From a virus, in IMG/VR virus record IMGVR_UViG_3300025153_000011: a stretch of DNA of 41,573 bases, one strand, 5' to 3'. The notes under the pieces were generated by a model. The model was not told the DNA's origin and ran no database searches. It saw only the letters and a list, made by a program, of their open reading frames with translations. Each line of letters begins with the position of its first letter. Within the stretch, counting starts at the first letter, position 1. The translations under genes were made by a program, and so were the position numbers. Of the stretch, positions 1 to 41,573 are shown piece after piece.

Positions 1-127
1 AAGCCTTACTGCAAGAGACACGGAAAGCTTCTCTACCTCAACAATAGGACACATTAAACCTAACAAGATATGGAAAGCCACTCATTGCGACAATCCTCAC
101 GTGTTTACACAAAAGGAACAGACCGAA
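1..127. repeat. Terminal overlap, copy 1 (identical to 41447..41573)
   Basis: Read directly: bases 1-127 (aagccttactgcaagagacacgg...aaggaacagaccgaa) recur exactly as the last 127 bases of the window. An ORF reads through the junction in frame. Confidence 0.95.
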
Positions 128-793
128 GAGGGCGGGTTCATAGTTGACCTGGTAGTTGACGCTAGTGGTTCCAATTCGGGGCAACAAATAATGGTAGGAC
201 AAGCGTGTTATGTAATCGCAAAAGCATTTAATCTAGTAGGTATTCCAATCAGAGTCGTGTCTTTTAGAACTTATAAGGGCGGTACGGTGCTAGAGCGTAT
301 GAGAGACTATCACGACCCTATGAAAAAGACCGAAGACGTGCTTGGGTACAATGCCGATGGAGCGAACAGAGACGGGTTGGCTTACCGTTCGGTATATGAA
401 TTATCTGATAAAGACCCTAGCCTTAACCACATAATGATATGCTTCTCTGACGGACAGCCAAGTGGTTCAAGCCACCTTATTCGTAGTGCTGGTGGGTCTA
501 ATAGCTATGAAAACCAACACGACGAATATGGAGTGATAGACAAGTCAAAACCCCTCAACTATCTGTTCAACGGAAAAGACGGCTTAGATGATACTGCGGA
601 AGCTATTAGAGACATTAGAAAAAAGGGTGTCGCCTTGATGGGGGTTTACGCTACTGACTATAAAGACCCTAGAGCCTTAAAGTGTGAACAACTGTGTTTT
701 GGCAAGGACTTTGCGAACATTAACACACCAGGCACTATGGTTCCTGTCGTAGCAAAATACATAAAACAACAAATTGCAAAGACTTTCGAGTAA
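1..793 (+). CDS. C-terminal half of the CobT-like VWA protein whose start is at 40143 (gene wraps the contig junction)
   Basis: The open frame from 40143 runs to the window end without a stop. After removing the duplicated 127 nt it is in the same frame as ORF 101..793, with stop TAA at 791..793. MIDAS-type DxSxS motif DASGS at 158..172. VWA-like strand pattern (FIVDLVVDASGS ... IPIRVVSFRT ... IMICFSDGQPSG). Confidence 0.85.
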   Translation, partial: SLTARDTESFSTSTIGHIKPNKIWKATHCDNPHVFTQKEQTEEGGFIVDLVVDASGSNSGQQIMVGQACYVIAKAFNLVGIPIRVVSFRTYKGGTVLERMRDYHDPMKKTEDVLGYNADGANRDGLAYRSVYELSDKDPSLNHIMICFSDGQPSGSSHLIRSAGGSNSYENQHDEYGVIDKSKPLNYLFNGKDGLDDTAEAIRDIRKKGVALMGVYATDYKDPRALKCEQLCFGKDFANINTPGTMVPVVAKYIKQQIAKTFE

Positions 794-804
794 TAGTGAC
801 AAAT

Positions 805-832
805 AAGGGGTTGACAGTGTGTTCAACCCCTT
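805..832. promoter_or_regulatory. 10-bp perfect inverted repeat (aaggggttga / tcaacccctt, 8-nt loop) overlapping the -35 of the 811 promoter
   Basis: Read directly. It lies 12 nt after the VWA stop codon, has no following T-tract, and covers TTGACA at 811..816. Confidence 0.6.
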
Positions 833-839
833 GTATACT
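811..839 (+). promoter_or_regulatory. Sigma-A/sigma-70-type promoter (TTGACA - 17 nt - TATACT)
   Basis: TTGACA at 811..816 and TATACT at 834..839 with an exact 17-nt spacer. Located in an intergenic region upstream of an RBS-led small gene. Confidence 0.7.
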
Positions 840-873
840 GTGCTTGCTTAGTTTCTACTAAGGAGGTAGTTTT

Positions 874-1032
874 ATGAATGATGAAGTAATAATCAAAACT
901 AAAAACGAAGCATTAGAATTAATTGCGGATATTGCCAATGACTATGATAATTGCAAGACTATCGAGCAATTTAAGGCATTGGTTGATGAAATGGCGGAGT
1001 TTGCCAAACGAGGTTTAAAACTCGATAAATAG
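874..1032 (+). CDS. Small acidic hypothetical protein (52 aa), below the ORF-track cutoff
   Basis: AGGAGG at 861..866, ATG at 874, TAG at 1030..1032. Translation MNDEVIIKTKNEALELIADIANDYDNCKTIEQFKALVDEMAEFAKRGLKLDK. Confidence 0.65.
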   Translation: MNDEVIIKTKNEALELIADIANDYDNCKTIEQFKALVDEMAEFAKRGLKLDK

Positions 1033-1063
1033 TGATTACTAAGTGAAAGGGGGTGGAGAAGAA

Positions 1064-1222
1064 ATGGCTATTGAGGAAAACACAAAGAAGTATGATGATA
1101 AACAGGCTACTAACGTCAGAATAGACCCGACGTTAAAAGACAGATTATTGCAAGAAGCAGATGAAAAGAAAAAGACTATGGCAGAAATAATTAATGATAT
1201 GCTAAGAAGACGCTATAAATAA
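1064..1222 (+). CDS. Small ribbon-helix-helix (Arc/CopG-like) DNA-binding protein candidate (52 aa)
   Basis: GGGGGTGGAG RBS, ATG at 1064, TAA at 1220..1222. Translation MAIEENTKKYDDKQATNVRIDPTLKDRLLQEADEKKKTMAEIINDMLRRRYK. The segment VRIDPTLKDRL..EADEKKKTMAEIINDML fits a beta-strand/helix/helix RHH pattern. Confidence 0.55.
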   Translation: MAIEENTKKYDDKQATNVRIDPTLKDRLLQEADEKKKTMAEIINDMLRRRYK

Positions 1223-1237
1223 GGGAGGCAAGTACGA

Positions 1238-3172
1238 ATGAAATTGAATGTTCTAAAAGCAGTTTGGAACACACAAGAGGGTTATGTATTTGTTCCTAGA
1301 CGTAAGGGTAAAGTATGGGACGAGGGTAGAGCGTTTGAGTATCCAGCCGATTGGGTTGCTATTCAATCCCGCATTATCAAGTCAGCAGACGACGATTGGG
1401 ATACTTATTGGTGTCCTATGGTCTTCGATAAGCCCAAGAGACTCAAGGAGAACGCCAAACGAGAACAAGGTATTCTGTGGGCGGACTTGGACGAAGTCGA
1501 CCCTAAAGATTTAGGAAATTTAAGACCCTCTATAGCGTGGGCATCCTCGGAAAACCGTTATCAATGCTTATGGTCTCTTGATAGCAAACACGATATTGAT
1601 GTTGTAGAGCAAGTGAATAAAGATTTAACCTACCACATAGGAGCTGATAAGGGTGGTTGGGACGTAACCCAAGTGCTAAGAGTACCTGGAAGTCCTAATT
1701 TCAAGTATGACCCACCGCAACAAGGCACGTTCCTATGGGCTGAGAAAAACTCTTATGTGCTTGAGAAAGTGCAAGAGCAGGTAGTGGCTACGGAGAGCGT
1801 CGAGGGCTCTAGTACAAAGAACGTTATTGAAATGGTTCTTTCAGAGTGGACAATACCACCAAGAACACGAGACTTACTCTTGACTAAGCCCGAAGAGGTA
1901 GAACAAGGAGAACGTTCCGATAGATTGTGGGAGATAGAGACATCACTCATAGAGTCGGGAGTGCCTTTGATGGACATAGTAGACGTGATATTGATGTGTG
2001 CCTGGAACAAGTTTAAGGGCAGACGTAATGAAGCCGAGCAAATCTATCACGAGGTAATGAAAGCGGATAAGCACGTTAAGACAAGAGTTGAAGAAGAAAA
2101 GAAAGTATTATCTCCAGTAGAAGACCGCATACGAAAAGATATGTGGGCTATACCGTTCGATACGTTCGTTTCCACAAGAATAGAAGCTCCAAAGTGGCTT
2201 GTGGAGGGCATCTGGCAAAGTGGAACGTACGGAATGATTGCTGGAGAGCCTAAGACGTACAAGTCAGTTCAAGCAACGGACATAGCCTTATCAGTAGCGA
2301 CAGGACGTCCTTACGTTGGGCAGTTCCCAATAGGTATATCGGGAGCCGTGTTGTATATCCAAGAGGAAAACAACGCTCAAACGGTACAGGACAGGATATT
2401 CAAGACAGCGTATGCAAAAGGTATGTTAACCGCAACTCCTTGTGGTTGGGCATTGGCAGACGATTTACCCTTGTATTTCTCCAATAACTACGGTGTAGAC
2501 TTAACCACAAAGGATAGCAGAGAGCTGATTGAAGCCACCATAATCAAGCTAAAGCCCGTTCTTATCATCTTAGACCCACTGTATATGATGCTAGGACAAG
2601 TGGACGAGAATAGTGCCAAAGAGGTTGGCGACATTCTAAGATGGCTGACCTACATAAGAAATGAGTATGGCGTCGCATTAATGATATGCCACCATTATAA
2701 CAAAGGCGGTTCGAGTGCAAGAGGTGGACAACGTGTAAGAGGTTCATCGGCATTTCACGCTTGGGTAGAGTCGGCATTATACATCAAATCGACAGCAGAG
2801 CCTAACACCGTGAAGATAGAGCGTGAGTTCAGAGCCTACCCAAGTATGGAAGAATTAACTATGAGGGTGGATATGGGGGCTCCAGGAGAGCTTTATTACA
2901 GGATAAGTATGGAGCAGACGGACGATACAAAAGGAACCGATGCGAAGCAAGAGCAAATCATTAACTTGTTAGCCACATCACATCGTAGCTTTGAGGAAAT
3001 GAGAACGCTTGTAAGTATGACGAGAAGAGAGCTAGTAGAAACACTTAAAACACTTGAAACAGCAGACTTGCTAGAGAGAAAAGGTGGTAACAAAGGTGGC
3101 AAGACGCTGTATAGCTTGAAAGAAAGGTTCGTGGATAAAGATGACGACAGCAAAGAGGACGTACAAGTATAA
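1238..3172 (+). CDS. DNA primase-helicase: AEP/prim-pol-like N-terminus + RecA-like (AAA_25/RepA-type) ATPase + C-terminal wHTH-like tail
   Basis: AAGGGAGG RBS before ATG at 1238. AEP-like motifs ILWADLDEVD (DxD) and VLRVPGSPNFKY. P-loop-like IAGEPKTYKS and Walker B-like VLIILDPLYMML. The helicase-type region follows (HHYNKGG..RGSSAF). Confidence 0.7.
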   Translation: MKLNVLKAVWNTQEGYVFVPRRKGKVWDEGRAFEYPADWVAIQSRIIKSADDDWDTYWCPMVFDKPKRLKENAKREQGILWADLDEVDPKDLGNLRPSIAWASSENRYQCLWSLDSKHDIDVVEQVNKDLTYHIGADKGGWDVTQVLRVPGSPNFKYDPPQQGTFLWAEKNSYVLEKVQEQVVATESVEGSSTKNVIEMVLSEWTIPPRTRDLLLTKPEEVEQGERSDRLWEIETSLIESGVPLMDIVDVILMCAWNKFKGRRNEAEQIYHEVMKADKHVKTRVEEEKKVLSPVEDRIRKDMWAIPFDTFVSTRIEAPKWLVEGIWQSGTYGMIAGEPKTYKSVQATDIALSVATGRPYVGQFPIGISGAVLYIQEENNAQTVQDRIFKTAYAKGMLTATPCGWALADDLPLYFSNNYGVDLTTKDSRELIEATIIKLKPVLIILDPLYMMLGQVDENSAKEVGDILRWLTYIRNEYGVALMICHHYNKGGSSARGGQRVRGSSAFHAWVESALYIKSTAEPNTVKIEREFRAYPSMEELTMRVDMGAPGELYYRISMEQTDDTKGTDAKQEQIINLLATSHRSFEEMRTLVSMTRRELVETLKTLETADLLERKGGNKGGKTLYSLKERFVDKDDDSKEDVQV

Positions 3173-4556
3173 GACAACGCCTACCGTTGAACAGACTTAC
3201 GCCCTAAAGAGTGCCTTAAAGCAAGGTAAGTATGGCATCTTCTTTCAACAGCGTGTAGGTAAAACAAAAGTGGCAATAGACTTCTGTGGGGTAAACTACT
3301 TCAAGAAGAACGCTAGAAAGGTTTTAATAGTGTGTCCATTATCAGTGCGGAGTGAGTGGGAAGCTCAAGTAGACGACCACTTACCCGACGAGATACCTAG
3401 ATTGGTGTTTATGTATCCCGATAAAGATATGAAGATTAATGAGCTACTTAAATGCACTAAGAAACCTATAGCACCGCTCGTATTCCTGGTTGTCAATTAT
3501 GACAAGCTGACAACCCAGAGAGAACGTATTCTCTGGTGGGACGCCGACATTGTAATCTTCGACGAGAGCCACTTAGTCAAACACCACAATAGCAAACGTT
3601 CTAAGGCATCAGCATCTATTACTAAAAATAAGGATATGGTGCTTTTGCTTACGGGAACCCCAATCACGAAGAGTTGGACGGACATATTCAGCCAGTTTAA
3701 AGTGATGAACCCCGAAATATTCGGTAGTAGATGGGTAGCATTCCGTGAGAAGTACGCTATAATGGGTGGCTATATGAACAAGCAAGTAGTTGGGTGTACC
3801 GACATTGACGATATTAAAGCAATCGTGAAAGACCACTCGGTAAGAGTGCTGAGGAAGTCGGTAATGAAAGAGCCCGAAATAGAGGAGATTATACTCAAAA
3901 TCCCATTCGAGCCATCAGCTCAGAAGAGGTACGACGAGCTGAAAAAGACGTGGGTAACTGAGCTTAACTCTGGTGCAGTAGTCGAGGGAGACCTTGCAGT
4001 TACAAGGCTTATGAGACTCCAGCAGTTCTGTGGAGGATTTGCAACGTCAAGTGAGGGCGTCGTTGAGCAGATAAGTAGTGCAAAAGCAGAGGTATTGCGA
4101 GACCTATTAACCACAAAGCAATGTGGTAATGAGAAGATGGTAATATTCCATCGGTTCAAGGCAGAGGCGGTATTGCTCCAACACGTACTTAGGAAATTCA
4201 ACGTCGGTTATTACAACGGCTCGGTTCCCGAAGATGAACGGCTCAAGGTTAGAAAAGATTTCCAGGCGGGAAAACTTGACGCTATTGTAGTTCAAATTGC
4301 GACGGGAGCTATGGGCGTATCGTTTGACACGGCTCATATCAACGTCTTTTACTCTCTCGATTTTAGCTTGATGAATTATCTACAGGCTAAAGATAGAGTG
4401 ATGGGGCGTAACCAAACGAGTGAGGTAGTGACGAATTACTACCTGGCTATAGACAAATCAATAGACTTGAAACTGATTAACACGTTAAAGAACAACGAAG
4501 ACTTCGCTAGTTCTGTATCTGACGCCTATAAGGCAGTTTTGAAAGGAAGTATTTAG
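3141..4556 (+). CDS. SNF2-family (DEAD-like superfamily 2) helicase
   Basis: Motifs GKTKVAID (I), IVIFDESH (II, DExH), LLLTGTPI (III), and a C-terminal helicase domain (GAMGVSF, QAKDRVMG). The start overlaps the primase gene by 32 nt, so the start is uncertain. Confidence 0.85.
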   Translation: MTTAKRTYKYKTTPTVEQTYALKSALKQGKYGIFFQQRVGKTKVAIDFCGVNYFKKNARKVLIVCPLSVRSEWEAQVDDHLPDEIPRLVFMYPDKDMKINELLKCTKKPIAPLVFLVVNYDKLTTQRERILWWDADIVIFDESHLVKHHNSKRSKASASITKNKDMVLLLTGTPITKSWTDIFSQFKVMNPEIFGSRWVAFREKYAIMGGYMNKQVVGCTDIDDIKAIVKDHSVRVLRKSVMKEPEIEEIILKIPFEPSAQKRYDELKKTWVTELNSGAVVEGDLAVTRLMRLQQFCGGFATSSEGVVEQISSAKAEVLRDLLTTKQCGNEKMVIFHRFKAEAVLLQHVLRKFNVGYYNGSVPEDERLKVRKDFQAGKLDAIVVQIATGAMGVSFDTAHINVFYSLDFSLMNYLQAKDRVMGRNQTSEVVTNYYLAIDKSIDLKLINTLKNNEDFASSVSDAYKAVLKGSI

Positions 4557-4557
4557 T

Positions 4558-4842
4558 ATGAAAAGAGAAGATTTAGAGAAATTAGTTGGTAAACTTGGTA
4601 GCTTAATGGATAGTATGCCAAAGACATTAAGAGTTGAAATGGCTGAGCATTTAACGGTGGACTTCTTACACGCCAGTATCTTAGAGAGTGTGTCTAAACA
4701 CGTCTTTATGAAAGAGCAACTAACCACTATATTTAAGCTTGAAGACGACGTTGCAGACGAAATACTGAGATGTGTAACTCTACGTATCCAAGACAATGTG
4801 TTAGAGACTATAGCCAAAGGTAGAGCGGAGGGGAAAATCTAA
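4558..4842 (+). CDS. Hypothetical protein (94 aa)
   Basis: ORF tightly packed in the replication operon. ATG at 4558 lies 2 nt after the upstream stop. No recognisable motif. Confidence 0.6.
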   Translation: MKREDLEKLVGKLGSLMDSMPKTLRVEMAEHLTVDFLHASILESVSKHVFMKEQLTTIFKLEDDVADEILRCVTLRIQDNVLETIAKGRAEGKI

Positions 4843-5183
4843 TGAGGATAAGCAATCACGCAATGACACGTTATATGACTAGAATGGGCGTGTCGTTCTC
4901 TCCCGGCATAGAAAAGCAAGTGATAACTATGGTGGAGCAAGGCACGATAATAACGCCAAAGCGAGCTATAGAGCTAGGCTTTAAGCTGACTAAACTAATA
5001 CGACGTGATATTTATGTGGAGATGTATGACCATAACACAGCCGAAGTGCTACTCGGCATCATTGCTAAAGACAATACTCTCAAAACAATCTTGACGAAAG
5101 ATATGTTTATAGAGAATAGCCAAAAGGCAGAGCTGTTACGACAGCGTGCAGAGGGGGTGGAAGAGCTTGTATCGACAATGTAG
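4842..5183 (+). CDS. Hypothetical protein (113 aa)
   Basis: TAATG stop/start overlap with the upstream gene. GCGGAGGGG RBS. No recognisable motif. Confidence 0.6.
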   Translation: MRISNHAMTRYMTRMGVSFSPGIEKQVITMVEQGTIITPKRAIELGFKLTKLIRRDIYVEMYDHNTAEVLLGIIAKDNTLKTILTKDMFIENSQKAELLRQRAEGVEELVSTM

Positions 5184-7545
5184 TGGCTGTCCAAGAGAGA
5201 TAAGCGAGCACATTACCACAAACCCATATCAAGCAGACATAATGGTAATAGGCGATATACCTACTGGGTTCGAGATTATACAGGGCGAGCTATTCTGCGA
5301 CACGGCGAGCAAGCAATTATACAGGGAGCTCTACGACGTCGGAATTGACCTCTCACAGTGTTATACTACGAAAGCGATAAAGTGTAACGCCCATAACGAA
5401 AAACCCAACAGCAAGGCGATTAAGGCGTGTAGAGAGATACTCGAAGAAGAGATTAGCATAGTGAACCCAAAGTATATCCTTACTCTGGGTTCAGCGTCTC
5501 TGGCGGTGCTTCTGGGGAAGACCAACGTTGGAACCAATCACGGGAAAGTCTTTGACTATAAAGGCATAACGGTAATATCCACATACAATCCTAGTGCCTT
5601 TATAAGACAGCCCCACCTTGCAATCGAGTTCCGAGCCGATTTGACGTACTTCTCACGAGTGATGTGGGGCAAGAAAGCTGACCCTAGTGATTTTAAGTAC
5701 AAGATTATACAGTCGTTAGAAATGCTGGAGAAACTGTGCGTGCATCTACAGGGCGAGGAAGTTATAGCGTATGACATCGAGTGCACAGGATTAGACCCGT
5801 ACAAGAAAGGCGAGAAGCTGTATATGATGGGCATTGCTACTGAGAAAGGGGTTTACATAATACCACTTGAAACAGAGCATTTTAGAAACAATAGCGTACC
5901 CGTAGCTGAGTATTATGCCAGGATAAATGAGATACTCTCTAAAAACAAGATTAAGAAAGTGGCACATTATGGTAAATTTGACAATAGATGGCTACGAAAC
6001 AGGGGTATACCTAACCCGCACATCGACTTTGACACCTACTTAGGAGCGTATCTACTCAACGTCAACACACCTCACGGACTCAAGTGGCTTGCCAAGACTT
6101 ACTGTGGTGCTGAGGATTACGACGAGGGGATAGTGTTTAAAGGAGACCTCACAAAAGCTGAGTTTGAAGCTATGGCTAAGTATTGTGCTCTTGACTGTTA
6201 CTACACGTTGAAGCTCTACCACATAATTAAGGCAGATATACTAGCAGACCCAGGACTTACAAAGGTGTTCCAATACATCATAATGCACGGAGAACGTGTG
6301 CTACAGCGTATAGAGAACAGGGGCATATATGTAAACCAGGAAGAGCTAGAGAGTGTGACAAAGCAATACACCAAAGACAAAGAGATACTGGATGCGGATA
6401 TCCGAGCGATGCTTCCTACGGATATGACGCTGATGAACCTCAACTCCACAAAGCAGTTAGCCGAGTTATTCTTCGAGAAGTTAAAACTGCCAATCATCAG
6501 TGTGACACCGTCGGGGACTCCCGCAACGGGGAAGGCGACGCTCTTGAGACTTGCGGATTACAGTCCGCTGCCAGCGATGGTGCTAAAGTACAAGAAACTG
6601 GAGAAGTCACTTAACGGGTTCCTAACTCCGTGGGTTGCATACCTAAAGCGTGATGGACGGCTACATACCACATACAACATAGCCAAGACTGCTACTGGTA
6701 GACTATCAGCCGAAGACCCTAACCTACAGCAAGTACCAAGAGACGCCAATGTGAGACAGCTCATATCCGCTCCGCCTGGCAGAGTGTTCATCGAAGCTGA
6801 CTATTCCCAAATCGAATTACGTATAGGGGCTTTCGTTGCAGGGGAAGACGTGATGAAAGAGGCATACCGAATGGGACGTGACTTACACGCTCTAACTGCC
6901 TCTAACGTTGCAAAGGTAAACATAGCCGATGTTACCAAGCAACAGAGGAGTAATGCCAAAGCGGTAAACTTCGGGTTCCTCTTCGGAATGGGGGAGCGAG
7001 GGTTCAAAGATTACGCATTTGACAGTTATGGGGCAATATTCACGGAAGAAGAGTCCAAAATAGCCCGTGACACCTATTTTACAACGTATCCTGGACTACT
7101 ACCCTGGCACGAAAGACAGCGTAAAGAGGTAAGAAGACTTGGGTATGTAAAGACGGCTACTGGTAGAATAAGGCACCTACCAAACGTTCATAGCCCCGAC
7201 AACGAAGTGCGAAGCGGTGCAGAACGCCAAGCCATCAACACTCCTGTTCAGTCTTTTGCAAGCGACATCACAATGTTGGCAATGATATTGATAGACGGTA
7301 AACTACAAAAGCTATACGGAGATACTAGAGCGTGCTTAGTCGGGCAAGTACACGACGCTATAATGGCTGAGTGTGATGAAGACATAGGCGAGGAAGTGGC
7401 TCTACTCGTTAAAGAGTGTATGGAGAGCGTACCAAAGGTACTGACTAAGTATTTTGGCATTACTTTAGACGTACCCCTTGTGGCAGAAGTTGAGCTCGGC
7501 TCGGCTTGGGGAATCGGCAGAATCGTTGAAATTCCAACGAAATAA
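5146..7545 (+). CDS. Family A DNA polymerase with N-terminal family-4 UDG-like Fe-S domain and 3'-5' exonuclease domain
   Basis: Exo I motif VIAYDIECTGLDP. Pol motif A DYSQIELRI (about 6799..6825), motif B RSNAKAVNFGFLFGMG, motif C QVHDAIMAE (7346..7372). The N-terminal roughly 190 aa are UDG-like (CSGC, GDIPTG, C-x14-C, YNPSAF). The ORF-track start at 5146 is GTG. TTG at 5167, preceded by GAGGGGGTGG, is a better-supported start. Confidence 0.9.
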   Translation: MQRGWKSLYRQCSGCPREISEHITTNPYQADIMVIGDIPTGFEIIQGELFCDTASKQLYRELYDVGIDLSQCYTTKAIKCNAHNEKPNSKAIKACREILEEEISIVNPKYILTLGSASLAVLLGKTNVGTNHGKVFDYKGITVISTYNPSAFIRQPHLAIEFRADLTYFSRVMWGKKADPSDFKYKIIQSLEMLEKLCVHLQGEEVIAYDIECTGLDPYKKGEKLYMMGIATEKGVYIIPLETEHFRNNSVPVAEYYARINEILSKNKIKKVAHYGKFDNRWLRNRGIPNPHIDFDTYLGAYLLNVNTPHGLKWLAKTYCGAEDYDEGIVFKGDLTKAEFEAMAKYCALDCYYTLKLYHIIKADILADPGLTKVFQYIIMHGERVLQRIENRGIYVNQEELESVTKQYTKDKEILDADIRAMLPTDMTLMNLNSTKQLAELFFEKLKLPIISVTPSGTPATGKATLLRLADYSPLPAMVLKYKKLEKSLNGFLTPWVAYLKRDGRLHTTYNIAKTATGRLSAEDPNLQQVPRDANVRQLISAPPGRVFIEADYSQIELRIGAFVAGEDVMKEAYRMGRDLHALTASNVAKVNIADVTKQQRSNAKAVNFGFLFGMGERGFKDYAFDSYGAIFTEEESKIARDTYFTTYPGLLPWHERQRKEVRRLGYVKTATGRIRHLPNVHSPDNEVRSGAERQAINTPVQSFASDITMLAMILIDGKLQKLYGDTRACLVGQVHDAIMAECDEDIGEEVALLVKECMESVPKVLTKYFGITLDVPLVAEVELGSAWGIGRIVEIPTK

Positions 7546-7563
7546 AAATATTTAAAAAACCTC

Positions 7564-7593
7564 TTGACAAGCTCCGCAATGAAATGTTACAAT
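7564..7593 (+). promoter_or_regulatory. Sigma-A-type promoter (TTGACA - 18 nt - TGtTACAAT extended -10)
   Basis: TTGACA at 7564..7569 and TACAAT at 7588..7593, preceded by TGt. Intergenic, after the polymerase stop. Confidence 0.65.
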
Positions 7594-7650
7594 GGTTTTA
7601 CAAGCAAAGCAACTCGGCGGAGTTTGTCAATAAAAGAAAGGAGAAACGAA

Positions 7651-7962
7651 ATGGCAGTAGTAGCAAAGAAAGAACGCTCTGATAAACTCAGAAGAAGACC
7701 TTACAAGATAAGATACTTTTTCTTAGCGGTCAGTAGAACGACAATGCACGTAGGAATGAGTCACGGTGGGTTAGTGTATGCACATAAGAATCACGGAGTA
7801 ACCGCCTTGTACTTAGCAGATTTGGCTACCTTGAAAGTAACCGAAGTAAAAGAGCCTCCCGAAGATTTCCTAAGACGTTGGAGACTTCACTACAACGAAC
7901 CAACTTGGGAGTACGCTAAGGACGTAGAGTATGACATACCAGCACCAGTAGAGGGGGCGTAA
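7651..7962 (+). CDS. Hypothetical protein (103 aa)
   Basis: AAGGAG RBS and ATG at 7651. The longer ORF-track version (7564) would begin inside the promoter -35 and is rejected. Confidence 0.65.
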   Translation: MAVVAKKERSDKLRRRPYKIRYFFLAVSRTTMHVGMSHGGLVYAHKNHGVTALYLADLATLKVTEVKEPPEDFLRRWRLHYNEPTWEYAKDVEYDIPAPVEGA

Positions 7963-7965
7963 GCA

Positions 7966-8109
7966 ATGGCGGACTTGCTAGGCATTTGGTTAGCACTTAT
8001 GTTAGCTTTTGCATCTCTATTGGCTGGGTATGTGGCGTACGCTATGCTTAAACGAGAGCTTATGATAAAGGAAGAGAGGAAAAGATATGGCAGTAGGAAG
8101 TGCAAGTAA
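7966..8109 (+). CDS. Small single-pass membrane protein candidate (47 aa), below the ORF-track cutoff
   Basis: GAGGGGGCG RBS, ATG at 7966, TAA at 8107..8109. Translation MADLLGIWLALMLAFASLLAGYVAYAMLKRELMIKEERKRYGSRKCK, a hydrophobic helix followed by a basic tail. Confidence 0.5.
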   Translation: MADLLGIWLALMLAFASLLAGYVAYAMLKRELMIKEERKRYGSRKCK

Positions 8110-9103
8110 GATAAACAGATGGAGACGTTGCAAACACGCTTGTTACTACAGTGACGTGATGGGAATTGAGCCTGTAATAAAGTCTATAGCACCACAAAAG
8201 GGCACAATACTTCACGAATGCTTAACCAACTATTACAGGGGAAAGGATTGGACAGACCCTATCAAGAACCTGGTAATAGATATGGAGAACGTGTTTGATG
8301 AAGAACGTGAGGAATGGGCGTACTTACCGAAAGAGTTGTATAGGATAGCAAAGAGTTATATCAACGCTTTCAAGGGAATAGACGCTGGAGCTACCACACT
8401 AGAAACGGAATACAAGGTTGAGTATAAGCTGAATGAGAACCATACCTACATCGGATACATAGATTGGATTGTGATGGACTCCGACAAGAGAGTGTGGATA
8501 GTAGACCACAAAACCGTTAAGGTACTACCAGAGGAACGTGACTTGTATATGGATTTGCAGTTAGTGATGTACTTTGACGCTGTTATGAATGACAAAGCCT
8601 TGATGGACAAGATAGCAAAATTAGGTGGAACACTCTCGGGCTTTATGTTCAATCACGTAAAGACCAAAGCACCTAAAGAACCCGCACTACTGAAAAGTGG
8701 AGCACTATCAAAAGCACAGATAGACACCGATGTTACTACCTACTTCGAGACAGTTAAGAAATATGGCTTAGACCCAAAAGACTACGAGGATATGGTAGAA
8801 AAGCTAAGTAAGAACGTGTATTTCAAGCGTATGAAATTGCCAGCTAATAGACGTACTATAGACATTATAAAAGCTGAAATCATTGCCACTTTAGACGAGT
8901 ATGATTGTTATATGGCAGACCCTAGTGCTTTTGAGAAAACACGATTTGTAAGAAACACGTTAAAGCAAAGATGTTCTTGGGATTGTTCGTACCAAAAGCT
9001 ATGCTATGCAGAACTTGCGGGAATGCACATAGAGGATATAATAGCCTCTGATTATCAAGAGCGTAAGTCCAATAGGACTGAGGAGAACAACGATGGCGAG
9101 TAA
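8087..9103 (+). CDS. PD-(D/E)XK nuclease, Cas4/RecB-like exonuclease
   Basis: Core motif GYIDWIVMD...VWIVDHKTVK (D ... DxK). N-terminal Cys residues (RCKHAC) plus a C-terminal C-x3-C-x5-C (CSWDCSYQKLC) resemble the Cas4/AddB Fe-S ligand pattern. Confidence 0.7.
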   Translation: MAVGSASKINRWRRCKHACYYSDVMGIEPVIKSIAPQKGTILHECLTNYYRGKDWTDPIKNLVIDMENVFDEEREEWAYLPKELYRIAKSYINAFKGIDAGATTLETEYKVEYKLNENHTYIGYIDWIVMDSDKRVWIVDHKTVKVLPEERDLYMDLQLVMYFDAVMNDKALMDKIAKLGGTLSGFMFNHVKTKAPKEPALLKSGALSKAQIDTDVTTYFETVKKYGLDPKDYEDMVEKLSKNVYFKRMKLPANRRTIDIIKAEIIATLDEYDCYMADPSAFEKTRFVRNTLKQRCSWDCSYQKLCYAELAGMHIEDIIASDYQERKSNRTEENNDGE

Positions 9104-10067
9104 AAAAGACGTTGCGGTTGAGGACATATTTGAGTTAGACATACTTAATGACAGCCTTGACCTAGACAGCGAGGACGACTTTGAAGCAGTAGTGCTTAAC
9201 GCTACTAAGCCCGTTGAAGAGGACTTGTTTGTGGCAGACTTTACAGTAGCACCCGATGTATTCATTGAACCAAGAACGGCTAGTGTCAGTCCAAGTAGTG
9301 ACATATCAGACCTCATTACCGACATTGACGACAACGTAGAATTTTTAACCTGGTGTATCTATGGTAAAAATGGTACGGGTAAAACGACGTTGTTAAGCAC
9401 GACAGAGGGTATGTTGGTATTGGCATCGGAAGATGGCACCCTAGCTATCAAGGACAAGTCGAAAGACAAGGCTAAAAAGCTGAGGATTGACACTTGGGAA
9501 AAACTTGAACAAGTATATTGGTTATTGGCACAATCCCCTATTAAAAAAGACAAGAAAACAGGTAAGATACTCGGCATCGAGATACCAGTTAAAGGGGGCA
9601 AATTCCTAGTTAAGTCCATCGGTTTTGATACTGTGGATAGACTAGCTGAGGTATGTATGAGAAACGTCGTATTAGGCGAGAAAGCCAAAGACGCCGACAA
9701 AGACATACTCAAGAAAACGCTTAGGAATTGGGGCGATATGGGAGAGAAAATGAAGTTTTGGTTACAGCAATTCGAGGAGCTACCAGTACAGCGTATAATG
9801 TTATGCCAAGAGGGTAGCAACTCCGAAGACGTTGACTCCGATGAATTCGGTATCTACCCAGCTCTAAATCAAGGATTGCGTAAATACGTTCTATCCGAAG
9901 CTGATATAATCGCAAGATTATCTATAGCTAAGACAGACAAGGGAATGCAATTCAGAATGTCAGCTCTACCTAATTCCAAGTACGTAACCAAAGACAGAAC
10001 CACAAAGCTAAGTGGTGTAATCGCTAACCCTAGTTTAGATAAGTTGTATAACTTAGTATTTAAGTAG
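9093..10067 (+). CDS. AAA_24 / Sak4-like RecA-superfamily ATPase (recombination) with acidic N-terminal extension
   Basis: Walker A IYGKNGTGKTTLL. Synteny with the DUF669-like gene immediately downstream. GAGGAG RBS before ATG at 9093. Confidence 0.65.
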   Translation: MASKKDVAVEDIFELDILNDSLDLDSEDDFEAVVLNATKPVEEDLFVADFTVAPDVFIEPRTASVSPSSDISDLITDIDDNVEFLTWCIYGKNGTGKTTLLSTTEGMLVLASEDGTLAIKDKSKDKAKKLRIDTWEKLEQVYWLLAQSPIKKDKKTGKILGIEIPVKGGKFLVKSIGFDTVDRLAEVCMRNVVLGEKAKDADKDILKKTLRNWGDMGEKMKFWLQQFEELPVQRIMLCQEGSNSEDVDSDEFGIYPALNQGLRKYVLSEADIIARLSIAKTDKGMQFRMSALPNSKYVTKDRTTKLSGVIANPSLDKLYNLVFK

Positions 10068-10094
10068 TCCTAATAGGACAGGAAGAGGTACAAA

Positions 10095-10559
10095 ATGAGT
10101 AAGATTAACGTAGATTTTAGTGGAGTAGAAGATAATGGTGGAGTAGCTGTTGGAAACCATACAGCCAAAGTAGTATCCGTAACCAAAGAGCCTGGACAGG
10201 GCGAGTTCCCTTATCTTAAATGGGACTTGGTAATAACGTCGAATATCTCAAAAGGTCTGCACATCAACCACATTACCAGCTTGAAGCCATCAGCACTGTT
10301 CAACCTTAGAAACACCTTAACCGCTCTTGGGGTTACTGTTCCTAAGTCAGCTATCACATTTGACCCAGACGCTCTAAGAGGTAAGAGTCTTGGTATCGAA
10401 GTATTCCTAAAGGAGTCTGAGGGTAAAGAGTACAGCAATATCAAGAAAGTATTCCCAGTAGGAGCTACTACAACTAAGGCAACGGCTAAAGCAGTAGAGC
10501 CCGATAATGACATAGACATCGACGTTGTTATGGACTTAGACGACGAGATAGAGCTGTAG
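10095..10559 (+). CDS. DUF669-like single-strand DNA-binding protein candidate
   Basis: N-terminal pattern typical of DUF669 partners of AAA_24 genes. The very acidic C-terminal tail (DNDIDIDVVMDLDDEIEL) resembles SSB tails. Confidence 0.55.
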   Translation: MSKINVDFSGVEDNGGVAVGNHTAKVVSVTKEPGQGEFPYLKWDLVITSNISKGLHINHITSLKPSALFNLRNTLTALGVTVPKSAITFDPDALRGKSLGIEVFLKESEGKEYSNIKKVFPVGATTTKATAKAVEPDNDIDIDVVMDLDDEIEL

Positions 10560-10560
10560 G

Positions 10561-10926
10561 ATGGAAACAGGCTTATGGAAGTTTGGAGACGGCACAGGAA
10601 AGTATAGCGGAAAACCTAATCAGCCAACCGAAACCTCTATAGTCAACGCCACTGTTAAAGCTGTTAGGAAAGAGTATCCTAACAGCGTAGTGGTAAAGAT
10701 ACACGGTGGGGGGTTCCAGTCAGCTGGGATTCCCGACTTGTATATAGCGGTAGATGGCGAGGGTTTGTGGGTAGAAATGAAACGACCTGGCTCAGATACT
10801 ACAGCGTTACAAAAGCGTTTCCTGGAGAAGTTGTGGGCTAATAGCATACCTTGTGGTACAGCCGATAACCCCGAAATGGTGCTTGCAATACTGAGACAGC
10901 TCCTAATAAGAAAGAGTAGAGCGTAA
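10561..10926 (+). CDS. VRR-NUC domain nuclease (junction-resolving type)
   Basis: Motif GIPDLYIAVDGEGLWVEMKRPG (PD ... ExK) in a 121-aa protein at the end of the recombination module. Confidence 0.7.
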   Translation: METGLWKFGDGTGKYSGKPNQPTETSIVNATVKAVRKEYPNSVVVKIHGGGFQSAGIPDLYIAVDGEGLWVEMKRPGSDTTALQKRFLEKLWANSIPCGTADNPEMVLAILRQLLIRKSRA

Positions 10927-10945
10927 GCCCTACTCTTTTTTTATT
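10912..10945 (+). terminator. Rho-independent terminator at the convergence of the + replication arm and the - late operon
   Basis: Stem aagagtag (10912..10919) / ctactctt (10930..10937) followed by tttttatttc. It overlaps the stop region of the - strand endolysin gene. Confidence 0.6.
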
Positions 10946-12212
10946 TCTTTACTACCGCTACCGTCTTGGGCACCAGTATCGTGTTGATACCGAGCGTCTT
11001 TAGACGTGCTTGTTCATCTAACGCACCTTTTTTATAGGTGTAGAACCCCGTTTGTAACGCCCACCCAGCCGTAGGAACCGCTTCCGAGGGTACTGTGGTA
11101 AGCTTTGTCTTGAGCTTTAACCCTTTGGCGAGTCCTTTTGCTGTAACGTCTGCCAGCTTCATCACGAAGTTGGTGTCAGATAACAGCTTGTTATTGCCTG
11201 GATTGGTAATGAACAAGTTCTCCACAAGCATAGAGTTGATAGGCTCTCGTACCATATGCAGATTACCTTTCTTACGTCCTCTATCGGTAATACCATAAGG
11301 GGCTAAGAACGCCATAACCTCGTCGTGCACAGCGTTTCTAACCTCTGCGGAGTTACCTCTTGGCGTTGTGAATATCCAAGACTCATACCCATTTGCTTCG
11401 GGTATATTAAAGGCATTGACGTGGCTGGAGAAGACGAAGTCTGCCCCGACTGCCTTTGCCATATCCGTACGCTCCTTGAGTGACAGCGTGCTGTCATCCG
11501 ACCTTGTGACTAAGAACGTGCCCTCATAATTTCTAACCAGGAATTCCCGCATCGCCATCCCCATCTTTAGATTGACGTCCTTTTCTTTCTTGCCTAATCC
11601 TATTGCTCCTGGGTCAGCTCCCCCGTGTCCAATATCTATCACGATAATTGGGTGTGGTAAGCTCTTAAATTTCTTTGCTTCTAGCACTGTAATAGGTTGT
11701 GTTCCCATAGTAATTCCTCCTATGTTGTCTTGAACATATATGTCTGCATAACTTAGCATCATCGCATCATATACTCTATAAAATCCAAATGCTCTCTGTA
11801 AATCTTCGGCTGTGCCGTCCTCTAAAACGAGAAACAGTAATTCTCCCGTCATAAGATGCCCGACACCCATACGTGGCATAGCCGTCTGAGGGCGTATATT
11901 GAGCGTAGAGCCGATTTCACACTTTTCTCGATTACGGATAAGCATAGCACTTCCAGACACGACAAATCGAGCGTCTGCTACATCAAGCATATTATAGTCC
12001 TCTGTGATTTCTACCCCACCGTCTTTGTAAACCATCAGCACAGGAAGACCCTCTGGAATGGTATTATAAACGTCTCCGCTTACTGCCATAAATCCTATGG
12101 GCTTCTTTGTGGTAATGCTGTACGGATTGGCTGATAAAACTAAGGGGGAGCTCTTGCTTCCCCCACACACAGACACGGATAAATCCGACGCTGTAATGGT
12201 ATATCCTAGCAT
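10941..12212 (-). CDS. Multidomain endolysin: N-terminal domain (possibly DUF2233/phosphodiester-glycosidase-like), central N-acetylmuramoyl-L-alanine amidase (Amidase_3), C-terminal SPOR-like binding domain
   Basis: Amidase_3 signatures IVIDIGHGGADPGAIG ... DFVFSSHVNAF (about 11120..11655). C-terminal GWALQTGFYTYKKGALDEQARLKTLGI is SPOR-like. AAGGGGGAG RBS. Located next to the holin. Confidence 0.85.
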   Translation of the reverse strand: MLGYTITASDLSVSVCGGSKSSPLVLSANPYSITTKKPIGFMAVSGDVYNTIPEGLPVLMVYKDGGVEITEDYNMLDVADARFVVSGSAMLIRNREKCEIGSTLNIRPQTAMPRMGVGHLMTGELLFLVLEDGTAEDLQRAFGFYRVYDAMMLSYADIYVQDNIGGITMGTQPITVLEAKKFKSLPHPIIVIDIGHGGADPGAIGLGKKEKDVNLKMGMAMREFLVRNYEGTFLVTRSDDSTLSLKERTDMAKAVGADFVFSSHVNAFNIPEANGYESWIFTTPRGNSAEVRNAVHDEVMAFLAPYGITDRGRKKGNLHMVREPINSMLVENLFITNPGNNKLLSDTNFVMKLADVTAKGLAKGLKLKTKLTTVPSEAVPTAGWALQTGFYTYKKGALDEQARLKTLGINTILVPKTVAVVKK

Positions 12213-12230
12213 AGTAACTCCCCCTTTCTG

Positions 12231-12455
12231 TTATTTGAATGTAGCGTCTGCCTCGATAGCCTTTTGCGTGAAAGAGTTATTCTTCCACCAGGCTATGATA
12301 GCTGTTACCAACGTGAAGATGGTCGACAGTATCTCGGTTAATTCCTCGCTACCAACTGGAAACGGGGCATACCCAAAGCTTACTAATAGCTGGTTGACTA
12401 ACGCAAGGGCTAGTACAACGGTTCTTATGATTGTTCCTCTTGATATTTTATTCAT
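12231..12455 (-). CDS. Holin, SPP1/XhlB family (74 aa)
   Basis: MNKISRGTIIRTVVLALALVNQLL...AIIAWWKNNSFTQKA closely resembles the SPP1/XhlB holin family pattern as I recall it. GAGGAGGGG RBS before the internal ATG at 12455. The longer ORF-track start (12530) is rejected. Confidence 0.8.
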   Translation of the reverse strand: MNKISRGTIIRTVVLALALVNQLLVSFGYAPFPVGSEELTEILSTIFTLVTAIIAWWKNNSFTQKAIEADATFK

Positions 12456-12880
12456 TAGACCCCTCCTCTTAAAGCAAAGGCTACAAACAAGCTGATTAGG
12501 GATACGCAACAGCTCACGATTACTCCCCAAAATGTCATATTTGCCTTATACCGTTCCACAAATACTCGATTAACTTCTTTTTTCTCGTCTCTTACAGCCA
12601 GGTCTTGTTGAACATCGGTCTTTTCAATTAACCCGACTCTGTCATTTAAGGCGGATAAGTTCTTATCTATAGCAGATAAGGTTGTTTTAACCTCCTCGTT
12701 AGACGTAATCTGTCTCTTGTTAAACTCCATACCTTGTACGTTAAGCACTTTTAGTTCTGTAAGGGTGTCTTTTATAGCGTCAAGGTTGCTTAGAGTCCTT
12801 TTCATATTGTCCATATCTGTCGCTAAGGTGGCTAAAAGCTCGGTATGTTTTAGTTGCATTTCCATTGTGCAGTCTTGCAT
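12455..12880 (-). CDS. XhlA-like lysis accessory protein (coiled coil + C-terminal transmembrane helix)
   Basis: Position immediately upstream of the XhlB-type holin, with a TAATG overlap. Long coiled-coil N-terminus. C-terminal hydrophobic helix FWGVIVSCCVSLISLFVAFAL. Confidence 0.5.
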   Translation of the reverse strand: MQDCTMEMQLKHTELLATLATDMDNMKRTLSNLDAIKDTLTELKVLNVQGMEFNKRQITSNEEVKTTLSAIDKNLSALNDRVGLIEKTDVQQDLAVRDEKKEVNRVFVERYKANMTFWGVIVSCCVSLISLFVAFALRGGV

Positions 12881-12943
12881 AAAGCCACCACCCTTTCTGT
12901 TGTTAATAACGTTCTTGTCATAGTTTTTGTCCTCCCTTATTTG

Positions 12944-15900
12944 CTATCTAGGCGTGTATGCACTGTATTTCGGCTTTCTACCCCCTGGGGTATACTGCAT
13001 CTTTTCAAGCTCTGCCATTGATGGTACGGGTAGTCCCTCTTGTTCAAGGTAATTCACGTACTCTTGCAGTTGGTCTCGATACTGGTATGCTTGGTTATTC
13101 AGCGTGTTATACTGGTTTTTCACTGGTACAAGACTCTGGAACAACGGCATCTGAGTAGGTTTCATTGGGTCTGGCTCTGCCCCTGTGAGGGCGTTGTACC
13201 CAGTTCCTAGCATCTTCCTCGCACTTTCTGCAACACCTAGTTGTTGTATAAAGTAGTTGGCGACCTTTGGGATACCAAACGTATCTGTTCCTGGTAAGAG
13301 GGGAGTCTCTTGACCCTGGAATTGTTCGATTGGCTGGTTAAATCCTAACGACGTGTTAGCGGGTATTTCAAACGCCGCCTTTATCGCTGGGTGTAACATC
13401 TCTAATATGTTCATATCAAAGGACTCTCCTAAGTCAAGGCGTAAACGTCCTATGTCTATAATAGGCAAGTTCCAGTTAAGATACTGGACATTACCTTGTG
13501 GGTCTATCCCTAGTGGAATAGCGAGTCCCTCTTTTAGATAGTCGTCAGTGACGGGAGCATTGCCATTGTTGTTTACCTCAATAGCGTCATAAGACGACCT
13601 AACTAGCTCTGATACCATATTTACTTTACCAAGATTAGTATACACATTTTTTACCTGTATTGGAAGATTTTTCCTCATATATGTGTAATAGGGAGCTAAT
13701 CTTCTGAACACGTTACGTTCTGGTAGCGTCAAGTCCCTGTAATCGACGTGATACGCTCTAACGGCACTCGCTGCCTCTTCTAGTCCAAAGCCCTGGTCGA
13801 GCTTGTCTATGAAGTGGGAAAGCCTTGTGAGTGTCTCTACGCCATCGCCCATATTGGCTACAGCGTTAAGTACAGGATTTCCTACTTGCCCAGCTACTTC
13901 ATTTCTGATGGTACTTGAAGAATTCTGTATCAGATTTCCCTTACTAACACCCGACCAGCCTAAGCCTAAGTCTCTGAAATGGTTTAGCAGTTCTATGTGA
14001 GTATAGGTGTTGTTACCAAGTGTTATGGTACTTATACCTTTACCCCCTATGATACCCTCTCTGATACTCTGCTCTGAGTTAAACTCTTTCGAGTAGTTTC
14101 CCACAGAACCCGTTTCGGGGTCTACAGCACGTATGCTCTCGTGAGGTTGCATAGGGACTGCGGAGTTCTCTCTAGCGTACTGCCGTGACAGCCTTTGGTT
14201 GTACTTGTATGGTGTCTCTCCAGCTCTAGGGGGCTCTGTGGAATTCTTCAAGAAGTCATCTAAACCCTTTGCAAAACTAGCGTCAGCTTTCATTCGCTGT
14301 TTGTAGTTGAGTTGTGGCTTAGCTTTAAAATCTGGTGGGTTCTTATAGGCAAACTCGCCCTTGTGAAACATCGTGTCTCCGACTCTCACAAACCCCTCGG
14401 ATTTAGACCCTGTAAGAACCTCAACCGCCTTGCTCCAAGAGATAGCCTTTACGCCGTCAAAGAAATTCATTGCCGGCTCGCCTATGGCGTTTCTCAGTAT
14501 GAACGCTGGGTTCAAGGAAGTCTGTAACCTCTTCATAGCGTTAGTTACATTGTCCATATAACTTACTAGCTGAGCTACACCCAGGTTGGTTGAGAACGTA
14601 TCCACAATCCTGTTTAGCTGATTGACAACCTCTGGCATTGCAAAAAACTCGTCCTTGCCTATTTTGATTGGCGTGGCTCCGTACATCATCTTAGTATTAA
14701 TCAAACTACTGAACCCAGGCTCTAGCCTTATAGCGTTCTGAATGTCTGCTACTAGACGCCTATTAAGGTCTACACGCAAACTCTCCGTGTTTCTTAGTGC
14801 CATAGACATAATGATATTGTCTACAGGCTCTTTGCCGTATATTCGAGCGTCAAACATAGACTCGATTTGTTTCTCGTCTGCTGAAAATGACTGCTGGGAG
14901 GTGTTGGTCTTGATGTTGTCAACGTCACTCTTGTCCATACTGCTGATTTTCATTGTGTCTCTGTCTGTGTTTTTGTATACAGCGTGAACGTAATTCTCTG
15001 GGGTTACTATGTTCTTTATAGGCTTGTCTGAGTCTACACCAAACCCGAATACCCCCTTTGATTTGTCGGACTGTTCCACATTGGAAAATATCGTTCCTCT
15101 GGTTTCATCAAAGTCTTTGAGTGCACCGAAGTACATCGTAACTTTTCCCGATGCACGTTCTATAATTTCCATCTCTGCGTCCTTAACCTGGTTGTTCTTT
15201 ATAAACTTCTGCATCTTAGGGTCTGAAAATGCCTGCCTTAGAATCTCTCGAGACGCCTCAGCTAATTCTAGCATACTATCATCAATTAGTTCTAAAGCGT
15301 CGTCGGTTCCCATAACCTCGTCCAGAACGTCCTCAAGTTCTCTGCCTCGTAGTAATTCCCATCCTACCCTAGACGCATCGGAGTTGTTACGCTGTCTGTA
15401 ATAGCTTACGCCCTTCATTAGCGTCTCACTCTTTAAGAACGCCTTATCCAGCGTATGTGTCTCGTCCCAAAATATATTGGTCGCTGACTCTGCTGTCTTA
15501 TAAGGTATAGCCGTCTCCAGATGTAGGTACTTTGACATCTTCTTTGCAAAGTCGTTTCGGGCGTCTATAGCGTAGTCAAATTTATCGTTGATTTCAGCAC
15601 GCTTAGCTATTGCCTTTTCTGGGGTTATCTTTGCCGACTTTACATCGCTGTCCACTTTCATTAAAGCATCGTTACGTGTTCTTACCAGTTTAGACTTCTT
15701 ACCCATATACTCTGGCTGGAATATGTACCCCAAAATGTCTCTTCCCTGTCTGATACCAGGCAGTCCAAAGGCTACTTCCCCAGCTTTTTTCATTGCTGGG
15801 TTTTTGGCTACGTTAGTAAGTTCCACAATAGGTAGCACCTTGTTATTGAACGGGTTGTGGTATCTAAAGAAGAACCGCCCCTTAGACGCATCGTAAGCAC

Positions 15901-17386
15901 GTTGCAATCCATTGGCAAATTCAATTCCATCTCCAAGCTCTTTGACCTGGCTCCTTAGTCCACGTTCTGAGTCAAATCGTTGTAGAACGCTGGCTACTCG
16001 TGCGTCATCTAGCTTTGGTGCTTTCTTGCCATACCTAAATGATATAATATCTTTAGATAGTATTTCAAGCTTTGTAGAATCCATAGACTTAAAGCCAGCA
16101 TACAGAGACTCAAGAACGTCTAATTCTCTTATGTCTAGGGTCTTGTCCAGTAGTTTAGTCCCTATCTGAGCGTCGTCCATATTCGGGTAGATACGTTTTA
16201 ATTGCATAGTACGGACTTCATCTTTGGCTAATTCAAACTCTGGCTTAGTCATACCCGCTTTCCAGTCTGGGATTAAATCCCAACCAGTGTTCTTGTTTAA
16301 GCCCTCAAGAACGCCTTTTACTCCACCTACCATTGTGTCAAACTCGTCTAAGCTCTTAGCACCCTTGATAGCTGAGTATAGGTTAGCTCCACCAGTTGCA
16401 CCAGAGAGACCTTTTCCCAGAGCACTTGACAGGGAACCCGAACGACTTTTTATAGCTTTAGTCAGCTCGCTCATACCGTCAAACCCAGTGATAATGCCCT
16501 CTTGAGACTTACTACTTGACTTTGCGAAGTTGTTTATGATGTCCTCATTCAGCCCGTTAAAGCCCTTATCCATCAAATACTCAAGCGTCTTTAGGTCTGT
16601 GGCTTTGCTTGTCTTAGTCAATGAATACGCTGTACGCATTAACAACTCGGCTTGGTCTTTATCTTTAGTCACTTTCATCGCTTGAGCGAGAACCTTTGCG
16701 GGCTCTAACACAAAGTCAGCCGTGTCAAACTCTTTCGCAATAGCCGTAGCTATGTCGTCTATGTGCCCTGTTTGAGTGGTTGCAAGCTTGCCTAGAGCCT
16801 CTTTAGTTACGCCTTTTGCAACGTTCTTACCAAGTCCGAGAGCCCCAAAAGAAACCCATGAAAGAGGGTCGACAACGATGTCGGCTCCCAGTGTGGCGAT
16901 GTTTCTGATGGTGTTGCTTCCGTCCCAAGTCCAGGGTTTGTACCATTTTCCGTCGGGGTTCTCGTCTGCTTTCCAGCCCATTGTATCAAACACGTCAGTC
17001 ATTGTGTCTTGGCGTTTCCCTGTGAAACTATCCACATAGGACTTGCCTAGACTTCCTAGCGTGTTCTGTTTACCTGGTGTCTGGATACCCTTTACAACGT
17101 CGTGAATGACGTTAGTTGAAGCACTACCCGTCATCTGCAATACTCTTAAAACCCCATTAAGCAACCCACCATCTCCATCGGCATCACGCTCTGGGACGGG
17201 TGCTCCCACCCCAGTTAAGCGTGTTTTGTAATTCTCGATAGATTTGTATGGGTTGTTCATAGGGATTAAAGGATTGGACGCTGTAGGCAGTTTGTACCCT
17301 TGACCCGCTAAGCTGTACTTAGGGGGCTTAGGCATCTTCTGTTGTGGCGTGTAGCCATTGTACTTTTGATAATCAAACTGTGCCAT
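12944..17386 (-). CDS. Large virion protein (1480 aa), candidate internal/ejection protein (T7 gp16-position analogue)
   Basis: GAGGAGG RBS. Last structural gene before the lysis cassette, in the position of the largest internal virion protein in T7-like gene order. No catalytic motif recognised. Confidence 0.45.
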   Translation of the reverse strand: MAQFDYQKYNGYTPQQKMPKPPKYSLAGQGYKLPTASNPLIPMNNPYKSIENYKTRLTGVGAPVPERDADGDGGLLNGVLRVLQMTGSASTNVIHDVVKGIQTPGKQNTLGSLGKSYVDSFTGKRQDTMTDVFDTMGWKADENPDGKWYKPWTWDGSNTIRNIATLGADIVVDPLSWVSFGALGLGKNVAKGVTKEALGKLATTQTGHIDDIATAIAKEFDTADFVLEPAKVLAQAMKVTKDKDQAELLMRTAYSLTKTSKATDLKTLEYLMDKGFNGLNEDIINNFAKSSSKSQEGIITGFDGMSELTKAIKSRSGSLSSALGKGLSGATGGANLYSAIKGAKSLDEFDTMVGGVKGVLEGLNKNTGWDLIPDWKAGMTKPEFELAKDEVRTMQLKRIYPNMDDAQIGTKLLDKTLDIRELDVLESLYAGFKSMDSTKLEILSKDIISFRYGKKAPKLDDARVASVLQRFDSERGLRSQVKELGDGIEFANGLQRAYDASKGRFFFRYHNPFNNKVLPIVELTNVAKNPAMKKAGEVAFGLPGIRQGRDILGYIFQPEYMGKKSKLVRTRNDALMKVDSDVKSAKITPEKAIAKRAEINDKFDYAIDARNDFAKKMSKYLHLETAIPYKTAESATNIFWDETHTLDKAFLKSETLMKGVSYYRQRNNSDASRVGWELLRGRELEDVLDEVMGTDDALELIDDSMLELAEASREILRQAFSDPKMQKFIKNNQVKDAEMEIIERASGKVTMYFGALKDFDETRGTIFSNVEQSDKSKGVFGFGVDSDKPIKNIVTPENYVHAVYKNTDRDTMKISSMDKSDVDNIKTNTSQQSFSADEKQIESMFDARIYGKEPVDNIIMSMALRNTESLRVDLNRRLVADIQNAIRLEPGFSSLINTKMMYGATPIKIGKDEFFAMPEVVNQLNRIVDTFSTNLGVAQLVSYMDNVTNAMKRLQTSLNPAFILRNAIGEPAMNFFDGVKAISWSKAVEVLTGSKSEGFVRVGDTMFHKGEFAYKNPPDFKAKPQLNYKQRMKADASFAKGLDDFLKNSTEPPRAGETPYKYNQRLSRQYARENSAVPMQPHESIRAVDPETGSVGNYSKEFNSEQSIREGIIGGKGISTITLGNNTYTHIELLNHFRDLGLGWSGVSKGNLIQNSSSTIRNEVAGQVGNPVLNAVANMGDGVETLTRLSHFIDKLDQGFGLEEAASAVRAYHVDYRDLTLPERNVFRRLAPYYTYMRKNLPIQVKNVYTNLGKVNMVSELVRSSYDAIEVNNNGNAPVTDDYLKEGLAIPLGIDPQGNVQYLNWNLPIIDIGRLRLDLGESFDMNILEMLHPAIKAAFEIPANTSLGFNQPIEQFQGQETPLLPGTDTFGIPKVANYFIQQLGVAESARKMLGTGYNALTGAEPDPMKPTQMPLFQSLVPVKNQYNTLNNQAYQYRDQLQEYVNYLEQEGLPVPSMAELEKMQYTPGGRKPKYSAYTPR

Positions 17387-17398
17387 ACAGCACCTCCT

Positions 17399-18880
17399 CT
17401 ATCTTCTACCTGGTACGAAGAACCTTGACGCCCCAGCCATCTGGCTAGGCTGAGTCCTAGACATAGGCTGTGCCACTTGAGGCTTAACAATCTGGCTTAC
17501 GATATAGTCCTTAGTCGCTGGGTCTTGGAACATTGGGTTAGCATCTAGCATAGCTAGTGTGCTTTGATATTCCTGTGGAGTCTTTGGCGAGCCATAACTA
17601 GCCACAAACTGATTGCCGGCGTCATAAGCATATTGCTGGTCGTATCTCTTGCTTGCATCTTGCTGAGCTCCGAATTGTGCCCACCCAAGAGAGTTACCAG
17701 CTCCGGACGACGCTCTTGAGGCTGAGAGACTCTGACCGAATTGCTTGTCTCCAACAGCGTCTCTTTGCTGAGTGTAGTCGAAGTTTCTTGTATCGGTAGC
17801 TTGCTGATAGCCGAAGTTTCTTGTATCTGTGGACTTCTGCCAATCAAAGGTCTGTCCCCATTGGTTCTGTTGCATATCCTGTCCTCGTGCTGTCAATTCA
17901 GCGGACAATCCTTGCATACCTAATTGGGCTTGTGTGCTTCTATCTGCCATAAGGTTCTGATTTACCATACCCATACCGCTAGACATTGCACCCGTTCTCA
18001 TTTGTCCTATGTTCATCATAGCACTGTTAAGTTGACTCTGTAGGTCTCCGAAACGCTGTGCCACAAAGTTACTTACGTTCATTCCCTGGGACTCTGCAAG
18101 TCTCGATTTAGCCTCAGCGTAGATACCAGACTGCACTAACCCTTTAGAGTTAAGGTCTTCTAGCATCTCTTTATGGAACCCTTCGGCTTCTCTTCTTATC
18201 ATTGCAATAGCGTTAGCTGTCTCTGGGTCGTCCATTCCCATTTGTCCTCTGATTTGAGCGGTTAAGTCTCCACCCATCTTATCTATGTAGGATAGCATAC
18301 CCTCCATCATCGCCGCCATTGTTGCCTGGTCTTGCACAGACGCACTAGCGTAATCATTTCTGATTTGGCTTACGGACTGTCCTACACTTCCTCCACCACC
18401 GCCACTGCCCACATTAGTCTCTAGCTGAGGCTGGTCTTGAGGTACTTCCTGTCCGCCTATTAGCGTAGTGCTAGAGTCAGTAGACTGCTGTGACGCTTGA
18501 GGTGCTTGTGGACTAGGACTTCCGCCGCCGCCAGTATTTCTAGGCGGAGTGTATCCACCGCCTGTGCTTGGTGCCGCTTTCGTGTTGCCCAGTGGCGTTG
18601 GTGTATACCCAGGATTAGACCCAGTACCCAAGATAGTTGGGGATGGCTTAGTCAAATTAGCCCCAGCTCCCGTTGTTATTGCTCCTGGGGCTGTGATGGC
18701 TGCCGCCCCCGAAGCTTTTCCGTCTGTGGCGTACTTGTTGACGTCAAACGATTTTAAGTTTGACGTGTTTGGCTTGTTTGATACGAATGGAGTCAGTTTT
18801 TGTTTGCCCCCTGTGTCATAGGTTTTGTTCTTTTTAGCGTCCAATAACGCTTGCATTTGTCTGGTTTGTGCACTTGACAT
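17399..18880 (-). CDS. Gln/Gly/Ser/Thr-rich virion protein (493 aa), candidate internal/ejection protein
   Basis: GGAGG RBS. Low-complexity N-terminal third (GGGGSPSPQAPQASQQ, GSGGGGGS) and a Q/M-rich C-terminal part. Synteny between the nozzle-like gene and the 1480-aa gene. Confidence 0.4.
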   Translation of the reverse strand: MSSAQTRQMQALLDAKKNKTYDTGGKQKLTPFVSNKPNTSNLKSFDVNKYATDGKASGAAAITAPGAITTGAGANLTKPSPTILGTGSNPGYTPTPLGNTKAAPSTGGGYTPPRNTGGGGSPSPQAPQASQQSTDSSTTLIGGQEVPQDQPQLETNVGSGGGGGSVGQSVSQIRNDYASASVQDQATMAAMMEGMLSYIDKMGGDLTAQIRGQMGMDDPETANAIAMIRREAEGFHKEMLEDLNSKGLVQSGIYAEAKSRLAESQGMNVSNFVAQRFGDLQSQLNSAMMNIGQMRTGAMSSGMGMVNQNLMADRSTQAQLGMQGLSAELTARGQDMQQNQWGQTFDWQKSTDTRNFGYQQATDTRNFDYTQQRDAVGDKQFGQSLSASRASSGAGNSLGWAQFGAQQDASKRYDQQYAYDAGNQFVASYGSPKTPQEYQSTLAMLDANPMFQDPATKDYIVSQIVKPQVAQPMSRTQPSQMAGASRFFVPGRR

Positions 18881-18894
18881 AATTTATACCTCCG

Positions 18895-19437
18895 TTAGTA
18901 ACTAGGCACGATTATCACTTTAGCTGATAGTGCCTGTGCTGAATAGGTCGCATTACTCGTATACGCCTTTAAAAATAGGTTCTCACTTTGCCCTGGTGGG
19001 GAGATTACACTTGAGCGTAATAAGCCTAGAGAAACTGCTTGAGTCGTTACAGTCGCTAGTTTACCCGAAACAGACCCCCAAAGCTCAAATGTGGCAGTAG
19101 CGGTGGCGTTTGAAACGCCACCAATTACTTCTAACATTATTTTTACATTCCCTGTACCCCAATTTGATGGAGTCCATTGAATTAGTGTCCCTACCACAAC
19201 AGCAGTTATGCTAACGGTAGTGTACGGCGTCGCTTGTGCAAATATCGAGTGCTCGTGAGAGAAATTTGCCAACGCCCCTGTCGAAACAGTATGTGCTTTT
19301 ATCAAACCCCCCGACAAGCCGTCGGGGAGGTTGGATTCATCTATGTTGTTAAGAGCTGTCCTAAGACGCTCCACAAACATCTTGAAAAATGCTGGGCTCC
19401 ATTTTTCGGGAGCCTTTTCTGAATTTAACCAGCCCAT
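18895..19437 (-). CDS. Hypothetical virion/tail-associated protein (180 aa)
   Basis: ATG at 19437 overlaps the stop of the upstream 2018-aa gene (TAATG). The longer ORF-track start (19503) lies inside that gene and is rejected. Confidence 0.55.
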   Translation of the reverse strand: MGWLNSEKAPEKWSPAFFKMFVERLRTALNNIDESNLPDGLSGGLIKAHTVSTGALANFSHEHSIFAQATPYTTVSITAVVVGTLIQWTPSNWGTGNVKIMLEVIGGVSNATATATFELWGSVSGKLATVTTQAVSLGLLRSSVISPPGQSENLFLKAYTSNATYSAQALSAKVIIVPSY

Positions 19438-22400
19438 TACATATTCCCTCCTGGGATAGCCCCTCTCATTACGTACTCGATTGTGATACCTTGTATAGCA
19501 CATCTACCCCGTAATTGTATTGTCAGAGTGCTTCCGAGTACAGCTCCGTATAACGGTGGCAGTATTCTTCGGCTATGTTTAGACCCAGCACCAGCTGGTA
19601 TCTCAGTAGTATACGTTCCAGTTATGACGCCGTCTACTATCAAGTCCACGTACAAGAGCGTCGTATCTGACGTTCCTGCGATGTCCAGGAATATATTCCT
19701 AAACAGCTTGTACCGTTCTGGTGCCTTGAAGTTAAAGTCTTTTGACTTCCATTTGTACGCTACTGGTATAGCGTCATCGTAGTCAGTAACGTCGACTTCG
19801 TGTATCTGTCCTGTCTCACTAGAGCCAGCTAGTAGTATATCTTCTCCGTACTGATTAAACTTGAGCCACGAAGAAACTGACCAGCCCTCTCTAATTGCCC
19901 AAGAATTTCTAAGGAAATCATACACCCAAACTACATTGTTGACAAGACTTTCTTCTGTCGGTAACGCTACGAATAACTTGTTTCTCCAGTATACGATAGC
20001 GGACTGCGATAACCTACGTTTGTTTATCATATTCCAGTTAGGTAACACACGCTCTGTGGCTACGATACTGTTGGCTAAATCCGTAAATCTGACACCGTCT
20101 TGAGCCACATAAGCCACGTACTTGTCTGCCTGGCATATCCCTCTTGCAGAAGAACAGCCCTGTTCGGACTCTAGCCACGATACCGAGTAGTTGGACGTCT
20201 TGTTTCCTGTAAGCAACGCCATTGACCTCTGTTTGGAAACTAACACGTTCTGCCCGTATTTCAGTATGCTAAGGATATAATCCCCGTCCTCTGGGTTGAA
20301 GTCGATAAAGTCAAACGCATCCCACTTCTCTGGGTCTAAGATGTTGCTGTAACGTACTCTTGACTGGTTCTCAGCATCTACGCCCCATACTCTGTTGTGA
20401 TGGGTAATCACGTGCTTTAGCGTAGGCGGAGAGTTAGGTACTGCCAATAACGTGTCTGTGGTACCGTCCCACTTCTTTAGCGGGTCTTTACCATTGGCTA
20501 TTATCAGCTTGTCTCTCAGTACCGTAAAGCTATAATCTGTTCCCAGTGATAGCCCCGTTCCCAGTACCTTGACACTGGCGTTCCCGTCCATTGATAGAAC
20601 GAGTTCGGTAAGCTTTGAGTTGTATCCATAGAACAACGCCTTTATCTGTACGAAGTTATTTGGTGGGCTAACTATGTTGTAACTAGCGTCCACGTTCGAC
20701 CACGAAGACCAGCCTGTTATTCCGTCTGGCGACGTTCTACTCATAAGTGCAAGAGAACCGCCTCCGTTAGTATACTGAGCCAATACCTTGCCAGAGTTCA
20801 GCGTCTTAGCCATCGACACATCAATCGGTGCAGATGTCCACACAGCAAGCTTTAAGTCGTCTGCTTCTCTGAACGTGAAGCTGTTTATGATTGGAGTCTG
20901 CATCTCGTTTGTGGAGACGTAATCAATCTTGAGCTGGATATATGGGTTCATAGTCAAATCGCTATAATCCCAAGCCACGTTGTCAAAATCAAACTTCTGC
21001 CAAGCCGTCCACGTGTCATTGTTGTAGGACGTCTTAATCCAGGCTGTGATTTTGGTTACAGGGTTTAAGACTATGAAGTCTGCAAAGGCTCCCGCCATCT
21101 CAAACTCGATTGTGTCTTGCTTGTAGGACGTCAAGTCGTATACTGGGCTTGTCCAAGACCCTGTTGATTGGAACCCAACCGTATACCCTACATAGGATTT
21201 CTTGTGTATAGGGGATAACGTCAACGCCGTATTAGGTGTCAGCTTCACTCTGTACTGTAAATAATTGGCAACTGGAAGTGTTGCAAAGGTAGTATTTACC
21301 CAGGCTGTCCAAGTGATATTATCCACAGAAGTCCTTGTCTGTAACGCTGTAGCCGTGCCTGTCGGAGTCAAATCATCAAGAGTATACCCGATGCTCTCGG
21401 CAGTAAGCCCGCCCATTGCAAGGGTTACAACGTCAGATGTCCAGTACCCCTCGGAGAAGTACCCTGTTTTGTAGGCTAGAGTAAGCTCTTTAAACTCTGG
21501 TGTGAGTTTTAGTGTTACGTCCGTAGCAAAGTTTACTCTGAATTTCATATACTTTGCCCAGGGTAGCGTTGCTGTTGAAAGCGTCGCATAAGCCGACCAA
21601 GCAGAGTTATCAGCCGAGGTCTTATACTCGATTGACGCTGTAGTACCGCTTGGTATAGTTAAAGTTTTTACTAACGTCTCTGTTCCTATCTCTGGAGCGA
21701 TAACTCCAGTGAAGTCCAGCACCGCTGTTTCGAACGTTCCTGTTCCGTAGTAGCTGTAGAATGTAGCATCCGCAATAGTTACTAGACTATTTTTAAGTCC
21801 CAGCGACTCTGCTTTAGTCCAAGCGTCTGAACGGGCTATGTTTGAAATACGAACTTCACCCATATCCATGTAAGCAGGTGTTGAGTTATCTGCACCTCTC
21901 CTACCTATATATAAAGGAAAGTTACCATATACCCCCGATGATTCATCTCTAGATACCCCTAGCAATGTATCATATACACCATTTGCATATAATTTATTCT
22001 CATTTGCAAACGCTAAACTTCGGTCAGAAGTTACGCCATAACAATTCCAGGAATTTGTCCTGTCTACAGTTGTGCCTGAACCATTGTATTTACTAACAGG
22101 CATCGTGTGACTAGTGAACGAAATTACGCCCGTGGTATCTTCTGTAAGCAGAAATGAGTTATTAGAGTTAAAATTCGAACTGTGCTCCATGATAATCTGT
22201 ATTGCAGTTTTATAGGAATCCCTAAACATTGTTAAAATTGATATTTTGTCAGTTGCACTTAGGTTTAAACTTGGTATTGTAATAAGATTGTTGTTAAAGT
22301 TCCTAGCTTTACCGTACACCGTGTCAACTACAGTAGTTCCCGTAGCAACACCGTTATTCCCATTACCAGTAGCATCTACCAAACTGTCTCCCATATGTTG

Positions 22401-25400
22401 TACCATAACGTAGTTGTCATCATATATGGTATCAAAGTTAGTGCAGAACACTACATCAGCACCGTCTATGTCGAATTGGGTTGGTGGCGTGAAGTTTGCT
22501 GTATGCCTACATCTATCTTTGGTAAATCTAATACCGCTAATTGAACCATTTACCCAACTGCCACCATTCCCTCCACCAATAATTATTTCACGAGTAGCAA
22601 TAGCGGTTGAAGGAATTGTCCCTGCTTTATTTCCACTACTTAATAATACTCCATCAATAAATATTTTTGCATTTCCAGTGGCTAACGATTGGTCATAGGT
22701 TACTTCTATATCGTGCATATTATAATCATTCGGAAAATACTCTGCGGTTGTAAAAGATATAACTGGAGAATTACTTACCCCTCTTGTCATATACACTGTG
22801 ATTCTTCTATCTACCCCTATTTCTAAGTACATACCGTGTGATAAAGATGCTCCGTTATTGTTATGAAAAAGAACCTGTACCCCTGTAAAACTATTTGCCT
22901 TATATTTAAACTCTGCTGTCCATTTTCCAGTAGTTCCCACTTGATGCAAGAAGTTAAAATCAGCTATGTTATTAGGTAGTGAGAAATAATCCCCACTCCC
23001 ATCAAAACTCGCTACCCTCTTGCCAGTCTGCACTCCAGTGACGAGTTTAACATTGCCGTTATAGGTAAGTGCCTTGCCTGTCATCTCTTGCCACGCTTCT
23101 ATACTGGCATTGTAGGCGTTAGGGTTTCCATACCACATGTAAATTTCAGTGTCGGTTAGGTCGGATACGGTTGGCACTTGAACATTATAGGTTGCTTTAT
23201 TGGTCGTTCCAGCTGCGTGTTCTTTCCTTTCAAACTTTAACTGATTGAGGTTCTTGTCTGTGAACCTTATGTCACTCCCGTTTGCCATTGCTTTTGTAAA
23301 GTCAAAGTTCCCTGAGTTAAGGTAAACTATCAAGGGGAAATAAGCCAAACTAGCATCTACTTGAGTTTCTGGTATAGTTATCTTTTTAGCATAACTCCAG
23401 CCAGATAGAGGTGAGATACCTTGAGCACCAGGGTCTACGCTGAGTATTACAGCGTCTTTGCCCGCGTCATACACTGTCTGGACTTTGGTTCCAGTGGTCT
23501 TTACGACGCTCCTGGAAACATCTACGCCTTGACGTGACAGAGCAACTCCCGTAGCTACGTTAGTAATATCTGTCTTGGTTCCGCTTACTTTGGCGTCTGT
23601 AACGTAGTAATTGACAGGCATTGCTTTTCTCACGATGGACAGCCCACTCTTACCACAAACCTTTAGGCTTGGCAGTATGGCTTTTGAGTAAGCGTTTGAT
23701 TGCACACCAATCGTAATCGACGTTCTAGCCTTGTCAAACTTAGCTAAGCCAAAATTCGCAGTCATATAGCTGATGCTCTTGACTTCGGTGTTTCCGTCTC
23801 CGTAGGTAGTCGTGTAACCCACTGATAGCAACGCTCGTAGCTGTTCTGTGGTCTTTTCTATCCACGTAGGGTTCATCTTTACAGCACAGACAGAAAAGCC
23901 CTTAAACACAATATCCGTCGTAACATAGAGATTAACTTCCCCTGTAGTTGGGTTTATAAAGCGTTTTGGGTCTGCTTTAATGCTTACCGTGTACGGTCTG
24001 AATACATTCGGGTCTATTGTGGCTACAAGAACCTGGGCGTTTGAAGTGCCAAGCTCTACTCCGCCATAAGGCAAAGCATAGACTAAAATCTTAGTTGTAG
24101 CATCAATCGGAGCGATGTTAAAAGTAAACGAAAGCTCCGTAGTCTTGTCCCTGTCATAGATTTCTACTGGAACGTAGAATTTCGTCTTTATCCCAGAGAA
24201 TTGTCCAGCCGTAGCTCCTGTTGCAAAGCTCGTAGCAACCCCAGTGTCTTTGATTGTCAAATATTCTGCATTGCTAAGCTCCGTGTTGGAAACGAACGCT
24301 GTAGACGTCGGAAAAGCCACAACCTTGAAGTTAGAGCAGTAAGGGTACAAAAGCCCTGTCTTATTGCCCGAATTTGTAATCGTGGTCTTTAGAAAGTTAA
24401 GTACGCCACTATCTAGCGTGAAGTCATCAAATATAACCCTATCGAGTCTATTTGCTAGTAAACTACAGTTTGCCGTCGGTACAGCGTGAGTCATCTCAAT
24501 CTGGTCTTTGTTGCCATATTCCAGATTTACGCTTGTTCCTGTGGCAAAACCAACCGTGTCATTCACAGTGACTTCGTGATGCAAATACTCAAGCATCAGA
24601 GAAGCCCCATAAAACGTCGCTGAGCCTGTTGTGTCTGTTGTAGGGTATAAGTCGCCAGCAATGCTAAATGACCCCATATAAGTCATATATGAGGGCTTTA
24701 CGGGCGTCCCAGACACCAAGTACCTGGATACTCCGTTTGCACTAGGACAATGGACACTTATCACATATTCTTTGTTAGCCTGTATAACCACAGTAGTCAG
24801 AGGGGCTAAAACGAGTTCAGCGGTCTGCACCGTGTTGATTTCAGTAGGCAACGGGGTCTTTTTAAAGCTTGTAAGCCTGTTATACGCCGTTGTGCCCTCA
24901 TTCTGCCAGGCTTCCCAAATGCTTATAGTGTATTCCACACCAGACAGCAGAGGTATCCATTTTAGCTTAAAGGCTTGCATTGTTCGGTCTACCTTGAATT
25001 TCCACCCATAGGTTGACCCAGCAACGCTGGAAAAAGGGCTGAAACCCGTTAATATGACGTCATTATAGAGCATCCCGAGTGTTCCAGCATCTACGACTAC
25101 CGAACCCTCTTCTCTTGTGATGCTGGCATAAGGGTTAATAGTACCCTTTTCCCAGTCGGCTTTTTCAGTGAACCTACTGCTCATTCTAGGAGCGTCACTG
25201 TAAACTTTGTCCCCAGCTGTCATAATTAAATGGCTGGTTCCGTCTTGTTTGAACAGCATACCAAGACCCGTGCAAGGGTTGGTGCTGTAGGGTTCTGTGT
25301 ATCTTTTGCGTCTCCCCTTTAGGGGTGCTATCGTGCCCTTTTGTTCAAAGGATACGTTTGTAGCTTCCTGGGCTTCGTTCTTGTTCAGAAGTGAGCCACT

Positions 25401-25493
25401 TATTGTCGTGTTAAGCCCTCCAGAGAAATCGTTCATCTGTTCTGTCTGAGACGGTGTTTCTGGTGCTTTTCTATCTGGTTCTACATAAGGCAT
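19437..25493 (-). CDS. Giant tail protein (2018 aa): nozzle/tubular-B-position protein carrying DUF2341, two LamG-like domains, four tandem beta-sandwich-like repeats and a C-terminal propeller-like region
   Basis: AAGGGGGCG RBS. DUF2341-like WSYAKKITIPETQVDASLAYFPLIVYL..GSDIRFTD (about 23110..23400). LamG-like FDGSGDYFSLP... (about 22500..23010) and LVDATGNGNNGVATG...YIGRRG...SDAWTKAE (about 21800..22420). Four repeats of about 97 aa (about 20590..21750). Position after the adaptor-like gene. Confidence 0.6.
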   Translation of the reverse strand: MPYVEPDRKAPETPSQTEQMNDFSGGLNTTISGSLLNKNEAQEATNVSFEQKGTIAPLKGRRKRYTEPYSTNPCTGLGMLFKQDGTSHLIMTAGDKVYSDAPRMSSRFTEKADWEKGTINPYASITREEGSVVVDAGTLGMLYNDVILTGFSPFSSVAGSTYGWKFKVDRTMQAFKLKWIPLLSGVEYTISIWEAWQNEGTTAYNRLTSFKKTPLPTEINTVQTAELVLAPLTTVVIQANKEYVISVHCPSANGVSRYLVSGTPVKPSYMTYMGSFSIAGDLYPTTDTTGSATFYGASLMLEYLHHEVTVNDTVGFATGTSVNLEYGNKDQIEMTHAVPTANCSLLANRLDRVIFDDFTLDSGVLNFLKTTITNSGNKTGLLYPYCSNFKVVAFPTSTAFVSNTELSNAEYLTIKDTGVATSFATGATAGQFSGIKTKFYVPVEIYDRDKTTELSFTFNIAPIDATTKILVYALPYGGVELGTSNAQVLVATIDPNVFRPYTVSIKADPKRFINPTTGEVNLYVTTDIVFKGFSVCAVKMNPTWIEKTTEQLRALLSVGYTTTYGDGNTEVKSISYMTANFGLAKFDKARTSITIGVQSNAYSKAILPSLKVCGKSGLSIVRKAMPVNYYVTDAKVSGTKTDITNVATGVALSRQGVDVSRSVVKTTGTKVQTVYDAGKDAVILSVDPGAQGISPLSGWSYAKKITIPETQVDASLAYFPLIVYLNSGNFDFTKAMANGSDIRFTDKNLNQLKFERKEHAAGTTNKATYNVQVPTVSDLTDTEIYMWYGNPNAYNASIEAWQEMTGKALTYNGNVKLVTGVQTGKRVASFDGSGDYFSLPNNIADFNFLHQVGTTGKWTAEFKYKANSFTGVQVLFHNNNGASLSHGMYLEIGVDRRITVYMTRGVSNSPVISFTTAEYFPNDYNMHDIEVTYDQSLATGNAKIFIDGVLLSSGNKAGTIPSTAIATREIIIGGGNGGSWVNGSISGIRFTKDRCRHTANFTPPTQFDIDGADVVFCTNFDTIYDDNYVMVQHMGDSLVDATGNGNNGVATGTTVVDTVYGKARNFNNNLITIPSLNLSATDKISILTMFRDSYKTAIQIIMEHSSNFNSNNSFLLTEDTTGVISFTSHTMPVSKYNGSGTTVDRTNSWNCYGVTSDRSLAFANENKLYANGVYDTLLGVSRDESSGVYGNFPLYIGRRGADNSTPAYMDMGEVRISNIARSDAWTKAESLGLKNSLVTIADATFYSYYGTGTFETAVLDFTGVIAPEIGTETLVKTLTIPSGTTASIEYKTSADNSAWSAYATLSTATLPWAKYMKFRVNFATDVTLKLTPEFKELTLAYKTGYFSEGYWTSDVVTLAMGGLTAESIGYTLDDLTPTGTATALQTRTSVDNITWTAWVNTTFATLPVANYLQYRVKLTPNTALTLSPIHKKSYVGYTVGFQSTGSWTSPVYDLTSYKQDTIEFEMAGAFADFIVLNPVTKITAWIKTSYNNDTWTAWQKFDFDNVAWDYSDLTMNPYIQLKIDYVSTNEMQTPIINSFTFREADDLKLAVWTSAPIDVSMAKTLNSGKVLAQYTNGGGSLALMSRTSPDGITGWSSWSNVDASYNIVSPPNNFVQIKALFYGYNSKLTELVLSMDGNASVKVLGTGLSLGTDYSFTVLRDKLIIANGKDPLKKWDGTTDTLLAVPNSPPTLKHVITHHNRVWGVDAENQSRVRYSNILDPEKWDAFDFIDFNPEDGDYILSILKYGQNVLVSKQRSMALLTGNKTSNYSVSWLESEQGCSSARGICQADKYVAYVAQDGVRFTDLANSIVATERVLPNWNMINKRRLSQSAIVYWRNKLFVALPTEESLVNNVVWVYDFLRNSWAIREGWSVSSWLKFNQYGEDILLAGSSETGQIHEVDVTDYDDAIPVAYKWKSKDFNFKAPERYKLFRNIFLDIAGTSDTTLLYVDLIVDGVITGTYTTEIPAGAGSKHSRRILPPLYGAVLGSTLTIQLRGRCAIQGITIEYVMRGAIPGGNM

Positions 25494-25511
25494 AGCGTTA
25501 CGCCCCCTTTC

Positions 25512-26144
25512 TTAAAGTATGATGTCCTCACTGAAACGGGCGGAATTGCCTGTATCGGTGTCTATAGTCTCTTTAACCCTTGTATTGGAACGCTTTAGAA
25601 GTTCTGAGATAAGCTCCCCCTTTCCAGAGTTAAAGGAGCCCATATATTCACGATACAGACTCATATTGCCATTTTTCCTGTGTGCACGTCCTACAGCGTA
25701 GTCAACTATCAGATTGTCCCAGCCGTTAGGAATTGCGGGTATATCTTCTGGTAAATTGAGTAGTGGGGGTTTGTAGACATAATAAAGCTTAACCGCTCCC
25801 GTTCTAGTTGCTGGGTAGAGGTTAATTACATCGTACGTCATAGCGTAGGTCTGTGGAGCTGTGTCTGTAACGTCAAGACTTTTCAAAGCCGAGGGCTTTA
25901 ATTTGGCGTGTCCGTATCTGACTTCAATCAGTTCCACAAAGTCATCGGGTAGAGTGACTTCCCCATCTACGATAGGAATTAGAGCGTACTTTTCAAACAA
26001 CGGTGTTCTGCCAAGTTCCTTGATGCAATCGTTGATAAAAAGCTTACGCTCTATGTCACTGATTAGCCCTGGGTCTAACTGCATTTCAGACCTAATAGCG
26101 TCTTGCAACGCTTGGAAACTCCTGTTGTTATTCAAGGTCAACAC
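25512..26144 (-). CDS. Head-tail adaptor / tubular-A-position protein candidate (about 210 aa)
   Basis: Assigned from synteny only, between the head genes and the giant tail gene. The ORF-track start is GTG at 26144. TTG at 26141 has better spacing to GAGGT, so the start is uncertain. Confidence 0.4.
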   Translation of the reverse strand: MLTLNNNRSFQALQDAIRSEMQLDPGLISDIERKLFINDCIKELGRTPLFEKYALIPIVDGEVTLPDDFVELIEVRYGHAKLKPSALKSLDVTDTAPQTYAMTYDVINLYPATRTGAVKLYYVYKPPLLNLPEDIPAIPNGWDNLIVDYAVGRAHRKNGNMSLYREYMGSFNSGKGELISELLKRSNTRVKETIDTDTGNSARFSEDIIL

Positions 26145-26514
26145 CTACCTCAAGCATTTCGAAGTCGTCGCTCTCCCCCACACCAATCAAGTCCAGAAGC
26201 TCTGCTTTGTTGGCGTCTCTGTGGTATTTGATGTCTGCAAGGTCTAGGGCTTCTTTCAGCTCTGCTTTTGTCATTTCAGCGTAATTCGGGATTTCTGGCT
26301 CAACTACTTCGTCTGCTCCGACGATAGGGTTATACCCCTCAATAACGTCAGTGCTTTCCAGTACGACGTTAGGCTTTACCATCGCATTGATGGTGTCAGC
26401 TACGTGCTGGGTAAGCTCTACGGACTTTGCATTTGCTGGAATTTTCACTGTTCCAACGCCGAATAGGTCGATTTTGATTTCACTGTTTGTTAGATTTTTA
26501 AAATAAGTTGCCAT
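26128..26514 (-). CDS. Small head-associated protein (128 aa) with C-terminal HeH/SAP-like motif
   Basis: AGGAGG RBS. Immediately downstream of the major capsid gene. C-terminal MTKAELKEALDLADIKYHRDANKAELLDLI resembles a helix-extended-helix motif. Confidence 0.45.
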   Translation of the reverse strand: MATYFKNLTNSEIKIDLFGVGTVKIPANAKSVELTQHVADTINAMVKPNVVLESTDVIEGYNPIVGADEVVEPEIPNYAEMTKAELKEALDLADIKYHRDANKAELLDLIGVGESDDFEMLEVGVDLE

Positions 26515-26530
26515 TTTTCTACCTCCTAAT

Positions 26531-26560
26531 TACAAAAAGGAGCGACGTATAGTCGCTCCT
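26531..26560 (-). terminator. Hairpin plus T-tract just after the major capsid gene (probable partial terminator)
   Basis: On the - strand: aggagcgac / gtcgctcct 9-bp stem (26538..26560), 5-nt loop, then TTTTGT (complement of 26531..26537). It lies in the 66-nt gap between the MCP stop and the next RBS. Confidence 0.55.
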
Positions 26561-26580
26561 CTTAGCCAATAACTTCCGTA

Positions 26581-27543
26581 TTACAGAGCTGTATACGAGA
26601 TGTCGACCAACTTGCCGAGACGTCTACAGTTGTTGAATGTCAGATTACAAGTCAACAGGATTTCCTGTTTCTTTGCAATTCTGGTATCATCTGTTCTGAA
26701 CGGCGTAGCTTTGAAGTTAGCGTCTTTGTGGACTCTGAACTTCATATACTTGCTGTTCAAGAAGTATATGATACCCTCTGGGCAGTTAGGGTCTGCTACG
26801 ATTGGCTTGCCCATAAACTCAAGAGTCTGGAAGCCGTAGTCAGCAAGCTTTTTGCCCATAGTTGTGTTGATTTGCACTTTTGCTTCAACTAGCTTGTAGT
26901 ATTCAAGCCAAGTGGCTTGTCCACACAAGATAAGGTCTGGCTGGTCATTACCATCTGAAAGAGTTAAGAATAGTCTTACCATCTTATCAAGTGATAAAGT
27001 CGCCGCTGTTCCAGGAGTTGTAGCGTGATTTGATAGAATTATTGCATTCCACCAAGAGTTTGTGCTTCTGTCGATACCACCGTACGTTCCAGTGTTGGCA
27101 ATCGCCGCCGCTAAACCAGTGATGTCTTTTCCACCATTTCCAGTGCCATCAGCGTAAAGCTGAGTAGTAACGCTACTTTTTAGCGTTTCCTCAACGATTT
27201 GGATTTTGGCTTTCAGCATACTTAGAACTTGAGTTTCCCCAGAGTTTCTCAATTCTTCATCTTTGGAGATGATGATTGGAGCAACGATGTTCTTAGTCTC
27301 AAATTCAGCGGCGGAAACTGGAATGTTAGTGTCGTACGAGATTGTGTCATACAGGCTGTATGACTTAACCCCACCTATGTTGCCATAGATTAGAGGTTCA
27401 ACAACTTTGAAGCCTCCTGGGAATGATTGCTGTCTCTGTTTCAAATAAACAAGAAACGGGTTTGACTTGTAGAAGTTATCCACAAGTTTAGGGATGTATT
27501 TCTTTTCTGTCAACGCTGTTAGAGCGTCATAATTTAATGCCAT
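26581..27543 (-). CDS. Major capsid protein (320 aa)
   Basis: GGAGG RBS. Follows the scaffold-like gene. Size and sequence character (..GFQTLEFMGKPIVADPNCPEGIIYFLN..) fit HK97-fold capsid proteins. Followed by a hairpin/T-tract. Confidence 0.75.
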   Translation of the reverse strand: MALNYDALTALTEKKYIPKLVDNFYKSNPFLVYLKQRQQSFPGGFKVVEPLIYGNIGGVKSYSLYDTISYDTNIPVSAAEFETKNIVAPIIISKDEELRNSGETQVLSMLKAKIQIVEETLKSSVTTQLYADGTGNGGKDITGLAAAIANTGTYGGIDRSTNSWWNAIILSNHATTPGTAATLSLDKMVRLFLTLSDGNDQPDLILCGQATWLEYYKLVEAKVQINTTMGKKLADYGFQTLEFMGKPIVADPNCPEGIIYFLNSKYMKFRVHKDANFKATPFRTDDTRIAKKQEILLTCNLTFNNCRRLGKLVDISYTAL

Positions 27544-27557
27544 ATTGCACCTCCGAT

Positions 27558-28382
27558 TTAATCGTCAGTGAACAGTTTTAAGCCCCCTCTGGAGAGAATG
27601 TCCTTGTCAGACAGCTTACGCATATCCGTTTGGGTTCTCGCCTTAGATGTAGACCCACTTTGTACGCCAGCCCTCTTTTGAGTGACTTGTTTGGCGTCTT
27701 TTCTTTTTTGTTCACTAACACTCTTAGCTTTGCTAATAATGGGAGCTTGCGAACCTTTCCAAGCCATAACGGCTAATTTCAACGCTTTTGCGTTATTAAC
27801 TTCGTATCCCTGGTCGGTTGCCCACTCTATAATCTTGTCAGAGTGTTTTCTAAAAGTAGGGTCTGCTAGTTTCATATCTAGCACCGCTTCCTTTAGGTCA
27901 AGAGCACTCTCACGTGTCGTATCTGCATTGTACGTGCTTGGTTCTTTGGCTTTCCCGTGTTTCAGTTGAGCCTGTATAACCAAGTCTATCGCCTCCGACA
28001 GCCCTGGATTGGACTTCAAAAGTCCCCAAAGTTTTGCCGATTGGCTTATTTCGGTAGCTTCAAGCTGTATACCCGCTACCTCGCTCATTTGTTTTACGAA
28101 CTGAGCATCTTTTCTATCCAGACGTGTCTGCACTATTTTGTCGACCATTTTCTGTTGTTTATCAGAAAACTTTACAGGCTCTCTAGTTTCCGCTTCTTCG
28201 GCTGTTTCTTCCACGTCGTCAGTGTCATCTCCCTCGACACCGTCTTCGGCTTCATCAGCATCAAAATCATCCTCTTCATCGCCCAGGTCTTCGTCTTCCA
28301 GTGTTTCGTCGTCTCCACTTGTGTCTTCATCTTGGAAATCATAATCCTCATAAGACTCAGTGTTTTCGTTTGGTAATGCCAT
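27558..28382 (-). CDS. Scaffolding protein candidate
   Basis: Position between the portal and capsid genes. Extremely acidic N-terminus (EDYDFQDEDTSGDDETLEDEDLGDEEDDFDADEAEDG) followed by helical, charged sequence. Confidence 0.6.
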   Translation of the reverse strand: MALPNENTESYEDYDFQDEDTSGDDETLEDEDLGDEEDDFDADEAEDGVEGDDTDDVEETAEEAETREPVKFSDKQQKMVDKIVQTRLDRKDAQFVKQMSEVAGIQLEATEISQSAKLWGLLKSNPGLSEAIDLVIQAQLKHGKAKEPSTYNADTTRESALDLKEAVLDMKLADPTFRKHSDKIIEWATDQGYEVNNAKALKLAVMAWKGSQAPIISKAKSVSEQKRKDAKQVTQKRAGVQSGSTSKARTQTDMRKLSDKDILSRGGLKLFTDD

Positions 28383-28447
28383 CTTTCTACCTCCGTTTTT
28401 CGTCCGTTTGACGTTATCGCACTTACCGTGTGCGTCCTCGTTAGGTC

Positions 28448-28477
28448 AATATAACCATAACTGTAAAAGATTGTCAA
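28448..28477 (-). promoter_or_regulatory. Sigma-A-type promoter inside the late operon (TTGACA - 18 nt - TATATT), upstream of the scaffold and capsid genes
   Basis: The reverse complement of 28472..28477 is TTGACA and of 28448..28453 is TATATT. It lies in the 114-nt portal-scaffold gap. Confidence 0.55.
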
Positions 28478-28496
28478 TAACTTTTTTTATTTATTT

Positions 28497-30497
28497 TTAA
28501 GCCATTTGTGGGGGAAACGTGCCATTTCCGTTTTGAGCGTCGGATACAGCCTGTAGTGGGTCATACCCCGCTTGCTCCTGTTCTCCACCAGCCATCAGCT
28601 GTTGCATAATCTGGTCTATAATCTCTGGAGGGGCTCCCTGGTCGGTCAAAATCTGCTGGAACTGTTGCATTAGCATCTCTACAGCTCCATTGCCAGCTTC
28701 GGCGTTAGGGTCTCCAGCGTCCTTACCAGTGACTTCCGCTTGTATTCTTGACAGAATTTTCCGTCTATTAGGGAAGTCCATAGTGTCAAGAACCGCTTGC
28801 CTGTCAATTGCACCCAACCTAAACAAGTCAGAAGCCACTTGGCTACGCTCTGCTTTGACACTTGGAAGTGCCGAGTCAGTGTCAATTTTAACATCCCAGT
28901 CAAAACTGATGTCAGCAAGCACAAGTGCGATGCTGTTTTGTTCTTTCCAGGCTTTACGCTCTAACTCAAGAGCTTCGTCCACTTCCAACTCTTCACTCTC
29001 GTCATACAAGAAATCTCCGTCGTCTCCAACCATAAACTGTCCCTCTTCGTCCACTTGTGGAACGCCTTGAGGCATTAATTCTGGTGGATAGTCGGCTACA
29101 ACCACAAAGGCTTTGTCATCATCAGCGTCGCTGGCTTTCAGAAGCATTTCGTCGTCATACATCTGGAATATTATGCTTAGAGTCTTAGACCCTATCTTCT
29201 GGAGGGTATAACTTACGCTATCAGATAAGACGCCAGTACGTGTTTCAGCCGAGTCTTTCAGAGAGTTTATTGCAGAACCAGCCGTTATTCCAGTAGGTCT
29301 ACGCCCCATTGCAACGTCAAACAGCCCCGATACAGTCTGCATCGCTGGTTCAGTGTCAGAACGGTAGTTGTAAATCTCCTGGTTTAGTGCTGGTGGAACG
29401 TCATAATACACCGTCTTTGATGGGTCTCCCTGTACCATATAGACTCTACCAGCTGTATTGTCTATGGTATTGGCGTTAAGACCAGACTGAGTAGAGACGT
29501 ATCTCTGCCTGTTTGTCATCAAGTTTAGGTGCTTCATAATCTTGAAATCCATTGCGTCGGCTCTGTCTTGCAGAGGCTCAATCTCTTCAATGGCTCCAAC
29601 TCCTCTTGTGTAGATGTTCTCGGCGGTCTCGTCTTCCACACAGAACCACTCGTCGAATGGATGGCTGTTATGGTCGTAAACGCTGAATTCTTCTCTTAGA
29701 GTAGTATTCCCAGCTACAGTGACAATATACCAATCGTTTTCACGTTCTTCATCCCAACATCTTATCCAAGCCTCAAAGACGTCAAATGTCTCTCCAACTC
29801 GGCTAAGACTCTTCTGGTTCTCGGACTCTTGGTCGCCACTCATAAGGTCATCATCGTCATACAAGCTGTCGATGATTTTAACTGATTTAGACTTTACAGT
29901 AGATGGAGTTATTCCATATATGGAATATATCTCTTCCACAGACACGCAAGGCTTCTTGTGAACCACCCATCTAGGATTTTTCAGCGTCAATGCCAGCGGG
30001 TCAACCAGAACGTTTTCTGGCAAGATGGACTCATAAATAATCTTGTTTTCTTCTGGGCTGAACGAGGTCTTAATGAACCCAACCGTTGAAAGCAAGCCAT
30101 TGTGAACCATTCCTTTGGTGGCTTGCTTGAGCTCTCCTTTTTCAAGGACGTCGGTTAGGACTCTTGACATCACGTCAGACGCCAGGTCATCTTTCTCGCC
30201 TCTTGGAACCACAGTAATGAACGGCAAGTTCTTAGTAAGAACCGCCTTTAGTGTTTCCACGTTGGAGAAGATGTAGTTAGTGAAATAAATTAACCCGCCA
30301 GACCCAGTGTCATTTAGCAGATAACTTAGCCCACGTCTGTATTTACGTCTATAACGTTCCCATACGGGGAGTCTCTGGCTCAGCACAATCGTACTGTCCT
30401 CGACCAACGCTCTAACCGTGTCTACAGGGTTGCTTTTTAGCTTGGCATAAATGCTGTCTGCTGGTGCAGTCTTGTTCTTATCCTGTGGCTTCGTCAT
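28497..30497 (-). CDS. Portal protein (666 aa)
   Basis: Size and position downstream of the large terminase and upstream of scaffold/capsid. AGGGGG RBS. Confidence 0.7.
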   Translation of the reverse strand: MTKPQDKNKTAPADSIYAKLKSNPVDTVRALVEDSTIVLSQRLPVWERYRRKYRRGLSYLLNDTGSGGLIYFTNYIFSNVETLKAVLTKNLPFITVVPRGEKDDLASDVMSRVLTDVLEKGELKQATKGMVHNGLLSTVGFIKTSFSPEENKIIYESILPENVLVDPLALTLKNPRWVVHKKPCVSVEEIYSIYGITPSTVKSKSVKIIDSLYDDDDLMSGDQESENQKSLSRVGETFDVFEAWIRCWDEERENDWYIVTVAGNTTLREEFSVYDHNSHPFDEWFCVEDETAENIYTRGVGAIEEIEPLQDRADAMDFKIMKHLNLMTNRQRYVSTQSGLNANTIDNTAGRVYMVQGDPSKTVYYDVPPALNQEIYNYRSDTEPAMQTVSGLFDVAMGRRPTGITAGSAINSLKDSAETRTGVLSDSVSYTLQKIGSKTLSIIFQMYDDEMLLKASDADDDKAFVVVADYPPELMPQGVPQVDEEGQFMVGDDGDFLYDESEELEVDEALELERKAWKEQNSIALVLADISFDWDVKIDTDSALPSVKAERSQVASDLFRLGAIDRQAVLDTMDFPNRRKILSRIQAEVTGKDAGDPNAEAGNGAVEMLMQQFQQILTDQGAPPEIIDQIMQQLMAGGEQEQAGYDPLQAVSDAQNGNGTFPPQMA

Positions 30498-30903
30498 TTA
30501 CAACACCCCCTGTCTTGGTTAGGTTATAGGCTTTTCTTACGTGTAGTGGTAGCTCGTCCATTTTGGTTACGCCATAAGCAAGAAGTATCTCCTGTGGTAT
30601 GGGCTCCGCCTGTTCTCTTATCTCATTTAGTGTTTGTACGTTCTCTAAAATTTCAGCCTGTTCTTTCTTGGCTCTGGCGTTGTCACGCTCGTAGATTGTA
30701 GCCTCCAGGTGTCTGTACTCTCTGTACCCAGCACTTTTGCCCTCATTGAAGCCCCGCTGGTACCCAATTCCGTCTCCGGAATGTGTTCCTTTATCGTTCA
30801 CGTAAGCATTCCCTTTCTTATAGCCTAAGTCATAACATACAGTGCTTCCGAGTACGAACACCCCCATCATCAAAACGAGTATTATAATTTCATAGTATGC
30901 CAT
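30478..30903 (-). CDS. Hypothetical membrane-anchored protein (141 aa) between the terminase and portal genes
   Basis: GAGGAGGAG RBS. N-terminal hydrophobic helix YYEIIILVLMMGVFVLGSTV. Confidence 0.55.
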   Translation of the reverse strand: MAYYEIIILVLMMGVFVLGSTVCYDLGYKKGNAYVNDKGTHSGDGIGYQRGFNEGKSAGYREYRHLEATIYERDNARAKKEQAEILENVQTLNEIREQAEPIPQEILLAYGVTKMDELPLHVRKAYNLTKTGGVVNDEATG

Positions 30904-32387
30904 TTTATCTCCTCCTCTTCATTCTTCATAAGGTTGTGCAAAAGATATTCTACCGTGTCCGTTTTCATACCAGCGTTGATACTGTCATTTACCACAAAGC
31001 TGGAGAAGTCGTCATCTGACTCGAACAGCATTGCTAGAACGTCGGCTCTGTCTGGGGAATTCAATCCACGTTTCTTTGCTTCTTCCTTAGACTCCAGCTG
31101 GTAGCGTCCAGCCCCGTCAAACTTGTACTTCAGTGCTGAGAGTTGCCCAACCATTACTTCGTCTGGTGCAATATTAATCTCGTTCTTACGGAATTTCTCT
31201 CTGAGATTGTACCAGGACTCCGTACGCTTGTTAATAAACTTATCCGCACTGAAAGCTCTCTCCTGTGCAACGAAGTCTATTGCTTTATAACCCCACGCTC
31301 TTAGAATGTCAGCCACACCAGCCCCTATTCCAACTGCGTCTACTTTGATGAACTCTGGCTTTTCCTCGTCTGCAAGGCGTCTGCACGCTTTAGACAAGGT
31401 ATAAACATCAATGTTAGTGAGGATTTCGATACGTGTAACGGAATTACCCTTACGGATACCTATTACGCTCTCGTCGTCCCCGAACCTAGCCACGTCTACA
31501 GCCATCGTTACTCTATCTTTGGACTCATATTTCAGCTCACGTTCTTTAGCCCGAAGTACCCAACCAAGCGGTATCATCGTGTCACTACCAAGCAACGGGA
31601 AGTTACCCATTACACGGGACTGAAATGCGGGAGAGTCTTCCCCCCACTCAGTCAGACGCTCTGAAACCCACTGAGGCGTGATAAGTGCTGGGTAAACTAT
31701 CCCGGGTGCTCCCGCCAGGTTCCAGGTTCCGTTCTTTATACTCTCAAGCGTTATCCCATTATCCGTGAAATTGGGTGTGTCAAAGGCGGATATGTGGATT
31801 TTCTTGTAGAGTGGCGAGCTAAAGGCATCAAAAAATCTCCCAGACGGTTCCGTTGGGTTCCCTATAACGAGCAATCTCGACCCGTGCGACGTAAGAATGG
31901 CGTCCATACCCTCCCAAATAGGGGGTTCAACTCCAGCTCCTTCGTCAATTACGCCAAGTATGTGCTCTGCGTGGAACCCTTGAAATCTGTTGGGGTCATC
32001 TGTGGAAAGCCCTACGGCAAACCACTTGGCTCCCAACGTCCAAGAGACGTTTAAACACTTCCCCCCAAGTGGATACTTGGAGTTACGGTGTATGCTGTTA
32101 ATTTCTTGCCAGAGCAACTGTTGTACTTGCCTGGCTGTTGGTGCTGTAGATACGATTACCGAATTAGGGTGGCAAGTAAGAAACCAAGCACACGTGTTAG
32201 CCGTTGTAAAGGTTTTTCCAGCCCCATTACACGAACGTACAGCGGTTCTTGAGTTATCTCGTACGGATTTCATTATCTGACTCTGCTTGCTCCATAATTT
32301 TGTCATCCCGACCACGTTCTCCACAAAGAAAGTCGGGTCTTCTTTACCCTTTGAGTACAAATCCAGTAAGCTTTTATCTATAGCCAT
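30882..32387 (-). CDS. terL: Terminase large subunit
   Basis: Walker A-like CNGAGKTFT, Walker B-like LGVIDEGAG, and a C-terminal RNaseH-like nuclease motif MAVDVARFGDDESVIG. Confidence 0.9.
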   Translation of the reverse strand: MAIDKSLLDLYSKGKEDPTFFVENVVGMTKLWSKQSQIMKSVRDNSRTAVRSCNGAGKTFTTANTCAWFLTCHPNSVIVSTAPTARQVQQLLWQEINSIHRNSKYPLGGKCLNVSWTLGAKWFAVGLSTDDPNRFQGFHAEHILGVIDEGAGVEPPIWEGMDAILTSHGSRLLVIGNPTEPSGRFFDAFSSPLYKKIHISAFDTPNFTDNGITLESIKNGTWNLAGAPGIVYPALITPQWVSERLTEWGEDSPAFQSRVMGNFPLLGSDTMIPLGWVLRAKERELKYESKDRVTMAVDVARFGDDESVIGIRKGNSVTRIEILTNIDVYTLSKACRRLADEEKPEFIKVDAVGIGAGVADILRAWGYKAIDFVAQERAFSADKFINKRTESWYNLREKFRKNEINIAPDEVMVGQLSALKYKFDGAGRYQLESKEEAKKRGLNSPDRADVLAMLFESDDDFSSFVVNDSINAGMKTDTVEYLLHNLMKNEEEEIKWHTMKL

Positions 32388-32388
32388 A

Positions 32389-32622
32389 CTATTCCTTTCC
32401 CAACGTCTTTGCGTAGGTTCTTACGTCTTGCATCAGCATATCTACTGCAATTTCAAGGGGCAACCCCTTGTTTGGAGTGGCGTCAATCTCTGCTCTCCCT
32501 GTCGGAGTACCATAATACGTTCTCAGCTCCTCCTCAAGAATGTCTACAGCTAGCCCGAGGTCATTCTCCTTGATGTATAATTCACAAAATCTACCTTTAA
32601 TGTCATTAATTGTCTTAGCCAT
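32389..32622 (-). CDS. Hypothetical protein (77 aa)
   Basis: GAGGAGG RBS. TAATG overlap with the terS stop. Lies between the terminase subunit genes. Confidence 0.55.
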   Translation of the reverse strand: MAKTINDIKGRFCELYIKENDLGLAVDILEEELRTYYGTPTGRAEIDATPNKGLPLEIAVDMLMQDVRTYAKTLGKE

Positions 32623-33254
32623 TATATAACCTCCTCGAAATCTACGTCAACTACAACTGGCGGGTTCATATCTACCACTGGGGTGTCCTCTGGTGCTGGA
32701 GCGTCAAGCATAATCTTTGCCTGGCTCGCAAGCTCAGACCAGGTATGCACAACAGTCCCGTGAATGTTTACGTCCTTAGTGTCTTTTCTAGCATATTTCT
32801 CTGGTTTGCTGGCTCGAATTGCCTCAATCATTAATTTGTCCGACCCATTCATCGCCCGCCGTATCAACTCCTCTTCAAGAGCGTCCTGTGCCATCGCCAT
32901 CGCTTCGGCTAGTGCTGAGCAAAACTCTGGGTCATCGTTCCACTTTGTTGCCACAAGGTATGGAACACCAGCTCCCGTACAAGCCCCCATCTTCGTTCCC
33001 TTTACAGCGTACTGCATAATATACATCTGTTGCTGTGGGCTGAGTTTAGTCTTACTAAAATCAAACAGCGGGCTCGGATTAGACACCAACTCCAACGCAC
33101 TTCGCATCGGGTAGGGTGCCCCCATCGACATTGCTCCTACTGGGGCTACTGGTAAAGGCTTCAACGGTTTAAATTCCAGCTCTTCTTCGTCATCGTCGAC
33201 ATCAAAAGTGTCGTCTACTAAGATTTCGTCAAAGTCTATTACAAAATCACTCAT
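32622..33254 (-). CDS. terS: Terminase small subunit candidate (210 aa)
   Basis: First gene after the late promoter. AAAGGGGA RBS before ATG at 33254. HTH-like LSPQQQMYIMQYAVKGTKMGACTGAGVPYLVATKW resembles the small-terminase N-terminal pattern. The ORF-track start at 33320 is rejected. Confidence 0.6.
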   Translation of the reverse strand: MSDFVIDFDEILVDDTFDVDDDEEELEFKPLKPLPVAPVGAMSMGAPYPMRSALELVSNPSPLFDFSKTKLSPQQQMYIMQYAVKGTKMGACTGAGVPYLVATKWNDDPEFCSALAEAMAMAQDALEEELIRRAMNGSDKLMIEAIRASKPEKYARKDTKDVNIHGTVVHTWSELASQAKIMLDAPAPEDTPVVDMNPPVVVDVDFEEVI

Positions 33255-33408
33255 AATGCGTCCCCTTTCTCTCTTTAAAATCAATATACTACCGACCGAT
33301 AACCGTGTCAACAAAAACAAAGAAGCACGCCCCCAAGTAAGCAGAGACGTGCTTCATCTGAAAAGAGAAAAATTCACAGAAAGGTAATTATAACTCTCAG
33401 TCACGCTC

Positions 33409-33437
33409 ATAATATCACGCTGTTGGGTGGGTGTCAA
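33409..33437 (-). promoter_or_regulatory. Sigma-A-type promoter of the packaging/structural operon (TTGACA - 17 nt - TGaTATTAT)
   Basis: The reverse complement of 33432..33437 is TTGACA and of 33409..33414 is TATTAT, with a 17-nt spacer and a TGa extended -10. Confidence 0.65.
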
Positions 33438-33440
33438 CAC

Positions 33441-33478
33441 AAATAAAAAGCCCCCTCCAAGCTATTGAAAAGGGGGCT
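33441..33478 (-). terminator. Rho-independent terminator ending the leftward early operon
   Basis: Stem agccccct (33449..33456) / agggggct (33471..33478), 14-nt loop. On the - strand it is followed by TTTTATTT (complement of 33441..33448). Confidence 0.65.
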
Positions 33479-33623
33479 AGTGTTGTTTTTGATTACCCGT
33501 TAAAAATATAGATTTTTCCTTTGTTTTTATTTGTGGTAAAAAACAAAATTTACTCTTTCAAACTATTTTTAGATATAACGAATTGGTACACTGTATAAAA
33601 ACCACTAAATATGGTGTACCCTC

Positions 33624-33803
33624 TTATGCCTTAATCATCCCGTTTCCCTTTAAGACAACCAATAGGGCGTTGAACTTAGTCACAAGGGCGTCGTACTCAG
33701 CTTTTGTCGGAGCCGCCGCTGCAACTGTCGCCGCAGTAATCGCCGTATCTGAGCTCAAAACTAAACTCTGTCCTGTCACTAATGCTTTTACTAATCCAGC
33801 CAT
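33624..33803 (-). CDS. Small hypothetical protein (59 aa), below the ORF-track cutoff
   Basis: AAGGAG RBS, ATG at 33803, TAA at 33626..33624. Translation MAGLVKALVTGQSLVLSSDTAITAATVAAAAPTKAEYDALVTKFNALLVVLKGNGMIKA. Preferred over the antisense + ORF 33583..33831, which has no RBS. Confidence 0.55.
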   Translation of the reverse strand: MAGLVKALVTGQSLVLSSDTAITAATVAAAAPTKAEYDALVTKFNALLVVLKGNGMIKA

Positions 33804-33827
33804 AATATTTCTCCTTTCTAAAGTTAT

Positions 33828-34319
33828 TTAGTATAAAAAACGGTGCTTTCCTCTACTCCCTACCACAGTCTTTGTGTCAGCCCAATATGGGTCACACTTT
33901 TCTGGGTTATAAAAATGGGTCACGTTCGAGTCAAACTCCTTTACACCCTGTAAAAAAACCTCGTTCACTACTGTCTGGCATTCCTCTGTCACAGTGCCCA
34001 TATACGGTGGTGCAAATTGTGATGGTGCGTTAAGTATCTCATTAACACCCTTGTCCCACAGAATATGTCTGTCAAAGATACACTGTGCCACACCCCTCAT
34101 ATTCTCAATCGGCTCGCCCCGTGTCTCCGCCATCACAATCCTGGCTACACTCTGGAGCGTCTCCTGGCTGTACGCTGGCTGGGATATTGTCTGTACTCTT
34201 GGACTGGGTAACACCTGTTTTGGAATGTAATCTCCACCAACACCCGTCACGACAGACCCACATAACATCACGAAACTTACACACAGCACTAACGTCAGCC
34301 CTCGTATCAATACCCACAC
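33828..34319 (-). CDS. SleB-like cell-wall hydrolase (Hydrolase_2 family) with N-terminal signal/anchor helix
   Basis: VARIVMAETRGEPIENMRGVAQCIFDR...NAPSQF... matches the SleB/CwlJ-type pattern as I recall it. N-terminal hydrophobic LTLVLCVSFVMLCGSVV. The GTG start at 34319 is uncertain. Confidence 0.7.
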   Translation of the reverse strand: MWVLIRGLTLVLCVSFVMLCGSVVTGVGGDYIPKQVLPSPRVQTISQPAYSQETLQSVARIVMAETRGEPIENMRGVAQCIFDRHILWDKGVNEILNAPSQFAPPYMGTVTEECQTVVNEVFLQGVKEFDSNVTHFYNPEKCDPYWADTKTVVGSRGKHRFLY

Positions 34320-34537
34320 CCAACTCTATCCAGCTCCATAATCTGGAGTCTCAACGCTTTCATTTTAACCATCGCCACGCTGTACGACGCCAACGCTGGT
34401 GTAGGTTTATTATTGCATATCAGCCATCTTACCTCGGCGATGCTCTCTTCGATGTCAGTAACCAAGTCCGTACAAACGTCCTCTTGCTTTTCCACTTTGG
34501 ATTCGTACTCCAAACTTTTCAACACAGGCTCCCTCAT
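34307..34537 (-). CDS. Hypothetical protein (76 aa)
   Basis: GAGGT RBS and ATG at 34537. Part of the leftward early operon. Confidence 0.5.
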   Translation of the reverse strand: MREPVLKSLEYESKVEKQEDVCTDLVTDIEESIAEVRWLICNNKPTPALASYSVAMVKMKALRLQIMELDRVGCGY

Positions 34538-34543
34538 AGCTTC

Positions 34544-35044
34544 TTACCTCGTCCTTTCCGATGGCAAGTGATAGCGACAAACAACTTCCAGCTGAACCAC
34601 AAACTCTGGGCTCCCGTTGGAAATATTGTGGATATAATCCGTCAGCTCGTGAATGTACTTACAAACATTCCCAAGATTGTGCACGCATCTCTCACACGGC
34701 ACAGTTAATTTCAACTCTGTTTTGACGCGGTCATCATAACACCTCTCAGATATCGGTACTTGTACCCCAATACCACAGTCATTAAAGTTATTATTAATGT
34801 GTTCCATAGGGTCTGGGTCAACTTTGGTCTTACTTCCTGGTCTAGCCATACCATACTTCTCTTGCAACTCGAATTCTCTGGCTCTTTTCATAAGGTTCTC
34901 TACGGTCTCTGGTATTCCGTGTCCCCCATAATCCATCCTAGCGTCTTTCTGTTTTTTAAGTGCCTCATACTCAGATGATTCGCAGTCTGTGGTTTCCCAC
35001 TTATTTCCCGCTGGGGGCATTCCTTTACAGTCTTCTCTTAACAT
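34544..35044 (-). CDS. Cys-rich hypothetical protein (166 aa)
   Basis: AAGGAGA RBS and ATG at 35044. First gene downstream of two tandem promoters. Eight Cys in total, including CERCVHNLGNVC. Confidence 0.6.
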   Translation of the reverse strand: MLREDCKGMPPAGNKWETTDCESSEYEALKKQKDARMDYGGHGIPETVENLMKRAREFELQEKYGMARPGSKTKVDPDPMEHINNNFNDCGIGVQVPISERCYDDRVKTELKLTVPCERCVHNLGNVCKYIHELTDYIHNISNGSPEFVVQLEVVCRYHLPSERTR

Positions 35045-35086
35045 AATTCAGTCTCCTTTTTTCTGTGAATTTAACTTATTGAAACC

Positions 35087-35115
35087 ACAATACACGATGG
35101 ATTTTAGGCTGTCAA
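35087..35115 (-). promoter_or_regulatory. Sigma-A-type promoter (TTGACA - 17 nt - TATTGT), proximal leftward early promoter
   Basis: The reverse complement of 35110..35115 is TTGACA and of 35087..35092 is TATTGT. Confidence 0.6.
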
Positions 35116-35141
35116 GCATTATTTTGATAAACTTGTATGAT

Positions 35142-35170
35142 ATTTTAATTTAGGTTGAGGAGTCTGTCAA
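35142..35170 (-). promoter_or_regulatory. Sigma-A-type promoter (TTGACA - 17 nt - TAAAAT), distal leftward early promoter
   Basis: The reverse complement of 35165..35170 is TTGACA and of 35142..35147 is TAAAAT. Confidence 0.6.
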
Positions 35171-35479
35171 AAGTATTTAAAATAAATATATATTTTTTCG
35201 AGGGGGGTATGACGCTCTTAGCATCTTATAACGTCAGATGGTACCTAATTGCTAGAGGATTTAAAATAATTTCTCGAAGAGGAGGTAGTCATAGTTCCCC
35301 CCGCCCCCTCGTGAGTTGGTAGCTTGGCAACTGTTTTTAGGTACCCCATTTAATAATCAATAATTATTTATGCTATAGGGGTAAAATAAATAAGCTTAAA
35401 AAAATCAAGCCCTGGCATTGCAGTGCCTCAAGGCATTATATGGATTGATAGCACACTATAAAATAAATATGAGATATTG

Positions 35480-35508
35480 TTGACGTGTTTAGCAACCTAT
35501 GGTTTAAT
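35480..35508 (+). promoter_or_regulatory. Sigma-A-type promoter (TTGACG - 17 nt - TGgTTTAAT), rightward early promoter
   Basis: TTGACG at 35480..35485 and TTTAAT at 35503..35508, preceded by TGg. Confidence 0.6.
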
Positions 35509-35570
35509 GGTGTTGAGCTTAAGTTACTAGCAATGTTGCATAGCACTTGAGACGGGAAAGAGGGTATACC

Positions 35571-36122
35571 ATGAAAAATAATACTACAATCTACAAGCCA
35601 GTTTTCGAAAGTGATTTCATTGCCACACTAGATGCTAGAAAAGAATTAAAGATTCAAACCGTTATTGGCTCCAATGGTACTGCCACTATCAACTTGCTAA
35701 TGAATTTTAAATCAGACAAGACCGACGGCAAAGGATATATCAAGGCGATAGCATTCAACGTGTCAAACGATAACATGAGACTCTTAGTAGATGCTTTAAT
35801 TGCCGCTCAAAAAGTTCTTAATACTGAAATGAAAAAAGGACTTTCAGCAAGACCACAAGTCAAAGAAGTTGTAGCACTATCGGGTAATGCTCAAATTGAC
35901 GCCCTAAGACAAGCGGGTTTAACGGATGAACAAATATCCGCCTTAGGGATTGAAATACCAAAGCCAGCCAAGAAAAAAGTCCTCAGCACCACAGTAGAAG
36001 AGGAGATTGATATTTTTACCCAAGTAATTGCCTTAATGACTCCAGCACAACTCAAAAAGCTTAATGCCGCTGAATTATTAAGAGGTATCAATGGCAAAGG
36101 TGGTGCAAAGGGTGGCAAATAA
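35571..36122 (+). CDS. Hypothetical early protein (183 aa)
   Basis: GAAAGAGGG RBS and ATG at 35571. The ORF-track start at 35547 is a TTG with no RBS. C-terminal Lys/Gly tail GKGGAKGGK. Confidence 0.6.
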   Translation: MKNNTTIYKPVFESDFIATLDARKELKIQTVIGSNGTATINLLMNFKSDKTDGKGYIKAIAFNVSNDNMRLLVDALIAAQKVLNTEMKKGLSARPQVKEVVALSGNAQIDALRQAGLTDEQISALGIEIPKPAKKKVLSTTVEEEIDIFTQVIALMTPAQLKKLNAAELLRGINGKGGAKGGK

Positions 36123-36300
36123 CCGAATACTACAAGAGCTTGACTACACCGATAGAGTCAACGAGTTGATGGCACAAGCTGAACAGGATTTTACCGATAA
36201 AGCGTGTAAACTGTATATCGACCTAGTCAACGCCCAGCTAATCAAAAAGGATATTCAGAATTATGCCATTCTCAGACACAAGCTAAAAAATCAAATTTAA
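36091..36300 (+). CDS. Hypothetical early protein (69 aa)
   Basis: AAGAGGT RBS and ATG at 36091, with a 32-nt overlap with the upstream gene. Followed directly by a strong terminator. Confidence 0.5.
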   Translation: MAKVVQRVANNRILQELDYTDRVNELMAQAEQDFTDKACKLYIDLVNAQLIKKDIQNYAILRHKLKNQI

Positions 36301-36303
36301 ATT

Positions 36304-36333
36304 AAAGCCCCTAGAAATAGGGGCTTTTTTATT
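36304..36333 (+). terminator. Rho-independent terminator
   Basis: Stem aaagcccct (36304..36312) / aggggcttt (36319..36327), 6-nt loop, with a T-run through 36330. Confidence 0.8.
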
Positions 36334-36741
36334 GCCATTGAATATATCAAGCTGAAATAGTGATAGAGATATGATTTAAAGCCCCTAAATCATCGATTTC
36401 AGCGTGTTTTATAGTCTTTTAATATCAATATGCCATCATAGGCATTTTAGAGCTCAAATCGCTCAAAATCCAAAAGCGTTTTTTTAGCATAAATTATAAT
36501 AATGCCTGTAGCCTCGGAGCCTGTCAGCTTAGCGACGCTATAAGAAAATGACGCTATAAACCGTCAGAAAAAAACTTAATATATCGCCTGTAGCGTCAGA
36601 GCTTGGTTCAACTATGCCGAAAACAAATGGAAATCGGCATAGTTAAGGTTTGTCATCCCCCTTTATTCTTTGTTGCCTAGCTTATTCAAATCCTATTTTC
36701 TAATCTCCCAAATCGGGTCTCTAGTCTTGTTGGCAAAACCT

Positions 36742-36787
36742 TATATATATATATACAAAGACGTAGTCTTTGTAATATATATATATA
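36742..36787. repeat. AT-rich near-perfect palindrome ((TA)7-caaagac gta gtctttg-ta-(AT)n)
   Basis: Read directly: tatatatatatatacaaagac (36742..36762), gta, gtctttgtaatatatatatata (36766..36787). Confidence 0.9.
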
Positions 36788-36797
36788 AAGGGCTTTT

Positions 36798-37129
36798 GTC
36801 GAACAAATAGATACTGGAAATTCCCTCAAATGTCAAATATTACCATTTTACCGTCGAACAAACTCTTGGTAAAGATAAACATCGAATTTGCAATGCTTAC
36901 ATCAATTTCCGTCGAACAAAAAATCACTCCGTCGAACAGTCTTGGTAACAATAAACCCATTGATTTCAACGTTTACCATTTATTCCCATAAATGTCAATT
37001 CAGCTTATAATAGCCCAAAACGTTGAAATTCCAATCTTGGTAAAGATAAACTTAGGTATTGCAACGCTTTGCTGTCTTTTCGTCGAACAGTTTTTTTATA
37101 CTTTGATTTTTGTTCGACGTTTTCTGTAA
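36798..37129. repeat. Iteron array: GTCGAACA x5 direct + 1 inverted, interleaved with three copies of a 17-mer TCTTGGTAAAGATAAAC
   Basis: GTCGAACA at 36798, 36853, 36911, 36931 and 37082, and inverted TGTTCGAC at 37121. The 17-mer is at 36864..36880 and 37035..37051 (identical) and at 36940..36956 (2 mismatches). The region is non-coding. Confidence 0.85.
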
Positions 37130-37191
37130 CCCAGTGATTGCAATGGGTTTAGGGTTTTATTAAGTTTTTGGTCGCTTTTTAGTGATTTTGC

Positions 37192-37220
37192 TTGACAAGA
37201 ATTTAGAGCTGATTTATACT
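37192..37220 (+). promoter_or_regulatory. Sigma-A-type promoter (TTGACA - 17 nt - TATACT)
   Basis: TTGACA at 37192..37197 and TATACT at 37215..37220. It shares TTGACAAGAAT with the 38017 promoter. Confidence 0.7.
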
Positions 37221-37275
37221 GTGGATACAGTCAATTTAAACTTGTCAACACATAATATTATAAGGAGAAAAAACA

Positions 37276-37983
37276 ATGGAAAAAGAGAAAAAAGTCTTAG
37301 AGCACAGGGTAGCATTTAGAATGGCGGATGAATTGTTTAACAAGGTATCTCTGGAGGATAATGCTGGGGAGCTAGTACGAGAATTGCTTGAAAATCATTA
37401 TAGACTAACGCCTAAGATACCAAAGCCGAAAGAACACGCTGTAAAAGGTCATTTAGTAGCCACAAAGACAGGGAAACGGGCTCTGATACTCCCAGTAGGG
37501 GATATATTGATGAAAGGGCAACCCGATAGGGAGCGTGTTGAGCTTTGGTGGTGTCCGTTAGAGCACGTAGATACTGTGGTAAAGTTAATGTCGGTATTCG
37601 ATGGTTGCTCAGCTGGTATAGGGGAAGAGGGTAATGGTACGGACTATATGCCCGAGATAATCCAGGAAGAACACCAAGAGCGTAAGCGTAACGGGTGCTT
37701 TACCCCATCGTGTAGAATGGATGAAGCCCTTATCGGGGATAAGTTAATATGGATGAATATAGACGATAGTGAAAAGGCGATAAAGAGCTTCAAAACGCAT
37801 ACCGCAGTACCGTGTCCTATTAGAATTGACGTGATAAGGTATAACGACGACGATAGATATAAAGAAGCTTGTACTATCGGGAATAAGTTATTCACATACT
37901 ACTATAAAAATACCAGACCATATGATAACAGTGCAATAGATACGCATACTAATGTATTCAACAAACTGTACGACGTCGACTAG
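37276..37983 (+). CDS. Hypothetical protein (235 aa) with possible RHH-like N-terminus; candidate iteron-binding or regulatory protein
   Basis: AAGGAGA RBS and ATG at 37276. N-terminal HRVAFRMADELFNKV...AGELVRELLENHY has a strand-helix-helix flavour. The gene has its own promoter and is flanked by shared sequence motifs. Confidence 0.6.
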   Translation: MEKEKKVLEHRVAFRMADELFNKVSLEDNAGELVRELLENHYRLTPKIPKPKEHAVKGHLVATKTGKRALILPVGDILMKGQPDRERVELWWCPLEHVDTVVKLMSVFDGCSAGIGEEGNGTDYMPEIIQEEHQERKRNGCFTPSCRMDEALIGDKLIWMNIDDSEKAIKSFKTHTAVPCPIRIDVIRYNDDDRYKEACTIGNKLFTYYYKNTRPYDNSAIDTHTNVFNKLYDVD

Positions 37984-38016
37984 AAACGTTGAAATTGCAA
38001 CGGTTTGAGAAATGTG

Positions 38017-38045
38017 TTGACAAGAATGTCAGAATGTGATATAAT
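38017..38045 (+). promoter_or_regulatory. Sigma-A-type promoter (TTGACA - 17 nt - TGaTATAAT) of the AAA+/VWA operon
   Basis: TTGACA at 38017..38022 and TATAAT at 38040..38045 with a TGa extended -10. This is the closest match to consensus in the window. Confidence 0.75.
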
Positions 38046-38048
38046 AGA

Positions 38049-38100
38049 GCCATCGTTTGAAGTGTCAGTCTTGGGCTGAGCAACAAACCGATGGCTTTTG
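38049..38100 (+). terminator. Promoter-proximal hairpin plus T-tract (attenuator-like) in the operon leader
   Basis: gccatcgtttg (38049..38059) pairs with caaaccgatggc (38084..38095) with one bulge. It is followed by TTTT (38096..38099) and starts within a few nt of the predicted transcription start. Confidence 0.5.
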
Positions 38101-38280
38101 ACTCGGAGCCGAAGTGGTTGAACAATCCCAACACTTTGAAACAAGTTAATTTTATAGTATTGAAGTATTCATACGCTAGATGTATGAAAGCACAGTTGCA
38201 TTGCTGAATGGCTCGACCAAGCCTTATATGTAACAGGAAAGGTTCGCTGAAACCACGAAAAAGAAAGTGAGGTGTTATAT

Positions 38281-38604
38281 ATGAAATATAAGGTGTTTAG
38301 GGAATTAGCTGGTAGTTGTTTTGGTAAACATAATCCACTAGAGTCTATGTGTAAAGTGTGTACTAAACAAGTTAAGTGTATAGAAAGGGGATTAAGCATG
38401 AGTTATTATGGAGATAAAGTCACTGATTTACTAGAAGAAAATAAGACTTTAAGACGTCGCTTAGCACGTCAGTTAAGAATTAATAAAGAATTACAAGACC
38501 TTGTTGATGTTACAACAACAGGACTTTCTGATGTTCTTGCTAAGACGAAGCAAATGCACGAAAACCAAATTAGTATACAGGAATACTTAGATAGTTTGAA
38601 ATAG
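38281..38604 (+). CDS. Small protein (107 aa): N-terminal Cys cluster (C-x10-C-x2-C-x5-C) + coiled coil
   Basis: GTGAGGTG RBS and ATG at 38281. An in-frame alternative ATG at 38398 has an AAAGGGGA RBS. First gene of the operon. Confidence 0.55.
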   Translation: MKYKVFRELAGSCFGKHNPLESMCKVCTKQVKCIERGLSMSYYGDKVTDLLEENKTLRRRLARQLRINKELQDLVDVTTTGLSDVLAKTKQMHENQISIQEYLDSLK

Positions 38605-38618
38605 AGAGGAGAACCACA

Positions 38619-40130
38619 ATGGAAAAGAGATTTAGACTAGATAAAAGGCACTTTAGCGTGCTATATCAAGGGCACAGCACATCGGCTTTGATAAATGGTA
38701 GTTATTACTTCGGGTACATAAACGACAAAGGTGGTCTGGTAGTGCTTAACGAGGAGCGTAAGTGGAGCAAATATGGCGTTAAAAACTTTAAACAGTATCC
38801 TGGCGTGCTAACAACAGTAGTCCACGTTTATGGAAGCCTTGCTATTAAAGGCTCTGACGTAACAACGTGTACTGACTCGGGGTTAATAAACCTTAAAACT
38901 CCGTCTATAGGAAGTACCTCTAAAGAAATCGCCGATATGCTTGGTATGGACGCTAGTGTAGTAGAAAGTATACTGAGCGGTTCCTTTCCTAGTAGTAGTA
39001 GTACAATAACCGGTTCTTTTTATGCTGGCGGTGGCGGTGGTATTATAGGAGCAAGCACTACACCATCTAAGGCTACTGTAATGCCTCATACTTTTAGTAA
39101 TGCAACCTATGTAGCAGACACTATTGCACCCGTAGTAAAGAAAGAGAGCGTGAAGATGACAACATATCCAAAGAAAAATACCTTATCCCACTTCCTTAAT
39201 GAACAGGGAGTAAGTGACACATTAATAAAGAAAATACAGGAATTTAGAAATGAAAACAAGCTCGATAGTGGAGAAGCTTCCTTGCTAGAACGTATTAATA
39301 AGCCTAACAGTTGGTATGTGGGAAAAGAATGGAGCTTGGCAATATCGGCTATATTAGCTGGTAAGAACATCTTGTTAGAGGGCGATAAAGCGACTGGTAA
39401 GAACGTGTTTGCTGAATGTCTTGCTTATTTGTTTGGTAGACCAATATGGGATATATCCTGTCATACTAACACAAACGCCGAGTCTCTTATCGGTGGAGAA
39501 ACATTCCGAGACGGACAAGTTGAGTTTAGACCTGGTAGTGTTTATAACGTAGCTAAGTTTGGTGGTTTTGGTGTCCTAGACGAAATCAATATGGCAAAAG
39601 CCGATGCTCTTGCAGTATTGCACAGTATAACTGACCGTAGAAGAGTCCTTGATGTTCCTGGTTATCAGCGTCTTAACCTTAACCAAGCTACCCGCTTTAT
39701 TGGAACGATGAATTCGGGATATGCTGGTACTCGTGAGTTAAACGAGGCTCTTGTCTCAAGGTTTGTGGTAATACACGTTACGAGTATGCCGAAAGCAAGT
39801 CTGCTCAAGCATTTACAAGCGATGTATCCTAGTGCTAATGCATCAACACTTGGTTATTTTGCACAGTTATTCTGCGACTTACAAGCTAAGGCAAAGAGCT
39901 CCGAAATATCCACAAAATCAGTGGACTTACGAGGAATACAGGACGCTATTGAGATAGTTGAGGTAGGGAACGTTAGTCCTTATGAAGCTGTCGAAGTGTG
40001 TATCATCAACAAAGCCTTTGATGAATACGAGAAAACACTTGTTAGAGACGTAGTAAACACGTTAATACCAAAGAGTTGGACTAGCCTAGACTTATTCAGT
40101 CTACCAGGTTCTATCTCAGTAACATTTTAG
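38619..40130 (+). CDS. CobS/MoxR-like AAA+ ATPase (AAA_5 class) with an N-terminal extension of about 230 aa
   Basis: GAGAGGAG RBS. Walker A LLEGDKATGKN (39381..39404), Walker B FGVLDEIN (D-E at 39579..39584), sensor-1 FIGTMN, Arg-finger-like NEALVSRF. Immediately upstream of the VWA gene. Confidence 0.8.
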   Translation: MEKRFRLDKRHFSVLYQGHSTSALINGSYYFGYINDKGGLVVLNEERKWSKYGVKNFKQYPGVLTTVVHVYGSLAIKGSDVTTCTDSGLINLKTPSIGSTSKEIADMLGMDASVVESILSGSFPSSSSTITGSFYAGGGGGIIGASTTPSKATVMPHTFSNATYVADTIAPVVKKESVKMTTYPKKNTLSHFLNEQGVSDTLIKKIQEFRNENKLDSGEASLLERINKPNSWYVGKEWSLAISAILAGKNILLEGDKATGKNVFAECLAYLFGRPIWDISCHTNTNAESLIGGETFRDGQVEFRPGSVYNVAKFGGFGVLDEINMAKADALAVLHSITDRRRVLDVPGYQRLNLNQATRFIGTMNSGYAGTRELNEALVSRFVVIHVTSMPKASLLKHLQAMYPSANASTLGYFAQLFCDLQAKAKSSEISTKSVDLRGIQDAIEIVEVGNVSPYEAVEVCIINKAFDEYEKTLVRDVVNTLIPKSWTSLDLFSLPGSISVTF

Positions 40131-40142
40131 GGGGTGTAATAT

Positions 40143-41573
40143 ATGTTAAAAAATCAAAACCGTGTCGCCAATATGGCGTACACCGTAACTGGACGGTATG
40201 ACTTCAAGGTAGAGGGGGGAGAAAACTCCTGTACCGACACTAAGAACGTTTCAATCCATAGTGACAGCGTGTTAGAGCAAATCGGTATGAGCCCAAAAGA
40301 CATTATGGACCTTCAGCTTTCTGCTAGTGCACACGAAGCAGGGCACCTTAACTACTCTAAGATGGAAGATATGACGGACTATATGAAGAAGATGCAGACG
40401 TTAGGAGCCGACCTTGCCCAAGCAAATGACCTTATGCAGATTGTTGAGGACTATCGTATTGATACAGAGATAGCACGCCATAGACCCGGCTACAAAGATT
40501 TGAGTGAACGCTCGCTAAAAGTGTTATCTGGTGTGTTTTCGGAGTTTCCTAAGACCGCCGATAAGTTGTTTGTGGAGACAAAAGCACTTGGCTGTTTGCC
40601 TTACGGGTTGGACTTATCCAAGTATCCCGGGTGGGATAAAGCAGTTGATTGGACTAGAGTACGGGCTATGGCAACTGAGATAATGCAACGTTCCACAAAG
40701 GCAACAAGCTCCAAAGAAAGTGCCGACATCGCCGCTAATATGTATATTAAATACTATGGCTTACCAGACCCTAGTGAGTCCAAGAGCAAAAATCCTAATC
40801 CAGACCTTAACGAGGAAGATGGTGGAGAGGGAGACGGAGATAGCACAGGCACTAAAGCCCCTAACGCTGAAAGCAAGGAGAACGATAGCAAGGAAAAAGG
40901 TGGCGACGAGGACAGTAACGACGCTGATAGTAATGATACTGACGATAGTGAGGATAACGAGGATAGTGACTCTGATAATGATGACGATAGTGACTCCGAG
41001 AGTGATGCTGATAAGGAAAATGAGTGTAATGACGCTGTAACCAAAGAGCTTACGGAAAAAGAGCTTACGGAAATGATAAAGAAAAGTATGGAAAAAAGCT
41101 CACTCGATAAACTTGTGGATACTGAGGTTGATGGAAAAGTTAAAAAGGCGATAGATAATGCAAAGGCTTTAGCGATTACTGAGGATACAAGCACTAGAAA
41201 CCGTGAAGATGCACGTAAAGAATGTATTAAAGTCTACGGAAAACCCATATTAACACCTATCGAAGCACAACGTTTAGAGGACGCTGTAGGGGTAGGGATG
41301 AACAAAGGAGCGTTAGTTCACTACACTGATATATCCGAGACACTAAATAGGACTTCTAGCGGACAAAAAAGTTGTAAAAGCTACAATATGGCATCAATTA
41401 AGAGACTGGATAGACAAGCACTCCAGTTAGCAAACGAGATAAGGACAAGCCTTACTGCAAGAGACACGGAAAGCTTCTCTACCTCAACAATAGGACACAT
41501 TAAACCTAACAAGATATGGAAAGCCACTCATTGCGACAATCCTCACGTGTTTACACAAAAGGAACAGACCGAA
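40143..41573 (+). CDS. N-terminal part of the CobT-like protein: HExxH region + acidic D/S/N/E tract; continues across the junction into 1..793 (698 aa total)
   Basis: AGGGGGTG RBS and ATG at 40143. I translated the frame to the window end and found no stop. HEAGH at 40332..40346. Acidic tract about 40794..41016. 41447..41573 duplicates 1..127, so the unique CDS is 40143..41446 plus 1..793, which is 2097 nt. Confidence 0.8.
   Translation, partial: MLKNQNRVANMAYTVTGRYDFKVEGGENSCTDTKNVSIHSDSVLEQIGMSPKDIMDLQLSASAHEAGHLNYSKMEDMTDYMKKMQTLGADLAQANDLMQIVEDYRIDTEIARHRPGYKDLSERSLKVLSGVFSEFPKTADKLFVETKALGCLPYGLDLSKYPGWDKAVDWTRVRAMATEIMQRSTKATSSKESADIAANMYIKYYGLPDPSESKSKNPNPDLNEEDGGEGDGDSTGTKAPNAESKENDSKEKGGDEDSNDADSNDTDDSEDNEDSDSDNDDDSDSESDADKENECNDAVTKELTEKELTEMIKKSMEKSSLDKLVDTEVDGKVKKAIDNAKALAITEDTSTRNREDARKECIKVYGKPILTPIEAQRLEDAVGVGMNKGALVHYTDISETLNRTSSGQKSCKSYNMASIKRLDRQALQLANEIRTSLTARDTESFSTSTIGHIKPNKIWKATHCDNPHVFTQKEQTE
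41447..41573. repeat. Terminal overlap, copy 2 (identical to 1..127)
   Basis: Same 127-nt string as 1..127. Its length and position at both contig ends fit a circular-assembly overlap. Confidence 0.95.

Follow-up and report, generated by a model that had tools for sequence, protein, structure and literature searches.

A palindrome-anchored array of lineage-specific boxes upstream of a phage protein family with a predicted RHH head

Introduction

RHH proteins are mostly repressors and are often encoded first in their operon; the repressors CopG and ORF56 recognize one or two pseudo-symmetric operators that overlap their own promoter. Octamer-size repeats mark the ori and crr of P4, a replicon with a primase-helicase-winged-helix fusion protein, and P4 alpha binds octamer repeats via its C-terminal winged helix.

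In the CopG-RepB (pMV158) and ORF56-ORF904 (pRN1) systems, a small RHH repressor controls the operon of a replicase or primase-helicase (PMC4234260). The arrays of omega (ParB-pSM) of pSM19035 and of ParR and ParG consist of 7-11 bp sub-sites in 6-10 copies, direct and inverted, upstream of the binder's own gene (PMC9499535). Iteron origins (those of Rep, RepE, pi and TrfA plasmids, and lambda O-ori) place initiator sites by an AT-rich melting element and the gene of their binder, with direct repeats towards the melting element and an inverted pair towards the promoter (PMC4980987, PMC4081077). In the oriV of RSF1010, initiator repeats occur together with inverted priming signals that can form hairpins (PMC8567376).

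Here we analyze a stretch of 41,573 bases (the window) from a circular, 41.4-kb phage genome, together with the corresponding loci of ten related phages. The window carries an array of short boxes that resembles each of these systems in part and departs from each. The array had been proposed, from the letters of the window, as an origin or master regulatory locus, and this description is plausible. Among the 11 loci compared, eight encode an RHH domain in the protein downstream of the array and three (L030, L033 and L015) do not.

Results

The word GTCGAACA occurs six times in the window, always inside 36797-37119, with starts at 36798, 36853, 36911, 36931 and 37082 on the plus strand and a minus-strand copy at 37111-37118. 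In 100 shuffles of the whole window, the mean count was 1.15 and the maximum 4, and none of the 100 reached six. The 9-mer YGTCGAACA likewise has six exact copies and none outside the array region, where 13 matches with one mismatch represent the chance level. The array is real and exclusive to this locus. Box 1 (36797-36805) reads TGTCGAACA, with the symmetry TGT-CGA-ACA, and the others read CGTCGAACA: box 2 at 36852-36860, box 3 at 36910-36918, box 4 at 36930-36938 and box 5 at 37081-37089, all on the plus strand, and box 6 at 37111-37119 on the minus strand. All are short pseudo-symmetric sub-sites of the form YGT-CGA-ACA, situated 80-394 bp upstream of the early promoter, and box 6 is the one 80 bp from the -35 hexamer. 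Boxes 5 and 6 are the left and right arms of a 9-bp inverted pair; a terminator reading of this pair is weak, given its 21-nt loop.

Several elements of the original prediction can be followed directly here. Its six locus-enriched sites bear out, as does their placement in non-coding DNA, the boxes falling in differing frames of the short ORFs listed there. Two figures needed correction: the inverted copy, placed at 37121, starts at 37111, and the T-rich spacer between the paired arms measures 21 nt (86% A+T) instead of 31. Its suggestion of helically plausible spacing did not hold, since the box-to-box spacings of 55, 58, 20, 151 and 30 bp are not multiples of the helical turn and the boxes show no phasing. 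Nor are the boxes contiguous. Part of the repetition consists of a 55-nt segmental duplication, in which 36864-36918 and 37035-37089 share 76% identity.

Two further repeat families are interleaved with the boxes. The 17-mer TCTTGGTAAAGATAAAC is present exactly where predicted, at 36864-36880, beginning 3 nt after box 2, and at 37035-37051, inside the duplicated unit 37035-37089; a copy with two mismatches, TCTTGGTAACAATAAAC, begins 1 nt after box 4 at 36940-36956 (all plus strand). These three copies at up to three mismatches compare with 0.13 expected. They belong to a TGGTAA family, itself found five times in a 396-bp zone versus 0.48 expected, which is common to the window, L017, L030 and L033 and absent from L020, L022 and L029. 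A third family, TTKCAAYG, has five copies in the zone, spanning 36888-37145 (36888, 36964, 37059 and 37138 on the plus strand, 37021 on the minus strand), and includes a 12-bp inverted repeat, ATTTCAACGTTT / AAACGTTGAAAT, at 36963-36974 and 37018-37029. Related motifs occupy corresponding places in all lineages, those lacking the RHH domain included. The TGGTAA-type 17-mers and the TTKCAAYG boxes are presumably read by other, more conserved proteins, in keeping with the earlier view that several repeat families imply more than one DNA-binding protein. That view had been reached without the TTKCAAYG family and without the palindrome that abuts box 1. We also considered the 38-nt units as promoters (TTGGTA-17-TGCAAT) and rejected them for their poor hexamers.

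The array sits inside a non-coding region of 950 bp, where the boxes occupy about 400 bp between a (TA)n-rich palindrome and the first early promoter, that of the 235-aa gene. The palindrome is near-perfect, 62 bp long (36735-36796) and 79% A+T; box 1 starts 2 bp beyond it. As single-stranded DNA it forms a hairpin with z = -8, and equivalent palindromes exist in eight lineages (z -5.3 to -9.9) with differing apical stems. The palindrome has been kept through compensatory change, with low duplex stability. It is among the three least stable 60-bp windows of its own genome, equalled in instability by two intergenic windows at 35.1-35.4 kb, and is the least stable in four relatives. We regard the palindrome as a candidate DNA-unwinding or cruciform element.

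To the left of the palindrome, positions 36330-36720 are conserved in sequence across lineages and contain AAATC(N)CGATTT-type boxes (36387-36399 and 36455-36469), two copies of CCTGTAGCSTCRGAGC (36505-36521 and 36587-36603) and a hairpin (36610-36644). RNAalifold on this conserved block returned five pairs with no compensatory change, and on this result we rejected a structured RNA. Single-sequence RNA folds reached z-scores of only -2.2 and -2.8, Rfam gave sub-threshold noise over 35000-38700, and no tRNAs were found. To the right, a conserved box, CCCAGTGATTGCAATGGGTTT (37130-37150, plus strand), lies between the array and the promoter and is also present in L017, L020, L022, L030, L033 and L035; a similar box at 37987-38007 stands ahead of a second promoter. 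Scanning for the conserved GCCTGTAGCCNCGGAGCC as a DNA pattern gave 71 loci, which we set aside as chance hits because none encodes a homologue of the 235-aa family. The early promoter itself (37192-37220, plus strand) is a near-consensus sigma-70 promoter, TTGACA-17-TATACT, matching at 11 of 12 positions, and its hexamers are identical and at the same place in all relatives.

Behind this promoter, the 235-aa gene (37276-37983, plus strand) is the first of the early/replication gene block. Its product begins with an RHH domain (approximately residues 9-45; nt 37300-37410), which a disordered linker joins to a conserved C-terminal domain of some 160 aa. Among 40 aligned family members, five match RHH_1 (best E 1.2e-6), and the RHH families NikA-like, CopG_antitoxin, CcdA and DUF6290 also match the family N-terminus; the N-terminus of member P0003 alone reaches E 6.6e-4 for RHH_1, with 20.0 bits against a cut-off of 20.5. 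Taken alone, the N-terminus of the window protein falls below every Pfam RHH threshold, and we assign it to the RHH class because it aligns with relatives that do match. A profile of the N-terminal domain matched no RHH entry among PDB sequences. The AF2 model places helices at residues 18-25 and 30-44 and, in the monomer, renders the segment before them, corresponding to the RHH strand, as coil.

A model from six sequences was poor (pLDDT 54), and one from 40 sequences reached pLDDT 88. In the latter model, the C-terminal domain appears to adopt a confidently predicted fold without a counterpart in PDB or BFVD, searches of both yielding no match with E below 0.9. No Rep family in Pfam, PHROGs or NCBIfam matched the 235-aa protein. 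Protein-guided scans of IMG/VR, JGI metagenomes and GTDB genomes found no further loci; tblastn was negative both for two family members against phages and for the window protein against plasmids, as was a DNA similarity search of 35000-40200 against 50,697 phage records. Six other contigs carry the same protein and are 100% identical to the window across the locus, so that micro-variation is uninformative.

We compared the 11 loci. All eight RHH-bearing loci, which are not fully independent (L020 and L022 being close), carry a single lineage-specific GT-N2-4-AC core in 3-7 copies no more than 520 bp upstream of the gene; in shuffled sequence the maximum count is about 1.1-1.2. The layout is common to the eight lineages, and the words differ: all are of the form TGT-N-ACA, with the centers CGA, ATG, AA (twice), AAT, CCG, CTT and ATAT. 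The predicted beta-strands HRVAFRM, TRLSFRP, KLISVRV, IKVSIRM, RTITTRL and ISINMRM each accompany their own, different word, and L020 and L022 share both the strand KTVSFRT and the word TGTAAACA. By contrast, the three RHH-less loci have at most two copies of any such core, with the provisos that L030 and L033 are close to each other and that L015 is a weak control, the long spacer not preceding its gene. In L015, whose primase is 56% identical, GTCCACA motifs are scattered. L030 and L033 retain the palindrome, the other repeats and the C-terminal domain, and both the RHH domain and the boxes are gone; because these relatives keep all else, the boxes cannot be the essential core of the region's function.

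Comparison of the sequences indicates, then, that box positions are conserved while the word turns over, that word and RHH beta-strand co-vary, and that boxes and RHH domain are lost together. We chose the 235-aa protein among the candidate binders because its beta-strand tracks the word and because lineages without the RHH domain are without boxes. The boxes are probably docking sites for the RHH head of this adjacent protein. The 9-bp pseudo-palindrome TGT-CGA-ACA would accommodate one RHH dimer, although the range of center lengths across lineages, from 2 to 4 bp, is awkward for a single rigid dimer reading both the TGT and the ACA arm.

The same binder could use the boxes in a purely transcriptional manner, as an operator array through which the RHH domain fused to the first early gene regulates its own expression, in the way of CopG, pRN1 ORF56, Arc and Mnt, with the boxes tuning early or spacer promoters and no role in replication. 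We consider this a serious alternative that is nonetheless unlikely to be the whole account. The orf56/orf904 operon of pRN1 is a documented RHH-led operon (PMC4234260). The last box closes in on the promoter in L020, L022, L029 and L035, ending 15-18 bp ahead of the -35 hexamer; the window, L017 and L037, however, have at least 70 bp of box-free DNA next to the promoter, and classical promoter occlusion is not supported in the window, with its nearest box 80 bp away from that hexamer. A CTTGTCAACAC box (37241-37251, plus strand) follows the -10 hexamer, ahead of the Shine-Dalgarno site, and is a TGT-CA-ACA palindrome found only in the four closest RHH lineages (window, L017, L020 and L022) and missing from the RHH-less L030 and L033; it is a possible low-affinity operator. 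Box 1 and the right arm of the palindrome together make a leftward promoter-like match, TCGACA-17-TATATT, and the joint disappearance of RHH domain and boxes in L030 and L033, with the rest staying, is easier to understand if the two form an accessory regulatory module than if they are the core of an origin. Against an operator array, six or seven sites over 300 bp far exceed the needs of autoregulation, and boxes 1-4 are placed by reference to the palindrome and not to the promoter: the first four offsets from the palindrome end are 2, 57, 115 and 135 in the window, 5, 56, 115 and 136 in L020, and 12, 62, 119 and 140 in L022, whereas their distances from the promoter vary by about 100 bp among lineages. 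Several box spacings are likewise conserved between lineages, and a close pair 20-25 bp apart recurs in the window, L020, L022, L036 and L037.

Docking of the 235-aa protein can also be set against other readers of the boxes. The window encodes a 52-aa RHH protein (1064-1222, plus strand) directly upstream of a primase-helicase (1238-3172, plus strand) with a putative RepB'-type primase, an AAA_25 helicase (E 1.3e-31) and a C-terminal wHTH with a weak HxlR-like match. The RepB_primase score of the window protein is 23.4 bits against a cut-off of 24.3, and many homologues have a precomputed PF16793 match; we presume that this is the replication enzyme acting at the origin. The boxes might therefore be P4-like or IncQ-like iterons read by the wHTH or the small RHH protein, with the 235-aa protein unrelated to them, and the order of small RHH gene and replicase gene is that of the CopG/RepB and ORF56/ORF904 operons (PMC4234260). 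Yet the wHTH helix RREL..LK.L and the small-RHH beta-strand TN(V/L/I)R(I/L) are conserved across the CGA, ATG and AA lineages and in the box-free L033, and lineages have or lack boxes according to the N-terminal domain of their 235-aa family member. We rejected both proteins as binders of the variable boxes because neither the putative recognition helix nor the beta-strand co-varies with the word, and we hold an iteron reading of this kind to be improbable. All three proteins had been named as candidates in the original prediction: co-variation of beta-strand and box over eight lineages strengthens the case for the 235-aa protein and, the other two being conserved regardless of boxes, weakens theirs. 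The wHTH and the small RHH protein are more plausible as readers of the conserved TTKCAAYG or TGGTAA motifs than of the boxes.

A centromere-like partition site (parC/parS), bound by the RHH protein in the manner of ParR, ParG or omega and implying a plasmid-prophage lifestyle, is very improbable. RHH centromere binders do use arrays of short repeats in mixed orientation beside their own promoter, but omega needs at least four contiguous heptads (PMC9499535) and the boxes here are not contiguous. No NTPase of the ParA, ParM or TubZ type is encoded among the neighboring genes, where the ATPase is AAA_5/MoxR-like and paired with a CobT-like VWA protein; there is no integrase or plasmid-maintenance gene among the proteins scanned, and the 235-aa family is absent from PLSDB plasmids and GTDB genomes. 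Equally hard to credit is non-functional repetition from segmental duplication in an AT-rich spacer, or a packaging (pac/cos) site: the duplicated 55-nt unit explains one box and one 17-mer, but site positions are conserved across lineages that have no box sequence in common, seven different words have each been amplified 3-7 times in the same place, and 3.5 kb of DNA, holding the endolysin gene and other ORFs, separates the region from the small and large terminase genes, which are on the opposite strand.

Whether the docking array marks an origin is a separate matter. Two observations count in favor: boxes 1-4 are anchored to the palindrome, and in each genome the palindrome coincides with, or lies close to, the duplex of lowest stability. 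The equally unstable windows at 35.1-35.4 kb and the dispensability of the boxes in RHH-less relatives count against. The cumulative GC skew has its minimum at 36-37 kb, where gene orientation switches, and we rejected GC skew as an origin signal because it is confounded by that orientation. The DnaA box TTWTNCACA is absent from this region of the window, and isolated matches occur in only 3 of the 11 loci. We are close to undecided, tilting slightly against, on whether the array region contains a replication origin. Modulation of the early promoter by the boxes, which is compatible with an origin in the region, seems to us an evenly balanced proposition.

Discussion

Our best overall explanation is an RHH docking array beside an unwinding-type palindrome, controlling an origin, early transcription or both; as a whole we would accept or doubt it with equal readiness. 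RHH dimers would sit on the four palindrome-anchored boxes and on the promoter-side inverted pair, and the conserved C-terminal domains would thereby be concentrated on the array DNA, possibly bridging it. The resulting nucleoprotein complex may govern the opening of the palindrome, or its use as a replication start, for the RepB'-type primase-helicase, and may feed back on the early promoter. What we infer in this scheme is the binding itself and its stoichiometry, the bridging of DNA, the origin role and the autoregulation.

A bolder version, which we offer as speculation and think unlikely, is that the 235-aa family represents a new kind of phage origin organizer. The RHH head would tether a domain of novel fold to palindrome-anchored sites, its specificity having been re-tuned at least seven times, and the domain would help to extrude or melt the (TA)n palindrome and hand the primase-helicase onto the hairpin strands for ssi-like priming on both. 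If this were true, the lineage words would be determinants of replicon specificity or incompatibility between co-infecting relatives. Should the palindrome be an origin, phages that replicate with a fused RepB'-type primase-helicase would gain a first origin model.

The proposed docking of the RHH head supplies a concrete, testable binder for an array in a clade of uncultivated phages to which no sequenced isolate or plasmid is related, and turns a 'dark' spacer of 950 bp into an annotated control region. The clade provides a natural specificity series of at least seven pairs of RHH beta-strand and TGT-N2-4-ACA operator at homologous positions, which could be used to study DNA recognition by RHH proteins and to learn how such a protein shifts specificity in step with its multiple sites while the architecture is kept. 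The C-terminal domain heads the early genes, and its function, in replication, host takeover or otherwise, is worth finding.

Set beside the described systems, the phage locus shares with P4 the octamer-size repeats and a primase-helicase-wHTH fusion. Unlike P4, it has no second, distant crr-like cluster, all six copies lying in one cluster of 323 bp, and co-variation points away from the winged-helix tail as the binder of the boxes. With RSF1010 and IncQ it shares the family of RepA-like AAA_25 helicases and, putatively, that of RepB'-type primases, here fused, and its palindrome could, as in RSF1010, expose a hairpin on both strands, although priming there is pure conjecture. It differs from RSF1010 in having neither a RepC homologue (Pfam, PHROGs, NCBIfam) nor 20-bp iterons, and in its (TA)n-rich palindrome with an apical stem of 7-10 bp in place of two separate 40-nt ssi elements.

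As in the CopG-RepB and ORF56-ORF904 operons, a small RHH gene stands right before the primase-helicase gene, and the phage has in addition an RHH-fusion protein heading its early genes; unlike the operators of those systems, its six sites extend up to 400 bp upstream and are anchored to a palindrome. Compared with iteron origins, which have 17-22 bp repeats at a regular spacing of about 22 bp, the phage sites are irregular and 9 bp long, the predicted fold of the binder is RHH and not winged helix, DnaA boxes are wanting, related phages manage without the boxes and the origin role is putative. The boxes do, as at iteron origins, adjoin an AT-rich unwinding-type palindrome and the gene of their proposed binder, with direct copies towards the palindrome and the inverted pair towards the promoter. 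The arrays of omega, ParR and ParG differ in that their sites are contiguous and served by a partition NTPase; the phage sites are 20-150 bp apart, the RHH domain is fused to a 160-aa domain of no matched fold and the array abuts an AT-rich palindrome. It is nevertheless these arrays that the phage locus matches in number of sites and in mix of orientations, with a dimeric RHH reader predicted here as well.

A box cluster in the gene-free stretch upstream of the early genes

The first 127 bases of the window recur unchanged as its last 127 (1-127 = 41447-41573), which shows that the assembly closes into a circle and covers a complete genome (41,446 bp); its break point lies inside the CobT-like gene. 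Structural, lysis and packaging genes occupy the minus strand at 10941-35044 (small terminase, 32622-33320; endolysin, 33828-34319), and an early and replication block runs on the plus strand from 37276 through the window end round to 10926. This block opens with the gene of a 235-aa protein of no recognised family (37276-37983), followed by an AAA_5/MoxR-like (MoxR/CobS-like) ATPase (38619-40130), a CobT-like VWA protein (40143-793, wrapping round), a 52-aa ribbon-helix-helix (RHH) protein (1064-1222), a fused RepB-type primase/AAA_25 helicase/winged-helix (wHTH) protein (1238-3172), a SNF2 helicase, a UDG-exonuclease-PolA fusion and, last, PD-(D/E)XK nuclease, AAA_24, DUF669 and VRR-NUC proteins. 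The ATPase and CobT-like genes directly 3' of the 235-aa gene are kept in every lineage whose DNA reaches there. The 950 bp upstream of the 235-aa gene (36330-37275) are gene-free and 66% A+T (56% genome-wide); on their left, a terminator (36304-36327) ends a small two-gene plus-strand unit, and a near-consensus sigma-70 promoter (TTGACA-17-TATACT, plus strand, 37192-37220) stands in front of the 235-aa gene.

Two loci from different JGI samples, both 100% identical to the window (L027, L028), end at ~38042-38044, no more than 2 bp apart and at the -10 element of a promoter at 38017, and a third contig (L026) ends at 38386; these ends could mark strain-variable downstream DNA or a physical end. 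JGI contig Ga0212090_10000815 (L023), examined over 6.7 kb, carries identical phage sequence and at 70,038 bp exceeds one 41.4-kb genome in length; the contig may be an assembled concatemer, or the phage DNA may be inserted in a larger molecule.

All six copies of GTCGAACA in the window fall within the gene-free stretch, at 36798, 36853, 36911, 36931 and 37082 (plus) and at 37111 (minus); the shuffled whole window holds a mean of 1.15 and a maximum of 4. With the preceding base the boxes read CGTCGAACA five times and TGTCGAACA once, and one-mismatch 9-mers elsewhere in the genome number 13, at chance level. The genome-wide count thus bears out the clustering described in the original prediction, and its three interleaved 17-mers are likewise present, exact at 36864 and 37035 and with two mismatches at 36940. 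Its inverted box copy starts at 37111 rather than 37121, 21 nt rather than 31 separate the two arms of the inverted pair, and the spacings that it took as helically plausible (55, 58, 20, 151 and 30 bp) show no phasing. Part of the repetition arises because a 55-nt unit is duplicated (36864-36918 and 37035-37089, 76% identity).

Related lineages carry different words at the same positions

No homologue of the 235-aa protein was detectable in deposited phages, plasmids, GTDB genomes or IMG/VR contigs; the family appears in metagenome assemblies, in 42 clusters at 50% identity, and the phage clade is known only from metagenomes. We recovered the upstream region from ten other lineages and from an eleventh, more distant one (L015). 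Wherever contigs extend far enough, the order is the same: terminator, a left block with AAATCG-N-CGATTT-type boxes and two copies of CCTGTAGCCNCGGAGCC, an AT-rich palindrome of 50-70 bp, a repeat-rich spacer of 290-450 bp, a conserved box resembling CCCAGTGATTGCAAYGGGTTT, a TTGACA-17-TATACT promoter and the gene. In the window this left block (36330-36720) shares sequence with lineages at protein identities of only 47-59%. Besides AAATCG-N-CGATTT-type boxes it contains CCTGTAGCSTCRGAGC twice in direct orientation (36505-36521, 36587-36603) and a hairpin with an 11-bp stem (36610-36644); these elements are probably protein sites, since RNAalifold found no conserved structure there.

GTCGAACA is absent from all relatives examined. 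Each RHH-bearing lineage instead carries a lineage-specific word of this form in three to seven copies, almost all within the spacer, some loci having one or two further core copies outside it. The window's word is TGT-CGA-ACA (six copies); the others are cGT-ATG-ACA (L017, three), TGT-AA-ACA (L020 and L022, seven each), TGT-AAT-ACA (L029, six), TGT-CCG-ACA (L035, three), TGT-CTT-ACA (L036, six) and TGT-ATAT-ACA (L037, six). An automatic scan for the most repeated GT-N2-4-AC core in the 520 bp upstream of the gene returned 3-7 copies in 8/8 word-bearing loci, against a mean maximum of ~1.1-1.2 in the shuffle null.

The first four sites lie 2, 57, 115 and 135 bp from the palindrome end in the window, 5, 56, 115 and 136 in L020, and 12, 62, 119 and 140 in L022; their distances to the promoter differ by ~100 bp. 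A close pair, 20-25 bp apart, recurs in these three and in L036 and L037. The near-constant offsets from the palindrome indicate that the sites are positionally homologous and that the recognition sequence is what changed; the word has changed at least seven times, always at fixed positions.

The 235-aa protein as candidate reader of the boxes

In the 235-aa family, a variable stretch of ~45 N-terminal residues is joined by a disordered linker to a well-conserved C-terminal domain of ~160 residues. By sequence comparison across the family the N-terminal segment is an RHH domain: RHH_1 matches 5 of 40 family members (best E 1.2e-6), other RHH-type families are also matched (NikA-like, CopG_antitoxin, CcdA, DUF6290), and the N-terminus alone of one close homologue gives an RHH match at E 6.6e-4. 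The window's own N-terminal sequence alone falls below the RHH threshold, so its assignment comes through alignment to the family. An AlphaFold model (40 sequences, pLDDT 88) places helices at residues 18-25 and 30-44; the preceding segment, the expected strand position, is coil in this monomer model.

Lineages with different words also have different putative DNA-reading strands, namely HRVAFRM in the window, TRLSFRP in L017, KLISVRV in L029, IKVSIRM in L035, RTITTRL in L036 and ISINMRM in L037, and L020 and L022, with the common word TGTAAACA, share the strand KTVSFRT. These pairs form a directly testable series of RHH specificities. Three loci encode a homologue without the N-terminal segment (L030, with L031 and L032, 169 aa; L033, 167 aa; the distant L015, 185 aa), and in them the repeated GT-N2-4-AC word reaches a maximum count of 1-2, the null level. 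L030 and L033 nevertheless retain the palindrome, left block, TGGTAA repeats and promoter despite the absent RHH, and in L030 the promoter is so near the start codon that no hidden RHH exon would fit between them. Among the 40 aligned members of the family, about one in four has the C-terminal domain but no RHH head.

Of the binders originally proposed, only the 235-aa protein is favoured by this comparison. The strand of the 52-aa RHH protein, TN(V/L/I)R(I/L), is conserved in the window, the L017 and L020 types, L034 and box-less L033; the wHTH helix RREL..LK.L of the primase-helicase is constant in the window, the L017 and L020 types, P0009 (a 72%-identical relative) and the box-less L033 type, where it reads RRDL. 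Because its strand co-varies with the word, loci without it lack boxes and neither of the other candidates shows this pattern, the RHH head of the 235-aa protein is probably the binder of the boxes, in a sample of phylogenetically related lineages whose RHH-less set comprises two independent ones.

The C-terminal domain is modelled with high confidence, at per-block pLDDT of ~92-98 over residues 71-220 (>95 for most). Fold searches against PDB and BFVD gave no match (best E 1.7 and 0.94), Pfam and PHROGs assign the domain to no family, and its sole NCBIfam match scores 16 bits against a cut-off of 305.

The palindrome and further repeat families

Two bp before box 1 ends a 62-bp (TA)n palindrome (36735-36796) that the original prediction did not include. 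It is kept in eight lineages with differing apical stems (CAAAGAC, AAACCCT, CTATTTTTCT, CTTTTCC, AAAACCCC, AACCCC, CTATGCCCC), so that compensatory changes have kept it symmetrical. Its single strand forms a much more stable fold than shuffled sequences do (z -5.3 to -9.9). In nearest-neighbour calculations the palindrome is among the three weakest 60-bp duplex windows of the 41-kb genome, ~3.9 SD below the mean, and it is the weakest in L038 (L020 type), L033, L017 and L036. Box 1 and the right palindrome arm also form a leftward promoter-like match (TCGACA-17-TATATT, 36774-36802, minus strand), with a counterpart in L020 (TTTACA-17-TATACT); it may be a (TA)n accident or a promoter that reads into the palindrome.

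The 17-mers are part of a repeat family, TGGTAA(AG). TGGTAA occurs five times within 396 bp of the window (0.48 expected, P ~1e-4); counts in zone and locus are 9/16 in L017, 7/11 in L033 and 3/3 in L030, with none in L020, L022 or L029. In the window and L017 the repeats lie directly 3' of a box, which suggests composite sites. A third family that the original prediction lacked, TTKCAAYG, is present five times in the zone, with a perfect inverted repeat of 12 bp among these copies, and motifs of this type occur in all lineages, RHH-less ones included. Genome-wide TTKCAAYG is ~4-fold over-represented (21 copies, 5.7 expected) and not confined to the array, with dispersed copies in coding regions on both strands. 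A palindrome of this family, CGTTGAAATTGCAACG (37987-38002), lies 15 bp upstream of a second strong promoter, a perfect extended TTGACA-17-TGnTATAAT (38017-38045), after which ~235 nt of untranslated leader precede the next ORF. In L015 (RHH-less homologue; primase 56% identical), GTCCACA/TGTGGAC motifs are scattered over 2.4 kb (1300-3700), coding sequence included; this looks like a different, dispersed motif system.

The conserved TGGTAA and TTKCAAYG motifs are putative natural targets for the conserved modules (small RHH, wHTH tail, host factors). The 52-aa protein matches RHH_1 at E 0.004 (relatives at 8e-4, with HicB, CopG and ParG matches), and its gene immediately precedes that of the primase-helicase, an arrangement shared with the CopG-RepB and ORF56-ORF904 operons.

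A possible role at the replication start or the early promoter

RHH dimers would occupy the palindrome-anchored boxes, raise the local concentration of the C-terminal domain, and modulate both use of the palindrome as a replication start and early transcription. We give this whole reading, drawn from anatomy and co-variation, an even chance. The region resembles an iteron-type origin in that protein sites start a few bases from one of the genome's most meltable elements, the gene of the putative binder adjoins them, replication genes lie downstream, and the four direct sites face the palindrome while the inverted pair faces the promoter (PMC4980987, PMC4081077). In RSF1010, oriV has initiator repeats together with hairpin signals for priming on each strand (PMC8567376); the phage replicase comprises the same enzyme families as that of RSF1010, and the long palindrome would by analogy offer the same hairpin on both strands.

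Several observations argue against a simple origin. The chief one is that the boxes are an accessory layer rather than the core, because RHH-less relatives keep the region and the C-terminal domain. In addition, the region contains no DnaA boxes, the GC-skew minimum at 36-37 kb coincides with the switch of gene orientation, and the 35.1-35.4 kb intergenic region is equally AT-rich. Tuning of the early promoter is about as likely as an origin role, since most RHH proteins act as repressors, the last box lies next to the -35 hexamer in four lineages, and a TGT-CA-ACA palindrome in the 5' leader is confined to the four closest RHH lineages. By analogy with iteron plasmids, the two roles would be compatible.

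Comparison with known systems

The array is best described as that of an RHH-fusion protein with multiple palindrome-anchored sites, a variant of known RHH systems, and we propose the same working mode as for the RHH repeat binders omega, ParR and ParG. It is not an RHH centromere as defined by these, as its sites are non-contiguous and a partition NTPase is absent. It looks like an iteron origin but departs from one in the fold of the initiator, in the length and regularity of its repeats and in lacking DnaA boxes. Nor is it P4-like, as the wHTH tail does not co-vary with the word and a second repeat cluster is absent. The specificity series, the C-terminal domain with its unmatched fold and the candidate origin are all directly testable, and nothing in the array runs counter to expectation.

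What the first reader, a model, noticed from the sequence alone, without database searches (positions are those of the whole stretch)
38017..41573. Self-contained phage operon: Cys/coiled-coil protein + CobS/MoxR-like AAA+ ATPase + HExxH-acidic-VWA (CobT-like) protein, with no CobN partner
The best-matching promoter in the window (38017..38045) drives three genes. They are a 107-aa Cys-cluster/coiled-coil protein, a 503-aa AAA+ ATPase with an uncharacterised N-terminal extension of about 230 aa, and a 698-aa protein (wrapping into 1..793). The last combines an HExxH motif, a very acidic linker and a MIDAS-containing VWA domain.

AAA+/VWA pairs of this type are known as cobaltochelatase CobS/CobT and as MoxR-VWA remodelling modules. 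A small podophage has no cobalamin pathway and no CobN here, so the substrate must be something else. Candidates are a host or phage complex that is remodelled, or a conflict or anti-defence function. The operon sits between the putative origin and the replication genes, which suggests early or middle expression. I consider this the strongest candidate for an undescribed functional system in the window.
Basis: partly seen in the sequence, partly recalled or inferred. Interest (0 to 1): 0.8.

Follow-up and report, generated by a model that had tools for sequence, protein, structure and literature searches.

The report
Phage CobST-like AAA+/VWA remodelling pair
This phage carries an ATP-driven "motor plus adaptor" protein pair of a type already known to be common in phages but of unknown function; here, as in other viral copies I checked, the adaptor keeps an intact protease-like metal site that the cellular relatives I checked have lost.

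Summary
A perfect sigma-70 promoter (38017..38045) precedes three + strand genes of 107, 503 and 698 aa. The last gene wraps because the window is a circular ~41.4-kb phage genome with a 127-nt terminal duplication.

- **The pair.** p2 is a MoxR-class AAA+ ATPase (Pfam AAA_5). By structure it is closest to NorQ and CbbQ, not CobS. p3 has the full CobT/NorD architecture: a zincin-like N-domain with HExxH, a disordered acidic linker, and a VWA domain with a MIDAS site.
- **Not undescribed.** cobST-like pairs without cobN are already reported as widespread in tailed viruses. Vibrio phage ICP2 and a Gordonia phage carry the same arrangement.
- **The cassette.** The conserved unit is two genes, not three. 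The small protein p1 is lineage-specific. The pair sits directly upstream of the primase-helicase gene in all six related phage contigs examined.
- **What looks new.**
  - The HExxH plus ED-x-R-[IV]-D signature is kept in 140 of the 142 best new representatives of the N-domain family. It is absent from solved CobT and from the Clostridial chromosomal homologues.
  - The ATPase carries a phage-specific all-beta N-terminal domain of about 60-75 aa.

The most likely mechanism is a finger-in-pore remodeller acting early in infection on an unknown target, possibly with proteolysis. Moderate interest; a new variant of a known kind.

The parts
37984..38007 (+). Inverted repeat AAACGTTGAAATTGCAACGGTTTG just upstream of the -35 hexamer. 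It is one copy of a motif that also occurs in the iteron-like region 36860..37090. Likely an operator or the terminator of the upstream gene.
   Evidence: Repeat families D7 and D12. Conserved in L001 and L002.
38017..38045 (+). Sigma-70-type promoter TTGACA-17-TATAAT with an extended -10 TG. The -35 hexamer lies inside a conserved palindrome, TGACAAgaaTGTCA.
   Evidence: 12 of 12 match. Near-identical in L001 and L002.
38046..38280 (+). 5' leader of about 235 nt, partly conserved in relatives. No known RNA family and no significant fold.
   Evidence: No Rfam hit. Fold z-score -1.14. Alignment A6.
38281..38604 (+). p1, 107 aa: an N-terminal Cys4 segment (aa 13-33) plus a coiled-coil half (aa 40-107). 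Lineage-specific and not part of the conserved core.
   Evidence: The RBS and ATG are conserved with L001, where the ORF starts directly at MSYYGDK. 71-72% identity to L001 over aa 40-75 only; no homologue in L002, L020, L021 or L022. No Pfam, PHROG or PADLOC hit.
38619..40130 (+). p2, 503 aa: a MoxR-class AAA+ ATPase of NorQ/CbbQ type with a phage-specific N-terminal module.
   Evidence: AAA_5 at E 8.4e-23. phrog_249 at E 1.6e-27. PDB sequence hits to midasin, NorQ and CbbQ. Foldseek match to NorQ 9qh6_B at E 4.5e-18 with TM 0.82, and to CbbQ 6l1q with TM 0.84.
38619..38852 (+). p2 aa 1-78: a small all-beta domain with motif G..Y..K.D..G.LRV.ND.G(K/R)WSKY...F. It is followed by a largely disordered tether (aa ~79-188).
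   Evidence: AF2 pLDDT of about 96 with six strands. Present in 31 distinct phage-type homologues and absent from the 303-310-aa cellular forms. Weak Pfam DUF7244 hit in 6 of 21 members.
39381..39404 (+). p2 Walker A, GDKATGKN (aa 255-262), with Asn where Ser/Thr is canonical.
   Evidence: G255, K257, A258, G260, K261 and N262 are invariant in the 54 sequences of A4.
39579..39584 (+). p2 Walker B, D321-E322.
   Evidence: Invariant in A4.
40143..41573 (+). p3 aa 1-477: the first part of the 698-aa CobT/NorD-like adaptor.
128..793 (+). p3 aa 478-698 plus the stop codon: the main part of the VWA domain. MIDAS D488-A-S-G-S492 lies at 158..172.
   Evidence: 127-nt terminal duplication. D488, S490, S492, D585 and P588 are invariant in 45 sequences. 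Foldseek match to the NorD VWA domain, 9qh8_G, at E 2e-10.
40143..40757 (+). p3 N-domain (aa 1-205): helix, then beta strands, then eight helices, a zincin-like topology. HEAGH lies at 40332..40346 and EDYRID at 40446..40463.
   Evidence: AF2 pLDDT of about 85-95. Invariant residues in A5: N10, S29, T31, D32, H64, E65, H68, E102, D103, R105, D107, P115, G116, W164. The topology matches the published description of CobT_N.
40779..41045 (+). p3 acidic disordered linker (aa 213-301).
   Evidence: pLDDT of about 31-35. 25 of 50 residues are D/E in aa 251-300. Composition is conserved in relatives but sequence is not.
811..839 (+). The next promoter-like site (TTGACA-17-TATACT), which bounds the cassette downstream.

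Best explanation
p2 and p3 form a two-component, ATP-driven protein-remodelling machine of the MoxR AAA+/VWA class. Its cellular relatives are NorQ-NorD, CbbQ-CbbO and CobS-CobT. It belongs to the widespread viral 'cobST-like' gene pair.

**Proposed mechanism**
- p2 assembles into a hexamer.
- The conserved segment of p3 that precedes its VWA domain (aa ~440-478) inserts into the hexamer pore as a 'finger' or 'shaft'.
- The MIDAS site and the N-domain of p3 grip a target protein.
- ATP hydrolysis twists or stretches the acidic linker to remodel that target.

**Viral features**
- The viral adaptors I checked keep a complete zincin signature (HExxH plus ED-x-R-x-D). The N-domain therefore probably binds a metal ion and either cleaves the captured target or handles a metal for it.
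- Six copies of p2's extra beta-domain on long tethers probably recruit the target or localise the machine.

**Timing.** The pair is transcribed by unmodified host RNA polymerase at the head of the replication-gene block, so it would act early.

**Shown:** homology, architecture, motif conservation and synteny. **Inferred:** complex formation, the finger-in-pore mode, metal binding or proteolysis, early timing, and the identity of the target (unknown).
For: - **Profile hits.** AAA_5 and CobT_C score above Pfam cut-offs.
- **p2 structure.** The model superposes on NorQ and CbbQ protomers with TM 0.80-0.86.
- **p3 structure.** The VWA domain matches the NorD VWA domain in NorQD complexes and the midasin MIDAS domain. 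Full-length p3 matches phage CobT-like proteins in BFVD at E 4e-18.
- **Shaft region.** p3 aa 428-532 aligns to CobT residues 360-469. That stretch spans the published shaft, Q373-R413.
- **Published mechanism.** PMC13036017 gives the NorQD finger-in-pore and linker-stretching model. The preprint gives the CobT architecture of M48C-like N-domain, linker and VWA.
- **ATPase residues.** Walker B and the other ATPase core residues are invariant.
- **Zincin signature.** HExxH and ED.R.D are invariant in A5. They are present in 140 of the 142 best new representatives from 1.84 billion proteins, and 107 of the 109 full-length ones also have the MIDAS motif.
- **Other viral examples.** ICP2 gp41 has HECYH...VDHNIE and Gordonia gp70 has HELCH...EDQRIE.
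- **Loss in cellular forms.** Solved CobT has 'ALRQARHN' at the equivalent stretch. About 70 Clostridial homologues lack HExxH.
- **Synteny.** The pair is retained next to the primase-helicase gene in six related phage contigs, although it diverges faster than the replication genes.
- **Promoter.** Consensus host-type promoter.
Against: - No experiment or multimer model was possible.
- The N-domain matches no Pfam peptidase family and no PDB sequence.
- Profile comparison of the N-domain with the CobT_N sequence was not significant. Its zincin fold therefore rests on predicted secondary-structure topology and the motif, not on a superposition.
- In solved CobT the equivalent domain is only a docking surface.
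- Walker A carries Asn instead of Ser/Thr, which could mean altered or weak ATPase activity.
- The target is unknown, and nothing in the neighbourhood points to it.
Confidence: 0.6

Rival explanations
1. Auxiliary cobalamin metabolism. The viral CobS/CobT-like pair docks onto a host CobN (or ChlH/CbiX-type) subunit to boost cobalt insertion and B12 supply. This is the hypothesis in the literature.
For: - p3 matches CobT_C and, weakly, TIGR01651 CobT.
- p2 falls in phrog_249 'porphyrin biosynthesis'.
- The hypothesis is stated for viral cobST clusters in PMC8651126.
- The CobT N-domain and VWA domain are exactly the CobN-binding surfaces.
Against: - p2 matches NorQ and CbbQ, but CobS does not appear at E <= 0.01 in the PDB sequence search or in the Foldseek top 50.
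- p2 has no CobS_N domain.
- The TIGR01651 score is 22.8 against a cut-off of 759.
- The closest cellular homologues (50-53% identity) are chromosomal pairs in Clostridia that are not in cob clusters. Their neighbours are GS-III, PFOR and HtpG.
- No CobN was found in the window, and no B12-dependent enzyme (such as a class II RNR) among the ORFs profiled.
- Cellular CobT does its job without HExxH, so the strict retention of HExxH in viral copies goes unexplained.
Confidence: 0.1
2. Counter-defence or host-takeover protease. The machine recognises a host immunity or housekeeping protein through MIDAS and the beta-domain, and destroys it.
For: - Early, strong, host-type promoter.
- The pair evolves faster than the replication core. 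p3 is 30-51% identical to relatives against 53-78% for primase-helicase.
- The N-terminal module and linker of p2 are variable.
- The zincin motif is intact in the viral copies checked and absent from the cellular ones checked.
Against: - No PADLOC or anti-defence family hit.
- No experimental link.
- The same pair occurs in very different phages and hosts (Vibrio, Gordonia, haloarchaea, Thermus). That argues for a general function, not a defence-specific one.
Confidence: 0.15
3. Maturation or metal-insertion chaperone for a phage (or host) replication or nucleotide-metabolism enzyme, by analogy with NorQD (Fe into NOR) and CbbQO (Rubisco reactivation).
For: - The pair sits directly upstream of the primase-helicase gene in this clade, and a few genes upstream of the primase and helicase genes in Vibrio phage ICP2.
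- The closest solved relatives are metal-insertion or activase chaperones.
- One distant HEGSH-type pair lies next to a phage GroEL gene.
Against: - Synteny with replication genes may only reflect shared early timing.
- No candidate metalloenzyme client was identified in the window.
- Cellular chaperones of this class do not need HExxH.
Confidence: 0.15

Closest known systems
Viral cobST-like two-gene clusters (e.g. Vibrio phage ICP2 gp41/gp42, Gordonia phage ChisanaKitsune gp69/gp70, haloarchaeal tailed viruses)
   Same: - Adjacent AAA+ and VWA genes in a tailed-virus genome with no cobN.
- The adaptor has an HExxH N-domain, a low-complexity linker and a MIDAS VWA domain.
- Full-length structural matches in BFVD.
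- In ICP2 the pair also lies just upstream of the primase and helicase genes.
   Different: - Gene order here is AAA+ then VWA; ICP2 has cobT then cobS.
- The ATPase here is NorQ/CbbQ-like rather than CobS-like, and it carries an extra all-beta N-domain on a long tether.
- Sequence identity to these phages is low, 27-33% over parts.
NorQ-NorD (nitric oxide reductase FeB-insertion chaperone; PDB 9qh4-9qhg)
   Same: - Best structural match for both subunits.
- Same adaptor plan of N-domain, long flexible linker and VWA.
- Supplies the finger-in-pore model.
   Different: - No NOR client in a phage.
- NorQ has no N-terminal beta-domain.
- Sequence identity is only 21-23% for the ATPase and 13-14% for the VWA domain.
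CobS-CobT-CobN aerobic cobaltochelatase (PDB 9uka and related entries)
   Same: - p3 reproduces the CobT architecture: an M48C-like N-domain, an acidic disordered linker of about 90 aa, a shaft, and a VWA domain with MIDAS.
- The E-x-x-R-[VI]-[ED] helix motif is shared: 'EQARVE' in CobT and 'EDYRID' in p3.
   Different: - CobT lacks HExxH.
- p2 is not CobS-like.
- No CobN is present.
- p3 fails the CobT equivalog cut-off, 22.8 against 759 bits.
Chromosomal NorQ/NorD-like ('MoxR family ATPase' plus 'nitric oxide reductase activation-like' or 'CobT-related') pairs of Clostridia and Bacillales
   Same: - Closest sequence relatives: the p2 AAA+ module is 50-53% identical.
- Same unusual Walker A, GxKATGKN.
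- Same gene order.
   Different: - The cellular ATPase is 303-310 aa and has no N-terminal beta-domain.
- The cellular adaptor (546-618 aa) lacks HExxH and has a shorter, less acidic linker.
- The function of the cellular pair is also unknown.
Midasin/Rea1
   Same: - AAA_5 modules are the best PDB sequence hit (E 1e-37).
- A D/E-rich linker precedes a MIDAS domain that docks on the AAA+ ring.
   Different: - A single giant eukaryotic polypeptide with six fused AAA+ modules.
- No zincin-like domain.

Membership tests
MoxR-class AAA+ ATPase (Pfam AAA_5; NorQ/CbbQ/CobS group) | AAA_5 profile match above the gathering score | tested here: met
   81.3 bits against a cut-off of 22, aa 250-382.
MoxR-class AAA+ ATPase (Pfam AAA_5; NorQ/CbbQ/CobS group) | Canonical Walker A GxxxxGK[ST] and Walker B hhhhDE | tested here: inconclusive
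   Walker B D321-E322 is invariant. Walker A is GDKATGKN, with Asn at the S/T position; this holds in all 54 phage and cellular homologues of A4.
MoxR-class AAA+ ATPase (Pfam AAA_5; NorQ/CbbQ/CobS group) | Fold of a NorQ/CbbQ protomer, including the helix-2 insert hairpin | tested here: met
   Foldseek TM (normalised to target) of 0.80-0.86 to NorQ and CbbQ. Predicted strands at aa 292-305.
MoxR-class AAA+ ATPase (Pfam AAA_5; NorQ/CbbQ/CobS group) | Adjacent gene encoding a VWA/MIDAS partner | tested here: met
   p3 starts 13 nt after p2. The same arrangement is seen in all relatives.
CobS (cobaltochelatase ATPase subunit) | CobS_N domain and closest similarity to CobS | tested here: not met
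   No CobS_N hit. CobS is absent from the PDB sequence hits at E <= 0.01 and from the Foldseek top 50, although CobS structures are in the library.
CobS-CobT-CobN chelatase system | A CobN (or ChlH) catalytic subunit available | not testable with these tools
   None in the window. The host is unknown; the GTDB scan found no prophage or close relative.
CobT/NorD/CbbO-class VWA adaptor | C-terminal VWA domain with a MIDAS DxSxS...D motif | tested here: met
   CobT_C scores 32.8 bits against a cut-off of 21. D488, S490, S492 and D585 are invariant. Foldseek match to the NorD VWA domain at E 2e-10.
CobT/NorD/CbbO-class VWA adaptor | N-terminal domain, long disordered linker and a shaft/finger before the VWA domain | tested here: met
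   AF2 model: N-domain aa 1-205 with pLDDT about 90; linker aa 213-301 with pLDDT about 33; a conserved segment at aa 440-478 before beta-1. This matches the published CobT and NorD plans.
CobT (TIGR01651 equivalog) | Score above the equivalog cut-off | tested here: not met
   22.8 bits against 759.
Zincin (M48-like gluzincin) metallopeptidase | HExxH on the helix that follows a small beta-sheet | tested here: met
   H64-E-A-G-H68 lies in predicted helix 51-71, after strands 23-26 and 36-39. Invariant in A5, and present in 140 of 142 family representatives.
Zincin (M48-like gluzincin) metallopeptidase | Third metal ligand (Glu/Asp) on a downstream helix, positioned at the same site | tested here: inconclusive
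   E102, D103 and D107 in helix 91-113 are invariant. No coordinates could be inspected and no domain-only fold search was possible.
Zincin (M48-like gluzincin) metallopeptidase | Sequence-profile membership of a curated peptidase family | tested here: not met
   No Pfam hit for the N-domain at E <= 10. No PDB hit with profile A5.
Zincin (M48-like gluzincin) metallopeptidase | Zinc binding and proteolytic activity | not testable with these tools
   Needs biochemistry.
Viral cobST-like gene pair | An AAA+ (phrog_249-type) gene adjacent to a CobT-like VWA gene in a tailed-virus genome | tested here: met
   phrog_249 at E 1.6e-27 and phrog_1576 at E 2.3e-12. Phage genome context. BFVD matches. 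Described in PMC8651126.
Known anti-phage defence or candidate defence systems (PADLOC) | Any PADLOC model hit | tested here: not met
   No hits for p1, p2 or p3.

The most novel reading that the evidence does not exclude
Viral CobT-like adaptors may be catalytically active zincin proteases (or metal-transfer sites). Phage 'cobST' pairs would then not be cobalamin genes at all. They would be a previously unrecognised kind of ATP-dependent protease or remodeller: the protease sits on the VWA adaptor, the substrate is captured by MIDAS, and a MoxR ring supplies force through a finger-in-pore coupling. In this clade a tethered beta-domain on the ATPase would add targeting.
Probability: 0.25. Interest if true: 0.8.

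Novelty: new variant of a known kind. Interest (0 to 1): 0.42.

Why it matters
Phage cobS/cobT genes are routinely counted as auxiliary metabolic genes for vitamin B12 in virome studies, yet I found no functional test of them in the library.

This case suggests the B12 reading is doubtful for at least one large group:
- The ATPase is NorQ/CbbQ-like.
- The nearest cellular relatives sit outside cob clusters.
- The phage has no CobN, and no B12-dependent enzyme was found among the ORFs profiled.

The comparison also gives a concrete handle on the open question of what these pairs do. The viral adaptors I checked keep a complete HExxH/ED-x-R-x-D site that the cellular CobT and NorD-like proteins I checked have lost. 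That can be tested by point mutation in tractable phages such as Vibrio phage ICP2.

If the site is catalytic, this would define a new class of AAA+-coupled protease that is widespread in viruses.

Tried and rejected
1. **Homology search with full-length p3.** Only three proteins came back, because the acidic linker swamped the word index. I repeated it with a linker-deleted alignment.
2. **IMG/VR scan with p2.** It found only distant cobS-like loci at 21-25% identity and no close relatives.
3. **Megablast of the cassette against GenBank phages.** No match.
4. **PADLOC.** No hits.
5. **Rfam on the whole window.** No hits. The 235-nt leader does not fold better than shuffled sequence (z -1.14), so a riboswitch or attenuator idea was dropped.
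6. **DUF2201_N or other Pfam peptidase families for the p3 N-domain.** None at E <= 10. PDB search with profile A5 gave only chance hits.
7. **hhalign of the N-domain profile against the CobT_N sequence.** Not significant. Against ICP2 gp41 it was weak (E 0.009), but HExxH aligned in register.
8. **p2 beta-domain.** No PDB sequence match. Only a weak DUF7244 signal.
9. **GTDB genome scan.** No prophage or close relative, so the host could not be named.
10. **p1 as a third subunit.** Rejected for lack of conservation.
11. **The conserved upstream 235-aa gene as a third subunit.** Its C-domain is in all five relatives tested, but it lies 0.3-2.8 kb away, upstream of the promoter. It is absent from the cellular, ICP2 and Gordonia loci. 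I treat it as a clade-specific early gene, not as part of the pair.

Full report
**Observation**

The window is a complete circular phage genome. Bases 1..127 repeat 41447..41573, which gives a unit of 41,446 bp. The same phage was assembled as 41,414-bp contigs from several metagenomes. It has portal, major head, terminase and endolysin genes on the minus strand. A replication block lies on the plus strand: primase-helicase, SNF2 helicase, PolA, PD-(D/E)XK exonuclease and Sak4.

At the reported coordinates there is a 12/12 sigma-70 consensus promoter with an extended -10 (38017..38045). After a ~235-nt leader come three genes:
- p1, 38281..38604, 107 aa
- p2, 38619..40130, 503 aa
- p3, 40143..41573 plus 128..793, 698 aa

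A further promoter-like site at 811..839 follows p3. p3 contains HEAGH (aa 64-68), a stretch where 25 of 50 residues are D or E, and DASGS (aa 488-492).

**What the proteins are**

- **p2.** It matches Pfam AAA_5 (E 8e-23) and phrog_249, which is annotated 'porphyrin biosynthesis', i.e. phage cobS-like.
  - Its PDB sequence relatives are midasin AAA modules, NorQ and CbbQ. CobS is not among them.
  - An AlphaFold2 model (pLDDT 83) superposes on NorQ and CbbQ protomers with TM 0.80-0.86.
- **p3.** It matches CobT_C.
  - Its model (pLDDT 78) has a confident helical N-domain (aa 1-205), a disordered acidic linker (aa 213-301) and a VWA domain.
  - The best solved matches for the VWA domain are the NorD VWA domain in NorQD complexes and the midasin MIDAS domain.
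  - Over its full length it matches many phage proteins annotated CobT-like or VWFA: Gordonia phages, haloarchaeal tailed viruses and Thermus phage P74-26.
- **p1.** It has no family hit.

No CobN was found in the window, and no B12-dependent enzyme among the ORFs profiled.

**Conservation**

Six related phage contigs carry the AAA_5 gene and the VWA gene immediately upstream of the primase-helicase gene (L001, L002, L020, L021, L022, L108; five are 42-44 kb and L108 is 25 kb).

| Protein | Identity to the window across L001, L002, L020-L022 |
|---|---|
| p2 | 41-62% |
| p3 | 30-51% |
| primase-helicase | 53-78% |
| TerL | 68-90% |

The pair is therefore retained but evolves faster than the core genes.

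p1 is not part of the conserved unit. Only its coiled-coil half has a homologue, and only in L001. Other relatives have unrelated small ORFs or none.

**Relation to cellular genes**

The AAA+ module of p2 is 50-53% identical to a very abundant 303-310-aa 'MoxR family ATPase' of Clostridia. That gene is always followed by a 546-618-aa CobT_C-like protein. Source databases name this partner 'nitric oxide reductase activation-like' or 'CobT-related'.

These pairs sit in ordinary chromosomal contexts, not in cob clusters. Neighbours include type III glutamine synthetase, PFOR and HtpG. More distant homologues occur in Bacillales.

Phage and cellular ATPases share the unusual Walker A motif GxKATGKN.

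**Two viral features**

*1. The adaptor keeps a zincin signature.*
- All phage-type adaptors carry HE[GA][GAS]H, followed about 35 residues later by ED-x-R-[IV]-D. Residues N10, S29, T31, D32, H64, E65, H68, E102, D103, R105, D107, P115, G116 and W164 are invariant.
- The roughly 70 cellular homologues lack HExxH.
- I searched 1.84 billion representatives exhaustively with the N-domain profile. This found 1,350 clusters at E <= 1e-3 and 623 at E <= 1e-10.
- Of the 142 best new hits, 140 have both motifs. Of the 109 full-length ones, 107 also have the MIDAS motif.
- The same signature is in Vibrio phage ICP2 gp41 (HECYH...VDHNIE) and Gordonia phage ChisanaKitsune gp70 (HELCH...EDQRIE).
- Solved CobT has 'ALRQARHN' in the equivalent stretch but keeps 'EQARVE'.
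- A 2026 preprint reports that the CobT N-domain is one helix, a three-stranded sheet and eight helices, 'resembling peptidase M48C'. It is followed by a ~90-residue disordered linker, a shaft and a VWA/MIDAS domain. The predicted secondary structure of p3 follows this plan. The linker of solved CobT is equally acidic.
What distinguishes the viral proteins I checked is the intact metal-site motif.

*2. The ATPase has an extra N-terminal domain.*
- Phage-type ATPases have a confident all-beta N-terminal domain of about 60-75 aa (pLDDT ~96), with the motif ...G.LRV.ND.G(K/R)WSKY...F.
- It is joined to the AAA+ module by a variable, mostly disordered tether.
- The cellular forms lack it.
- It has no PDB sequence match, and only a weak DUF7244 signal.

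**Mechanism**

The NorQD structures show a VWA 'finger' in the AAA+ pore, the N-domain docking on the small AAA+ subdomain, and an essential linker that is stretched by ATP-driven rotation. [quoted passage not shown]

p3 aa 428-532 aligns with CobT 360-469, which includes the shaft. I therefore infer the following:
- p2 forms a hexamer that holds p3 by a finger-in-pore contact.
- p3 grips a client through MIDAS and its N-domain.
- ATP hydrolysis remodels that client.

The conserved zincin motif suggests that metal binding, and possibly cleavage, occurs in the viral versions. The tethered beta-domains probably provide recruitment. The host-type consensus promoter, and the position at the head of the replication block, suggest early expression. 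ICP2 has a similar position. The client is unknown.

**Rivals**

- **Cobalamin (CobN-hijack).** This hypothesis from the literature is weakened by several results:
  - p2 is NorQ/CbbQ-like rather than CobS-like.
  - p3 fails the CobT equivalog cut-off.
  - The closest cellular homologues are in non-cob contexts.
  - The phage has no CobN, and no B12-dependent enzyme was found among the ORFs profiled.
  - HExxH is not needed by cellular CobT.
  - It cannot be excluded, because the host is unknown.
- **Anti-defence.** This has no positive evidence beyond early timing and faster evolution.
- **Chaperone for a replication or nucleotide enzyme.** This fits the synteny, but no client was identified.

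**Novelty and verdict**

Phage AAA+/VWA 'cobST' pairs without cobN are already documented as widespread, so this is not an undescribed system. This clade is a distinct variant in three respects:
- a NorQ/CbbQ-type ATPase with a tethered beta-domain;
- nearest relatives that are Clostridial chromosomal pairs;
- a three-way contrast in the HExxH site, which is kept in the viral adaptors I checked and lost in solved CobT and in the cellular NorD-like adaptors. I did not find this contrast described, and it makes the open question of phage cobST function directly testable.

Interest is moderate.

Noticed in passing
window 1..127 and 41447..41573: Exact 127-nt terminal duplication. The window is a circular or concatemeric assembly of a 41,446-bp genome, and a 70-kb contig of the same phage also exists.
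   Followed up: yes
window 37276..37983 (+): A 235-aa ORF just upstream of the cassette promoter. By eye its N-terminus (aa ~10-45) looks like a ribbon-helix-helix. Its Cys-containing C-domain of about 165 aa is conserved in all five relatives tested (31-59% identity), 0.3-2.8 kb upstream of the AAA+ gene. It has no Pfam or PHROG hit and could be the regulator of the cassette promoter.
   Followed up: partly
window 36290..37270 and 37984..38045: A non-coding region with iteron-like direct repeats (36861..37089), (AT)n palindromes (36735..36796) and a strong bidirectional terminator hairpin (36304..36327). One repeat copy (AAACGTTGAAATTGCAACGG) and a TGACAAgaaTGTCA palindrome overlie the cassette promoter and are conserved in L001 and L002. 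This suggests a shared DNA-binding protein for the origin or regulatory region and this promoter.
   Followed up: partly
window 39381..39404 (p2 aa 255-262): The Walker A motif is GDKATGKN, with Asn replacing the canonical Ser/Thr. This is invariant in the 54 aligned phage and Clostridial homologues, so it is a family-wide peculiarity of unknown consequence for ATP hydrolysis.
   Followed up: partly
window 38919..38978 (p2 aa 101-120): A helix pair, SKEIADMLGMDASVVESILS, within the tether looks like a helix-turn-helix. It is not present in the closest relatives, whose linkers are variable.
   Followed up: no
L020 8665..8883: In one related phage a 72-aa Cys-rich (zinc-ribbon-like) ORF is inserted between the AAA+ and VWA genes. 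The window's p1 also begins with a Cys4 segment. Small Cys-rich proteins therefore recur around the pair without being homologous.
   Followed up: no
L109 1569..6570: A distant HEGSH-type VWA adaptor and its 385-aa AAA_5 partner lie immediately upstream of a phage-encoded GroEL (Cpn60) gene.
   Followed up: no
window 5146..7545 (+); L001, L002, L022, L023, L108: According to the precomputed Pfam hits for the relatives, the DNA polymerase A carries an N-terminal uracil-DNA glycosylase (UDG) family domain fused to the exonuclease and polymerase domains.
   Followed up: no
window 1043..1222 (+): A 59-aa Arc-like/RepB-RCR_reg-like small repressor sits between the cassette and the primase-helicase gene (phrog_582, E 2.5e-5).
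   Followed up: no
window 12944..17386 and 19437..25493 (-): Two very large structural-module ORFs (1480 and 2018 aa) have essentially no family hits; the only one is a DUF2341 segment in the larger ORF.
   Followed up: no
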